A stretch of DNA of 32,000 nucleotides, taken from contig JAZPYX010000030.1 in the NCBI GenBank assembly GCA_045544395.1, forward strand, positions 11,386 to 43,385, written 5' to 3'. Source of the stretch: Clostridia bacterium. GTDB taxonomy: Bacteria; Bacillota; Clostridia; UMGS1883. The notes beneath the pieces were generated by a model. It was not told the origin of the DNA, ran no database searches, and was given only the letters and a program-made list of their open reading frames with translations. Both the position numbers and the translations under genes were made by a program. This document shows, in pieces, positions 1 through 32,000 of this stretch (its first letter is position 1; the number at the start of each line of letters is the position of its first letter).

Positions 1-40
1 CACCTATTGCTGATGCAGCACGTACAATAGCTTCTGTCAT
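1..40 (-). CDS. atpE: ATP synthase F0 subunit c, N-terminal fragment (continues beyond the left edge)
   Basis: Minus-strand ATG at 38-40 with GGAGGT at 54-59. Thirteen codons (MTEAIVRAASAIG) precede the window edge. It lies directly downstream of atpB, as in the conserved atpI-atpB-atpE order. Too short for motif confirmation. Confidence 0.5.
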   Translation of the reverse strand, partial: MTEAIVRAASAIG

Positions 41-81
41 TTCCATAATAAATACCTCCAAAAATATATAAATTAAAATTA

Positions 82-813
82 TTATGCTTCGTTAGCACTT
101 CCGACATAGACCATTGTCAGCATTGAAATGATGTATGCCTGAAGAAAGCTTGTGAAAACATCAAAGTAGATTGAGAGCAGTGCGGGAAGACCTGCCTGCA
201 AAAATGGGATAGAGCCTATCACCGGAATCCATCCGAGAAGCATCTGGCTAAGTGCCGCCAACGCTCCGTAAATAAGGGTTGTTATTACGATACCCGAAGC
301 AATGTTTCCGAAGTGACGGAAAGCCATTGAAATCGGATTTGCAATTTCACTTATAATATTAAGCGGTGTGAGGAAAAATACAGGCTCCGTAAAACCTTTG
401 AGCCAACCGCCAACACCTTTGTTTTTTATGTTATAGAACTGAATGAGGAAAAATGCAATAAGTGCAAAACCAACCGTTGTATTAAGATCGCCAGTTGGTG
501 CACGAAGTCCTGTAAGTCCTGAAAGGCTGCTTAATATTGAGTATGAGAAAAGAGCACCGATGTAGGGAAGAAAATGCATATTGTTCTTTCCCATAGTTGT
601 TTCTACAAGGTTAGAAAGCATTGTAACCAGCTTTTCTGCAATAATCTGTCTTTTAGAAGGGTTTCTGACAGATAAATTTCGTCCCAGAATAAAGCAGACG
701 ATAGTTATTACAGCCATTACAATCCAGCCGTTAACTATTGTTTCTGTTATTTCTATCCCTCCAAGAAAAGGAATAGTAAATATTACCTTTGGTCCTGTAA
801 CAGATACATTCAA
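82..813 (-). CDS. atpB: F0F1 ATP synthase subunit a
   Basis: 243-aa polytopic membrane ORF. Carries the subunit-a signature region ANPISMAFRHFGNIASG, with the essential Arg in the R-x-FGN motif. Overlaps the upstream atpI-like gene by 4 nt. Confidence 0.9.
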   Translation of the reverse strand: MNVSVTGPKVIFTIPFLGGIEITETIVNGWIVMAVITIVCFILGRNLSVRNPSKRQIIAEKLVTMLSNLVETTMGKNNMHFLPYIGALFSYSILSSLSGLTGLRAPTGDLNTTVGFALIAFFLIQFYNIKNKGVGGWLKGFTEPVFFLTPLNIISEIANPISMAFRHFGNIASGIVITTLIYGALAALSQMLLGWIPVIGSIPFLQAGLPALLSIYFDVFTSFLQAYIISMLTMVYVGSANEA

Positions 814-1208
814 GAAATCTCACTTCCTTTACTTTTGCGTGAATTGATGAAACCGACTATATGCACTGCAATCCGGTTGAAAAGAAGTGGAATAATAGCC
901 GCCCAAAAATGTATAAAATCAATTTTTACTGCTATAATTATTGCTATAGCGGTGAGAAGCAGGCGGGAATTGTAACTTATTGCCATATGTGCTTTTGCTT
1001 TGCCTTCACCTTTACTGATGCTTTTCTTTACAGAATATGCAAGGTACAGAAAGTTAAGTGATGTGAATGTGCATCCATATAATACCCCTATCAGTACACC
1101 TAAACGGAAAGATAAAAATATACAAAAAATAATAAATTCCAAAAGACCTAACAAAAAAACAACAATGCTGAATTTTAAGGCTTCTTTATAAACAGAACTA
1201 TTTTCCAT
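810..1208 (-). CDS. atpI: ATP synthase protein I (AtpI-like small membrane protein)
   Basis: 132-aa ORF with about four hydrophobic helices and a basic tail. Lies immediately upstream of atpB and overlaps both neighbours. Confidence 0.7.
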   Translation of the reverse strand: MENSSVYKEALKFSIVVFLLGLLEFIIFCIFLSFRLGVLIGVLYGCTFTSLNFLYLAYSVKKSISKGEGKAKAHMAISYNSRLLLTAIAIIIAVKIDFIHFWAAIIPLLFNRIAVHIVGFINSRKSKGSEIS

Positions 1209-1431
1209 CCTTTTTCTCCTTTCCGGATAGCTTTTGGATATACTTTATAAATGACATTACGGCACTTCCGGTACCAAGAATTATTCCTGCAACCATAATT
1301 CCGTTGCCCAGAGAAAACATACTTTTAATCCATGAAGCAATAAATATCCACAACAGAAACGAAATGACAACATTCAGTCCAAGCTGTGTGATGTTTCCCA
1401 ATGCTTCAAACAGTGCTTTGTTGTTTTTCAT
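1198..1431 (-). CDS. AtpZ/AtpI-family small membrane protein preceding the atp operon
   Basis: 77-aa ORF with two TM helices (LGLNVVISFLLWIFIASWI and MVAGIILGTGSAVMSFI) and a lysine-rich tail. Its position ahead of atpI is typical of Firmicutes. Its start is 1 nt from the stop of the epimerase gene. Confidence 0.6.
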   Translation of the reverse strand: MKNNKALFEALGNITQLGLNVVISFLLWIFIASWIKSMFSLGNGIMVAGIILGTGSAVMSFIKYIQKLSGKEKKDGK

Positions 1432-1432
1432 A

Positions 1433-2572
1433 TCACTGCCACTCTACGGGACGGCAGCTTGTTATACCAAAATGGTAAAGTATTGCATCAGCAATTCTTC
1501 GTGACGCATTACCGTCACCGTAAGGGTTAACTGCAACACTCATTTTATGGTATTCGTTTTCATCAGTAAGAAGCTGTGATGCAAGTGAATAGATAATATC
1601 TTCTTCTGTACCCGCAATTTTAACGGTGCCTGCTTCAGCTGCTTCGGGACGCTCTGTCTCGCCACGGAGTACAAGAACAGGCTTGCCAAGGGCAGGTGCT
1701 TCTTCCTGAAGTCCGCCGGAGTCTGTAAGAATAAGGTGAGCCTTATTCATTGCGTTATGCATAACGTCAACGTCAAGTGGGTCAACAAGATGAACTCTCG
1801 GAATGTTTCCGAGAATAGAAAATACTGTTTCACGTACAGCGGGATTAAGATGAACGGGATACACCACTTCAACATCAGGGAAATCGCGAACGAGACGCTG
1901 AACAGCCTTGCAGATATTTTCAAGGGGTGTACCAAGGTTCTCTCTTCTGTGAGCAGTCATAAAGATAATCCTTTTTGACATATCAATTCCTTCAAGAGGT
2001 GTTCCGTCAAAAGAGAAGTCTTTCTTAATAGTTGTTTTAAACGCATCAATAACAGTATTTCCCGTTACAAATATGCTGTCAGGGTTAATACCTTCATTTA
2101 TAAGGTTTGCCCGATTATTTAATGTTGGGGAGAAATGAAGGTCAGATATAACGCCTGTAAGACGACGGTTCATTTCTTCAGGGAAGGGAAAATATTTGTC
2201 ATAAGTACGAAGACCTGCTTCAACATGACCTACCTTAACCTGATTGTAATATGCTGCAAGGCTACCTGCAAAAGTAGTTGACGTATCACCGTGCACAAGA
2301 ACCAGGTCCGGCTTTTCCTGCCTGAAAACCTCTTCAAGACCGGTAAGGGCTTTGGTAGTAATTCCTGCAAGAGTCTGCCTTTCTGTCATAATGTTAAGGT
2401 CGAAATCAGGTGTTATCTGGAAAAGATTAAGCACCATATCAAGCATTTCTCTGTGTTGTGCGGTAACACATACCTTACAGTCAATAGATGGACGTGACTG
2501 AAGCTCATAAATAAGGGGTGCCATTTTAATGGCCTCAGGCCGCGTTCCGAATACTGTGAAAACTTTAATCAT
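1433..2572 (-). CDS. wecB: UDP-N-acetylglucosamine 2-epimerase (non-hydrolysing, WecB/MnaA family)
   Basis: Carries the family hallmarks VFGTRPEAIKMAP, HVEAGLRT and TDSGGLQEEAP. I prefer the internal ATG at 2572 (MIKVFTVFG, with GGAG 6 nt upstream) to the ORF-track start at 2584. Confidence 0.9.
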   Translation of the reverse strand: MIKVFTVFGTRPEAIKMAPLIYELQSRPSIDCKVCVTAQHREMLDMVLNLFQITPDFDLNIMTERQTLAGITTKALTGLEEVFRQEKPDLVLVHGDTSTTFAGSLAAYYNQVKVGHVEAGLRTYDKYFPFPEEMNRRLTGVISDLHFSPTLNNRANLINEGINPDSIFVTGNTVIDAFKTTIKKDFSFDGTPLEGIDMSKRIIFMTAHRRENLGTPLENICKAVQRLVRDFPDVEVVYPVHLNPAVRETVFSILGNIPRVHLVDPLDVDVMHNAMNKAHLILTDSGGLQEEAPALGKPVLVLRGETERPEAAEAGTVKIAGTEEDIIYSLASQLLTDENEYHKMSVAVNPYGDGNASRRIADAILYHFGITSCRPVEWQ

Positions 2573-2607
2573 AATAAACTCCATTCTGTCGCTTAAAGTG
2601 CGACTGC

Positions 2608-3645
2608 TTATTTATCAGAAAGTGATTCTATAATTTTGGGTGTAAATTTTAAAAACAGTATAAGACCGAGAATTACGGCAACAAATACCCACCAGGATAC
2701 TGCACCCGTAGCAATAAGGACAATTGCACCGAGGCAGAGAACTATGCATAAAAGATATATTATAAGAACAGCTTGCTTTTGTGAAAATCCTGCATCAACA
2801 AGCCTGTGATGAAGATGCCCTCTGTCAGGGGACATAATAGGCTGATGGTTTTTCACTCTTCTGAGAATAGCAGAAAGTGTATCAAAAATAGGCAGTCCCA
2901 GGATAAGTATTGGAGTCGCTATGCTTATGATGGCATAGCCTTTAAAAAGTCCCTGTACAGAAATCGTACTAAGGATAAAGCCCAAGAACAGTGCACCTGT
3001 ATCGCCCATAAAAAGCTTTGCCGGATTGAAGTTATAAGGTAAAAATCCGAAGCAGGCACCTGCCAGTGCACTTGTTATGAAAGCAACTTCTCCTTCGCCA
3101 ACGATAATGGCAATGACAAGAAGCGTCAGTGCTGAAATAGAGGATACACCACAAGCAAGTCCGTCAAGACCGTCCAGAAGGTTAACTGCGTTTGTTATAC
3201 CCACAATCCAAAGAACCGTAAGGGGAATAGCAAACCAACCAAGACCAATGTATCCGTATTCAGAGAGGATTGAAGGAACTTTTATAAACTCAATCCTTAC
3301 ACCTGCAAGAACAGGACACAGTGCGGCAACAATCTGAAAAACTAACTTCAATTTAGCACTGAGGGCATAGATATCGTCAAATACGCCAAGAATTACAATA
3401 ATGCTGCAACCAATAAGCATTCCGATTATTTCCCTGTTAAGGTCAGCAAAAATGATGGCACTTATTACAAAACCCAAAAAGATTGCAAGACCGCCGAGAC
3501 GGGCAGTTGGTTTTTTGTGCATGCGGCGATTGTCCTTGGGAACATCCACTGCACCGATTTTGAATGCAAGATTTTTTACAAAGGGGGTAGTGATAAATGT
3601 GACTATGAATGCCACAATAAAGGCGACTAATAAACTCTTATGCAT
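2608..3645 (-). CDS. tagO: MraY/WecA-family polyprenyl-phosphate HexNAc-1-phosphate transferase (TagO-like)
   Basis: 345-aa protein with about 10-11 TM helices. Motifs GVFDDIYALS, NAVNLLDGLDGLA, FMGDTGALFLGF and HLHHRL. GAGGTA RBS. Only 23 nt from each neighbouring gene. Confidence 0.8.
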   Translation of the reverse strand: MHKSLLVAFIVAFIVTFITTPFVKNLAFKIGAVDVPKDNRRMHKKPTARLGGLAIFLGFVISAIIFADLNREIIGMLIGCSIIVILGVFDDIYALSAKLKLVFQIVAALCPVLAGVRIEFIKVPSILSEYGYIGLGWFAIPLTVLWIVGITNAVNLLDGLDGLACGVSSISALTLLVIAIIVGEGEVAFITSALAGACFGFLPYNFNPAKLFMGDTGALFLGFILSTISVQGLFKGYAIISIATPILILGLPIFDTLSAILRRVKNHQPIMSPDRGHLHHRLVDAGFSQKQAVLIIYLLCIVLCLGAIVLIATGAVSWWVFVAVILGLILFLKFTPKIIESLSDK

Positions 3646-3668
3646 AACAGATTACCTCACAATCGGTT

Positions 3669-4673
3669 TTATAAAACAAATCCGACTTTCTTTTTAACTT
3701 TTGAAATGGTACGTCTCGCAATAGAATTTGCAATTTCTGCACCGTTTTTATATACGTTTTCAAGATAATCCTTGTTTTTCATCAGGTCATTGTATTTGTC
3801 CTGAATGGGACGTAAATGCTCTGCCACAGCTTCACCGACGGTAAGCTTAAAGTCCCCGTAACCTTTACCTGAAAATTCCGCTACTGCCTCATCAACTGTT
3901 TTGCCTGTTACGGAAGCATAAATTGTAAGAAGGTTATTTACGCCATCCTTTCCTTCACGGTAGCAAATCTCCGCCTCGGAATCTGTAACGGCACGCTTAA
4001 GCTTACGGATAATATCTTCGGGCTTATCAAGAAGAAATATGCAGCCATTAGGATTGGGGTCGCTTTTTGACATTTTTGCCGTAGGCGTCTGAAGACTCAT
4101 AATCTTTGCACCTGCGTTTTTATTCGGGATATATCCTTCCGGAATTACAAATGTATCCGAGTAAAGGGTATTAAAGCGGTGAGCAATATCTCTTGCAAGC
4201 TCAAGATGCTGCTTCTGGTCTGCACCTACGGGAACAAGGTCAGTCTGATAAAGAAGGATGTCTGCAGCCATAAGCACCGGGTAAGTATAAAGACCTGCGT
4301 TGATGTTTTCGGGATGCTTTTGTGATTTATCCTTGAACTGCGTCATACGGTTAAGCTCACCCATCTGGGTGAAGCAGTTAAGAATCCAACTGAGCTCTGC
4401 GTGTGCAGGCACATGGCTTTGTATAAACATAATGTTTTTTTCTGCATCAAGTCCGCAGGCTATATATTGTGCAAGCAGCGAAATTGTGTTCTTACGAAGC
4501 TGTGCTGCTTCCTGTCTTACTGTAATTGCGTGCATATCAACTACGCTGAAAATGCAACTGTATTCATCCTGAAGATGGGTCCAGTGCTTAAGGGCACCAA
4601 GGTAATTTCCCAGTGTTACAGAATCGCTTGAAGGCTGAATCCCTGAAAATATAACTTTTTTATCGTTAATCAT
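3669..4673 (-). CDS. trpS: tryptophan--tRNA ligase
   Basis: 334-aa class I aaRS. N-terminal GIQPS...TLGNYLG is the HIGH-equivalent, and KMSKS is present verbatim (TAKMSKSDP). AGGAG RBS ahead of the ATG. Confidence 0.95.
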   Translation of the reverse strand: MINDKKVIFSGIQPSSDSVTLGNYLGALKHWTHLQDEYSCIFSVVDMHAITVRQEAAQLRKNTISLLAQYIACGLDAEKNIMFIQSHVPAHAELSWILNCFTQMGELNRMTQFKDKSQKHPENINAGLYTYPVLMAADILLYQTDLVPVGADQKQHLELARDIAHRFNTLYSDTFVIPEGYIPNKNAGAKIMSLQTPTAKMSKSDPNPNGCIFLLDKPEDIIRKLKRAVTDSEAEICYREGKDGVNNLLTIYASVTGKTVDEAVAEFSGKGYGDFKLTVGEAVAEHLRPIQDKYNDLMKNKDYLENVYKNGAEIANSIARRTISKVKKKVGFVL

Positions 4674-4736
4674 ATTATCTCCTCATATTTTTCAATAAAT
4701 AATGGTTTTAGAAAAATTATACAAATTCCTTTCTAT

Positions 4737-4766
4737 ATTCTACCACAAAATATAGTATATTGTAAA
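4737..4766 (-). promoter_or_regulatory. candidate sigma-70-type promoter for trpS and possibly the downstream tagO-wecB-atp string
   Basis: The minus strand reads TTTACA, an 18-nt spacer, then TAGAAT, with TG at the extended -10 position (TGgTAGAAT). It lies about 65 nt upstream of the trpS ATG. Confidence 0.5.
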
Positions 4767-4802
4767 GGATTTTTTAAAAATTCATAAAAGGTTTAAAAAT
4801 AT

Positions 4803-4842
4803 GAAACAAAAGAAAAAAGCTTCGTGAAATTTCGAAGCTTTT
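4803..4842 (-). terminator. rho-independent terminator after the small membrane protein gene
   Basis: On the minus strand, a 10-bp stem (AAAAGCTTCG / CGAAGCTTTT) with an 8-nt loop is followed by TTCTTTTGTTT. It starts 14 nt after the stop at 4856. Confidence 0.75.
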
Positions 4843-4855
4843 AAGAAAAAGGAAA

Positions 4856-5134
4856 TTACTGTTTTTTCTTTTTGTTTTCTGCGGTAAGTGCCATTTCTCC
4901 ACCAAGGTACATGGCCGCAAGTCCGAGAAGGACAAGAATTGACGTAGCATACACAATAACAGGGATATAGTCTTTATAAATGAATTCACATATCATTGCA
5001 GCGGAATCTCCGCCAATGATAAGTGCTGCTACATATCCGAAAAACGAAAGTCCACCGGCAAAAAGAGTTATCATTATACCGTATCCGAAGATTTTCTTGA
5101 GCACGGCAGAAATTTTTTTCATTATATCTTTCAT
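4856..5134 (-). CDS. small (92-aa) membrane protein of unknown function, co-transcribed with the DctM-like permease
   Basis: Two to three hydrophobic helices and a KKKKQ tail. GGAGGT lies 6 nt upstream of the ATG at 5134 (MKDIMKK). The ORF-track start at 5149 would abut the permease stop and has no RBS. Confidence 0.55.
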   Translation of the reverse strand: MKDIMKKISAVLKKIFGYGIMITLFAGGLSFFGYVAALIIGGDSAAMICEFIYKDYIPVIVYATSILVLLGLAAMYLGGEMALTAENKKKKQ

Positions 5135-5149
5135 AACTGTACCTCCCAA

Positions 5150-6508
5150 TTAAAGTCCCAGAATGGGAAGCCATCCCATAAGGCATAATACCTGCATTAC
5201 AAACTGTGCTGCAACCCACCAGAGGTTATTTTTAAACGTTTTGCTGAATTCTGCTTCTGAAAGCGTCATACCTGCATACATACCAAGTCCGAGAGGAGGA
5301 GTAATTCCGCACATTACACCACATATACATGGAAGCATAGCTGCTGCAAGAAGAGGATTAACCCCAACTGTAGCAAGAGTCGATATGAAGGTAGGTCCGA
5401 AAATTACAACTAACGAAGAACCGGGGATTACCATGCCAAGGAAGCATGTCAGGATACATATGAAAAGTACCATTCCGAATTTGCTGAAGTGCATAGATAC
5501 GATAAACGCTTCCATTTCTTCTGCAACATTCATATCTTTAAAGAGAGCACCTACCATATAACCGATAATACATACACCAATTGCAGGTGAAATTGACTTA
5601 ACGCCATTTGCAAACATATCTGCAATTTTAGTAGGAGTAACCATTTTCTTATCCTTTGCTATAAGACAAGCGTACATTGCAGAAATACCCGCAATGAAAA
5701 GAAGCAATGAGCTTGAAAGTGCTTTTGCACCTGCCGCACCGAGACGTGCAGTAAAGAAATTATCTTTGAAAAGATAGTCAAAAAGGAAAGGAAGAAGAAT
5801 TATAACAGGAAGCAAAAGGCCCTGCCAACCTTGCTTAAATACTTCGCCCAGTTTAGGGAGCTGATCCTTTGTCATTGGTTCCACTTTATAGAATTTACAG
5901 AATCCCCATACCATTACAAGACGCTGAATAATAAACCATAAAGATATTCCCCACAGAATAATCCAGAACTGTCCCTGTGAAAGATTATTGTCAGGGTAAA
6001 GTGCAACAAATGCACCCATTGCCGCAACAATATTTGATGACGGGGGAATCATATTTCCAAGATAGCTTGAATTGCTTTCAATATTCCCTGCAAGCTCACG
6101 GGGAAAACCCGACTTAATCATAGCAGGAATTGTAAGTGTTCCTGTTGCCATTACGTTTCCGGGACCGCTTCCTGAAAGTGCACCCATAAAGCTGGATGCA
6201 ATAACAGATACGTAGCCTGCACCGCCTCTTATTCTTCCAAGAAGAGAAAGAATAATTGCAACGCAGCCGTCAATGACCTTTGTTTTTGTAAGAATTATTG
6301 ACATAGCTACAAACGAAGTCATTGAATAAATAAGTGAAGTGGAAAGTCCGGAATCTATGTAACTCCAGATATTTCCCCATGTTCCGCTTACTGTAAGAAG
6401 CACTATGAAACTAAGAAGTATTGCTTCATAAACAGGTCTCTTAAAAAGTGCAAACCACACAATTACAACAAGCAGCAAAATACCTAAATAAAGGAATGCC
6501 TGTGGCAT
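5150..6508 (-). CDS. TRAP-transporter large permease (DctM family)
   Basis: 452-aa polytopic protein. The block LGRIRGGAGYVSVIASSFMGALSGSGPGNVMATGTLTIPAMIKSGFP...GNMIPPSSNIV matches the conserved DctM core (LRGG...SG(S)...IP.M...G(Y/F)...IPPS). GGAGGGG RBS. Confidence 0.75.
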   Translation of the reverse strand: MPQAFLYLGILLLVVIVWFALFKRPVYEAILLSFIVLLTVSGTWGNIWSYIDSGLSTSLIYSMTSFVAMSIILTKTKVIDGCVAIILSLLGRIRGGAGYVSVIASSFMGALSGSGPGNVMATGTLTIPAMIKSGFPRELAGNIESNSSYLGNMIPPSSNIVAAMGAFVALYPDNNLSQGQFWIILWGISLWFIIQRLVMVWGFCKFYKVEPMTKDQLPKLGEVFKQGWQGLLLPVIILLPFLFDYLFKDNFFTARLGAAGAKALSSSLLLFIAGISAMYACLIAKDKKMVTPTKIADMFANGVKSISPAIGVCIIGYMVGALFKDMNVAEEMEAFIVSMHFSKFGMVLFICILTCFLGMVIPGSSLVVIFGPTFISTLATVGVNPLLAAAMLPCICGVMCGITPPLGLGMYAGMTLSEAEFSKTFKNNLWWVAAQFVMQVLCLMGWLPILGL

Positions 6509-6529
6509 ATTAACCCCTCCTATTATTCT

Positions 6530-6565
6530 GGAATGGTTATAAAATCCATTCCTTGATGGTTATAA
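6530..6565. promoter_or_regulatory. dyad plus direct-repeat element between the permease promoter and its RBS (candidate LysR operator or leader hairpin)
   Basis: GGAATGG (6530-6536) and CCATTCC (6546-6552) form a 7-bp inverted repeat with a 9-nt spacer. ATGGTTATAA occurs twice, at 6533-6542 and 6556-6565, 23 nt apart. Confidence 0.45.
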
Positions 6566-6592
6566 TATAACACGGCTAAAAAAATTTGTCAA
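6564..6592 (-). promoter_or_regulatory. candidate promoter of the DctM-like permease operon
   Basis: The minus strand reads TTGACA, a 17-nt spacer, then TATATT, with TGt directly before the -10 hexamer. Confidence 0.6.
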
Positions 6593-6613
6593 TATTAAAT
6601 TTCAAAAAATTTG

Positions 6614-6642
6614 TTGCATAGTGACAGGAAAAATAGTATAAT
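6614..6642 (+). promoter_or_regulatory. candidate promoter of the LysR regulator gene
   Basis: TTGCAT, a 17-nt spacer, then TATAAT. The implied transcript start falls almost on the GAGGTG RBS, so the leader would be very short, which lowers confidence. Confidence 0.4.
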
Positions 6643-6660
6643 TAAGCCGAGGTGAAAAGT

Positions 6661-7554
6661 ATGAACTCACGGCAGATGCAATATGCAGTTATTTTAGCAG
6701 AAACAAGGAATTTTTCCACCGCGGCAGAAAAACTGAATATTTCACAGCCGGCATTCAGCAAGCAGATAATAGCCTTGGAAAATGAATTGGGACTGAAGTT
6801 GTTTGACCGCAGCACAACTCCGCTTTCAATCACTCCTGCAGGTGAATTTTTCATAGAAAAAGCAAGGAACATTCTTTTTGAGGAAGATGTCCTTTTGAAA
6901 ACGGTTGAAAAGTATAAATCAGGGGAAAAGGGAAAAATTGTTATCGGTGCAGTACCTTTCCGTAGCTCATATATGATGCCAGGACTTATTAAATCATTAA
7001 AGGATAAATTCCCGGATTTGCAGGTGGTTTTACTGGAGTACGGACTGCCGGTTCTTGAAAAAGGTCTCCTTGAGGGTGAGTATGATTTTGCAATTATGAA
7101 TCTACCTATAAATAACCAGGAGTTTGAGACAATCCCTCTTTGTGAGGATGAACTTGTGTTAGCTGTTCCCAAGGAATATAAAATATTGATTAAAACTGAC
7201 AAAACAGGTGAAATAAATGACCTTTCAGCAGCAAAAAATATACCTTTTGTAACCGTTGGAAAAGAGCAGGAAATGCGTAAGCTCTTTGATGCTCTGTGTG
7301 CAGAAGCAGGTGTTGAACCCTGTATTTATGCTACTGTTACAGGCGTTGCTACCGCCTGGGAAGTTGCAAAAAGCGGAAGTGCTGCAACCATTATTCCAAA
7401 GCAATTTATTGACGCTAAGGAAGGGAAGGATAAGGTAGAAATTTACAAAATAAAAAACACTCCGTACAAACGTCAGAGTGCCGTTGTTTTAAGGCGTGGA
7501 CAGTATGTGTCGGAATACGCAAAATACGCAATAGAAGAATTAAAGAAACGGTAA
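6661..7554 (+). CDS. LysR-family transcriptional regulator
   Basis: N-terminal wHTH (MQYAVILAETRNFSTAAEKLNISQPAFSKQIIALENELGLKLFDR) followed by a LysR substrate-binding domain of typical length. It is divergent from the permease gene. I prefer the ATG at 6661 (GAGGTG 6 nt upstream) to the GTG at 6652. Confidence 0.9.
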   Translation: MNSRQMQYAVILAETRNFSTAAEKLNISQPAFSKQIIALENELGLKLFDRSTTPLSITPAGEFFIEKARNILFEEDVLLKTVEKYKSGEKGKIVIGAVPFRSSYMMPGLIKSLKDKFPDLQVVLLEYGLPVLEKGLLEGEYDFAIMNLPINNQEFETIPLCEDELVLAVPKEYKILIKTDKTGEINDLSAAKNIPFVTVGKEQEMRKLFDALCAEAGVEPCIYATVTGVATAWEVAKSGSAATIIPKQFIDAKEGKDKVEIYKIKNTPYKRQSAVVLRRGQYVSEYAKYAIEELKKR

Positions 7555-7576
7555 AAGCAATCTGCTTTTACCGTTT
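7546..7576. terminator. bidirectional hairpin terminator between convergent genes
   Basis: A 13-bp perfect stem (AAACGGTAAAAGC / GCTTTTACCGTTT) with a 5-nt loop. The left arm overlaps the LysR stop codon. T-rich sequence follows on both strands. Confidence 0.7.
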
Positions 7577-7586
7577 CTTGTGAAAA

Positions 7587-8162
7587 TTAATTTTCAAATA
7601 ATAATTCGGAGAGCAATTCGCGAGAGGAATTGTTGCTGATTTGTTTAGCAGGAACGCCTGCCCATGTAGTGTTTGGAACGGTAATGGATTTGACAACAAC
7701 AGCTCCTGCACCTAAACATACTCCATCAGCTATAGTTACATCGCCAACGATTTTTACTCCGGGACCGATAAAAACATTGTTGCCGATTTTTGGAGCATCC
7801 GATTTTCCGGAAACGCCAATGTTAACACAGGCATGTATTCTGCAGTTTTCTCCGATAACGGATTTCCCATTTACGATAATTGTGCCGTAATGAGCTATGG
7901 ACAAGCCCTTGCCAAAAACGTTATAAGGCATAGAGAACCCAAGTTTTACAGATAGCTTATGATATTTGAATTTATAGAAAGCGAGCGGTAGTGCATACAA
8001 AATATTGGAACGTTTTTTTGTAGCATAGTAGTCGCATTTGCGCATCGTTTTTTGAAATTTCCATATTTCGTCTCCAAATAGTTTTGAGGATACTGTGGTG
8101 CGCCTGTTTGCTTTGGCATCTTGAGATATATAATCTCTTAACGCTTTTTTTGAAGATATCAT
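7587..8162 (-). CDS. hexapeptide-repeat O-acetyltransferase (serine acetyltransferase / WcaB-like, polysaccharide-associated)
   Basis: 191 aa. An N-terminal helical region is followed by left-handed beta-helix repeats (IGENCRIHACVNIG...IGNNVFIGPGVKIVGDVTIADGVCLGAGAVV) and the tail WAGVPAK. Confidence 0.75.
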   Translation of the reverse strand: MISSKKALRDYISQDAKANRRTTVSSKLFGDEIWKFQKTMRKCDYYATKKRSNILYALPLAFYKFKYHKLSVKLGFSMPYNVFGKGLSIAHYGTIIVNGKSVIGENCRIHACVNIGVSGKSDAPKIGNNVFIGPGVKIVGDVTIADGVCLGAGAVVVKSITVPNTTWAGVPAKQISNNSSRELLSELLFEN

Positions 8163-8221
8163 AAAACAAATCCTTTCACGCCATGATAGCGCTCATTAAA
8201 ATATTATTGTATCTACTTCTT

Positions 8222-8250
8222 ATTCTAACCCAAACGCTATAAAATGTCAA
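8222..8250 (-). promoter_or_regulatory. candidate promoter of the divergent O-acetyltransferase gene
   Basis: The minus strand reads TTGACA, a 17-nt spacer, then TAGAAT. Confidence 0.6.
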
Positions 8251-8307
8251 GCTACATAGAAAATGCCAGGTTAAACTGTATAATAAGTTGGACGGTGCAA
8301 ATTAATG

Positions 8308-8336
8308 TTGACTAACAAATAAATTTATATTATAAT
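8308..8336 (+). promoter_or_regulatory. candidate promoter of the 22-gene polysaccharide operon
   Basis: TTGACT, a 17-nt spacer, then TATAAT (a perfect -10). It lies about 58 nt upstream of the first ATG at 8394. I see no other strong promoter or any terminator inside the locus. Confidence 0.7.
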
Positions 8337-8393
8337 ATAGAAGTGTCTTTGTGCGCATAATTATGAAAAAACTCGAAAGAGGGTACTGATAAA

Positions 8394-9521
8394 ATGGCGG
8401 AAAATGAGAGGATTTGGCTTTCCTGTCCCACAATGCACGGGGAAGAGCAGGTGTTTGTGAAAGAGGCATTTGATACTAACTGGGTAGCACCTCTTGGTAA
8501 AAATGTCAATGAATTCGAAAAAGAGATAGCTTCTTTTGTTGGTGTGAAGGAAGCGGCTGCAATGACTGCAGGCACTCACGCACTTCATCTTGCAGTAAAA
8601 CTTGCAGGAGTTAAAGAGGGGGATATTGTTCTCTGTTCTGACCTTACATTTTCTGCAACAGTTAACCCCGTAAGCTACGAAAACGGAACTCAGGTTTTTA
8701 TCGACAGTGAACGTGACACGTGGAATATGGACCCTGCTGCTCTTAAAATTGCTCTTGAAAAGTATCAGGGCAGAGTTAAGGCGGTTATGCTTGTACATCT
8801 TTACGGTACACCGTCGAAGATTGATGAAATAAAAGCACTTTGTGACGAGTACAGAGTGACGCTTATTGAGGATGCTGCAGAATCTCTCTCAGCTACATAT
8901 AAGGGCAAGCAGACAGGCTCTTTTGGTAAATACGGTGCAATCAGCTTTAACGGAAATAAGATTATAACGACATCAGGCGGCGGAATGTTCCTGTCAGACG
9001 ATGTGGAGGCAGTTAAAAAGGTGAGATTCTTCTCAACTCAGGCGCGTGAGCCTTTCCCGTATTATCAGCACGAAGAAATCGGTTATAACTACCGTATGAG
9101 TAATGTTGTGGCAGGTATTGGCAGAGGTCAGATTCTCCACCTTGAAGAACACAGAAAACTGAAAGAGGATATATATTTCCGTTATAAGGAGGGGTTAAAA
9201 GACCTTCCCGTAACAATGAATCCTTACGAGGATTGTGCAGTACCTAACTTCTGGCTTAGTTGTATGCTTCTTTCGGAAGATGCAATGAAAATCACAGAGC
9301 CCGAAAAAATCCGTATTGCACTTGAAGAGGAAAATATCGAGTCAAGACCTATATGGAAGCCTATGCATATGCAGCCTGTGTACAAGGAAAATGATTTTAT
9401 CACTGCAGGTGACAATGTGGGTGAGGACATTTTCCGCAGAGGGTTATGTTTGCCAAGTGATATAAAAATGACAAAAAGTCAGCAACAGAAAGTAATTGAT
9501 TTAATCAAGGAGTTATTCTGA
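8394..9521 (+). CDS. DegT/EpsN/PglE-family PLP-dependent aminotransferase (nucleotide-4-keto-6-deoxy-HexNAc 4-aminotransferase type)
   Basis: Near-colinear resemblance to B. subtilis EpsN as I recall it: TNWVAPLG, FIDSE.DTWNM, IEDAAESL, SFNGNKIITTSGGGM (PLP lysine), STQAREP, YQH.EIGYNYR.SN, E.RP.WKP.H.QP and GLCLPS. Confidence 0.85.
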   Translation: MAENERIWLSCPTMHGEEQVFVKEAFDTNWVAPLGKNVNEFEKEIASFVGVKEAAAMTAGTHALHLAVKLAGVKEGDIVLCSDLTFSATVNPVSYENGTQVFIDSERDTWNMDPAALKIALEKYQGRVKAVMLVHLYGTPSKIDEIKALCDEYRVTLIEDAAESLSATYKGKQTGSFGKYGAISFNGNKIITTSGGGMFLSDDVEAVKKVRFFSTQAREPFPYYQHEEIGYNYRMSNVVAGIGRGQILHLEEHRKLKEDIYFRYKEGLKDLPVTMNPYEDCAVPNFWLSCMLLSEDAMKITEPEKIRIALEEENIESRPIWKPMHMQPVYKENDFITAGDNVGEDIFRRGLCLPSDIKMTKSQQQKVIDLIKELF

Positions 9522-10207
9522 TGTATGAAAAGTTTTTAAAACGTGCTTTTGATATAATTTGCGCGTTGTTAGCTATAATTGTATTTTCCTGGCTGTTTTT
9601 GATTGTGGCATTGCTTGTGAGGATAAAACACGGCAGTCCTGTTATTTTTAAACAAGCACGCCCGGGACTTAACGGAAAGATTTTTTATCTTTATAAATTC
9701 AGAACAATGACTAATGAATGTGATGAAAGCGGAAACCTTCTTCCGGATAATGTTCGTCTGACAAAGTTTGGAAAGCTTCTCAGAAAAACAAGCCTTGACG
9801 AGCTTCCCGAAGCATTCAATATTCTGAAAGGTGATATGTCTGTTGTAGGGCCGAGACCGCAACTTGTTCGGGATATGGTTTTTTTTAGTGAGGAACAGAT
9901 GAAACGGCAAAGTGTACTCCCGGGACTTACCGGTCTTGCACAGATCAGTGGCAGAAACGGAATCACATGGGAAGAAAAGATAGCGTTTGACCTTGAATAC
10001 ATAAAAAAAATAACGTTTATAGGTGATGTCAGAATAATTTTTCTTACAGTGTGGCGTGCATTTGTCAAGCAAGATGGTGTTTCACAGGAAGGTATGGATA
10101 CCGCTGAAGATATGGGGGATTATTTACTTCGATGCGGAAAAGTAAGCCAAGAAGAATATGATGAAAAACATAAGAAAAGCAAGGAATTGATTGAGGGAAT
10201 ACGATGA
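9521..10207 (+). CDS. small monotopic phosphoglycosyl transferase (PglC/EpsL/WcfS-like priming sugar transferase)
   Basis: 228 aa. A single N-terminal re-entrant helix, then KQARPG, YKFRTM and SLDELPEAFNILKGDMSVVGPRP (catalytic Asp-Glu dyad region). Its start overlaps the aminotransferase stop (TGATG). Confidence 0.85.
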   Translation: MYEKFLKRAFDIICALLAIIVFSWLFLIVALLVRIKHGSPVIFKQARPGLNGKIFYLYKFRTMTNECDESGNLLPDNVRLTKFGKLLRKTSLDELPEAFNILKGDMSVVGPRPQLVRDMVFFSEEQMKRQSVLPGLTGLAQISGRNGITWEEKIAFDLEYIKKITFIGDVRIIFLTVWRAFVKQDGVSQEGMDTAEDMGDYLLRCGKVSQEEYDEKHKKSKELIEGIR

Positions 10208-10713
10208 AAGTAGTAAAATGGCTTTATGAAAAAATCACGAAAAGAGAAGCACCGTATTATTACAATTACAGTGTTTTAAAAATTGTAGCCAAGCCGATAA
10301 GAAAATACTTTACCAATGTAGTGGCAGCAAACTGTCCGTTTAATTGTATTCGTATCCTCATTTACAGAATGTGCGGATTCAAAATAGGGAAAAAAACTTT
10401 TATAGGGATGCGTTGCTATTTAGATGATTTGTGCTATGACAAGCTTGAAATAGGTAGCAACTGTATTATTTCATACGGCGTGTTTTTTGCTTGCCATGGA
10501 AGAAATCAGGGACATGTCCCGATTGTTATAAAAGACGGTGTATATATAGGGATGCGGGCAAGTGTGATCTCAAAAGGAACCGATGAAAATGGTATTATTG
10601 TAGGCGAAAATGCTGTAATAGGAGCTTGCACATTAGTAAATAAGAATATACCAAAAGGGGTAACTGCGGTTGGAATTCCCTGTAGAATTATTGAGGAGAG
10701 TGAAGAGCAGTGA
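10204..10713 (+). CDS. hexapeptide-repeat acetyltransferase (LacA/WbbJ-like)
   Basis: 169 aa. Left-handed beta-helix repeats (IGSNCIISYGV...IKDGVYIGMRASV...VGENAVIGACTLV) and a GIPCRII tail. ATGA overlap with the previous gene. Confidence 0.7.
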   Translation: MKVVKWLYEKITKREAPYYYNYSVLKIVAKPIRKYFTNVVAANCPFNCIRILIYRMCGFKIGKKTFIGMRCYLDDLCYDKLEIGSNCIISYGVFFACHGRNQGHVPIVIKDGVYIGMRASVISKGTDENGIIVGENAVIGACTLVNKNIPKGVTAVGIPCRIIEESEEQ

Positions 10714-11474
10714 AAGATTTGGTTTCAGTTATAATGCCATCTTATAATACAGCGGAATTTATAAAAGAGACAATAGAATCTGTCCTTCATCAGACGTATC
10801 AGAATTTTGAAATTATAATTGTGGACGATTGTTCTACTGATAATACGGATGAAGTAGTTTCATCAATTAAAGATGAAAGAATCAAATATTTAAAAAACGA
10901 AAAAAATAGTGGGGCGGCGATTTCTCGAAATCGCGCACTCCGAGAAGCAAAAGGCGAATGGATAGCTTTTCTGGACAGTGATGATGTATGGCTTCCGGAA
11001 AAACTTGAAAAACAGATTTCTTTTATGAAAAAGAACGGGTATAAGTTTTCTTACACCGCTTATGAAGAAATGAATGAGAACTCGTTAGAGACAGGTGTCT
11101 GGGTTTCAGGTCCCGGTAAAATAACAAAAGCCGGTATGTATAATTATTGTTGGCCGGGATGTCTTACAGTTATGTACAGTGCTGAAAATATCGGCCTTGT
11201 TCAAATTGAGGATATCAAGAAAAATAATGATTATGCAATGTGGTTGAAAGCGATAAAAAAAGAAAACTGTTATTTGCTTAATGAAAAGCTTGCGAAATAT
11301 CGTATTCGAAGCGGTTCCATATCAAGACACAGCAAGCTTAAACTTATAAAGCACCATTATTTGCTTTATAAAATAGGCGAAAAAAGAAATTGTGTTTCAA
11401 GTATTGTATTGACGATTCGTAATCTGTTTTTTGGAGTTGTCAAGAAGTTAGTATATGTAAAAAAAGAGTGTTAA
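10710..11474 (+). CDS. family 2 glycosyltransferase
   Basis: VSVIMPSYNTAEFI, IIIVDDCSTDNT and FLDSDD (DxD), which is the GT-A signature. GTGA overlap with the previous stop. Confidence 0.85.
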   Translation: MKDLVSVIMPSYNTAEFIKETIESVLHQTYQNFEIIIVDDCSTDNTDEVVSSIKDERIKYLKNEKNSGAAISRNRALREAKGEWIAFLDSDDVWLPEKLEKQISFMKKNGYKFSYTAYEEMNENSLETGVWVSGPGKITKAGMYNYCWPGCLTVMYSAENIGLVQIEDIKKNNDYAMWLKAIKKENCYLLNEKLAKYRIRSGSISRHSKLKLIKHHYLLYKIGEKRNCVSSIVLTIRNLFFGVVKKLVYVKKEC

Positions 11475-11477
11475 CAT

Positions 11478-12521
11478 ATGAAAAAGATTGCAGTTATCGG
11501 ACATTTTGGATTTGGAAAAAACTTACTTAACGGACAAACAATAAAGACGAAAGTGTTTACAGAAGCACTTAAAGAGTATGTCGGACAGGAGAATATAACT
11601 TGTGTAGATACCCATGGAGGACTCAAAACTCTTATAAAAATTGTTGCAAAAATCAACTCTGTATTAAAAAAAAATGATGATATAATTATGCTTCCGGCTC
11701 ATAACGGAGTGTTGGTGTTTACTCCGTTGTTAAGCTTCTTTAACTGCTTTTTAAAAAGAAAACTTCACTATGTTGTTATTGGCGGATGGTTGCCTGAATA
11801 CCTTGATAAACATAAAATTACAGGCAAACTCCTTAAAAAGAAATTTGCGGGAATCTATGTAGAGACATCCGTTATGAAAAATGATTTGAACAATCGTAAT
11901 TTCAGTAACGTGCATATACTTCCGAATTACAAAAATATTGACCCTGTACGGGAAACTGAACTGTTAATGGTTGATGCGTATCCGATAAAGGCTTGCACTT
12001 TTTCCAGAGTGATGCCTCAAAAGGGGATAATAGATGCAGTGAGGGCAGTGACTGAAATTAATAAAGAGGCAAACAAAACGATTATAACTCTTGATGTATA
12101 TGGTGCAGTAGACGATCAATTCAGAAATGAATTTGAAACAATTTTAGAAAATGCTCCGGACTACGTTTGTTATAAGGGGATGGTAGATTATGATAAAACG
12201 GTGTTAACTTTAAAGGAGTATGATCTGCAGTTGTTTCCTACCAAATTTAAAACAGAAGGAATCCCCGGTTCTGTCGTAGAGAGCTTTTTCGCAGGCGTTC
12301 CGGTAGTTTCTGCGAAGTGGAACAGTTTTGAAGATGTCTTTACGGATGAAAAAACAGGAATTGGGTTTGAAATAGGAAATTACGATGATTTCAAGAAAAA
12401 ACTTAAGGAATTAATCAGCAATTACAACTTGCTGAATGATATGAAGAAAAATTGTTTGGTAAAAGCGAATAGCTATAAGAATGAAAGTATAGAAGCATTA
12501 AAAAAATTCTTCTTTGACTAA
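11478..12521 (+). CDS. GT-B fold glycosyltransferase (GT4-like, retaining)
   Basis: 347 aa. The C-terminal block PTKFKTEGIPGSVVESFFAGVPVVS...TGIGFE matches the E-x7-E nucleotide-sugar-binding region of GT4 enzymes. Confidence 0.75.
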   Translation: MKKIAVIGHFGFGKNLLNGQTIKTKVFTEALKEYVGQENITCVDTHGGLKTLIKIVAKINSVLKKNDDIIMLPAHNGVLVFTPLLSFFNCFLKRKLHYVVIGGWLPEYLDKHKITGKLLKKKFAGIYVETSVMKNDLNNRNFSNVHILPNYKNIDPVRETELLMVDAYPIKACTFSRVMPQKGIIDAVRAVTEINKEANKTIITLDVYGAVDDQFRNEFETILENAPDYVCYKGMVDYDKTVLTLKEYDLQLFPTKFKTEGIPGSVVESFFAGVPVVSAKWNSFEDVFTDEKTGIGFEIGNYDDFKKKLKELISNYNLLNDMKKNCLVKANSYKNESIEALKKFFFD

Positions 12522-12548
12522 GCTTTTTAATGCGATGAGGAATCGGTA

Positions 12549-13487
12549 ATGAAAAAGTATATAAAAGTTTTTAAACGTTGGTTTGGTATGCTTTCCGGAA
12601 AAAGTGTTTTTCATAAAGCTCAAAGCAAGGGAACCCTAATGTGTAAAGATGCGGTAAGAGGTTATTATAGTGACTTAAGGCACAAAGTTAAGGATAATAA
12701 CGTTTTGGATCAGTCAGGAGTTCCGATAAACACTTCAAGCGAAGGAAGAGCTTTTTACTTTCCGATTGCTGTGTTTCAGTATGGCTTGGGTGCATATGAT
12801 TTATTTTTGGAAACAGGCGATGAGTCGTATAAGGACAAGTTTATGAATATTGTGAACTGGGCGTTTGAAAATCAGCAGATGAATGGTGCATGGGATGCCT
12901 TTGGCTGGTGTGATGAACAGCATCCGTTTTCTTCTATGGCGCAGTCAGAAGGAGCGTCTTTGCTGTGCAGAGCTTTTATAGAAACAAAAGATGAAAATTA
13001 TCTTAAATATGCAAAAAAAGCTCTTGATTTTATGTTAGTTTCCGTGGAAGACGGTGGAACAGCGTATTATGATGATTTGGGAAACCTTGTGTCTCTTGAA
13101 GAGTCCGGAAAAATAAAAACAGTGATGAATGGAATGATTTTTTCAGTTTGGGGTATTTTTGATTATTTGCTATGTGCTTCAGATGATAATCTGGAGCGGA
13201 GACTTACACAAGCTGTTGAAAGCTTGTCCGGGCTTTTGCCGCAATTTGACAGAGGATACTGGAGTAACTATGATTTGGAAAATCATATTGCAAGTCCTTT
13301 TTATCACACACTTCATATTGAACAACTTAAAGTTATGGAAGAACTATTCCCCGATAAAAAATTTAAAGACTACAGACAAAAATTTGAGAAGTACAGTAAT
13401 TCTAAATTGAAAAGCAAGAGGGCTTTTGTGGTTAAAGCGATTCAGAAAATGCGGAGTATTAAAAGTGATTCGGTAATAGTAGAGTGA
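12549..13487 (+). CDS. D-glucuronyl C5-epimerase C-terminal-domain family protein
   Basis: 312 aa with no signal peptide or TM helix. Blocks align with the C-terminal barrel of animal heparosan glucuronyl C5-epimerase as I recall it. SSMAQSEGASLLCRAF corresponds to SAMAQGQAISTLVRAY. NGMIFSVWGIFDY corresponds to NGFMYSLIGLYDL. LPQFDRGYWSNYDLENH corresponds to LPLYDTGSGTIYDLRH. PFYHTLHIEQL corresponds to WDYHTTHINQL. Confidence 0.7.
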   Translation: MKKYIKVFKRWFGMLSGKSVFHKAQSKGTLMCKDAVRGYYSDLRHKVKDNNVLDQSGVPINTSSEGRAFYFPIAVFQYGLGAYDLFLETGDESYKDKFMNIVNWAFENQQMNGAWDAFGWCDEQHPFSSMAQSEGASLLCRAFIETKDENYLKYAKKALDFMLVSVEDGGTAYYDDLGNLVSLEESGKIKTVMNGMIFSVWGIFDYLLCASDDNLERRLTQAVESLSGLLPQFDRGYWSNYDLENHIASPFYHTLHIEQLKVMEELFPDKKFKDYRQKFEKYSNSKLKSKRAFVVKAIQKMRSIKSDSVIVE

Positions 13488-13542
13488 TGGTTTAAAAAAT
13501 GATGGTTCGCAGTTTGAAGTAAACTGTAGAAGGAGGATAAAA

Positions 13543-14442
13543 ATGAATCGAGGTAAAGTATCAGTAATAATACCGACATACAAGGGTGACGATAATGTAG
13601 CCAGAGCGGTAGAGAGTGTTTTGAACCAGACCTACAATGATATTGAGATATTCGTGGTTGACGATAATGGAAGAGGAACAGAAAAGCAGTTGGCGACTGA
13701 AAATGCACTCAGAAGCTACATTGATGAAGGAAAGATTACATATCTTATTCATGAAAAGAATATCAACGGCTCTGCGGCAAGAAATACCGGAGCCCGTGCA
13801 TCTTCAGGAGAATTTATTTGTTTTCTTGATGATGATGATGAGTATTTGCCTAAGAACGTAGAAAATCATATAAAGCGTTTCAGAGAATTGTCGGAGGATT
13901 ACGGAATTACCCATTGTGCAATAAAGAGATTCTATGAGTATAACCGTCAGGAAATAATTTCTCCGACCCATGAAGGAGAGGCTCTTTTGGATTTTATGTG
14001 TGGAAAAGTTAAGATGGGTTCCAGTTGTATTATGGTAAGAAGAAGTGCTTATGAAAGCGTAAACGGATTTGATGAAACTTTCCGACGCCATCAGGATTGG
14101 GAATTTTCCGCAAGAATATTACGCAACTACAAAGTAGCTATGGTAAATGAAGTAGGACTTAACAAATATCAGCTTTACAGAAATAGTGCAAAAAATCCTG
14201 AGCAATATGAAAAAAACAGGTTGTACTATCTTGAAAGAATGGCGTTTATTATAGATTCTTTTGATAAAAAGGACAGAAATAAGATTTTCAATGCACATTA
14301 TCAGCAGATAGCAATAGATTATTTTAAGGCGAAAAAGTTTGGAAAGTGTATTAAATGGACGATGAAAACAACCAACCCCGTAAAGTGTTGGGGAACAATA
14401 TTTATGGATGCAATGAGATTTATAAAAAGAAAGTATATGTAA
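13543..14442 (+). CDS. family 2 glycosyltransferase
   Basis: VSVIIPTYKG, IFVVDDNGRG and FLDDDDEY (DxD). Strong GGAGG RBS. Confidence 0.85.
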   Translation: MNRGKVSVIIPTYKGDDNVARAVESVLNQTYNDIEIFVVDDNGRGTEKQLATENALRSYIDEGKITYLIHEKNINGSAARNTGARASSGEFICFLDDDDEYLPKNVENHIKRFRELSEDYGITHCAIKRFYEYNRQEIISPTHEGEALLDFMCGKVKMGSSCIMVRRSAYESVNGFDETFRRHQDWEFSARILRNYKVAMVNEVGLNKYQLYRNSAKNPEQYEKNRLYYLERMAFIIDSFDKKDRNKIFNAHYQQIAIDYFKAKKFGKCIKWTMKTTNPVKCWGTIFMDAMRFIKRKYM

Positions 14443-14465
14443 ATATCCCGAAGGAGCTTTGTTGA

Positions 14466-15737
14466 ATGGACAGGCAGGAGCAAAGGACAAAAAAAGAATA
14501 TTTGACATCGTTTATAGTGGCGTATGTAATAGCTATTAAAGGTATGAATCAGCTGATAGGAGCTATTTTAGGTCGGACTAACGGTATAATGATGATTAGC
14601 TTGATTTTTGTATCAGGTTTGCTTGTGTTGCATTTTTTCATATCAGACAAGAATGAAAACCTTAATTTGAATAAAAAGTCTTTGCTTTTTGTTTACTATA
14701 TCGTAAGTGTAATTGTTGTGTATAAGTATGCGTATAAATACGGAAGTGCTTCTTATGAAGAACTCTTTGTTTTTGTGTTGATTCCGATTTATCTTTCTTT
14801 TTATAAAATTGATGTTGAACAAGTTCTTAAATATCTTACTTTTTTATCTGTTCTGATATTACCTTTTTCAGGGATGTTTTTCAAGAGTACAGCAACAATA
14901 GCTTTTGAAACTATCGGCATGACGGCAAGTTACAATACACTTATTTTTGTGGTTGCTGCTGCACTTCACTTTTGGTACTACAGAAAAAATGCGGGATTTT
15001 TGATGTGGGTAGGATATTTGGCAAATATTTATTATTTGATAAAGATTTTAACTTTGGGAAACCGTGGTGTGTTTGTTTCAATTGCTGTCTTTTTGGTACT
15101 TTTACTTCTTCATGATACTGATAAAAACGGAAAAATAAATAAAAATAATTACAAAAAAGTATTGATTACCCTTGTTGTGGGAATTTTGGTTATATATGTT
15201 GTTAATAATTTTGAAGAAATATTAGGCGCGATAGATAAGTGGTTAAAGTCTATGGGAATGGAAATCAGTGCTATTTCCAAAAATGTACATAAGCTGGAAC
15301 AAGGCGATATTACCAACGGACGGCAAATTATTACGGAATTTACGAAAAAAGGAATAAAAGAAAAAATGCTTTTGGGTAACGGTATATCAACGATGTTGCA
15401 CAATAGCGGTTATACAATGGCATATCCGCATAATATTTTCTTGCAACTATGGTATGATTTGGGAATATTTGTATCTATACCGTTGTTTTGTTTGATTGCT
15501 AAAGCTACAATAAAAACTTTCTTTGATTCTTCTATTAGTAAAGAATATTCAGTTTTGCTGATTTTTTTGTATACTTTATCTATTCCAAGGTTATGTGTTT
15601 CATCACAATTGTGGGTAGATATATCGTTTTGGTTTTTGATGATGTATACAATTACTCCAAATCTCTACGAGAAGCATAATTACGGTGTATCGGACGACTT
15701 TGAAGAAAAGGAGCACTTGCGCGATGAAAGAAACTGA
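14466..15737 (+). CDS. wzy: repeat-unit polymerase (Wzy; O-antigen ligase/polymerase-like family)
   Basis: 423 aa with about 10-12 TM helices and a large loop in the C-terminal half. Contains the LGNRGVFVSIAVF segment typical of Wzy_C-type proteins. Low sequence complexity and AT-rich codons are usual for wzy. Confidence 0.7.
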   Translation: MDRQEQRTKKEYLTSFIVAYVIAIKGMNQLIGAILGRTNGIMMISLIFVSGLLVLHFFISDKNENLNLNKKSLLFVYYIVSVIVVYKYAYKYGSASYEELFVFVLIPIYLSFYKIDVEQVLKYLTFLSVLILPFSGMFFKSTATIAFETIGMTASYNTLIFVVAAALHFWYYRKNAGFLMWVGYLANIYYLIKILTLGNRGVFVSIAVFLVLLLLHDTDKNGKINKNNYKKVLITLVVGILVIYVVNNFEEILGAIDKWLKSMGMEISAISKNVHKLEQGDITNGRQIITEFTKKGIKEKMLLGNGISTMLHNSGYTMAYPHNIFLQLWYDLGIFVSIPLFCLIAKATIKTFFDSSISKEYSVLLIFLYTLSIPRLCVSSQLWVDISFWFLMMYTITPNLYEKHNYGVSDDFEEKEHLRDERN

Positions 15738-16803
15738 CAAAGTAAAGTTTGTTCATATAATTTTTAGAAACGAAGTGAAATTTGGAACTCGTGTAGTAAA
15801 GTTTCTTAATGAACAGGAAGAATATTTTGACTCTTCTCAACATCTTTTTGTTACACCTCATAAGCTTGCTTATGAGGCTGTAAAAGAATATTCCAATGTT
15901 GTTTTAGACGAAGAAAACGTAAACCTTATCAACAAGTATGCTCCAATGTGTAAGTGGATTATCTGTCATGGGCATTTTAATGCTGGTGATATACTTAACA
16001 TTAAAAATAAATATTTGCATAAGGTCATTTACAGATATTGGGGAGGGGGATTCGGCTTTCAGTATAAAAAAGGACAACTTATACAGAACCTTATGAAAAT
16101 CCCTGCCAATATTGAATTAAAGCGCAGATTTAATTCATTTGCAGCAATCGGTATTGCGAAAAATACAGATATTATTTCATTAAGTAAATATCTAAAATCA
16201 CAAAAGTACTATCGCATACCGTATACCGGTGTGGACAGTGAAAGTATTCTTGAAAGAGAACGCGATAGAGTATACGAAGATGATGGTATCCTAAATATTG
16301 CTCTTTATCACCGCGGAACAGTTGAAGGAAATCATATAGAAATCCTTAAAAAACTTGAACGTTTTGGGGGTAAGATTCGTGTATATGTTCCGCTTTCTTA
16401 CGGTGATGAAAAATATATAGAAAAAGTCAAGTCATACGTAAAAGACAACTCTCATGAAAACGTGATTATTGTGGATGAGTTCATGGAATATGAAGATTAT
16501 GTTGGTCTTATTAATCGTATGGATGTAGGTATATTTGACTGTACTACCTCTACAGCTCTCGGTAACGTTGCGGTTTATCTTTACCTCAAAAAGAAAATGA
16601 TTCTCAACCGTGAAGGCGTAATAAAAAAAGCTTTTGATGAAGAAAACATTCCTCATTGGTTTGTGGATGAACTCGATACAATTTCTATTGAACAACTAAA
16701 ACAAATGCCTGAATATCCTGAAGGTGTACATTATGATCTTATGCCTCTGGGAAAAACAAGGTCAATAGAAGCATGGAAGAAGATTTTTAATGATTTTAAT
16801 TAA
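15724..16803 (+). CDS. GT56-like glycosyltransferase (WecF-like 4-acetamido-4,6-dideoxyhexosyl transferase)
   Basis: 359 aa from the ATG at 15724, which is the length I recall for E. coli WecF. Block resemblance to WecF: CHGHFN..(x)..YRYWGGGFG corresponds to FHGQFN...HIWGADLY. IRVYVPLSYGD.KYIEKVK corresponds to VKVVVPMGYP...YIEEVR. YEDYVGLINRMDVGIF corresponds to FDAYLALLRQCDLGYF. LNRE is shared. AAGGAG RBS 10 nt upstream. Overlaps the wzy 3' end by 14 nt. Confidence 0.6.
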   Translation: MKETDKVKFVHIIFRNEVKFGTRVVKFLNEQEEYFDSSQHLFVTPHKLAYEAVKEYSNVVLDEENVNLINKYAPMCKWIICHGHFNAGDILNIKNKYLHKVIYRYWGGGFGFQYKKGQLIQNLMKIPANIELKRRFNSFAAIGIAKNTDIISLSKYLKSQKYYRIPYTGVDSESILERERDRVYEDDGILNIALYHRGTVEGNHIEILKKLERFGGKIRVYVPLSYGDEKYIEKVKSYVKDNSHENVIIVDEFMEYEDYVGLINRMDVGIFDCTTSTALGNVAVYLYLKKKMILNREGVIKKAFDEENIPHWFVDELDTISIEQLKQMPEYPEGVHYDLMPLGKTRSIEAWKKIFNDFN

Positions 16804-16817
16804 GTGACGGTGGGGAA

Positions 16818-18266
16818 ATGGATAGTAAAAAGGTTTTAACAAATTTAATATGGCGTTTCCTGGAAAGAAGCGGTGCGCAGATAGTAAGCTTTGTTGTGTC
16901 AATCATTCTCGCGAGACTTTTATGCCCTGAAGATTATGGGGTTATTGCTCTTGTAACTGTTTTTATCACGGTGTTACAGACTTTTGTGGACAGCGGTTTC
17001 GGTAATGCGCTGATTCAGAAAAAAGATGCAGACGATGTGGATTTTTCGTCGGTATTTTATTTTAATATAACTTCCTGTGCAGTGCTGTATCTTATAATGT
17101 TTTTTGCGGCACCGTATATTGCAAAATTTTATAAAATTCCTCAACTTACAGCTATTGTTCGTGTTATAAGTCTTAAACTTGTTATTTCCGGACTTAAAAA
17201 TGTGCAGCAGGCATATGTATCAAAGCAGATGATGTTTAAAAAGTTTTTCTTTGCAACGCTTATAGGCACTGTAGGGGCGGCAATAGTTGGTATTGCAATG
17301 GCATATTGTGGATTTGGAGTATGGGCACTTGTAGCACAGCAGCTTTTTAACTTGTTTGTAGATACTGCTATTTTATGGTTTGTAGTTAAGTGGAGACCCA
17401 AGAGAGTATTTTCTTTTAAACGGCTTAAGGGACTTCTTTCTTATGGATGGAAATTACTTGCTGTATCACTTATGAATAATCTGTATAATGAATGCCGCCA
17501 GCTTGTAATCGGTAAGGTGTATACCCCTGCGTCTCTTGCAATTTACAATAAAGGCAGACAATTCCCTGATTTGTTTGTAAATAATATAAACACTTCGATA
17601 GACAGCGTGCTTCTTCCTGCATTGTCCCGTGAGCAAGATAATGCAAGCAATGTTAAAGCAATGACAAGACGTGCAATAAGAATCAGTAGCTTCATTATGG
17701 CTCCGTTTATGGTTGGACTTGCTTTAGTGGCAAAACCGCTTATATTGCTGCTTCTGACAGAAAAATGGGTAGAATGCGTGCCGTTTATGGTTGTTTTTTG
17801 TGTTTCGTTTTTGTTCAAACCTATTAATACGGCAAACCTTAACGCAATAAAGGCTATGGGAAGAAGTGATTTGTTTCTAAAAATAGATATCCTGAAAATT
17901 ATAGTTGGTATTATAACACTTGTCATTGCACTTCCTTACGGAACGTTTGCAATTGCAATAGGATTTCTTGCTGCTACAATTATAGGAATGATTATAAATG
18001 TCTTTCCTAATAAGAGTATGCTTGGTTACGGTTATATTGAACAGATTAAGGATTTACTTAATCCGATTATCCCGATTGCGGTAATGGTTATTACAACTTA
18101 TGCGGTAGGCCTTTTAAAACTTTCTCCGCTTCCGATGCTTTGTATACAAGTAACTGTGGGAATAGTTTCTTACATATCAACTTCGGCACTTACTAAAAAT
18201 GAATCTTTCCGCTATGCTTTGAATATGATGAAAAATCTTTTTAAAAAAAGAGGTAAACAAAAATGA
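16818..18266 (+). CDS. wzx: Wzx flippase (MOP/PST-family polysaccharide transporter)
   Basis: 482 aa with about 14 TM helices. The N-terminal NLIWRFLERSGAQIVSFVVSIILARLL...YGV and GFGNALIQ blocks are typical of PST-family flippases. Confidence 0.85.
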   Translation: MDSKKVLTNLIWRFLERSGAQIVSFVVSIILARLLCPEDYGVIALVTVFITVLQTFVDSGFGNALIQKKDADDVDFSSVFYFNITSCAVLYLIMFFAAPYIAKFYKIPQLTAIVRVISLKLVISGLKNVQQAYVSKQMMFKKFFFATLIGTVGAAIVGIAMAYCGFGVWALVAQQLFNLFVDTAILWFVVKWRPKRVFSFKRLKGLLSYGWKLLAVSLMNNLYNECRQLVIGKVYTPASLAIYNKGRQFPDLFVNNINTSIDSVLLPALSREQDNASNVKAMTRRAIRISSFIMAPFMVGLALVAKPLILLLLTEKWVECVPFMVVFCVSFLFKPINTANLNAIKAMGRSDLFLKIDILKIIVGIITLVIALPYGTFAIAIGFLAATIIGMIINVFPNKSMLGYGYIEQIKDLLNPIIPIAVMVITTYAVGLLKLSPLPMLCIQVTVGIVSYISTSALTKNESFRYALNMMKNLFKKRGKQK

Positions 18267-19462
18267 AAAAACTTATGATTCTGGGCGGCGCAAGATATAT
18301 ACTTCCAGTAATTGAAAAAGCAAAAAGAATGGGAATATACGTAATAACTTGTGACTATTTGCCTGATAATGTGGCACATAAATATTCCGATGAATATATA
18401 AATATAAGTATTGTTGATAAGGATGTTGTGCTTGACGGTGCGAAAAAAGCGAATATTGACGGTATTATGTCTTTCGCTTGTGACCCCGGAGTGGCGACTG
18501 CTGCCTATGTTGCTGAAAAAATGGGACTTCCCTTTGCAGGAAGTTATGAGGCAGTTTCAATACTTCAAAACAAAGACAAATTCCGTGCATTCCTTGAAAA
18601 GAATGGTTTTACAGTGCCTGCGTCAGGCGGTTACAGAACGCTTGAAGAGGCTCTCGGTGACCTTGATAAATTTACTTTCCCTGTGATTGTAAAACCTGTT
18701 GATTCTGCGGGAAGTAAGGGTGTAAGTCGTGTTGTCGATAAAAAAGATTTGGCTCCTTCCGTGGAATTTGCCCTTAAATATTCAATTGACGGCAGGTTTA
18801 TTATAGAGGACTTTATTGAAAAGAAAGGATTTTCGTCAGATTCAGACAGCTTTACTGTTGACGGAAAGTTCAGTTTTCTTTCATTTTCAGACCAAAGATT
18901 TGACGAAAATGCATCAAACCCCTATACGCCTGCAGCGTATAGCTGGCCTCCTACTATGGAGGAAGGCGCACAGAAAGAACTTGCTGATGAGCTTCAGCGT
19001 CTTGCTAAATTGCTTGACCTCAAAACTTCAGTATATAATATAGAAACCCGAGTAGGTACAAACGGCAAACCATATATAATGGAAGTTTCTCCCCGCGGTG
19101 GCGGAAACAGACTTTCGGAAATGTTATATCACGTAACAGACGTTGACCTTATAGAAAATGCAGTGCGTGCAGCAGTAGGTGAGCCTTTGGTGGATATGTG
19201 TCAGAAACCATATAATGGGTATCTTGCAGAAATCATTCTCCATAGTGAAAAAGAAGGTATTTTTAAAGAATTGTGGATCAACGAAGAAATAAAGGAAAAT
19301 GTTCTGGAAGAAGATTTGTGGGTGAAAGACGGTGACGGTGTCAGCGGATTTTCAGGCGCAAATGAAGCAATAGGTACGCTTGTTCTTAAGTTCGACAATC
19401 GTGAAATGATGGAAAAAGTACTTAAAAATCAGGATAATTATGTTAAAGTAGTTTTGAAATAA
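18263..19462 (+). CDS. ATP-grasp domain ligase, substrate unknown
   Basis: 399 aa. A pre-ATP-grasp Rossmann-like N-terminus (KKLMILGG) is followed by FPVIVKPVDSAGSKGV (phosphate loop), IIEDFIE and IMEVSPRGGGN (Mg-ATP site). ATGA-type overlap with wzx. Confidence 0.75.
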   Translation: MKKLMILGGARYILPVIEKAKRMGIYVITCDYLPDNVAHKYSDEYINISIVDKDVVLDGAKKANIDGIMSFACDPGVATAAYVAEKMGLPFAGSYEAVSILQNKDKFRAFLEKNGFTVPASGGYRTLEEALGDLDKFTFPVIVKPVDSAGSKGVSRVVDKKDLAPSVEFALKYSIDGRFIIEDFIEKKGFSSDSDSFTVDGKFSFLSFSDQRFDENASNPYTPAAYSWPPTMEEGAQKELADELQRLAKLLDLKTSVYNIETRVGTNGKPYIMEVSPRGGGNRLSEMLYHVTDVDLIENAVRAAVGEPLVDMCQKPYNGYLAEIILHSEKEGIFKELWINEEIKENVLEEDLWVKDGDGVSGFSGANEAIGTLVLKFDNREMMEKVLKNQDNYVKVVLK

Positions 19463-19472
19463 AGGTGAAATT

Positions 19473-20417
19473 ATGTGGGAAATCGGCGGATATATTGAAC
19501 TTGATACATACAATCTTCCAATGCTTCATGGAGAAGCGGTACTTCTTAACTCGGGAAGAAATGCTCTTGCCTATCTTATAAGAGCCAAGAAAATTGAAAA
19601 GATATATATTCCGAAATTTCTTTGTGATTCTGTAAGAAATGTATGTAAAAGAGAAAACATTAAAATAGAATACTATTCTGTTGGAATAAATTTTCTTCCC
19701 AAAGATTTACCCGAAACTATTGACGGATGGCTTTATATCGTAAATTATTACGGACAGATTAGTAATAACAAAATAAGAGAAATTGTTGTTAAATATAAAA
19801 ATGTTATTGTGGACAATGCACAAAGCTATTTTCAGATGCCGGTAGAAGGTGTTGATACCTTATACACCTGCCGTAAATTTTTTGGTGTGGCAGACGGTGC
19901 AATACTGTATACTGATAGATACATCGAATGCCTTGAAACAGATGAATCATTTTCAAGAATGAATTTTCTGCTTGGCAGATTTGAACGCACCGCATCTGAG
20001 TTTTATTCGGAATATGTAGCAAATAATGACTTTTTTGAAAATGAAGAAGTTAAGAAAATGTCAAAGCTGACGTATAATCTTTTACATGGTATTGACTATG
20101 AAAAAGTAAAAAAGCAGCGAACAGAAAACTTTTTAGTTTTACATAATGCTTTGAAAAATATAAATAAACTTTCACCAACTGTTCCCGACGGTGCATTTAT
20201 GTATCCGTTATATGTAGAAAATGGTGCAAAAATAAGAAAAGAACTTCAAAAGGAAAAAATTTATATTCCTACATTATGGGCAGATACGTTTGATGTTTGT
20301 GAAAAAGATGATATTCAGTGTGATATGGCAGAAAATATATTGCCACTTCCCTGTGACCAAAGATATGAAGATGCAGATATGTATCGAATTGTAGATTACA
20401 TTAAAAAGTATTTATAA
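19473..20417 (+). CDS. short, divergent DegT/DnrJ/EryC1-like (fold-type I PLP) protein, function unknown
   Basis: 314 aa. NSGRNALAYLIRA...IYIPKFLCDSV, VDNAQSYF (in place of DAAQA) and TCRKFFGVADGAILYT (in place of SFxxxKxxxxGEGG, with the lysine retained) follow the DegT order. The protein is about 50-60 aa shorter than canonical members. Confidence 0.45.
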   Translation: MWEIGGYIELDTYNLPMLHGEAVLLNSGRNALAYLIRAKKIEKIYIPKFLCDSVRNVCKRENIKIEYYSVGINFLPKDLPETIDGWLYIVNYYGQISNNKIREIVVKYKNVIVDNAQSYFQMPVEGVDTLYTCRKFFGVADGAILYTDRYIECLETDESFSRMNFLLGRFERTASEFYSEYVANNDFFENEEVKKMSKLTYNLLHGIDYEKVKKQRTENFLVLHNALKNINKLSPTVPDGAFMYPLYVENGAKIRKELQKEKIYIPTLWADTFDVCEKDDIQCDMAENILPLPCDQRYEDADMYRIVDYIKKYL

Positions 20418-20431
20418 CTAGGAGGAAGAAA

Positions 20432-21733
20432 ATGTATAATCTTGAAGGTAAAAAATTGATGGTTATGGACAGAACGGCTCTTGCGGCTTGTGCAGTAAAA
20501 AGAGCGAAAGAGCTTGGTGTAAAAACTATTGTAGCAAACTTTTATCCCACAGAAGAGTCTCCGTCTAAGCAGATTGCTGATGAAACTGTTGATATTGACA
20601 TTTCAAAAACAGATGAAATGCTCGCCCTTATTAAAGAAAGAGGCGTAGACGGAATTTTTGTGGGATGGACAGATTCGCACCTTCCTTTTTATGCAGACAT
20701 ATGTGAAAAGGCAGGTCTTCCTTGTTGTGGAACAAAAGAACAGTTTGACATTCTTTCCAATGATAAACGCAGATTCAAGGAAGTTGGCTTGAAATATGGT
20801 GTTCCCACCATTCCCGAATATAAGCTGGACATTAACTTAAAAAGGGAAGATCTTGATAAGATTGAATATCCCGTACTTGTAAAGCCTGCTGACGAAAGTG
20901 GTAGCCGCGGAATCAAGCGTTGTGATAATGAAGAAGATTTGGTTGAATATTACAAGGCTTTGTACGAACATTCCAAGAGTAAGAAAATTTTATGTGAAAA
21001 ATATATGGGAGATTGTAAAGAAATTTTCCTCCACTATACAATTCAGGACGGATATTGCAGCTTGTCCTCAACCTTTATGAAACAGAAAGCTGTTACAGAA
21101 GGTTCCGTAGCTTCTTCAGCGATTCTGCACGTATTCCCAACATCTTATGTTGACTTGTACAGAAAAACAACCGAGCCTGCAGTAATTAAACTTATAGAAG
21201 GTCTGGGTATTAAGAACGGCATTGTTATGTTTCAGGGGTTTATAGATGGCGACAAATTCTGCTTCTTTGAATCAGGACTCAGAATGGGTGGTGAGCAGTT
21301 CTATGTATTTGCTGCCCCCTTGAACGGTATCAACGCTTTAGATATGATGATTGAATTTTCATTAACGGGCAAGATGACTTGCGGTGATGCAAAAACTCAA
21401 GACAATCCCAATTTCTCAAAAAGCTGTGTAAACTATTATATCACATTAAAACCCGGAACAATTACAAAGATTAAAGGACTTGAAGAAGTTGAAGCAATGC
21501 CCCAGGTTCTGCAGAATGCAACCTTCCATAAAATAGGCGATACTATTCAAAAAACAAATGCATTGGACCGAGTTATTTATCGTCTGCATGTAATGGATGA
21601 TACAAAAGAAAAATTGGCAGAAACACTTTGTAAAATCAGTCATACATTGCAGGTGCTTGATGAAAACGGTAACGATATGCAGATTGAGTGTCTGACTTAT
21701 GAGAGAGCGTACGAGATGCTTGCAAATTCTTAA
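20432..21733 (+). CDS. ATP-grasp domain ligase, substrate unknown (paralogous architecture to 18263-19462)
   Basis: 433 aa. KKLMVMD N-terminus, YPVLVKPADESGSRGI phosphate loop, LCEKYM and FFESGLRMGGE. AGGAGG RBS. Confidence 0.75.
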   Translation: MYNLEGKKLMVMDRTALAACAVKRAKELGVKTIVANFYPTEESPSKQIADETVDIDISKTDEMLALIKERGVDGIFVGWTDSHLPFYADICEKAGLPCCGTKEQFDILSNDKRRFKEVGLKYGVPTIPEYKLDINLKREDLDKIEYPVLVKPADESGSRGIKRCDNEEDLVEYYKALYEHSKSKKILCEKYMGDCKEIFLHYTIQDGYCSLSSTFMKQKAVTEGSVASSAILHVFPTSYVDLYRKTTEPAVIKLIEGLGIKNGIVMFQGFIDGDKFCFFESGLRMGGEQFYVFAAPLNGINALDMMIEFSLTGKMTCGDAKTQDNPNFSKSCVNYYITLKPGTITKIKGLEEVEAMPQVLQNATFHKIGDTIQKTNALDRVIYRLHVMDDTKEKLAETLCKISHTLQVLDENGNDMQIECLTYERAYEMLANS

Positions 21734-21802
21734 AAGTAAGGAATATGATATTGCTTAACTGTAATAAAATGTTGTAAGTATATAATAACAGAGGTGTTTT
21801 AA

Positions 21803-22720
21803 TTGACAAAAGTATTGGTTTTAATGGGCGGAATTTCAACTGAGAGAGAGGTTTCCCTTCGCAGCGGTAAAGCCGTGGCAGAGGCTCTTTTTGAAAAAGG
21901 TTACGAAGTAAAAACTCTTGATATAACGAAAGAAACTATAGGTGAAATACAGGAAATTAATCCTGATGTGGTGTTCCTTGCACTTCACGGAAAGTACGGT
22001 GAAGACGGATGTATTCAAGGTATGCTTGAATGGATGGGGTATCCCTATACAGGCCCCGGTGTTGCATCAAGTGCAATCTGTATGGATAAAATTCTTACAA
22101 AGAAGATTCTTGTTAATCACAATATTCCGACACCGAAGTTTATGGAATTTAAATCTTTTAACAGTAGCATAAAAGAAACTATTCTTAAAAACTTTTCTTT
22201 GCCGGTTGTGCTTAAGGCGTGCTGTCAGGGTTCGAGCATCGGTGTCAGCATTGTAAATAACGAACAGCAGCTTGAGAAAGAAATCGAAGATACATTAAAA
22301 TACGGAGATAAGCTCCTTGTTGAGGAATTTGTTAAAGGAATTGAACTTACCGTTCCCATTATTGGTAATGAGAGCTACCGTGCACTTCCAATAATTGAAA
22401 TTACCTCAGAAAATGAATTCTACGATTATGAGTCAAAGTACACTCAGGGTATGTGTCAGCACATTATCCCTGCAAGAATTGATGAAGCTACATATAAAGC
22501 TGTTGAAAAAGCGGCACTCGATGCCTACGGTGCAACTGAATGCCGAGGATTTTCAAGAGTTGATGTAATCATTGATGAAAACAATAATCCTTATGTTATT
22601 GAAATAAATACTATTCCCGGAATGACATCTATGAGTCTTTTCCCGGATTCTGCACGCTATGCAGGAATAGAATTCCCCGAATTATTAGACGAAATAGTAA
22701 AACTCGCTCTTAAGAAATAA
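21803..22720 (+). CDS. ddl: D-alanine--D-alanine ligase
   Basis: 305 aa. KVLVLMGGISTEREVSLRSG, ALHGKYGEDG.IQG.LE, PVVLKA...GSS.GV, FYDYESKY (omega-loop Tyr retained, so D-Ala-D-Ala type) and EINTIPGMT. TTG start with GAGGTG 6 nt upstream. The first in-frame ATG would delete the conserved N-terminal strand. Confidence 0.9.
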   Translation: MTKVLVLMGGISTEREVSLRSGKAVAEALFEKGYEVKTLDITKETIGEIQEINPDVVFLALHGKYGEDGCIQGMLEWMGYPYTGPGVASSAICMDKILTKKILVNHNIPTPKFMEFKSFNSSIKETILKNFSLPVVLKACCQGSSIGVSIVNNEQQLEKEIEDTLKYGDKLLVEEFVKGIELTVPIIGNESYRALPIIEITSENEFYDYESKYTQGMCQHIIPARIDEATYKAVEKAALDAYGATECRGFSRVDVIIDENNNPYVIEINTIPGMTSMSLFPDSARYAGIEFPELLDEIVKLALKK

Positions 22721-22721
22721 G

Positions 22722-23822
22722 GTGAAAGTTTTGAACGAAAGAATAAACGTTACACGCTCCAGCATGCCCTCTTTTGAAGAATACTGCGAGGCGATAAGAC
22801 CAATATTTGAATCAAGATGGCTTACCAACGCAGGTCCCGTACATAATGACTTTGCAGAAAAAGTAAAGGGGTACTTAGGCGCAGAAAACATTTCTCTTTT
22901 TACAAATGGGCATCTTGCCCTTTGCATTGCACTCCGTGCATTAGGACTTACGGGTGAAGTTATTACGACACCGTTTACCTTTGCATCTACAACCCACGCA
23001 ATAGTTGACGCAGGTCTCGTACCCGTGTTCTGCGATGTGAATCCGGATACATATACTATTGATGCAGATAAAATAGAAGCATTAATTACTGATAAAACAA
23101 GTGCGATTATGCCTGTTCACGTGTATGGAAACGTGTGTGATGTGGAAAAGATAGATGCTATTGCAAAAAAGCACAATCTTAAAGTTATCTACGATGCAGC
23201 TCATGTTTTCGGCGTCAAAGTAGGTGACAAGGGAATCGGTACTTTTGGTGATGTCAGTATGTTCAGCTTCCATGCAACAAAGGTGTTTAACACCATTGAG
23301 GGCGGATGTCTTACATACAGTGACAAATCACTTGAAGCAAGGATTAATTCCCTTCGTAACTTTGGTTTAACAGGCCCCGAAAGTGTGGATATGCTTGGAA
23401 CGAATGCCAAAATGAATGAGTTTCAGGCGGCAATGGGACTTTGTAATCTTAAATATATTGACGGAGAACTTCAGAAAAGAGCTATTGCAGAAAACCGTTA
23501 CCGTGAAAGACTCTCGGGTATAGACGGTATAAAACTTTCCCCCATTCAGGAGGGAGTGGAACATAACCACGCATATTTCCCCGTCCAGTTTGACGGATAT
23601 AAATATAACCGTGATGAGGTAGCGGACAAGCTTTCGGCAGAAAATATTTTTGCAAGAAAGTATTTCTACCCCATTACAAACGAATTTTCCTGCTATAAGG
23701 ACAAGTTCAGGGGTGAAACACCGATAGCAAAGCATATTTCGGAAAATGTACTTACACTTCCGATGTATGCAGACCTCTCCGCAGAAGATGTAGACAGAAT
23801 ATGTGATATTATTTTGAAATAA
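22722..23822 (+). CDS. DegT/DnrJ/EryC1-family nucleotide-sugar aminotransferase (likely dTDP-4-keto-6-deoxyhexose 4-aminotransferase)
   Basis: 366 aa. TTPFTFASTTHAI, PVHVYG, YDAAHVFG and SFHATK (PLP lysine). The start is ambiguous: GTG at 22722, 1 nt after the ddl stop, or TTG at 22731, 6 nt after AAGGTG. Confidence 0.85.
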   Translation: MKVLNERINVTRSSMPSFEEYCEAIRPIFESRWLTNAGPVHNDFAEKVKGYLGAENISLFTNGHLALCIALRALGLTGEVITTPFTFASTTHAIVDAGLVPVFCDVNPDTYTIDADKIEALITDKTSAIMPVHVYGNVCDVEKIDAIAKKHNLKVIYDAAHVFGVKVGDKGIGTFGDVSMFSFHATKVFNTIEGGCLTYSDKSLEARINSLRNFGLTGPESVDMLGTNAKMNEFQAAMGLCNLKYIDGELQKRAIAENRYRERLSGIDGIKLSPIQEGVEHNHAYFPVQFDGYKYNRDEVADKLSAENIFARKYFYPITNEFSCYKDKFRGETPIAKHISENVLTLPMYADLSAEDVDRICDIILK

Positions 23823-23834
23823 AGGAACGTGAAA

Positions 23835-24710
23835 ATGATGAAAGGTATAATCTTGGCAGGCGGTAAAGGAACCCGTCTTTATCCTATGACAAAGGCAGTG
23901 TCAAAACAGCTTCTTCCTATTTACGACAAACCCCTTATATACTATCCTCTTTCAACTCTGCTTCTTGCAGGTATAAGAGAAATTCTTATAATTTCTACTC
24001 CCGAGGATACCCCTGTTTACGAAAAACTTCTGGGCACAGGCGAAAAGCTTGGTATCAGCATTACATACAAAGTACAGGATAGCCCCCGTGGACTTGCAGA
24101 TGCCTTTATCCTTGGTGAAGAATTTATAGGGGATGACAGTGTGTGTCTTGTTCTTGGTGACAATGTTTTCTACGGACAGAATTTCACAAAGATTTTACGC
24201 TCTGCTATGGAAAATAACACCGGTGCAACAATTTTCGGTTACCCTGTAAACGATCCCAGGGCATTCGGTGTAGTTGAATTTGACAAGGATTTCAACGTAG
24301 TATCAATAGAAGAAAAGCCTGAAAATCCCAAGTCAAAATATGCTGTTCCCGGACTTTATTTCTACGATAACAACGTTATTGAAATTGCGAAGAATGTTAA
24401 ACCCTCTGCCCGTGGCGAAATTGAAATCACTGCAGTGAATAACGAGTATCTCCGCCGCGGTAATCTTAAGGTTAGACTTTTTAATCGTGGTATGGCGTGG
24501 CTTGATACAGGTTCCCCGTCGGGTATGCTTCAGGCAAGTCAGTTTGTGCAGACAGTGCAGACTGTTCAGGGTATGTATATTTCCTGTATAGAGGAAATTG
24601 CATATCGCAGAGGTTTTATCACAATAGAGCAGCTTCGTAAAATTGGAGAAGAGCTTAAAATGACAGAATACGGACAGTATCTTCTCTCAATATACAAGGA
24701 GGAAAAGTAA
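23835..24710 (+). CDS. rfbA: glucose-1-phosphate thymidylyltransferase
   Basis: [37 protein letters not shown] and YFYD. About 291 aa. I prefer the ATG at 23835 (AAGGA 8 nt upstream) to the GTG at 23829. Confidence 0.95.
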
Positions 24711-25729
24711 TGAAAATTCTTGTTACAGGCGGTGCCGGATTTATCGGCAGTAACTTTATATACTTTATGCTTAAAAAGCATCCCGGATATAAAATTGTGT
24801 GCCTCGATGCACTTACTTATGCAGGCAATCTTGAAACCCTTGAGGACGCAATGAAAAACCCTGACTTCAAGTTTGTAAAGGGTGATATTACAGATCGCGA
24901 TGCAGTAAAAAAGCTTTTCGGGGAAGAAAAGTTTGATATTGTAGTAAACTTTGCGGCAGAAAGCCACGTTGACAGAAGTATTGAAGAGCCGGAAGTTTTT
25001 CTTAAAACAAACATTCTCGGTACACAGGTACTTATGGATGCGTCAAAGGAATTTGGTGTAAAGAGGTATCATCAGGTGTCAACTGACGAGGTGTACGGAG
25101 ACCTTCCACTTGACCGTCCCGACCTTTTCTTTACAGAGGAAACACCTATTCATACATCAAGTCCCTACTCTGCTTCAAAGGCAGCGGCAGACCTTCTTGT
25201 GCAGGCATATCACAGAACTTACGGTCTTCCCGTTACAATTTCAAGATGCTCAAATAACTACGGACCCTATCATTTTCCGGAAAAGCTTATTCCTCTTATG
25301 ATAGCAAACGCTCTTGCCGATAAGGCTCTTCCCGTTTACGGTGAAGGTCTTAATATCCGTGACTGGCTTTATGTGGAAGATCATTGCAGTGCCATTGACC
25401 TTATTATCCACAACGGAAAAGTTGGTGAGGTTTATAACATTGGCGGTCATAATGAAAAAGCAAATATTGATGTTGTAAAGCTCATTCTTAAAGAGCTTGG
25501 AAAACCCGAAAGCCTCATTACTTATGTAACTGACAGAAAGGGTCACGATATGCGTTACGCAATTGACCCTGCAAAAATTCATCGTGAGCTTGGCTGGCTT
25601 CCGGCTACAAAGTTTGACGACGGTATAAAACTTACAATTAAGTGGTATCTTGAAAATAAGCCCTGGTGGGAGAATATCATCAGTGGCGAATATAAAGACT
25701 ACTACAAAAAGATGTACGAGGGAAGATAA
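24710..25729 (+). CDS. rfbB: dTDP-glucose 4,6-dehydratase
   Basis: ILVTGGAGFIGSNF, NFAAESHVDRS, STDEVYG and PYSASKAAADLL (YxxxK). 339 aa. Its start overlaps the rfbA stop. Confidence 0.95.
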   Translation: MKILVTGGAGFIGSNFIYFMLKKHPGYKIVCLDALTYAGNLETLEDAMKNPDFKFVKGDITDRDAVKKLFGEEKFDIVVNFAAESHVDRSIEEPEVFLKTNILGTQVLMDASKEFGVKRYHQVSTDEVYGDLPLDRPDLFFTEETPIHTSSPYSASKAAADLLVQAYHRTYGLPVTISRCSNNYGPYHFPEKLIPLMIANALADKALPVYGEGLNIRDWLYVEDHCSAIDLIIHNGKVGEVYNIGGHNEKANIDVVKLILKELGKPESLITYVTDRKGHDMRYAIDPAKIHRELGWLPATKFDDGIKLTIKWYLENKPWWENIISGEYKDYYKKMYEGR

Positions 25730-26247
25730 TGAAAAAGATTATAATAATAGGTGCCGGAACATTTTCGACAGTTGTTATTGATTCAATTCTCGAAAATTCG
25801 TTTTACGCAGATTATACTATAGAAGGATTTTTGGATGACGGGCAGATTTGTGACGGCAATTTTGACTATCCTCTTCTGGGAAAAATTGATGAAGCGGAAA
25901 AATTTAATGACAAGGAGACTTTCTTTGCATTGGCAATCGGTTCTCCTGCGACCCGTCAAGCCATAGCGGAAAAACATCCGTATCTTAATTATCTGACGGT
26001 TATTGACAAATCGGCTAATATAAGTAAATACGCAACTATCGGCAAAGGATGTGTTATTATGAAGAACGCATCCATTAACACGCTGGTAAGGGTGGACGAT
26101 TTTGCTATAGTAAATACAGGTGCAATTGTTGACCATCATGTGAAGGTGGGACGCTATTGCCACGTAGGACAAGGCGTTGTGCTCTGGCATAGTGCACAGA
26201 TAAAGGAAGGGGAACATCTTTTCCCGGGAACAGTAATAAAGGGTTGA
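25729..26247 (+). CDS. NeuD/PglD-type left-handed beta-helix N-acetyltransferase (short C-terminus)
   Basis: 172 aa. An N-terminal Rossmann-like KKIIIIGAGTF...FFALAIGS is followed by LbH repeats and a DHH segment at the position of the PglD catalytic His. The protein ends about 25 aa earlier than PglD/NeuD as I recall them. Confidence 0.7.
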   Translation: MKKIIIIGAGTFSTVVIDSILENSFYADYTIEGFLDDGQICDGNFDYPLLGKIDEAEKFNDKETFFALAIGSPATRQAIAEKHPYLNYLTVIDKSANISKYATIGKGCVIMKNASINTLVRVDDFAIVNTGAIVDHHVKVGRYCHVGQGVVLWHSAQIKEGEHLFPGTVIKG

Positions 26248-26251
26248 TTTT

Positions 26252-27472
26252 ATGACAATGCAGTTTAAAGAAATGCTGAAAGTCCTTGGGCATTCGGTAT
26301 TTGGAACTGAATATATTCCATCCGATGGTGTAGATGCAGATTTAGTCTACGAAACTTCGGTAAAACAGGGCGTATTTTCCCTCGTTTATCCCGTAGTGTC
26401 GGAAAAAATCCCGTGTTCTGATATGAAAAAGGAAATGCTTTTTTTGCAGACTGTTGCCATAAATGAAAGAAAGATGTACTGCCTCAGGCAGGTAATTGAA
26501 AATTTTGAAAAAGCAGGTGTTCCCTACTGCGTTCTTAAAGGTGTCAGCATTGCAAATTTTTATTATATGCCAAAGCTCAGAGCTTCGGGGGATATAGATA
26601 TGTTTATATATCCCGATGATGAAAAAAGGGCAATGAAGATTCTTGAAAATATGGGAATGACCGTTGTTCCCAGAGAAAAAGAAAGTCAGCATTTTGAAGC
26701 ACGTGATAAAAACGGCGGACTTATAGAAATGCATGTTACACTCTACAGCAAAATGCTAGGAGATATTGTTCTTAAAAATAAATTTTCCGTATCTGAACCA
26801 TTCGTGAAAACAGTAATAAAAGACGAATTTTCAGTAAATTCACTGGGAATTCAGGATAATCTTAATTTTCTTACAGCGCATCTTATAAAACATTTTGTAA
26901 AAGAGGGATGCGGAATAAGACAGGTTACAGACATTCTTGCGTTTATAAATGCAAATAAAGATAAAATTGATTTCGAAAAGTATTTTTCGGTATTGAAAGA
27001 AATTAAATTTGATACGTTTATAAAAAATGTACTCGGTATTGGCGTCAGGTATTTTGGACTTCAGTTCGATATTTATGAGACGGAAATTTCCGATAAAATT
27101 CTTGAAGACATTGAAACAGGCGGAAACTTTGGCAGAAGTGAAGCGGATCGTGATGGGTTTTATGAAAGCTTCCTTAAAATACGTTCCGGTATGTCTTTTG
27201 ACAAGTTTAACGAAAAACTTGATAGAAGACTTAAACAGCGTGCGATAAAAAGTGTGTTTTTTCCGGGAAAGCGACTTCTGATAGAAAAGGGATACACTTA
27301 TCTGAAAAAAGCACCGTTACTTTACCCTTGCGCATATATTTGTAATATCTTGGAAGCTTTTAGAAAGTTGACAGGAAAAAAACGTAAGCTATCAGATTTA
27401 AATTATAAAGAAAAGACAAGCAGTACCATTGATTCCAGGATGAAACTTATGGAAGAAATGGAAATTATATAA
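26252..27472 (+). CDS. uncharacterised Pol-beta-superfamily nucleotidyltransferase (NTP_transf_5-like)
   Basis: 406 aa. LKGVSIANFYYMPKLRASGDIDMFI fits the hG(G/S)-x(9-14)-D-x-D minimal nucleotidyltransferase motif. A downstream acidic residue lies in LIEMHVTLY, and the C-terminal half is long and helical. Confidence 0.55.
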   Translation: MTMQFKEMLKVLGHSVFGTEYIPSDGVDADLVYETSVKQGVFSLVYPVVSEKIPCSDMKKEMLFLQTVAINERKMYCLRQVIENFEKAGVPYCVLKGVSIANFYYMPKLRASGDIDMFIYPDDEKRAMKILENMGMTVVPREKESQHFEARDKNGGLIEMHVTLYSKMLGDIVLKNKFSVSEPFVKTVIKDEFSVNSLGIQDNLNFLTAHLIKHFVKEGCGIRQVTDILAFINANKDKIDFEKYFSVLKEIKFDTFIKNVLGIGVRYFGLQFDIYETEISDKILEDIETGGNFGRSEADRDGFYESFLKIRSGMSFDKFNEKLDRRLKQRAIKSVFFPGKRLLIEKGYTYLKKAPLLYPCAYICNILEAFRKLTGKKRKLSDLNYKEKTSSTIDSRMKLMEEMEII

Positions 27473-27489
27473 CAAAGGAAAATGAAATT

Positions 27490-28623
27490 ATGTACAGTGA
27501 AAAGTTTTTTTGCCCCTACAGAATATGCCCCCTTGGTGCTCATAGCGACCACCAGTACGGTATAGTAAGCGGCTTTGCCATTGATAAGGGTATAGAAATT
27601 GAATATGAAAAGACTTCCGACGGAAGTATTGTTCTTACCAGTAACGAGTTTGAAAAACAGGTGGAATTTTCCCTTAATAAGCCTATTGTAAAGGAAGGCG
27701 ATTGGGCAGATTATCTACGGGGAGCGGCAGCATCGCTTAAACGTAATTATGATGTGCCTTTCGGTGTGAAAGCTCACATTAAGGGCAGTCTTCCAATAGG
27801 AGGACTTTCCTCGTCTGCAGCTGTAATTATTGCGTTTCTCGGAACGCTTTGCCACGCAAACAATATTATTTTATCGAAGGGCGAAATTGTTGAAACAGCA
27901 CTCTGGGCGGAAAACAAGTTTGTAGGAGTAAGTGTGGGTAAGCTTGACCAATCCTGTGAGGTTTACTCAAAAAAAGATCACCTTCTTAAAATTGATACAA
28001 AAGACGACTCTTATGAGCTTATTCCAAAACATAAGGATATGCCTCCCTTTGAATTTGCGGTGTTTTTTAGCGGACTTGAAAGAAGTCTTGTGGGAAGTAA
28101 ATTCAATATGCGTGTGGACGAGCTTAAAAGTGCCGCATATGCATTAAAGGCTTTTTCAGGTATGGAATATGGCAAGTTTGAGGATGCTGTTCTTCGAGAT
28201 GTTCCTAAAGAGGTTTTTGAAGAATATAAACATAAACTCCCCGAAAACTGGAGAAAAAGAGCAGAACATTTCTATACAGAGTTCGAACGTGTAAAAAATG
28301 GTGCAGAAGCTTGGAGAAAAGGCGATCTTGGAGCTTTTGGGCAGCTTGTTTTCCAAAGTGGAGAAAGTAGTATATATAACTTTGAAACTGGCTCAGTCCA
28401 ACTAAAAAAAATCCATGAAATCATGATTGAAACTCCAGGTATTTATGGTGGGCGTTTCAGCGGTGCGGGATTTAAAGGCTGTGCAATGGCGCTTATAAAT
28501 CCCGAATATAAAGAAGAAATCGCATACAATGTGACAACGCAGTATCTTAAAGAATTTCCGGAGCTGGAAGGTAAATTCAGCGTAAATTTCTGTAATACAG
28601 CAGACGGAGTAAAACTTAACTGA
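27490..28623 (+). CDS. GHMP-family sugar-1-kinase, galacturonokinase (GalAK)-like
   Basis: 377 aa. [16 protein letters not shown] resembles plant Gal[18 protein letters not shown] (recalled) rather than the GalK motif GRVNLIGEHTDY. GHMP motif II is [18 protein letters not shown]...AW..G.L..FG.L and [12 protein letters not shown] also follow GalAK. Confidence 0.65.
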
Positions 28624-28639
28624 AAAGAAAGGAATAATT

Positions 28640-29824
28640 ATGAAAATTACGGTTGCAGGAACAGGATATGTAGGACTTTCAAATGCGATTTTACTTGCGC
28701 AGAATAATGAAGTGTGGGCAGTAGATATCGTGCCCGAAAAGGTGGAAATGATAAATAACGGAGTGTCCCCTATTGTAGATAATGAAATTGAAGAGTATCT
28801 TCGTAAAAAATCACTTAACCTTACGGCTACAACAGATGCAAAAAAAGCATATAAAGATGCTGATTTTGTTATTGTGTCAACGCCTACAAACTATGATCCT
28901 AAGTTAAACTATTTTGATACGTCATCAGTTGAAAGCGTAATAGAGTTTGTAACAGAAATTAATCCTGATGCTATTATCGTTATAAAATCAACTGTACCGG
29001 TAGGCTATACCGAAAAGGTAAGAGAAAAGTATAACTGTAACAATATAATTTTTTCACCTGAATTTTTAAGAGAAGGAAAAGCTCTTTACGATAACCTTTA
29101 CCCTTCAAGAATAATCGTGGGATTTCCAAAAGAAGATAAAAGACTTGAGGAAAAGGCGCGTGTTTTCGCATCTCTTTTACAGCAGGGGGCGATTAAAGAA
29201 AATATTCCGGTGCTTTTTACTAATCCCACAGAGGCGGAGGCAGTTAAGCTTTTTGCAAATACTTATCTTGCCCTCAGGGTATCATTCTTTAACGAGCTTG
29301 ATACATACGCAGAGGTAAGAGGTCTTGATACAAAACAGATTATCGAGGGTGTAGGTCTTGACCCGAGAATTGGCTCCCACTATAACAACCCCTCTTTTGG
29401 TTATGGCGGATACTGTCTGCCAAAGGACACAAAGCAGCTTCTTGCAAACTTTAATGATGTTCCAAACAATATTATTCGTGCAATAGTTGATGCAAACAGC
29501 ACCCGTAAGGACTTTATAGCGGACAGAATTATAGAAAAAAATCCTAAAATTGTAGGAATATACCGTCTCACAATGAAAGCAAATTCCGACAATTTCCGCC
29601 AAAGCTCAATTCAGGGTGTAATGAAAAGAATCAAGGCGAAAGGTATAGAGGTTGTAGTTTATGAGCCTACTCTCAAAGAATCGCATTTCTTTAATTCAAG
29701 TGTGATTCAATCTTTGGATGAATTTAAAGAAATATCGGATGTTATTATTGCTAACAGATATAATGAAGAAATATCGGATGTTCTTGATAAAGTTTATACC
29801 CGTGACCTATATTTCCGTGATTAA
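28640..29824 (+). CDS. ugd: UDP-glucose 6-dehydrogenase
   Basis: [60 protein letters not shown] and GGYCLPKD (catalytic Cys). Near-colinear with E. coli Ugd as recalled. Confidence 0.95.
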
Positions 29825-29835
29825 AGGAGACTATT

Positions 29836-30846
29836 ATGGCAGATTTTATTAAATATACAGGCAAAGAAAAAATTTTAGTAACAGGTGCGGCAGGTTTTAT
29901 TGGCTTTCACCTTTCTAAAAGAATTCTTGAAGCAGGGGGCGAGGTAATCGGATTTGACAATCTCAACGATTACTATGACGTTAATCTTAAATATGCCCGC
30001 CTTGAAATTCTTGAAAAGTATGAAAAATTTACTTTTATCAAAGGAAACCTTGCAGACAAAGCAGCAGTAGATAGCCTTTTTGTAACTTACAAGCCCGATG
30101 TTGTTGTAAATCTTGCAGCTCAGGCGGGGGTAAGGTATTCAATTGACAATCCGGGAAGTTATATAGAGAGCAACATTGTAGGGTTTTACAACATTCTTGA
30201 AGCCTGCAGGCATTATCCTGTAGAGCACCTTTTGTATGCCTCAAGCTCATCTGTATACGGCAATCAGAAAAAGACACCTTTTTCAACAGATGACAATGTC
30301 GACCACCCCATAAGTCTTTATGCCGCAACTAAGAAGTCAAACGAGCTTATGGCATTTACGTACAGCCATCTTTATAATATTCCTGCTACGGGGCTTCGTT
30401 TCTTTACAGTGTACGGCCCCTACGGCAGACCGGATATGGCATATTTTTCATTCACACAGAAAATAATGCGTGGCGAAACCATAAAGATATTTAATAACGG
30501 TGATATGTACCGTGACTTTACTTATGTTGACGATATAGTTCAGGGAATAATGAATATGCTTCTTAATCCCCCGAAACCTGACGAAAACGGGGACCGTGCA
30601 AAAGTATATAATATCGGTAACAACAATCCCGAAAAACTTATGTATTTTATCGAAACACTTGAAAAGGCAATCGGCAAAGCAGCAGAGAAAGAGTATCTTC
30701 CTATGCAGCCCGGTGACGTATACCAGACCTATGCCGATGTAAGTGATTTACAGAGAGATTTTGACTTTAAGCCGTCTACATCTATAGAAGACGGACTTAA
30801 TAAATTTGCAAAATGGTATTTTGAATATTACGGAGAAAATAGATGA
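29836..30846 (+). CDS. UDP-glucuronate 4-epimerase (SDR family)
   Basis: ILVTGAAGFIGFH, NLAAQAGVRYS, ASSSSVYG, LYAATKKSNE (YxxxK) and RFFTVYGPYGRPDMA. These are characteristic of the UDP-GlcA 4-epimerase clade (Cap1J/LpsL-like). Confidence 0.85.
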   Translation: MADFIKYTGKEKILVTGAAGFIGFHLSKRILEAGGEVIGFDNLNDYYDVNLKYARLEILEKYEKFTFIKGNLADKAAVDSLFVTYKPDVVVNLAAQAGVRYSIDNPGSYIESNIVGFYNILEACRHYPVEHLLYASSSSVYGNQKKTPFSTDDNVDHPISLYAATKKSNELMAFTYSHLYNIPATGLRFFTVYGPYGRPDMAYFSFTQKIMRGETIKIFNNGDMYRDFTYVDDIVQGIMNMLLNPPKPDENGDRAKVYNIGNNNPEKLMYFIETLEKAIGKAAEKEYLPMQPGDVYQTYADVSDLQRDFDFKPSTSIEDGLNKFAKWYFEYYGENR

Positions 30847-32000
30847 GTCTTTTAACACTTCAGAACGTATCGAAAAGCTTTGGAGAAAGAGTGCTTTTTG
30901 AGAACGTGTCATTTAACATTGAAAATAACACGAAAATGGGATTTATAGGTGCAAACGGAGTGGGAAAAACCACTCTTTTTCGCACTATTACATGTGAAGA
31001 GGATTTTGAAGGTAATATTGTAAAATCCGCAGACCTTAAAATCGGGGTAATGGAGCAGACACCACCTTCTTCTGAAAGTATGACTGCATATGATTATACG
31101 GTAGAAGTATTCAGCCGCTTTTTTGAAATTGAAAAAGAGATGGAAGTAATCCGCCTTACTCTTGAGAAAGGTGAGGGAGATACTACCCGTCTTATTAACC
31201 GCCAGGAAGCACTTAATACAGAGTACATCCGTAACGACGGACTTACTTTCAGAAGTCGTACGAGAAGTATGCTTTTAGGTCTTGGATTCCTTGAAAGCGA
31301 GCTTAATCTTCCAATGAATTCACTGTCAGGCGGACAAAAGACAAGACTTTCCCTTGCAAGAACTCTTCTTTCCGAGGCAAATTTTCTCCTTCTTGACGAG
31401 CCGACAAACCACCTTGATATTGATTCTGTACGCTTTTTGGAAGACTTTCTCAGAAACTGCAATAAAGCTTTTATTGTAATAAGCCATGACAGATATTTTC
31501 TTGACAAGGTTACAAATACAACCATTGAACTTGAAATGCGAAAGATTTCTCTTTATACAGGCTCTTACTCTACCTTTGTAGAGAAAAAGGAGCAGGTACG
31601 ACTTGCGGCAGAACGCAAGTATGAAAATACGATGGCGGAAATTAAACGCATTGAAGGAATAATCGAGCAGCAGAAGCGGTGGAACCGTGAACGTAATATC
31701 CGAACTGCCGAACATAAGCAGAAAAGCATTGACCGCCTTGAAGAAACTCTTGAAAAACCCGAAGAGGATACTTCAAAAATACGTTTCAGATTTACCGCAG
31801 AAAGAAAAAGCGGTAACGATGTGCTTTTTGTAAAAGACCTTGGTATGAGATATGGGGAAAAAGCACTTTTTGAAAATGTCAGCTTTGAAATTAAACGCGG
31901 GGAAAGAGTGTTCCTGCTAGGCCCTAACGGATGTGGAAAATCTACTTTATATAAAATGATAAAGGGGACAGTCCCTGCTCCGAAAGACAGCGTTATATTC
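30843..32000 (+). CDS. ABC-F family ATPase (no transmembrane domain), partial; continues beyond the right edge
   Basis: Open frame from the ATG at 30843 to the window edge (386 codons), absent from the ORF track because it has no stop. First cassette: Walker A GANGVGKTT, signature LSGGQKTRL and Walker B LLLDEPTNHLD. A charged helical linker follows, then the second Walker A GPNGCGKST. The ATG overlaps the epimerase stop (ATGA). Confidence 0.85.
   Translation, partial: MSLLTLQNVSKSFGERVLFENVSFNIENNTKMGFIGANGVGKTTLFRTITCEEDFEGNIVKSADLKIGVMEQTPPSSESMTAYDYTVEVFSRFFEIEKEMEVIRLTLEKGEGDTTRLINRQEALNTEYIRNDGLTFRSRTRSMLLGLGFLESELNLPMNSLSGGQKTRLSLARTLLSEANFLLLDEPTNHLDIDSVRFLEDFLRNCNKAFIVISHDRYFLDKVTNTTIELEMRKISLYTGSYSTFVEKKEQVRLAAERKYENTMAEIKRIEGIIEQQKRWNRERNIRTAEHKQKSIDRLEETLEKPEEDTSKIRFRFTAERKSGNDVLFVKDLGMRYGEKALFENVSFEIKRGERVFLLGPNGCGKSTLYKMIKGTVPAPKDSVIF

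Follow-up and report, generated by a model that had tools for sequence, protein, structure and literature searches.

The window, a stretch of 32,000 nucleotides, contains a 22-gene Wzx/Wzy operon (8394-30846) with genes for a phosphoglycosyl transferase (PGT), a GT2, a GT4 and a second GT2 glycosyltransferase, Wzy, a GT56 enzyme, Wzx, RmlAB and Ugd, among others, as well as dTDP-aminosugar and ATP-grasp ligase genes (Table 1). The open reading frame of interest is preceded by a Shine-Dalgarno sequence, GAGGA, 7 nt 5' of its start and encodes a homologue of uronyl C5-epimerases. It is flanked by the GT4 and GT2 genes, which Pfam identifies as such, in keeping with the earlier note, which had placed it between glycosyltransferase genes. 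No model for the epimerase was found in NCBIfam, and an Rfam scan across the whole window returned no match.

Table 1. Genes of the Wzx/Wzy operon considered here (coordinates are those of the window).
Feature	Position	Strand	Basis
Small phosphoglycosyl transferase (PGT), primes polyprenyl-phosphate carrier	9521-10207	+	Pfam Bac_transf E=1e-60; one strong TM
TuaG-like GT2	10710-11474	+	Pfam Glycos_transf_2 E=8e-43
GT4-type glycosyltransferase, epimerase partner	11478-12521	+	Pfam Glycos_transf_1 E=4e-16
Stand-alone PF06662 uronyl C5-epimerase homologue	12549-13487	+	312 aa, ATG start; Pfam, PDB, AF2
GT2 directly downstream of epimerase	13543-14442	+	Pfam Glycos_transf_2 E=3e-28
Wzy-type repeat-unit polymerase	14466-15737	+	Pfam Wzy_C 34.2 bits, cut-off 31.7; polytopic
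Wzx-type flippase	16818-18266	+	Pfam Polysacc_synt_3 E=1e-103
UDP-glucose 6-dehydrogenase (Ugd), UDP-GlcA source	28640-29824	+	NCBIfam PRK15057 E=1.4e-191; UDPG_MGDP_dh domains
SDR epimerase, probable UDP-GlcA 4-epimerase (UDP-GalA supply)	29836-30846	+	Pfam Epimerase E=9e-60

The neighbouring genes suggest what the epimerase might work with. The first GT2 matched the NCBIfam TuaG model with E=5e-73, under the equivalog cut-off. The GT4 had no informative relative among solved structures; it would either add the uronic acid that is to be epimerised or use an already epimerised donor. The GT2 encoded directly downstream may carry out the step after epimerisation. Ugd also exceeded the cut-off of TIGR03026. 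The closest PDB relative of the SDR epimerase was 5u4q (E=4e-118), followed by the Bacillus cereus UDP-GlcA 4-epimerase 6zl6 (E=9e-53), and its NCBIfam search reached no equivalog model and gave none that was specific. The earlier note had put both ugd and a UDP-GlcA 4-epimerase gene in this operon; the ugd part held, whereas the second assignment is probable rather than proven because no curated model names the last gene. The same note had envisaged a glycosaminoglycan-like product. Since the operon encodes four further glycosyltransferases in addition to the PGT, together with the dTDP-aminosugar and ATP-grasp genes, a complex hetero-repeat fits better than a disaccharide glycosaminoglycan.

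Animal GlcE makes iduronic acid in heparan sulfate, and the protein in the window resembles the catalytic barrel of that enzyme. It matched Pfam PF06662 (C5-epim_C) with E=1e-33 and 116.9 bits against a gathering cut-off of 23.3, with residues 127-280 falling on profile positions 26-187 of 188, so the domain comparison that the earlier note had proposed gave a significant result. In a phmmer search of PDB sequences, it retrieved zebrafish GlcE (4pw2, E=1.6e-18) and human GlcE (6hzz, E=5.6e-17). The four blocks that the note had quoted as shared with the animal enzyme aligned as claimed: SSMAQSEGAS with SAMAQGQAIS, NGMIFSVWGIFDY with NGFMYSLIGLYDL, YDLENH with YDLRHF, and FYHTLHIEQL with DYHTTHINQL. 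The AF2 model (pLDDT 92.5, pTM 0.91) is nearly all helical, and the top eight PDB matches in Foldseek were all GlcE chains (4pw2, 4pxq, 6i01, 6i02 and 6hzz) with E values from 7e-10 to 2e-9 and an rmsd of ~3.0 A over ~210 columns. Other alpha-barrels, namely GH88, GH76 and AGE enzymes, formed a second tier at 1e-4. We rejected an Agl32-type, AGE-like identity because AGE-family epimerases matched with a strength of 1e-4 at most, as against ~1e-9 for GlcE, and because the GlcE residues are present. A mannuronan C5-epimerase was also rejected: AlgG and AlgE have a right-handed beta-helix fold, whereas the model is an all-alpha barrel and Pfam found no beta-helix match.

The alpha-barrel spans approximately residues 36-285. 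Its alignment with GlcE is split in two (query residues 36-85 and 97-284) and skips the animal beta-sandwich. Because residues 36-85 align with the animal segment upstream of the beta-sandwich, the bacterial protein appears to retain the whole barrel, with the beta-sandwich as an insertion in the animal enzyme relative to it. The 312-aa protein has no counterpart of the N-terminal membrane anchor or stem, the beta-hairpin dimerisation domain or the beta-sandwich of the animal enzyme, as the earlier note had it for the N-terminal domains. At the C-terminus there is a bacteria-specific helix in which K296, Q299 and K300 are invariant. At the other end, residues 2-15 form a basic, amphipathic helix (hydrophobic moment 0.66-0.69) with pLDDT below that of the core, which could possibly contact the membrane. 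No exact match to the protein was found in the assembly collection; its nearest relatives are 98% identical (P0001) and 75% identical (L001, from an Oscillospiraceae MAG in which the genes follow the same order).

The catalytic residues of GlcE are given as E499, Y500, N510, Y560 and Y578 in human numbering (PMC13308652). In a family-bridged alignment, E185, N194, Y241, Y252 and H256 of the bacterial protein correspond to E499, N510, Y560, Y578 and H582, and these five residues were invariant in 42 diverse homologues. We preferred this alignment to the raw HMMER pairwise alignment, which sets the EE of the query two residues off the animal EE, because P0060, P0108 and other homologues retain 'EEY' at the spacing seen in the animal enzyme. 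Of the five GlcE catalytic residues, the bacterial family keeps all but Tyr500. Its equivalent is lost in a two-residue deletion after the Glu, and the next position is S186; the homologue and family-bridged alignments agree with the earlier reading of EES in place of EEY. The residue after the invariant Glu is variable, being Tyr in 96 of the 200 family sequences and S, F, A, D or C in the others, and so the Tyr500 position does not define the bacterial family. By its profile match, its fold and these four catalytic residues, the protein is a member of the GlcE/PF06662 family. Accounts of the second proton carrier in GlcE conflict, naming either Tyr500 or Glu499 (PMC12834895 and PMC13308652), and one account of the mechanism requires only Tyr578 and Glu499 (PMC12834895). 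With this conflict, and with the Tyr500 equivalent deleted, the chemistry may differ from that of the animal enzyme.

The hydropathy of the protein is consistent with the absence of a signal peptide or TM helix, as previously noted. The maximum of the 19-residue Kyte-Doolittle mean was 1.47 and lay within a buried barrel helix (residues 192-210), whereas the Wzy, Wzx and PGT proteins of the same operon reached 2.4-3.1. Signal peptides and TM helices were also nearly absent across 200 family members, with few exceptions. A cytoplasmic location is supported by the lack of export signals and by relatives in which the domain is joined to a cytoplasmic GT4 or GT2 or to the end of Wzx that faces the cytoplasm. 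For an enzyme in this compartment, Wzx/Wzy logic leaves two possible substrates, the repeat unit on its lipid carrier and a nucleotide sugar; the analysis supports this line of reasoning from the earlier note.

The bacterial PF06662 family is large (~5,100 clusters at 50% identity), and the length of its proteins has a median of 306 aa in 200 relatives and is mostly 290-330 aa among the best 150 matches. The homologues gave 238 species hits, and strains of Segatella copri, Sporomusa ovata and Eubacterium aggregans are candidate cultured carriers of the module. In 80 related loci, the epimerase gene was likewise found among glycosyltransferase and sugar-nucleotide genes. A GT4 homologue directly adjoined it in 47 of these loci, a TuaG-like GT2 was present in 51 and a PGT in 58. 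The PGT-GT2-GT4-epimerase cassette recurs in Clostridia, Bacilli and Saccharibacteria, and in Bacteroidota in reversed order. Natural fusions of GT4 and epimerase occur in both domain orders (P0124, P0202, P0210 and P0213), and two further kinds of fusion join the epimerase to a GT2 or to the C-terminal end of a Wzx flippase, in the latter case through a linker with 11 K/R in 40 residues. Most fusions were seen on several contigs and two on one sequence each; the Wzx fusion was re-read from the DNA.

We divided the homologues by the residue at the Tyr500 position into non-Tyr (which includes the protein described here), Tyr(-9) and Tyr(-11) subclasses and counted dehydrogenase genes in 43 epimerase-carrying loci with full flanks, ignoring kinship among the loci. 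Counted in this way, PRK15057-type Ugd was present in 12 of 19 non-Tyr loci versus none of 17 Tyr(-9) loci, and Ugd of either type in 19 of the 43 (12 non-Tyr and 7 Tyr(-11)); no sugar dehydrogenase was detected within 10 kb in 17 of the 43. Other subclasses sit with UDP-ManNAc-dehydrogenase-like or UDP-GlcNAc-dehydrogenase-like genes rather than with Ugd. Kinship aside, the residue at the Tyr500 position varies with the kind of sugar dehydrogenase that the locus encodes, and the bacterial family probably spans several uronic acids since its subclasses keep company with different dehydrogenases. A Gla homologue at >=40% identity was present in only 4 of the 43 loci, compared with 19 for Ugd, which indicates that the epimerase follows the supply of GlcA and not that of GalA. 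The conserved gene pair, the fusions and the tracking of residue and dehydrogenase favour an enzyme that works in the cytoplasm and is tied to assembly of the repeat unit.

From these observations we infer epimerase activity with GlcA as substrate at the lipid-linked level. Ugd would supply UDP-GlcA, and the PGT, the TuaG-like GT2 and the upstream GT4 would assemble the repeat unit on undecaprenyl pyrophosphate (Und-PP) at the inner face of the membrane. Working with the GT4, the epimerase would take the C5 proton from a lipid-linked D-glucuronic acid residue and return it from the opposite face to give L-iduronic acid. Y252 (human Y578) and E185 (E499) are the predicted proton-transfer residues, with N194 and Y241 as putative helpers. 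The next transferase and Wzx would then move the unit onward and so pull an otherwise unfavourable equilibrium. Overall, we see an even chance that this is a soluble, cytoplasmic, bare-barrel enzyme of the GlcE family that is coupled to the GT4 and turns lipid-linked D-GlcA into L-IdoA. One point against the lipid-linked reading is that the repeat unit would comprise ~5 sugars while animal GlcE needs at least 6 (PMC13308652).

The substrate could also be the nucleotide sugar: the enzyme would turn cytoplasmic UDP-D-GlcA into UDP-L-IdoA, from which the adjacent GT4 would transfer IdoA directly. A soluble, cytoplasmic epimerase is compatible with this route, donor channelling would suit the GT4 and GT2 fusions, and in Sporomusa-type loci the epimerase gene lies directly beside that of a sugar-nucleotide dehydrogenase. 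Synthesis of UDP-L-IdoA by a C5-epimerase, Gae, has been called 'the only likely pathway' for E. coli O antigens, although without experiment (PMC7685785), and the authors of the work on Agl32 could not exclude UDP-GlcA even for that enzyme (PMC12624080). Nevertheless, all assayed PF06662 enzymes, animal GlcE and the Bermanella enzyme included, act on chain-embedded GlcA (PMC13308652), and no report of a PF06662-family UDP-GlcA 5-epimerase was found in the literature searched. The fold is a glycan-binding alpha-barrel in which Pfam finds no nucleotide-binding domain, the epimerase gene sits amid transferase genes at a variable distance from ugd, and fusion with a Wzx flippase, which handles Und-PP-linked units, would be hard to explain. 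Fusions of transferase and epimerase as such fit channelling of a UDP-IdoA donor and action on the transferase product equally well. We consider conversion of the nucleotide sugar unlikely, if still a serious contender. A different sugar is less probable again: C5 of D-GalA could be epimerised to give L-altruronic acid, or the substrate could be an amidated or acylated uronic acid. The operon has a probable UDP-GlcA 4-epimerase as a probable UDP-GalA supply, its ATP-grasp ligases could modify uronic acids, and some subclasses carry UDP-ManNAc- or UDP-GlcNAc-dehydrogenase-like genes in place of Ugd. The low count of Gla relative to Ugd speaks against GalA, and the sole family member with a known glycan, that of E. 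coli O112ab, pairs with L-IdoA.

Loss of Tyr500 might mean that the protein is not an epimerase at all, and is instead a glycan-trimming lyase or hydrolase or a non-catalytic partner of the GT4. Such a role would accommodate the deletion, the variability of the position after the Glu and the second-tier fold matches to GH88, GH76 and AGE enzymes. However, invariance of four of the five catalytic residues and of H256 would be unexpected in a scaffold, Tyr578 and Glu499 suffice in one account of the mechanism (PMC12834895), a degradative enzyme would have no obvious substrate in the cytoplasm and in a biosynthetic operon, and the link to Ugd belongs to the very subclass without Tyr; we judge this improbable. 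Least probable by far, and in our view barely credible, is action on the polymer outside the membrane, in the manner of alginate epimerases or Golgi GlcE, which would need unconventional export. Long chains are substrates for both animal GlcE and the Bermanella enzyme (PMC13308652), and a 2011 survey predicted signal peptides in many prokaryotic homologues (PMC3068255). We rejected extracellular action since neither this protein nor, with few exceptions, its clade has an export signal or TM helix, and since the natural fusions, whether to cytoplasmic GT domains or to the cytoplasmic, positively charged terminus of Wzx, locate the domain in the cytoplasm. An Und-PP-linked oligosaccharide remains the most likely substrate, with UDP-GlcA less likely.

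L-iduronic acid is considered an uncommon sugar in bacteria. The gene distribution suggests otherwise, as hundreds of species, among them many gut commensals, have the conserved GT4-epimerase module. If the proposed activity is correct, capsules of gut Clostridia, Prevotellaceae and other gut bacteria would commonly contain L-iduronic and other L-uronic acids. If short lipid-linked units are the substrate, these enzymes would show how a polymer-type animal epimerase can serve a Wzx/Wzy pathway, could be used as small soluble catalysts to make IdoA-containing oligosaccharides and would predict host-mimicking sugars on commensal surfaces. The combined proposal, that these are the first GlcE-family enzymes shown to act on Und-PP-linked units in the cytoplasm, physically coupled to a GT4 and in some cases also to Wzx and using a Glu/Tyr pair that lacks the animal Tyr500, with GlcA, ManNAcA and GlcNAcA subclasses and with L-uronic acids common in commensal capsules, is tentative, and we hold it with a little less than even confidence. 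Taken alone, the window yields an expected annotation, and its value lies in three testable leads: the conserved gene pair, the natural fusions and the link between subclass and dehydrogenase.

The earlier note had considered this substrate context new for the family, which was overstated. Stand-alone prokaryotic PF06662 proteins of ~300 aa in O-antigen or capsule clusters were catalogued in 2011, among them those of Ruminococcus sp. 18P13 (302 aa), Thermoanaerobacter tengcongensis (312 aa), Bacillus cereus R309803 (307 aa) and Bacteroides sp. 1_1_6 (305 aa), which cluster together, and, from E. coli O112ab and S. boydii 15, a C5-epimerase candidate of 323 aa (PMC3068255). Novelty is reduced further by the proposal, without experiment, of the Gae route (PMC7685785) and by lipid-linked epimerisation shown for the non-homologous archaeal Agl32 (PMC12624080, PMC13308652). 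With 312 aa and a single PF06662 domain, our protein fits the prokaryotic stand-alone type of ~300-325 aa. It shares size, single-domain build and a sugar-modifying neighbourhood with the 2011 cluster of ~300-aa homologues, whose taxa overlap with the relatives found here, and it probably belongs to their clade as a further member of an already catalogued bacterial group.

Comparison with individual relatives shows where the protein stands. Like the E. coli O112ab and S. boydii 15 protein, it is a short stand-alone PF06662 protein in a surface-polysaccharide cluster, and the activity of both is predicted. The O antigen of those strains contains L-IdoA (PMC3068255, PMC7685785), and since the list of ABC-transporter-dependent O antigens does not include O112ab (PMC7685785), this one presumably uses Wzx/Wzy. 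In contrast, the O112ab protein, compared here by description, is a distant one from Gammaproteobacteria with another repeat unit, and the review assumes UDP-GlcA as its substrate. The enzyme of Bermanella marisrubri RED65 (Raedts 2013), also a bacterial PF06662 protein, is the only one with demonstrated GlcA-to-IdoA activity (PMC13308652); unlike ours, it has 448 aa, resembles the human enzyme far more closely (2e-76 in the table of the 2011 survey, PMC3068255) and was assayed with a long polymer, O-desulfated heparin (PMC13308652). Animal GLCE (4pw2, 6hzz) has a homologous alpha-barrel, and its E499, N510, Y560, Y578 and H582 as well as the MAQ, NG, YDL and YHxxH motifs are conserved in the bacterial protein. 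However, the animal enzyme is a dimeric protein of the Golgi lumen with a beta-hairpin, a beta-sandwich and Tyr500, and it needs at least 6 sugars and N-sulfated neighbours (PMC13308652), whereas the protein described here is a predicted cytoplasmic bare barrel without Tyr500 and with additional conserved N- and C-terminal helices. Agl32 of Halobacterium salinarum converts GlcA to IdoA in a lipid-linked tetrasaccharide on the cytoplasmic side, before flipping (PMC12624080, PMC13308652). It is not a family member, as it has an AGE-like predicted fold, lacks the GlcE catalytic residues and shows no BLAST relationship to GlcE (PMC12624080, PMC13308652), and its likeness to our protein lies in the proposed mode of action only.

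The 312-aa epimerase homologue is encoded by a real ORF, as an earlier note had claimed, with an ATG start and GAGGA 7 nt upstream. The Pfam comparison proposed in that note gave a significant match to PF06662 (D-glucuronyl C5-epimerase C-terminus; E=1e-33, 116.9 bits, gathering score 23.3) covering nearly the full profile. Among PDB sequences, the sole strong matches were the animal heparan sulfate glucuronyl C5-epimerases (GlcE) of zebrafish (4pw2, E=1.6e-18) and human (6hzz, 5.6e-17), and the four motif blocks quoted earlier align with animal GlcE as described. The alignment falls into two parts, residues 36-85 with an animal segment (27 residues, sequence not shown) and residues 97-284 with the C-terminal domain, from which we infer that the bacterial protein keeps the complete alpha-barrel and that animal GlcE differs from it by an inserted beta-sandwich. 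An AlphaFold2 model built from 42 homologues was confident and nearly all helical (pLDDT 92.5, pTM 0.91). Its eight top Foldseek matches in the PDB were all GlcE chains (E 7e-10 to 2e-9, rmsd about 3.0 Å, about 210 columns); the alpha-barrels of AGE epimerases, GH88 and GH76 matched more weakly, from 1e-4 only. The aligned animal segments have no counterpart to residues 1-35, with conserved W11, M14, G17, S19, H22, Q25 and G28, or to residues 286-312, which form a C-terminal helix where K296, Q299 and K300 are invariant. Possible roles of these ends are contact with the membrane or pyrophosphate, or closing of the cleft.

The catalytic residues of GlcE are given as E499, Y500, N510, Y560 and Y578 (PMC13308652). 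When the human and zebrafish segments were aligned with the family, E499, N510, Y560, Y578 and H582 mapped to E185, N194, Y241, Y252 and H256, all invariant in a 42-sequence alignment. Tyr500 is lost within a deletion of 2 residues, after which comes S186, so the earlier caveat that the segment reads EES was correct. The loss is not clearly disabling, because one review gives the role of base to Tyr578 and that of proton donor to Glu499, with no other residue in its mechanism (PMC12834895). Tyr follows the invariant Glu in 96 of 200 family members, 23 of them with the animal spacing ('EEY'); the others have S, F, A, D, C and other residues.

In 43 loci flanked on each side by at least 8 kb, the residue at this position defined subclasses that track the dehydrogenase of the locus, in statistics uncorrected for phylogeny. 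UDP-glucose 6-dehydrogenase (Ugd) of the PRK15057 type was present in 12/19 loci of the non-Tyr class, which includes the window protein, and Ugd in 0/17 of the Tyr class with 9-residue spacing (Fisher p=4.5e-5, likewise uncorrected). The latter had dehydrogenases most like UDP-ManNAc or UDP-GlcNAc dehydrogenases in 7/17, and all seven Tyr loci with 11-residue spacing ('EEY') had Ugd of either type. Homologues of the UDP-GlcA 4-epimerase Gla at 40% identity or more occurred in only 4/43. The family probably spans several uronic acids. For the window protein GlcA is the likeliest sugar, since its subclass tracks with Ugd rather than with Gla; GalA or some modified uronic acid is less likely.

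The gene lies in an operon of 22 co-directional genes that encode a DegT aminotransferase, a small priming phosphoglycosyl transferase (PGT), a hexapeptide acetyltransferase, a TuaG-like GT2, a GT4, the epimerase, a second GT2, Wzy, a WecF-like GT56, Wzx, a four-gene ligase block, a second DegT, RmlA, RmlB, a PglD-like acetyltransferase, an NTP_transf_5 protein, a GalK-like GHMP kinase, Ugd and, last, an SDR epimerase. Because Wzx, Wzy and PGT are present and no ABC transporter or synthase was seen within the operon, the locus is of the Wzx/Wzy type. The Ugd assignment has good support (PRK15057 at E=1.4e-191, and a TIGR03026 score exceeding that model's cut-off). The last gene is only a probable UDP-GlcA 4-epimerase: the B. 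cereus enzyme of that name ranks second among its solved relatives (E=9e-53), and no curated model names the gene. The GT56 ORF as listed has a GTG start and shares 53 nt with the 3' end of wzy; its true start may be further downstream, because its Pfam match begins at residue 93 and its longest NCBIfam match at residue 19.

Coordinates of the features discussed (window positions unless a locus is named)
Feature	Coordinates	Strand	Remarks
UDP-GlcNAc 2-epimerase and Glycos_transf_4 (PF00953, MraY/WecA-type) polyprenyl-phosphate sugar-phosphate transferase	1433-3645	-	upstream; probably serve a separate wall glycan
Operon	8394-30846		
Epimerase	12549-13487	+	
Epimerase residues 1-35	12549-12650	+	
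Epimerase residues 286-312	13400-13487	+	
wzy/GT56 overlap	15685-15737		
Ligase block	18263-22720		two ATP-grasp ligases, 314-aa protein, Ddl-type ligase
314-aa protein	19473-20417		no Pfam or NCBIfam match
NTP_transf_5 protein and GHMP kinase	26252-28623		just upstream of ugd and SDR epimerase
ABC-type ATPase, by look of translation	30990-32000	+	downstream; cut by window end
Wzx-epimerase fusion P0195	L081 10001-12244		

One ATP-grasp ligase has an L-amino-acid-ligase C-terminal domain and the Ddl-type gene is of the full D-Ala-D-Ala-ligase type. The position of the ligase block inside a polysaccharide operon suggests that amino acids or a dipeptide are joined to a sugar, at an aminosugar or at a uronic acid carboxyl. 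With the priming transferase, four more glycosyltransferases and the aminosugar genes, the ligases point to a complex repeat, and the 'glycosaminoglycan-like' label proposed before is unsupported. A GHMP kinase (57-62% identical) recurs with an RmlA-like nucleotidyltransferase in several related loci (L033, L038, L039, L043, L052, L075), four of which also have a Gla homologue, a pattern hinting that a nucleotide sugar is made through a kinase and a pyrophosphorylase alongside the dehydrogenase route.

A word-indexed protein search returned 430 homologues, nearly all single-domain and 290-320 aa, few of them named ('D-glucuronyl C5-epimerase family protein' or similar). When 1.84 billion representatives were searched exhaustively with a profile, 5,138 clusters matched at E<=1e-3, and 851 clusters did so at E<=1e-30. 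Data with one genome per species contained 238 stretches that encode a relative, from Clostridia, Negativicutes, Bacilli, Prevotellaceae including Segatella copri, Bifidobacterium saguini and Saccharibacteria. The best of these (75% identity) was in an Oscillospiraceae MAG with identical gene order (L001), which keeps the ligase block at 73-97% identity.

Prokaryotic pfam06662 proteins had been listed amid sugar-modifying genes of O-antigen and capsule clusters (Raedts et al, 2011; PMC3068255), from Ruminococcus (302 aa), Thermoanaerobacter (312 aa), B. cereus (307 aa) and Bacteroides (305 aa). The list also has a 323-aa protein of E. coli O112ab and S. boydii 15, strains with L-IdoA in their O antigen. 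As O112ab is absent from a list of ABC-transporter-dependent E. coli O antigens, we infer that it is made by Wzx/Wzy; the same review gives a C5-epimerase Gae and a UDP-L-IdoA pathway 'not based on experimental data' (PMC7685785). Our literature search found no paper pairing a GlcE-type epimerase with Wzy. The window protein belongs to a kind catalogued in 2011, so the earlier note, sound in its observation, went too far in calling the context undescribed. Its interpretation was partly supported, in its reasoning on a cytoplasmic substrate.

The 312-aa protein has no TM or signal-peptide-strength hydrophobic segment by Kyte-Doolittle, as had been claimed: its top 19-residue mean is 1.47, within buried helix 192-210, and Wzy, Wzx and PGT of the same operon reach 2.4-3.1. 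The same holds for 200 family members, with a handful of exceptions. The N-terminal helix is basic and amphipathic (hydrophobic moment 0.66-0.69), has lower pLDDT, and could anchor the enzyme to the membrane.

A GT4 homologue directly adjoins the epimerase in 47/80 related loci and lies just 5' of it in 40 of the 75 loci whose upstream sequence was long enough. The cassette of PGT, TuaG-like GT2, GT4 and epimerase is widely recurrent, in reversed order in Bacteroidota. Natural fusions join epimerase to GT4 (P0124), GT4 to epimerase (P0202, P0210, P0213) and GT2 to epimerase (P0263); tandem epimerase domains also occur (P0180, P0189), in proteins of up to 1150 aa. In P0195 the epimerase follows the C-terminus of a Wzx-type flippase, an arrangement confirmed by DNA read-back within glycan locus L081. 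Most fusions are supported by several sequences or contigs, P0210 and P0213 by a single sequence each. The P0195 linker past the last TM helix has 11 K/R in 40 residues, which by the positive-inside rule places the epimerase domain on the cytoplasmic side. GT domains draw on cytoplasmic nucleotide sugars. Because the epimerase domain is fused to such domains and the protein shows no sign of being exported, the enzyme is predicted to act in the cytoplasm.

For a cytoplasmic enzyme the possible substrates are a nucleotide sugar and the repeat unit linked to Und-PP. We give the lipid-linked unit about an even chance. It is favoured because all assayed family members use GlcA within a chain, the barrel fold is of a glycan-binding kind and has no nucleotide-binding domain, the gene is linked to a specific transferase and not to ugd, and a flippase for finished units is fused to the epimerase in one lineage. 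The only assayed bacterial member is the Bermanella enzyme, with O-desulfated heparin as substrate (PMC13308652). UDP-GlcA is rather unlikely but still plausible, since the transferase fusions would suit donor channelling equally well. The conserved cassette and the fusions make the substrate level of this clade directly testable. Epimerization of the Und-PP-linked unit in the cytoplasm, the reading we prefer, would have a parallel in Agl32 of Halobacterium salinarum: a mechanism of this kind occurs in that archaeal C5-epimerase, in an unrelated fold.

What the first reader, a model, noticed from the sequence alone, without database searches (positions are those of the whole stretch)
18263..22720. 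ATP-grasp / short DegT-like / ATP-grasp / Ddl block inside the polysaccharide operon: candidate amide or peptide decoration module
**Seen in the sequence.** Four consecutive co-directional genes sit between wzx and the dTDP-sugar genes.
- The 399-aa and 433-aa proteins share one architecture and carry ATP-grasp hallmarks: the phosphate loops FPVIVKPVDSAGSKGV and YPVLVKPADESGSRGI, and the Mg-ATP sites EVSPRGGGN and ESGLRMGGE.
- Neither looks like a housekeeping ATP-grasp enzyme I can name (PurK, PurT, CarB, AccC or Ddl).
- Between them is a 314-aa protein that follows the DegT/EryC1 motif order with the lysine retained, but it is clearly shorter and more divergent than sugar aminotransferases.
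- The fourth gene is a canonical Ddl.

**Established knowledge.**
- ATP-dependent amidoligases, working with PLP enzymes that make the amine, install amide decorations on capsule glucuronate in Campylobacter jejuni HS:2.
- Many O-antigens carry amino acids or dipeptides amide-linked to GalA or GlcA carboxyls, or to the 4-amino group of Qui4N/Fuc4N. The enzymology is mostly unassigned.

**Inference.** This locus makes both acceptor types: uronic acids and a 4-amino-4,6-dideoxyhexose. The block is therefore a plausible, largely uncharacterised system that builds and attaches an amino acid, an amine, or a short D-Ala-containing peptide to the repeat unit.
Basis: partly seen in the sequence, partly recalled or inferred. 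Interest (0 to 1): 0.75.

Follow-up and report, generated by a model that had tools for sequence, protein, structure and literature searches.

The report
Amino-acid decoration cassette for capsule sugar
Four adjacent genes in a gut Clostridia capsule operon most likely hang an amino acid or short D-alanine-containing peptide on a 4-amino-deoxy sugar; the odd 314-residue protein belongs to a large unnamed vitamin-B6 enzyme family that, in E. coli O-antigens of known structure, is present with a D-alanyl decoration and absent with a glycyl one.

Summary
Four co-directional genes encode two ATP-grasp ligases (AG1, AG2), a 314-aa protein (X314) and a canonical Ddl. AG1 folds like L-amino-acid ligases. 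X314 has no Pfam, NCBIfam or PDB sequence match, but it is a divergent DegT-fold PLP enzyme with the Lys/Asp pair invariant.

In 80 species genomes, X314 sits with:
- an AG1-like ligase in 71 (WbqC-like instead in 6);
- a DesI/VioA-like 4-aminotransferase in 62;
- a related Wzx in 60;
- Ugd in 5;
- Ddl in 0.

A GNAT or a second ATP-grasp usually follows X314, and is sometimes fused to it. The acceptor is therefore probably dTDP-4-amino-4,6-dideoxyhexose, not a uronic acid.

E. coli O121 makes Qui4N-GlyAc with DegT-WbqC-GNAT and has no X314. O123/O186 makes Qui4N-(3-hydroxybutanoyl-D-Ala) with DegT-WbqC-X314-GNAT-MaoC.

Best reading: AG1 aminoacylates the sugar amine, X314 acts on that residue (most likely Cα epimerisation to D), and AG2 with Ddl extends it.

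This is a new variant of a known decoration type, and its enzymology is unassigned.

The parts
15685..16803 (+). GT56 (WecF-like) glycosyltransferase; the likely transferase for the dTDP-4-acylamino-4,6-dideoxyhexose
   Evidence: Pfam Glyco_transf_56 scores 55 bits against a cut-off of 25. The best NCBIfam hit is TDP-N-acetylfucosamine:lipid II transferase, 106 bits, below its cut-off. A homologue (43% id) lies directly upstream of Wzx in L090, and weaker ones (24-32% id) in 4 of the 80 loci. The GTG start overlaps wzy, so the true start may lie further downstream.
16818..18266 (+). Wzx flippase that travels with the cassette
   Evidence: Polysacc_synt_3 at 1e-103. A homologue (37-60% id) lies within 6 genes of X314 in 60 of 80 loci, usually directly upstream of the ATP-grasp. 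It is 34-36% identical to the wzx of E. coli O123/O186 and of pLAU-OXA3.
18263..19462 (+). AG1: ATP-grasp ligase with an L-amino-acid-ligase-like fold; proposed aminoacyl:dTDP-4-amino-sugar ligase
   Evidence: Only generic ATP-grasp Pfam hits. AlphaFold pLDDT 90. The nearest solved structures are 4DIM (unassigned structural-genomics target) and then the L-amino-acid ligases BL00235, YwfE/BacD and RizA, with TM 0.76-0.84. An AG1-like gene lies immediately upstream of X314 in 60 of 80 loci.
19473..20417 (+). X314: divergent short DegT-fold PLP enzyme from an unnamed family; proposed to act on the attached aminoacyl residue, with Cα epimerisation favoured
   Evidence: No Pfam, NCBIfam or PDB sequence hit. 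Foldseek matches DegT aminotransferases at E 1e-12. hhalign to DegT gives probability 96%. D114 and K135 are 100% conserved in 135 diverse representatives. The family has 5,780 clusters at 50% identity. There are natural fusions to GNAT and to ATP-grasp. An E. coli O123/O186 homologue is 34% identical, E 5e-58.
20432..21733 (+). AG2: second ATP-grasp ligase (LAL_C2-like C-terminus); proposed to acylate or extend the free α-amine
   Evidence: Generic ATP-grasp hits, plus LAL_C2 at 25.9 bits, below its cut-off. AG2-like genes occur in 39 of 80 loci. They occupy the same slot after X314 that a GNAT occupies in about 21 other loci. An X314-ATP-grasp fusion exists (P0296).
21803..22720 (+). Ddl, D-alanine--D-alanine ligase; probable supplier of a D-Ala dipeptide building block in this lineage
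   Evidence: NF002378 scores 387 bits against a cut-off of 243. In three close relatives (Ddl 95% id) it stays directly upstream of DegT2 while the genes between wzx and ddl are replaced. It also lies in the cps locus of L003, at a different position. It is absent from the other 80 loci.
22722..23822 (+). DegT2: DesI/VioA-like dTDP-4-keto-6-deoxyglucose 4-aminotransferase; makes the acceptor amine
   Evidence: Pfam DegT at 3e-98. The best solved relative is DesI, 2PO3, at 3.5e-69. It is 43-46% identical to the DegT of the E. coli O121 and O123/O186 Qui4N clusters. It is present in 62 of 80 X314 loci, and in 51 of 59 with full flanks.
23829..24710 (+). RmlA, glucose-1-phosphate thymidylyltransferase
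   Evidence: Translation. Homologues at 55-91% identity follow DegT2 in many loci. The gene called at this position in the related loci L003, L090 and L091 carries the NTP_transferase Pfam.
24710..25729 (+). RmlB, dTDP-glucose 4,6-dehydratase
   Evidence: Translation. Homologues at 55-92% identity occur in the related loci.
25729..26247 (+). NeuD/PglD/VioB-family N-acyltransferase; uncertain member, which could cap an amine of this sugar or acetylate the bacillosamine-type sugar of the same locus
   Evidence: TIGR03570 scores 130 bits against a cut-off of 161, and PglD_N scores 53 bits. The same position after RmlB is conserved in L090 and L091.

Best explanation
The block is the tailoring part of a portable cassette. 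The cassette builds, transfers and flips one unusual sugar: a 4-amino-4,6-dideoxyhexose, probably D-Qui4N, whose 4-amino group carries an amino acid or short peptide.

Proposed steps:
1. RmlA and RmlB make dTDP-4-keto-6-deoxyglucose. The DesI/VioA-like DegT2 makes dTDP-4-amino-4,6-dideoxyglucose. This rests on homology to characterised enzymes.
2. AG1, an L-amino-acid-ligase-like ATP-grasp enzyme, activates an amino-acid carboxylate as an acyl phosphate and forms an amide with the sugar 4-amine. This is inferred.
3. X314, a divergent DegT-fold PLP enzyme, forms an aldimine with the free α-amine of the attached residue and changes it. The most likely change is Cα epimerisation from L to D. This is inferred.
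4. AG2 acylates that α-amine with a further carboxylate, plausibly D-Ala or the D-Ala-D-Ala made by the adjacent Ddl. In other genomes a GNAT does this instead, with acetyl or hydroxyacyl. Capping removes the amine and would pull an epimerase equilibrium. This is inferred.
5. The WecF-like GT56 transfers the sugar, and the co-inherited Wzx flips the repeat unit. This is inferred.

Sub-confidences:
- Acceptor is the 4-amino sugar and AG1 aminoacylates it: about 0.7.
- X314 acts on the amino-acid moiety rather than making a sugar amine: about 0.6.
- X314 is specifically an epimerase acting after ligation: about 0.35.
- Ddl is a dedicated part of the module: about 0.65.
For: Neighbourhood census of 80 species-representative loci. 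AG1-like is present in 71 and lies immediately upstream of X314 in 60. DegT2 is in 62 (51 of 59 with full flanks), Wzx in 60, AG2 in 39, Ugd in only 5 and Ddl in 0.

- AG1 can be replaced. In 6 loci the gene upstream of X314 is instead a WbqC-like protein (PF08889).
- The gene after X314 is a GNAT in about 21 loci or an ATP-grasp in about 30.
- Three X314-GNAT fusions and one X314-ATP-grasp fusion exist.
- The AG1 fold is nearest to L-amino-acid ligases.
- X314 has a DegT fold with invariant Asp and Lys.

Anchoring to known chemistry:
- E. coli O121 has rfbB-rfbA-DegT-WbqC-GNAT, with no X314. Its sugar is Qui4N carrying N-acetylglycine.
- The E. coli O123/O186-family cluster has DegT-WbqC-X314 homologue-GNAT-MaoC. 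[quoted passage not shown]

Other support:
- The GT upstream of wzx is WecF-like.
- In close relatives a single ATP-grasp plus Ddl replaces AG1-X314-AG2 next to a 91-95% identical DegT2. The segment is therefore a swappable decoration unit, with Ddl stably attached.
- An E. coli plasmid carries an analogous cassette with a non-homologous fold-type II PLP enzyme. That fold is not used for sugar transamination.
Against: - There is no biochemical or structural-chemistry evidence for this organism. The polysaccharide is unknown.
- The X314-D-amino-acid link rests on only two E. coli clusters, and these also differ in the cap.
- Bacteria already have a free D-Ala pool, so a ligase could take D-Ala directly.
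- Retention of Lys and Asp fits an aminotransferase equally well.
- The downstream GNAT is most similar to PseH, a nucleotide-sugar amine acetyltransferase. That would fit X314 making a sugar amine.
- The window also encodes Ugd, a UDP-GlcA-epimerase-like enzyme and a GlcA C5-epimerase-like protein, so uronic-acid acceptors are available.
- A VioB/PglD-like acetyltransferase follows RmlB and might simply acetylate the 4-amine.
- X314 shows only weak co-variation with AG1 (Spearman 0.20).
- The roles given to AG2 and Ddl are guesses based on position.
Confidence: 0.55

Rival explanations
1. The pathway is the same, but X314 works on free substrate. It would be a dedicated racemase or a D-specific transaminase that supplies a D-amino acid, and AG1 (or WbqC) then ligates that D-amino acid to the sugar amine.
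For: The O121 versus O123 contrast fits this reading equally well. X314 lacks the first ~55 residues of canonical DegT enzymes and has several family-invariant arginines, which could bind a small carboxylate. An archaeal copy of the cassette exists. I did not establish whether that archaeon has a free D-Ala pool.
Against: X314 is fused to the capping GNAT or ATP-grasp, not to the first ligase, which suggests consecutive steps. A free-alanine racemase would duplicate Alr in bacteria. AG1 is closest to ligases for L-amino acids. X314 was seen only in 4-amino-sugar loci.
Confidence: 0.2
2. X314 is a second nucleotide-sugar aminotransferase. It would make a second amino group or a second amino sugar, for example the 4-epimer. 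The GNAT or AG2 would acylate that amine, while AG1 acylates the amine made by DegT2.
For: The DegT fold retains the full PLP core. Aminotransferase-then-N-acetyltransferase is the canonical pairing, and the GNAT is PseH-like. The fusions with the GNAT fit this.
Against: The cassette has no conserved dehydrogenase or ketoisomerase to create a second keto position. E. coli O123 has only one amino group on its Qui4N, yet carries X314. O121 makes the same amino sugar without it. On an E. coli plasmid a fold-type II PLP enzyme takes this position.
Confidence: 0.1
3. This is the Campylobacter HS:2-type logic proposed by the first reader. X314 would make a small amine, for example by decarboxylation or transamination of a phosphorylated precursor. 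AG1 and AG2 would then amidate GlcA, GalA or IdoA carboxyls of the polymer.
For: Ugd, a UDP-GlcA 4-epimerase-like gene and a C5-epimerase-like gene are in the same operon. The Campylobacter precedent of an ATP-dependent amidoligase working with PLP enzymes is documented.
Against: Ugd lies near X314 in only 5 of 80 loci, against 62 of 80 for the VioA-like aminotransferase. The E. coli O121 and O123 products put the amino acid on Qui4N. The self-contained Methanococcus cassette RmlA-RmlB-Wzx-AG1-X314-GNAT-DegT-GT2 contains no Ugd gene; the nearest one is three genes downstream on the opposite strand.
Confidence: 0.08
4. Ddl is simply the housekeeping peptidoglycan enzyme that happens to sit in this locus, and is not part of the module. 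AG2 would add a single amino acid.
For: It is a fully canonical Ddl by NCBIfam. It is absent from the other 80 cassettes. I could not check for a second ddl in the genome.
Against: It is translationally packed between AG2 and DegT2. It keeps that position in relatives whose upstream ligase genes have been swapped. It sits elsewhere within the cps locus of L003, at 66% identity.
Confidence: 0.3

Closest known systems
[quoted passage not shown]
   Same: Both have rfbB/rfbA, wzx, a VioA-like DegT (45% id), an X314 homologue (34% id, full length) and a downstream N-capping enzyme. The inferred product type is the same: an N-acyl-aminoacyl group on Qui4N.
   Different: The first ligase there is WbqC-like, not an ATP-grasp. 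The cap there is GNAT plus MaoC (hydroxybutanoyl); here it is a second ATP-grasp plus Ddl. The E. coli enzymes themselves are unassigned: X314 is annotated 'hypothetical protein', and a 2025 paper states that the pathway transferring alanine to a deoxyhexose is unknown.
E. coli O121 / Shigella dysenteriae type 7 Qui4N(N-acetylglycyl) genes (DegT-WbqC-GNAT)
   Same: It has the same acceptor pathway and the same ligase-then-cap logic.
   Different: It has no X314 and no ATP-grasp, and its amino acid is achiral glycine. This contrast is the basis for assigning X314 a role tied to the chiral residue.
L-amino-acid ligases (BacD/YwfE, BL00235, RizA)
   Same: AG1 shares their three-domain ATP-grasp fold with the extra C-terminal domain (TM 0.76-0.84). 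AG2 has a weak LAL_C2 hit.
   Different: Identity is only 16-20%. The proposed amine acceptor is a nucleotide sugar rather than a second amino acid. No specificity residues were tested.
DegT/DnrJ/EryC1/StrS sugar aminotransferases (DesI, DesV, ArnB, PseC, WecE)
   Same: X314 has the same fold and the same PLP Lys/Asp positions, phosphate loop and C-terminal domain.
   Different: X314 is too divergent for the Pfam model. It lacks the first ~55 residues, has its own invariant N-terminal GG motif, a 160-190 insertion and a DQRY motif. It always co-occurs with a bona fide DegT, so it is not the sugar 4-aminotransferase.
Campylobacter jejuni HS:2 glucuronamide system (Cj1438 amidoligase with PLP enzymes Cj1436 and Cj1437)
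   Same: It also uses an ATP-dependent amide ligase together with DegT-type PLP enzymes inside a capsule locus (and my own knowledge).
   Different: There the carboxylate belongs to GlcA, and the PLP enzymes make the free amine. Here the neighbourhood data point to a sugar amine as acceptor and to a PLP enzyme acting on the amino-acid part.
Isopenicillin N epimerase CefD (recalled from memory, not tested)
   Same: It is a PLP enzyme that epimerises the α-carbon of an aminoacyl side chain already amide-linked to a larger scaffold. This is the kind of chemistry proposed for X314.
   Different: It belongs to a different PLP subfamily and has a different substrate. It is an analogy only.

Membership tests
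ATP-grasp superfamily (AG1, AG2) | ATP-grasp fold with a phosphate-binding loop and Mg-ATP-binding acidic/Asn residues | tested here: met
   Pfam ATP-grasp_4/ATP-grasp_3/CPSase_L_D2 hits are above cut-off. The motifs are present. The AG1 model superposes on ATP-grasp structures at E 1e-34 to 1e-22.
Housekeeping ATP-grasp enzymes (PurK, PurT, CarB, AccC, Ddl) for AG1/AG2 | Score at or above the NCBIfam equivalog cut-off | tested here: not met
   The best scores are 30-82 bits against cut-offs of 240-1000.
L-amino-acid ligases (AG1) | LAL-type architecture, including the C-terminal domains | tested here: inconclusive
   LALs are the closest characterised structures (3VOT TM 0.82, YwfE 0.84), but identity is 16-20%. 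LAL_C2 was detected only weakly, and only in AG2 and some AG1 homologues.
L-amino-acid ligases (AG1) | ATP-dependent ligation of an amino-acid carboxylate to an amine | not testable with these tools
   This needs an enzyme assay.
DegT/DnrJ/EryC1/StrS family (X314) | Match to the family profile (PF01041) | tested here: not met
   There is no Pfam or NCBIfam hit at E <= 0.01.
DegT/DnrJ/EryC1/StrS family (X314) | Fold type I sugar-aminotransferase fold with the Schiff-base Lys and the pyridine-N Asp | tested here: met
   Foldseek top 50 are all DegT-family or closely related fold-type-I sugar-aminotransferase entries, at E 1e-12 to 1e-9. hhalign probability is 96%, with K135 and D114 on the catalytic positions. 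Both residues are 100% conserved.
DegT/DnrJ/EryC1/StrS family (X314) | Keto-sugar nucleotide transaminase activity | not testable with these tools
   Context argues against it: a canonical DegT is always also present, and O121 makes Qui4N without X314.
D-alanine--D-alanine ligase (fourth gene) | Score above the NCBIfam subfamily cut-off, with both Ddl N-terminal and C-terminal domains | tested here: met
   NF002378 scores 387 bits (cut-off 243) and TIGR01205 scores 332 (cut-off 246). Dala_Dala_lig_N and Dala_Dala_lig_C are both present.
Qui4N N-aminoacyl decoration cassette (E. coli O123/O121 type) | RmlA/RmlB plus a VioA-like 4-aminotransferase in the locus | tested here: met
   Window genes 22722-25729. 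DegT2 is 43-46% identical to the E. coli O121 and O123 DegT, and DesI is its best PDB hit.
Qui4N N-aminoacyl decoration cassette (E. coli O123/O121 type) | A WbqC-family protein as the presumed aminoacyl ligase | tested here: not met
   There is no WbqC in the window. An ATP-grasp occupies that position, as in 60 of 80 related loci, while WbqC occupies it in 6.
Qui4N N-aminoacyl decoration cassette (E. coli O123/O121 type) | The product carries an amino acid amide-linked to N4 of Qui4N | not testable with these tools
   This needs NMR/MS of the polysaccharide.
Campylobacter HS:2-type glucuronamide system | Co-occurrence of the ligase/PLP pair with UDP-glucose dehydrogenase and a uronic-acid acceptor | tested here: not met
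   Ugd lies within 6 genes of X314 in 5 of 80 loci. The compact Methanococcus cassette itself contains no Ugd gene; one lies three genes downstream on the opposite strand.

The most novel reading that the evidence does not exclude
X314 founds a new class of PLP-dependent epimerases. The class works on an aminoacyl residue already amide-linked to a nucleotide sugar, converting L to D in situ. A D-specific N-capping enzyme (GNAT or ATP-grasp, sometimes fused to X314) then traps the product. This would explain how D-amino acids enter O-antigens and capsules without free D-amino-acid pools. It would also make this window's product a Qui4N carrying a D-amino-acid/D-Ala-D-Ala peptide, a peptidoglycan-stem mimic displayed on a gut commensal capsule.
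Probability: 0.3. Interest if true: 0.8.

Novelty: new variant of a known kind. Interest (0 to 1): 0.62.

Why it matters
Amino-acid and peptide substituents on 4-amino and 3-amino deoxy sugars are common serotype determinants in O-antigens and capsules. Aminoacyl sugars also serve as the attachment point for type IX secretion cargo in Prevotella. Yet a 2025 paper states that the pathway transferring alanine to a deoxyhexose is unknown.

This analysis gives concrete candidates for every step: an ATP-grasp or WbqC ligase, the X314 PLP enzyme, and a GNAT or ATP-grasp cap. It defines an unnamed PLP family of about 5,800 clusters at 50% identity. The cassette is mobile across Bacillota, Pseudomonadota, PVC bacteria and even Methanococcus.

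It also offers a genetically tractable test bed in E. coli O123 versus O121. For gut Clostridia, it predicts capsules decorated with D-amino-acid peptides. Such groups could matter for immune recognition and for phage or antibody specificity.

Tried and rejected
- Sequence searches of X314 against Pfam, NCBIfam and PDB gave nothing. Only fold and profile-profile comparison placed it in the DegT family.
- P0001, the window's own X314 sequence, had no contig on record.
- Literature searches for 'ATP-grasp' with viosamine, for AglU and for MMP1084 found nothing. Two papers could not be opened.
- I suspected that the Methanococcus homologue might be AglU, the factor for threonine attachment. Its context is instead the same RmlA-RmlB-Wzx-AG1-X314-GNAT-DegT cassette, so no link to AglU could be made.
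- A DNA search of E. coli genomes with the Proteus WbqC-X314 region found nothing. The E. coli clusters were reached through the DegT gene instead.
- DNA searches with the O121 wbqC and the O123 X314 found only their own serogroups. No third chemically defined test case was obtained.
- Mirror-tree co-variation of X314 with AG1, DegT2 and Wzx was weak (rho 0.03-0.20). It therefore gives no evidence for a specific physical partnership.
- The uronic-acid amide reading and the 'second sugar aminotransferase' reading were considered and down-weighted. The reasons are given under the rival explanations.

Full report
**Observation.** The window carries a long + strand polysaccharide operon (8394-30846). 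Downstream of wzx (16818-18266) lie four tightly packed ORFs:
- 18263-19462, 399 aa, called AG1 here;
- 19473-20417, 314 aa, called X314;
- 20432-21733, 433 aa, called AG2;
- 21803-22720, 305 aa, Ddl.

They are followed by a DegT aminotransferase, RmlA and RmlB. No convincing terminator and no opposite-strand gene interrupts the block.

**The individual proteins.**
- AG1 and AG2 match only generic ATP-grasp Pfam models. They fall far below every NCBIfam equivalog cut-off for PurK, PurT, CarB, AccC and Ddl. They are 30% identical over their N-terminal halves.
- The best PDB sequence hit for both is 4DIM, an unassigned structural-genomics protein. For AG1 an L-amino-acid ligase comes next; for AG2 biotin-carboxylase domains come next and the L-amino-acid ligase 3VOT ranks lower.
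- An AlphaFold model of AG1 (pLDDT 90) superposes best on 4DIM, then on the L-amino-acid ligases BL00235, YwfE/BacD and RizA, with TM 0.76-0.84.
- The fourth protein is a standard D-Ala-D-Ala ligase: NF002378 scores 387 bits against a cut-off of 243.
- X314 has no Pfam, NCBIfam or PDB sequence match. Its model (pLDDT 87) matches DegT/DnrJ/EryC1 sugar aminotransferases (Foldseek E 1e-12).
- A profile-profile alignment of 135 diverse X314 relatives against DegT proteins gives probability 96% and E 3e-9. It aligns X314 residues 21-312 with DegT2 residues 56-366.
- D114 and K135, at the PLP Asp and Lys positions, are 100% conserved. Other family-specific invariants include G5-G6, R29, C51, R134, R169, R216 and D295-Q-R-Y298.
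- X314 lacks the first ~55 residues of canonical DegT enzymes.

**The family and its neighbourhood.** X314 belongs to a large unnamed family. There are 5,734 hits in the 90%-clustered database, all about 314 aa and labelled 'hypothetical' where a source names them. At 50% identity there are 5,780 clusters with E <= 1e-3, and 1,302 with E <= 1e-30.

A scan of species-representative genomes found 204 carriers. These include Oscillospiraceae, Ruminococcus, Lachnospiraceae, Blautia, Faecalibacterium, Granulicatella, Negativicutes, Victivallales and Thermoguttaceae. Further homologues occur in Proteus, Photobacterium, Bacillaceae and Methanococcus maripaludis.

I called ORFs in the 80 retained loci and compared them with the window's proteins. 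Within six same-strand genes of X314:

| Neighbour | Loci (of 80) |
|---|---|
| AG1-like ATP-grasp | 71 (immediately upstream in 60) |
| DegT2 orthologue, 47-63% id | 62 (51 of 59 with full flanks) |
| Wzx homologue | 60 |
| AG2-like ligase | 39 |
| RmlA / RmlB | 17 / 18 |
| Ugd | 5 |
| Ddl | 0 |

- In six loci the gene upstream of X314 is not an ATP-grasp but a WbqC-family protein (PF08889).
- The gene downstream is a GNAT in about 21 loci and an ATP-grasp in about 30. It is occasionally an LbH acyltransferase with MaoC and HpcH-like genes, an SDR, or DegT2 directly.
- Natural fusions exist: X314-GNAT in three clusters and X314-ATP-grasp in one.
- A GT2 lies directly upstream of wzx in 29 of 59 loci, and a GT56 in 4. 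In the window this gene is WecF-like.
- The Methanococcus locus is a compact RmlA-RmlB-Wzx-AG1-X314-GNAT-DegT-GT2.

The unit is therefore a portable cassette for making, transferring and flipping one modified sugar. Pairwise-identity correlations between its genes are weak (rho 0.02-0.20), so the modules are shuffled freely.

**Which acceptor.** DegT2's best solved relative is DesI, the dTDP-4-keto-6-deoxyglucose 4-aminotransferase (3.5e-69). DegT2 is 43-46% identical to the DegT of the E. coli O121 and O123/O186 clusters, whose O-antigens contain D-Qui4N. X314 is strongly linked to this aminotransferase and only weakly to Ugd. The acceptor is therefore very probably the 4-amino group of a dTDP-4-amino-4,6-dideoxyhexose rather than a uronic-acid carboxyl.

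**Anchoring to known chemistry.** WbqC was named in E. coli O121.
- The O121 cluster reads rfbB-rfbA-DegT-WbqC-GNAT-wzx and has no X314. O121 carries N-acetylglycine on its Qui4N.
- The O123/O186-family cluster reads rfbB-rfbA-wzx-DegT-WbqC-'hypothetical protein'-GNAT-MaoC-GT2-wzy. The hypothetical protein is a full-length X314 homologue, 34% identical at E 5e-58.
[quoted passage not shown] 2010, cited in PMC7685785).

The gene contents map simply onto the products. DegT makes the amine, WbqC adds the amino acid, the GNAT (with MaoC) adds the cap, and X314 appears only where the residue is chiral and D-configured.

In the Firmicutes cassettes X314 occurs with plain GNATs or ATP-grasp caps and without MaoC. 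It is therefore tied to the amino acid, not to the hydroxybutanoyl group.

An E. coli plasmid, pLAU-OXA3, carries an analogous cassette: RmlB-RmlA-wzx-like-DegT-GNAT-PALP enzyme-PylC-like ATP-grasp-GT2. There a fold-type II PLP enzyme takes the PLP slot. That fold acts on amino acids, not on keto sugars.

A 2025 paper says explicitly that the pathway transferring alanine to a deoxyhexose is unknown.

**Mechanism proposed for the window.**
1. RmlA, RmlB and DegT2 give dTDP-4-amino-4,6-dideoxyglucose.
2. AG1, which is L-amino-acid-ligase-like, attaches an amino acid to N4.
3. X314 binds the free α-amine as a PLP aldimine and most likely epimerises Cα to D.
4. AG2 then acylates that amine, plausibly with D-Ala or the D-Ala-D-Ala made by Ddl.
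5. The GT56 transfers the sugar, and Wzx flips the unit.

Three points favour action after ligation:
- X314 is fused to the cap enzyme.
- AG1 has an L-amino-acid-ligase character.
- A free-alanine racemase would be redundant in bacteria.

None of these is decisive. A free-substrate racemase or D-transaminase remains a serious alternative, and a second sugar aminotransferase cannot be excluded.

**Ddl.** Ddl is absent from the other 80 loci. In three contigs from close relatives, Ddl is 95% identical and DegT2 91-95% identical to the window's. There the order is GT-Wzx-single 410-aa ATP-grasp-Ddl-DegT2-RmlA, with no X314. The 410-aa ligase is only 28% identical to AG1 and 24% to AG2.

The segment between wzx and ddl is therefore a swapped decoration unit, and Ddl is a stable neighbour of DegT2 in this lineage. 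In L003 a 66%-identical Ddl sits elsewhere in the cps locus. This favours a dedicated role for Ddl, at about 0.65. I could not check for a second ddl in the genome.

**Verdict.**
- The acceptor is most likely the 4-amino sugar.
- The PLP protein probably modifies or supplies the amino-acid residue rather than making the attached amine.
- The conserved unit is Wzx/ATP-grasp/X314/DegT with a variable cap, and Ddl is a lineage-specific addition.

It is a new variant of a known kind of decoration. Its enzymes, above all the X314 family, are unassigned.

Noticed in passing
window 12549-13487 (+): A 312-aa protein matches the C-terminal domain of D-glucuronyl C5-epimerase (PF06662, 1e-33). It sits inside the capsule operon next to Ugd and UDP-GlcA-epimerase-like genes, so the polysaccharide may contain iduronic acid made at polymer level.
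   Followed up: no
window 26252-28623 (+); also L003, L040, L090: An 'uncharacterised nucleotidyltransferase' (NTP_transf_5, 406 aa) and a galactokinase-like GHMP kinase lie next to Ugd and the epimerase. The kinase scores below all galactokinase cut-offs. The set recurs in related loci. It may be a sugar-1-kinase/nucleotidyltransferase salvage pair for an unusual sugar.
   Followed up: partly
L090 6745-8918, L091 6769-8942, L092 4903-7076: Close relatives have Ddl and DegT2 that are 91-95% identical to the window's. Between wzx and ddl they carry one 410-aa ATP-grasp instead of AG1-X314-AG2. This looks like a serotype-style cassette swap inside an otherwise conserved locus. The same loci also carry ATPgrasp_ST and ATPgrasp_TupA genes.
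   Followed up: partly
L089 (E. coli plasmid pLAU-OXA3, NZ_CP045280) 4525-13399: An IS-flanked plasmid cassette reads epimerase-RmlB-RmlA-wzx-like-DegT-GNAT-PALP (ACC deaminase/D-Cys desulfhydrase-like)-PylC-like ATP-grasp-GT2. Its logic is analogous to the window's block, but with a non-homologous PLP enzyme. It is mobile in Enterobacteria.
   Followed up: partly
L085 (Methanococcus maripaludis GCA_013761085) 5488-13672: The complete cassette RmlA-RmlB-Wzx-AG1-X314-GNAT-DegT-GT2 is present in an archaeon, with X314 47% identical to the Proteus protein. This implies transfer between domains. It may modify the archaeal N-glycan or the S-layer.
   Followed up: partly
P0278, P0303, P0335 (X314-GNAT); P0296 (X314-ATP-grasp): These are natural fusion proteins of X314 with the downstream capping enzyme. 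I did not check whether any is an assembly or frameshift artefact.
   Followed up: partly
L084 (Proteus mirabilis H63, NZ_OL790811) 11121-15963: Downstream of cpxRA the O-antigen locus reads DegT-GT2-WbqC-X314 (46% id)-SDR. The serogroup and structure were not identified. The record is a 4-Mb chromosome filed as a plasmid in PLSDB.
   Followed up: partly
Literature: PMC10404621, figure 2 legend: WbqC genes occur in operons with a tRNA-Pro-like gene, a ProRS paralogue, GT4, LmbE and MurG. This hints that WbqC might be an aminoacyl-tRNA-dependent transferase. If so, it would use L-amino acids and make a post-transfer epimerase necessary.
   Followed up: no
L079 10933-13011; L038, L066; L072 12244-13380 and five other loci: Other genes follow X314 in some loci. 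One set is a PglD/VioB-type LbH acyltransferase plus a MaoC hydratase plus an HpcH/citrate-lyase-like enzyme. Another is an ornithine cyclodeaminase/mu-crystallin protein. These suggest hydroxyacyl or opine-type caps on the same residue.
   Followed up: no
window 8394-10713 (+): The operon starts with a second, canonical DegT (PglE-like), a PglC-type phosphosugar transferase and a hexapeptide acyltransferase. This looks like a bacillosamine-type initiating sugar. I identified no UDP-GlcNAc 4,6-dehydratase among the window proteins I scanned; GT2 genes 10710-11474 and 13543-14442 were not scanned.
   Followed up: no
window 1433-3645 (-): A UDP-GlcNAc 2-epimerase and a GT4-family (WecA/TagO-like) transferase lie upstream on the opposite strand, beside the ATP synthase a and I subunit genes. 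They may form a linkage-unit pair for a wall polymer.
   Followed up: no

What the first reader, a model, noticed from the sequence alone, without database searches (positions are those of the whole stretch)
26252..28623. Plant-GalAK-like sugar-1-kinase paired with an uncharacterised Pol-beta-type nucleotidyltransferase, upstream of the de novo UDP-uronate genes
**Seen in the sequence.**
- The 27490-28623 protein is a GHMP kinase. Its N-terminal substrate motif [16 protein letters not shown], and several later blocks, track plant galacturonic acid-1-kinase (as I recall that sequence) rather than GalK.
- The gene immediately upstream, 17 nt away, encodes a 406-aa protein with a minimal nucleotidyltransferase motif (G-S...D-I-D) and a long helical C-terminal half, with no assigned function.
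- ugd and UDP-GlcA 4-epimerase follow directly.

**Established knowledge.** GalAK feeds a salvage route (GalA to GalA-1-P to UDP-GalA) that needs a pyrophosphorylase. No UDP-sugar pyrophosphorylase of the usual fold is present here except RmlA.

**Inference.** Three alternatives seem worth testing:
1. The locus has a uronic-acid salvage arm, attractive for a pectin-exposed gut or rumen organism, completed by promiscuous RmlA.
2. The unknown nucleotidyltransferase is a new type of sugar-1-P activating enzyme.
3. The kinase and nucleotidyltransferase modify the glycan itself, by phosphorylation or nucleotidylation.

Carrying both de novo and salvage routes in one locus is unusual.
Basis: partly seen in the sequence, partly recalled or inferred. 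Interest (0 to 1): 0.6.

Follow-up and report, generated by a model that had tools for sequence, protein, structure and literature searches.

The report
Bacterial galacturonate-kinase salvage arm plus orphan nucleotidyltransferase
A gut or rumen Clostridia capsule operon carries a bacterial relative of the plant galacturonic-acid kinase, which probably recycles pectin-derived sugar acid into capsule building blocks. Its usual partner enzyme lies elsewhere in the genome, and the unknown enzyme next to it is a common, fast-evolving capsule accessory rather than the missing step.

Summary
**Observation: confirmed.**
- 26252-27472 encodes a PF14907 (NTP_transf_5) protein with an intact catalytic acid triad.
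- 17 nt downstream, 27490-28623 encodes a GalK-like GHMP kinase. It fails every galactokinase cut-off. It shares the plant galacturonokinase substrate motif ([14 protein letters not shown]; Glu to Ala, Tyr to His relative to GalK).
- ugd and a UDP-GlcA 4-epimerase follow.

**Interpretation: partly supported.**
- A uronate salvage arm is the best reading.
- The kinase's conserved partner is not the 406-aa protein. In 50 of 61 other genomes a ~245-aa PF00483 nucleotidyltransferase follows the kinase directly. In two genomes that enzyme is fused to the epimerase.
- In this genus the partner gene sits at another locus (own genome, C18:313-1059).
- The PF14907 protein occurs in 156 of 399 sampled Clostridia genomes, against 33 for the kinase. 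It coexists with the canonical nucleotidyltransferase in the same operon. It is the one fast-diverging gene in an otherwise conserved block. It is therefore probably glycan-directed or NDP-sugar-using, not the pyrophosphorylase.
- One pattern remains unexplained: it lies directly upstream of the kinase in five families.

**Other notes.** First readers noted the same module in other genomes of this scan. I found no bacterial biochemistry for either protein. Interest is moderate.

The parts
26252..27472 (+). 406-aa PF14907 (NTP_transf_5) Pol-beta-fold nucleotidyltransferase with a helical C-terminal half. Function unknown. Probably acts on the glycan or on an NDP-sugar.
   Evidence: - Pfam 119.1 bits against a 31.2 cut-off.
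- Invariant K96, G97, R110, D114, D116, E159, H161, H210, H214 and D227; S112, K213 and R223 are at least 90% conserved.
- AlphaFold model pLDDT 89.
- Foldseek best hits are LnuA, MenT1, ANT(2'')-Ia and FKRP, covering the N-terminal ~170-210 residues only.
- Single copy in the genome.
27490..28623 (+). 377-aa galacturonokinase-type GHMP anomeric sugar kinase. Predicted reaction: GalA, possibly also GlcA, to uronate-1-phosphate.
   Evidence: - Below all GalK equivalog cut-offs.
- 36% identity and 211 bits to a plant protein named galacturonokinase, against 117-127 bits to the genome's own two galactokinases.
- The GAHxDHQ motif is shared by 82 of 91 nearest representative clusters.
- Tree.
- Catalytic R11, D153 (LDQ) and the [10 protein letters not shown] and GAGFKGC motifs are present.
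28640..29824 (+). UDP-glucose 6-dehydrogenase (Ugd): de novo UDP-GlcA.
   Evidence: - Three UDPG_MGDP_dh domains.
- Passes the nucleotide-sugar dehydrogenase subfamily TIGR03026 at 352 bits against 189.8. The Ugd equivalog NF011631 scores 636.7, below its 757 cut-off.
29836..30846 (+). UDP-glucuronate 4-epimerase-like SDR. It interconverts UDP-GlcA and UDP-GalA and would serve both the de novo and the salvage route.
   Evidence: - Best solved matches are 5u4q at 3.9e-118 and the 6zl6/6zla/6zld series at 9.4e-53.
- Homologues lie in 30 of 70 kinase loci.
- It is fused to the kinase-linked nucleotidyltransferase in L004 and L062.
23829..24710 (+). RmlA (glucose-1-phosphate thymidylyltransferase).
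   Evidence: - TIGR01207 at 464.1 bits against 360.65.
- It falls in a clade separated with 100/100 support from the kinase-linked nucleotidyltransferases.
25729..26247 (+). PglD/NeuD-type acetyltransferase, the immediate upstream neighbour of the PF14907 gene. It is also the upstream neighbour in L001, L002 and L084; in L082 a Wzy gene lies between them.
   Evidence: PglD_N and Hexapep hits; neighbourhoods.

Best explanation
**The kinase.** The 377-aa protein is a bacterial member of the galacturonokinase-type branch of GalK-like GHMP kinases.
- It uses ATP to phosphorylate the anomeric hydroxyl of a galacto-configured uronic acid.
- D-galacturonic acid is the most likely substrate. Glucuronic acid may be accepted too, because Phe205 replaces the Tyr that both galactokinase and the plant enzyme keep.

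**The pathway.** The kinase opens a salvage route: free GalA (this organism has GH28 and UxaC genes) to GalA-1-P, then NDP-GalA (probably UDP-GalA), which interconverts with UDP-GlcA. This supplements the de novo Ugd plus 4-epimerase route encoded just downstream.

**The second step.** It is most likely done by a dedicated ~245-aa PF00483 nucleotidyltransferase.
- In most other genomes that gene is translationally coupled to the kinase.
- In this genus it lies at another locus (own genome C18:313-1059, beside luxS and mtnN in close relatives).
- Neither the 406-aa protein nor RmlA is the likely candidate.

**The 406-aa protein.** It is a catalytically intact PF14907 Pol-beta-fold nucleotidyltransferase. 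It is a common, fast-evolving accessory gene of Clostridia polysaccharide loci. It most likely transfers a nucleotidyl, phospho-sugar or sugar group onto the repeat unit or glycan, as ANT/Lnu, LicD/FKRP and the lasso-peptide enzyme PsmN do on their substrates. It probably does not activate GalA-1-P.

**Shown:**
- family memberships
- motifs
- synteny statistics
- gene fusions
- the unlinked nucleotidyltransferase
- divergence rates

**Inferred:**
- the kinase substrate
- the nucleotide used
- the chemistry and acceptor of the PF14907 protein
For: **Kinase identity**
- It fails all GalK equivalogs, while the genome's two other GalK-like proteins pass.
- BLAST scores run the same way from both sides: plant galacturonokinase against P0002 scores 211-227 bits, and either one against the genome's own galactokinases scores 102-127 bits.
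- The motif [14 protein letters not shown] is shared.
- A17, H21 and Q22 replace GalK's E, Y and C/N in at least 90% of 91 nearest clusters.
- In the tree, two plant proteins named galacturonokinase nest inside this clade, which is separated from the galactokinases with 100 support.

**Pathway context**
- A PF00483 nucleotidyltransferase lies directly downstream of the kinase in 50 of 61 loci, with a 4-nt overlap in 19.
- The nucleotidyltransferase is fused to the epimerase in L004 and L062.
- A UDP-GlcA 4-epimerase homologue lies in 30 of 70 loci.

**Unlinked nucleotidyltransferase**
- It is 50% identical to the linked copy of L010.
- It is 95-98% conserved in three close relatives.
- It nests inside the kinase-linked clade, apart from RmlA with 100/100 support.
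- Within the genus it is present in the kinase-bearing genome G090 and was not found in the two genomes where the kinase was not found.

**Substrate supply.** The genome has 3 UxaC hits and 6 GH28 hits.

**The PF14907 protein**
- The catalytic triad is invariant.
- The nearest folds are ANT(2'')-Ia, LnuA and FKRP.
- It is found in 156 of 399 genomes, against 33 for the kinase.
- It occurs in loci with no kinase.
- It coexists with the canonical nucleotidyltransferase.
- It is 77%, 70% and 32% identical to its counterparts in relatives, where flanking genes are 86-98% identical.
- PsmN comes from 'a family of uncharacterized nucleotidyltransferases' modelled on ANT(2''). It adds hexoses to a phosphorylated peptide and needs its DxD motif (PMC6993621).
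Against: - No enzyme of the bacterial clade has been assayed. The plant references used here are named by homology to the Arabidopsis enzyme, and I could not read that paper.
- Only two galactokinases served as outgroup in the tree.
- Phe205 differs from the plant Tyr, so specificity may differ.
- The unlinked nucleotidyltransferase sits on a long branch. 59-61% relatives of it exist in two genera where the kinase was not found, so it may have a broader or different role.
- The PF14907 gene lies directly upstream of the kinase, on the same strand, in 8 of 33 kinase-bearing genomes from 5 families. These are polysaccharide loci of quite different chemistry. That pattern hints at a functional tie which this explanation leaves open.
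- No donor or acceptor for the PF14907 protein is identified.
Confidence: 0.55

Rival explanations
1. The PF14907 protein is functionally coupled to the salvage arm without being the pyrophosphorylase. It would use the NDP-uronate (or uronate-1-P) made by the kinase and nucleotidyltransferase to add GalA or GalA-1-phosphate to the repeat unit. It would then be a Pol-beta-fold sugar or phospho-sugar transferase whose donor is made by its neighbours.
For: - Order and strand are conserved (PF14907 directly upstream of the kinase) in 7 of 58 loci and in 8 of 33 kinase-bearing genomes from 5 families. This includes a nonulosonic-acid-type locus that ends PF14907-kinase-nucleotidyltransferase.
- 27 of 33 kinase-bearing genomes have a PF14907 gene, against 129 of 366 others.
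- Elsewhere, PF14907 genes often sit next to other donor-sugar pathway genes: FnlA/B/C in 6 loci and FKP in 3.
- PsmN adds hexoses (PMC6993621).
- FKRP-like fold hits.
Against: - Most PF14907 genes have no kinase nearby.
- The genome-level enrichment is confounded by phylogeny: families f4 and f12 carry both genes almost universally.
- No interface was predicted between the two proteins (score 0.06), although that result is uninformative.
- FKRP similarity is weak (E about 0.01, TM about 0.22).
- That PsmN belongs to PF14907 was not verified here.
Confidence: 0.18
2. The PF14907 protein is itself the missing sugar-1-phosphate nucleotidylyltransferase. It would convert GalA-1-P plus NTP to NDP-GalA with a non-canonical fold.
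For: - The window lacks the canonical partner next to the kinase.
- The PF14907 gene is 17 nt upstream and co-oriented.
- The catalytic triad is intact.
- A PF14907 gene flanks a PEP mutase together with a thymidylate kinase in one phosphonate gene-cluster family (PMC8942020).
Against: - In L009, L010, L013, L015 and L016 the PF14907 gene and the canonical PF00483 nucleotidyltransferase flank the same kinase.
- The window's genome keeps a reciprocal-best relative of the canonical nucleotidyltransferase.
- PF14907 is present in about five times more genomes than the kinase.
- It diverges much faster than a conserved small-molecule enzyme would be expected to.
- The nearest folds act on hydroxyl acceptors.
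Confidence: 0.06
3. The kinase acts on a sugar other than a uronic acid, such as galactose, GalNAc, L-arabinose or a 2-acetamido uronate. The module would then salvage that sugar.
For: - The fold and catalytic residues are those of GalK.
- No biochemical data exist for the bacterial clade.
- Many Bacteroidales loci pair the kinase and nucleotidyltransferase with a TviB-like UDP-HexNAc dehydrogenase.
- L010-type loci have no epimerase or ugd nearby.
Against: - The genome already has two galactokinases that pass the cut-offs.
- The Glu of the GalK signature, which my recollection of solved GalK structures places at the sugar's C6 end, is Ala in the whole clade, as in plant galacturonokinase.
- There is recurrent linkage, and even fusion, with a UDP-GlcA 4-epimerase.
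Confidence: 0.15
4. Promiscuous RmlA, encoded 3 kb upstream, completes the salvage route.
For: - RmlA is the only PF00483 enzyme in the operon.
- RmlA enzymes are known to be promiscuous (general knowledge).
Against: - RmlA is part of a complete dTDP-4-amino-4,6-dideoxyhexose branch (RmlA, RmlB, DegT, PglD).
- A dedicated nucleotidyltransferase family, apart from RmlA with 100/100 support, is the conserved partner and is present in this genome.
- L002, a close relative, has the kinase but no RmlA in the locus.
Confidence: 0.06

Closest known systems
Plant galacturonokinase (GalAK; Arabidopsis At3g10700, Yang et al. 2009 J Biol Chem 284:21526, cited from memory and from the reference list of PMC12224359; represented here by Camellia sinensis UniRef100_V9QNR1 and Tetracentron sinense UniRef100_A0A834Z6D6)
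   Same: - GalK-like GHMP fold.
- Shared substrate motif [14 protein letters not shown], with Ala and His in place of GalK's Glu and Tyr.
- 36% identity over the full length.
- Both score below the galactokinase cut-offs.
- Both feed a uronate salvage route.
   Different: - The window protein is bacterial and about 50 residues shorter, lacking the plant insert after residue 63.
- It has Phe205 where the plant enzyme has Tyr.
- Its pyrophosphorylase partner is a small PF00483 enzyme rather than the plant UDP-sugar pyrophosphorylase.
- It sits inside a capsule operon.
- It has not been assayed.
Galactokinase GalK (TIGR00131 / NF003705; solved examples 2cz9, 1s4e, 1pie)
   Same: - Same fold.
- Same catalytic Arg and Asp.
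- Same ATP motifs.
- Best solved match is 2cz9 at 8e-41.
   Different: - It fails every equivalog cut-off.
- The signature is GAHSDH rather than GEHxDY.
- The genome has two true GalKs elsewhere.
Kinase plus pyrophosphorylase salvage modules: FKP (fucokinase/GDP-fucose pyrophosphorylase), HddA/HddC, AmgK/MurU
   Same: - Two-step route: sugar to sugar-1-P to NDP-sugar.
- The genes are translationally coupled or fused.
- The product feeds a surface glycan.
   Different: - A different kinase branch and a different sugar.
- Here the third enzyme, the 4-epimerase, can be fused to the nucleotidyltransferase.
- In the window's genus the nucleotidyltransferase is unlinked.
PsmN of the pseudomycoidin lasso-peptide cluster (PMC6993621)
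   Same: - Described as a member of a family of uncharacterised nucleotidyltransferases.
- Modelled on ANT(2'')-Ia (5cfs, 4xje), the same structures that Foldseek returns for the 406-aa protein.
- Its DxD motif is essential.
- It works next to a kinase.
   Different: - Its substrate is a phosphorylated peptide, not a glycan.
- Sequence relatedness to the window protein was not tested, because no PsmN sequence was available.
ANT(2'')-Ia / LnuA O-nucleotidylyltransferases and LicD/FKRP phosphotransferases
   Same: - Minimal Pol-beta nucleotidyltransferase core with a DxD plus a third acid.
- The acceptors are sugar hydroxyls.
   Different: - Only about 170-210 of the 406 residues align (TM normalised to the query 0.22-0.33).
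- Sequence identity is 9-18%.
- The NCBIfam Lnu(D) model scores 19 bits against a 325 cut-off.
- The conserved helical C-terminal half, with invariant H210, H214 and D227 and near-invariant K213 and R223, has no solved counterpart.

Membership tests
Galactokinase (GalK equivalogs TIGR00131, NF003705, NF003006, NF003472, NF001816) | Whole-protein score at or above the curated cut-off. | tested here: not met
   Scores against cut-offs: 181.5 vs 226.65; 180.7 vs 385; 217.6 vs 443; 175.6 vs 499; 111.3 vs 509. The genome's other two GalK-like proteins pass, at 447 and 473 vs 385.
Galactokinase | Galactose-binding signature GRxNLIGEHxDY. | tested here: not met
   The window protein has [12 protein letters not shown]. 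Glu is replaced by Ala17 and Tyr by His21. The Pfam GalKase_gal_bdg hit is marginal, 23.9 against 23.1.
Galactokinase / GHMP anomeric kinases | Catalytic Arg and Asp, and GHMP ATP-binding motifs II and III. | tested here: met
   R11 and D153 (in the LDQ motif) are invariant, the Gly/Ser core of [10 protein letters not shown] is invariant or at least 90% conserved, and G325 and G327 of GAGFKGC are invariant in alignment A2.
Galacturonokinase-type clade (plant GalAK and bacterial relatives) | Substrate motif [14 protein letters not shown], with Ala in place of the GalK Glu. | tested here: met
   The motif is identical apart from one position to the Camellia protein named galacturonokinase. 82 of 91 nearest clusters carry GAHxDHQ.
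Galacturonokinase-type clade | Closer to GalAK than to GalK by score and by tree. | tested here: met
   211-227 bits against 102-127 bits in both directions. The clade is separated from the galactokinases with 100 support, and two plant galacturonokinase representatives nest inside it. Caveat: the outgroup is only two galactokinases.
Galacturonokinase-type clade | Tyr at the position equivalent to plant GalAK Tyr250. That this residue matters for GalA/GlcA discrimination is recalled from Yang et al. 2009, which I could not read here. | tested here: not met
   The window protein has Phe205. The clade splits into Tyr 55 and Phe 32. The plant proteins and GalK have Tyr.
Galacturonokinase-type clade | ATP-dependent phosphorylation of D-GalA at C1. 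| not testable with these tools
   This needs an enzyme assay. No assay of a bacterial member was found in the paper library.
PF14907 NTP_transf_5 | Pfam gathering score, plus the Pol-beta catalytic DxD and a third carboxylate. | tested here: met
   119.1 bits against 31.2. D114, D116 and E159 are invariant in 27 sequences down to 20% identity.
Sugar-1-phosphate nucleotidylyltransferases (PF00483, or UDPGP/USP), tested for the 406-aa protein | Rossmann-like NTP_transferase fold and family score. | tested here: not met
   No PF00483 hit. The fold is Pol-beta type. The true PF00483 partner family is a different protein.
Antibiotic O-nucleotidylyltransferases (Lnu, ANT(2'')) | Family score and full-length structural match. 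| tested here: not met
   Lnu(D) scores 19.1 bits against a 325 cut-off. Foldseek covers only the N-terminal core, with TM normalised to the query of about 0.3.
LicD/FKRP phosphotransferases | Structural match of the catalytic domain, and CDP-alcohol donor genes in the locus. | tested here: inconclusive
   FKRP hits have E about 0.01 and TM normalised to the query of 0.22. The window has no CDP-alcohol synthesis gene.
Anti-phage defence or toxin nucleotidyltransferases (MenT/AbiEii-like) | Match to a PADLOC model, or a defence-type neighbourhood. | tested here: not met
   No PADLOC hit. The neighbours are polysaccharide genes in all loci examined.

The most novel reading that the evidence does not exclude
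PF14907 proteins are a widespread, unrecognised class of Pol-beta-fold transferases in Clostridia surface-glycan loci, present in about 39% of sampled genomes. On this reading they decorate repeat units with a sugar or sugar-phosphate taken from the NDP-sugar made by the adjacent pathway genes. In this window the donor would be UDP-GalA from the galacturonokinase salvage arm. Elsewhere it would be UDP-L-FucNAc (FnlABC) or GDP-fucose (FKP).
Probability: 0.15. Interest if true: 0.75.

Novelty: new variant of a known kind. Interest (0 to 1): 0.45.

Why it matters
**The salvage module.** If the kinase is a galacturonate-1-kinase, many gut and rumen Clostridia and Bacteroidales can turn pectin-derived GalA directly into UDP-uronates for capsule synthesis. 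They would bypass the two NAD+-consuming oxidations of Ugd. This links diet (pectin) to surface-glycan production. It would also supply compact bacterial enzymes (kinase, small nucleotidyltransferase, epimerase, sometimes fused) for chemoenzymatic UDP-GalA and UDP-GlcA synthesis. As far as I know, and from the papers found here, this route has been characterised only in plants, where the pyrophosphorylase is of a different family.

**The PF14907 protein.** It belongs to a family with essentially no literature, yet the family is present in more than a third of sampled Clostridia genomes inside polysaccharide loci. Finding its reaction would fill a real annotation gap.

Tried and rejected
- **Solved structures, 406-aa protein.** The sequence search found nothing meaningful. 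Foldseek gave only core-domain hits.
- **Complex prediction.** Kinase plus PF14907 protein scored 0.06 against a mark of 0.32. This gives no support and no evidence against.
- **PADLOC.** No hit for either protein. A defence or toxin reading was dropped.
- **Literature.**
  - PF14907 appears in one paper only, and only in passing.
  - The Arabidopsis GalAK paper could not be read by DOI or PMC id. The Tyr250 and Ala41 mutagenesis points are therefore from memory only.
  - A search for 'Y250F GalAK' found nothing.
  - No paper on a bacterial galacturonokinase was found.
- **Is the PF14907 gene tied to uronic acids?** ugd or the epimerase was seen in only a handful of 40 PF14907 loci lacking an adjacent kinase, so that idea was rejected.
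- **Is the C18 nucleotidyltransferase MAG contamination?** It is 95-98% conserved, in the same luxS/mtnN context, in three close relatives, so that idea was rejected.
- **Atlas searches.** They only returned the same families.


Full report
**1. What is in the window**

Bases 8394-30846 form one co-oriented Wzx/Wzy polysaccharide operon of a ~38% GC organism. Close relatives are gut and rumen Clostridia MAGs labelled Oscillospiraceae or Clostridia.

Gene order:
- DegT aminotransferase
- Priming sugar transferase
- Acetyltransferase
- GT2
- GT1
- C5-epimerase-like
- GT2
- Wzy
- GT56-like
- Wzx
- ATP-grasp
- A 314-aa unknown
- ATP-grasp
- Ddl
- DegT
- RmlA
- RmlB
- PglD-like acetyltransferase
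- The two genes of the finding
- Ugd
- A UDP-GlcA 4-epimerase-like SDR
- An ABC-F gene

The finding's genes are at exactly the stated coordinates and are tightly packed:
- 4 nt after the PglD-like stop
- 17 nt between the two genes, with an AGGA
- 16 nt before ugd

They are therefore co-transcribed with the rest of the operon.

**2. The kinase (27490-28623)**

It has both GHMP domains and a marginal galactose-binding-signature hit. Its catalytic Arg11, Asp153 and ATP motifs are conserved.

It is not a galactokinase by the curated tests:
- It is below the cut-off of all five NCBIfam GalK equivalogs.
- Two other genes of the same genome (C42 and C9) pass these cut-offs comfortably.

The exhaustive representative search returned 498 clusters at E of 1e-30 or better.
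- Of the 91 full-length sequences among the best 150, 82 carry GAHxDHQ where galactokinases carry GEHxDY.
- Two of these representatives are plant proteins that UniRef names galacturonokinase, from Camellia sinensis and Tetracentron sinense.

Comparison with the Camellia protein:
- It aligns over the full length at 36% identity and 211 bits.
- The N-terminal motif is nearly identical: [16 protein letters not shown] against [16 protein letters not shown].
- BLAST scores agree from both sides: plant protein against window protein 211-227 bits, either against the genome's galactokinases 102-127 bits.

In a maximum-likelihood tree, the GAHxDHQ proteins are separated from the two galactokinases by a branch with 100 support. 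The plant pair nests inside the bacterial diversity.

One difference stands out: Phe205 replaces a Tyr kept by both GalK and the plant enzyme. The clade splits into Tyr 55 and Phe 32. From memory of Yang et al. 2009, which I could not read, this Tyr influences GalA/GlcA discrimination. The window enzyme may therefore accept both uronates.

**3. The kinase's real partner**

I fetched 73 loci from other species' genomes. The kinase is 57-94% identical across Clostridia and Bacteroidales.

| Feature | Count |
|---|---|
| ~245-aa gene directly downstream of the kinase, among loci with enough downstream sequence | 50 of 61 |
| of these, overlapping the kinase stop by 4 nt | 19 |
| UDP-GlcA 4-epimerase homologue in the locus | 30 of 70 |
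| ugd in the locus | 12 of 70 |

- The ~245-aa gene is a PF00483 NTP_transferase of an unnamed subfamily. Its best NCBIfam scores are about 70-88 bits, far below any equivalog cut-off.
- In L004 and L062 the nucleotidyltransferase and the epimerase are one 574-579-aa protein. This fusion ties the module to UDP-uronates.

The module is therefore kinase, then pyrophosphorylase, then 4-epimerase. The plant route is the known analogue (GalAK plus UDP-sugar pyrophosphorylase), but this module uses a different pyrophosphorylase family.

The window and its nearest relatives (L001-L003, L064) are the exception, because no nucleotidyltransferase follows the kinase. The genome is not without one:
- A single 248-aa homologue, 50% identical to the linked copy of L010, lies at C18:313-1059.
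- It is 95-98% conserved in three close relatives, downstream of luxS and mtnN, so it is not binning contamination.
- L010's genome has only the linked copy.
- In a tree, the unlinked copies nest inside the kinase-linked clade. They are separated from RmlA with 100/100 support, though on a long branch.
- Within the genus it was found in the one other sampled kinase-bearing genome, G090. It was not found in the two genomes where the kinase was not found.
- Two other genera of the family have a 59-61% homologue although the kinase was not found there. The correlation is therefore imperfect.

The genome also has 3 UxaC hits and 6 GH28 hits above the Pfam cut-offs. Free uronates should therefore be available.

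**4. The 406-aa protein (26252-27472)**

What it is:
- It is a clear PF14907 member.
- Across 27 homologues down to 20% identity, K96, G97, Y104, R110, D114, D116, E159, H161, H210, H214 and D227 are invariant.
- The AlphaFold model is confident, with pLDDT 89.
- Foldseek finds only the N-terminal core in solved structures. Best hits are LnuA, MenT1 and ANT(2'')-Ia at E between 3e-4 and 4e-3, then FKRP at about 1e-2.
- The conserved helical C-terminal half has no solved counterpart.
- There is no PADLOC hit.

Is it the missing pyrophosphorylase? Four observations argue against it:
- (a) In L009, L010, L013, L015 and L016 it sits upstream of the kinase while the canonical nucleotidyltransferase sits downstream.
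- (b) In an even sample of the class, a PF14907 homologue occurs in 156 of 399 genomes and the kinase in 33.
- (c) It occurs in polysaccharide loci with no kinase, next to FnlA/B/C, pyruvyl transferases, UDP-ManNAc dehydrogenase, RmlB or FKP.
- (d) Compared with three close relatives, the flanking genes are 86-98% identical, with the kinase at 93-94%. The PF14907 protein is 77%, 70% and 32% identical, and in L003 it is a distant paralogue placed after the epimerase.

This is the behaviour of a glycan-specific, serotype-variable gene. It is not the behaviour of an enzyme for a fixed metabolite.

**5. What remains unexplained**

- The PF14907 gene lies directly upstream of the kinase, on the same strand, in 7 of 58 loci and in 8 of 33 kinase-bearing genomes of the class sample. 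It lies within 3.5 kb in two more. The eight genomes span five families.
- One such locus is of a quite different type: NeuB, a CMP-sugar synthetase and a polysialyltransferase-like gene, ending PF14907-kinase-nucleotidyltransferase.
- 27 of 33 kinase-bearing genomes have a PF14907 gene, against 129 of 366 others. Relatedness inflates this figure.
- The only characterised enzyme described in similar terms is PsmN. It comes from 'a family of uncharacterized nucleotidyltransferases', was modelled on ANT(2''), and adds hexoses to a kinase-phosphorylated lasso peptide in a DxD-dependent way (PMC6993621). I could not test whether PsmN is PF14907.
- These facts keep one reading open: the PF14907 protein may be a transferase that uses the neighbouring pathway's NDP-sugar.
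- A predicted kinase-PF14907 complex got no support, which is not informative.

**6. Verdict**

- **Observation:** confirmed.
- **Interpretation:** partly supported.
  - The salvage arm is the best reading.
  - The pyrophosphorylase is most likely a dedicated, here unlinked, PF00483 enzyme.
  - The PF14907 protein is most likely a glycan-directed accessory enzyme of unknown reaction.
- **Novelty:**
  - The kinase, nucleotidyltransferase and epimerase module is a bacterial variant of the plant GalAK salvage route.
  - It is widespread in gut and rumen bacteria.
  - First readers flagged it repeatedly in other genomes of this scan.
  - I found no biochemical study of it in the library.
- **Limits:**
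  - No assay exists for either protein.
  - The plant references are named by homology.
  - The tree outgroup is small.
  - All genomes are MAGs.

Noticed in passing
L004:3479-5203 and L062:8232-9971: The PF00483 nucleotidyltransferase is fused to the UDP-GlcA 4-epimerase-like SDR in one 574-579-aa protein directly after the kinase. This fusion links the module to UDP-uronates.
   Followed up: partly
own genome G000:C18:313-1059 (locus L074); L085, L086, L087 in relatives: A stand-alone homologue of the kinase-linked nucleotidyltransferase. In the close relatives it lies downstream of luxS and mtnN; on C18 the contig begins just upstream of the gene. A 59-61% homologue is also present in two genera (G175, G281) where the kinase was not found.
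   Followed up: partly
L124, L126, L133, L145, L146, L147: A longer (~505-526 aa) PF14907 paralogue often sits in the same polysaccharide locus as the ~400-aa form. L129 and L158 carry two ~400-aa copies.
   Followed up: no
L128, L137, L150: A ~955-aa FKP-type fucokinase/GDP-fucose pyrophosphorylase is the immediate neighbour of the PF14907 gene. It is a second kind of sugar-salvage kinase next to this family.
   Followed up: no
L143 (G207:C4:19624-20712): The PF14907 domain lies inside a ~910-aa open frame, so it may be a fusion protein. The Atlas also lists VanZ- and MORN-fused PF14907 architectures.
   Followed up: no
L001:9180-10364 and L084:10418-11602: Close relatives have an extra ~394-aa gene between the kinase and ugd. 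In L084 it is an ATPgrasp_ST (sugar-transfer-associated ATP-grasp). The window lacks it.
   Followed up: no
own genome G000:C91:77156-78490: One of the three UxaC (uronate isomerase) matches has an internal TAG stop. It may be a pseudogene or an assembly error.
   Followed up: no
window 18263-22720: Two ATP-grasp genes, a 314-aa protein with no Pfam hit and a canonical Ddl sit between Wzx and the dTDP-amino-sugar genes. Together with the uronate genes, this suggests amino-acid-amidated or peptide-decorated sugars. An earlier report of this scan (e1-2497237) already treated it.
   Followed up: no
L010:1424-6690: A nonulosonic-acid-type polysaccharide locus (PGA_cap, Wzx, polysialyltransferase-like, NeuB, CMP-sugar synthetase) ends with PF14907-kinase-nucleotidyltransferase, with no epimerase or ugd nearby.
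   Followed up: partly
L035:5869-6960 and 7 similar Bacteroidales loci: A 7-bladed lactonase-family gene (PF10282) sits between RmlA and the epimerase-kinase-nucleotidyltransferase block in rumen Bacteroidales.
   Followed up: no
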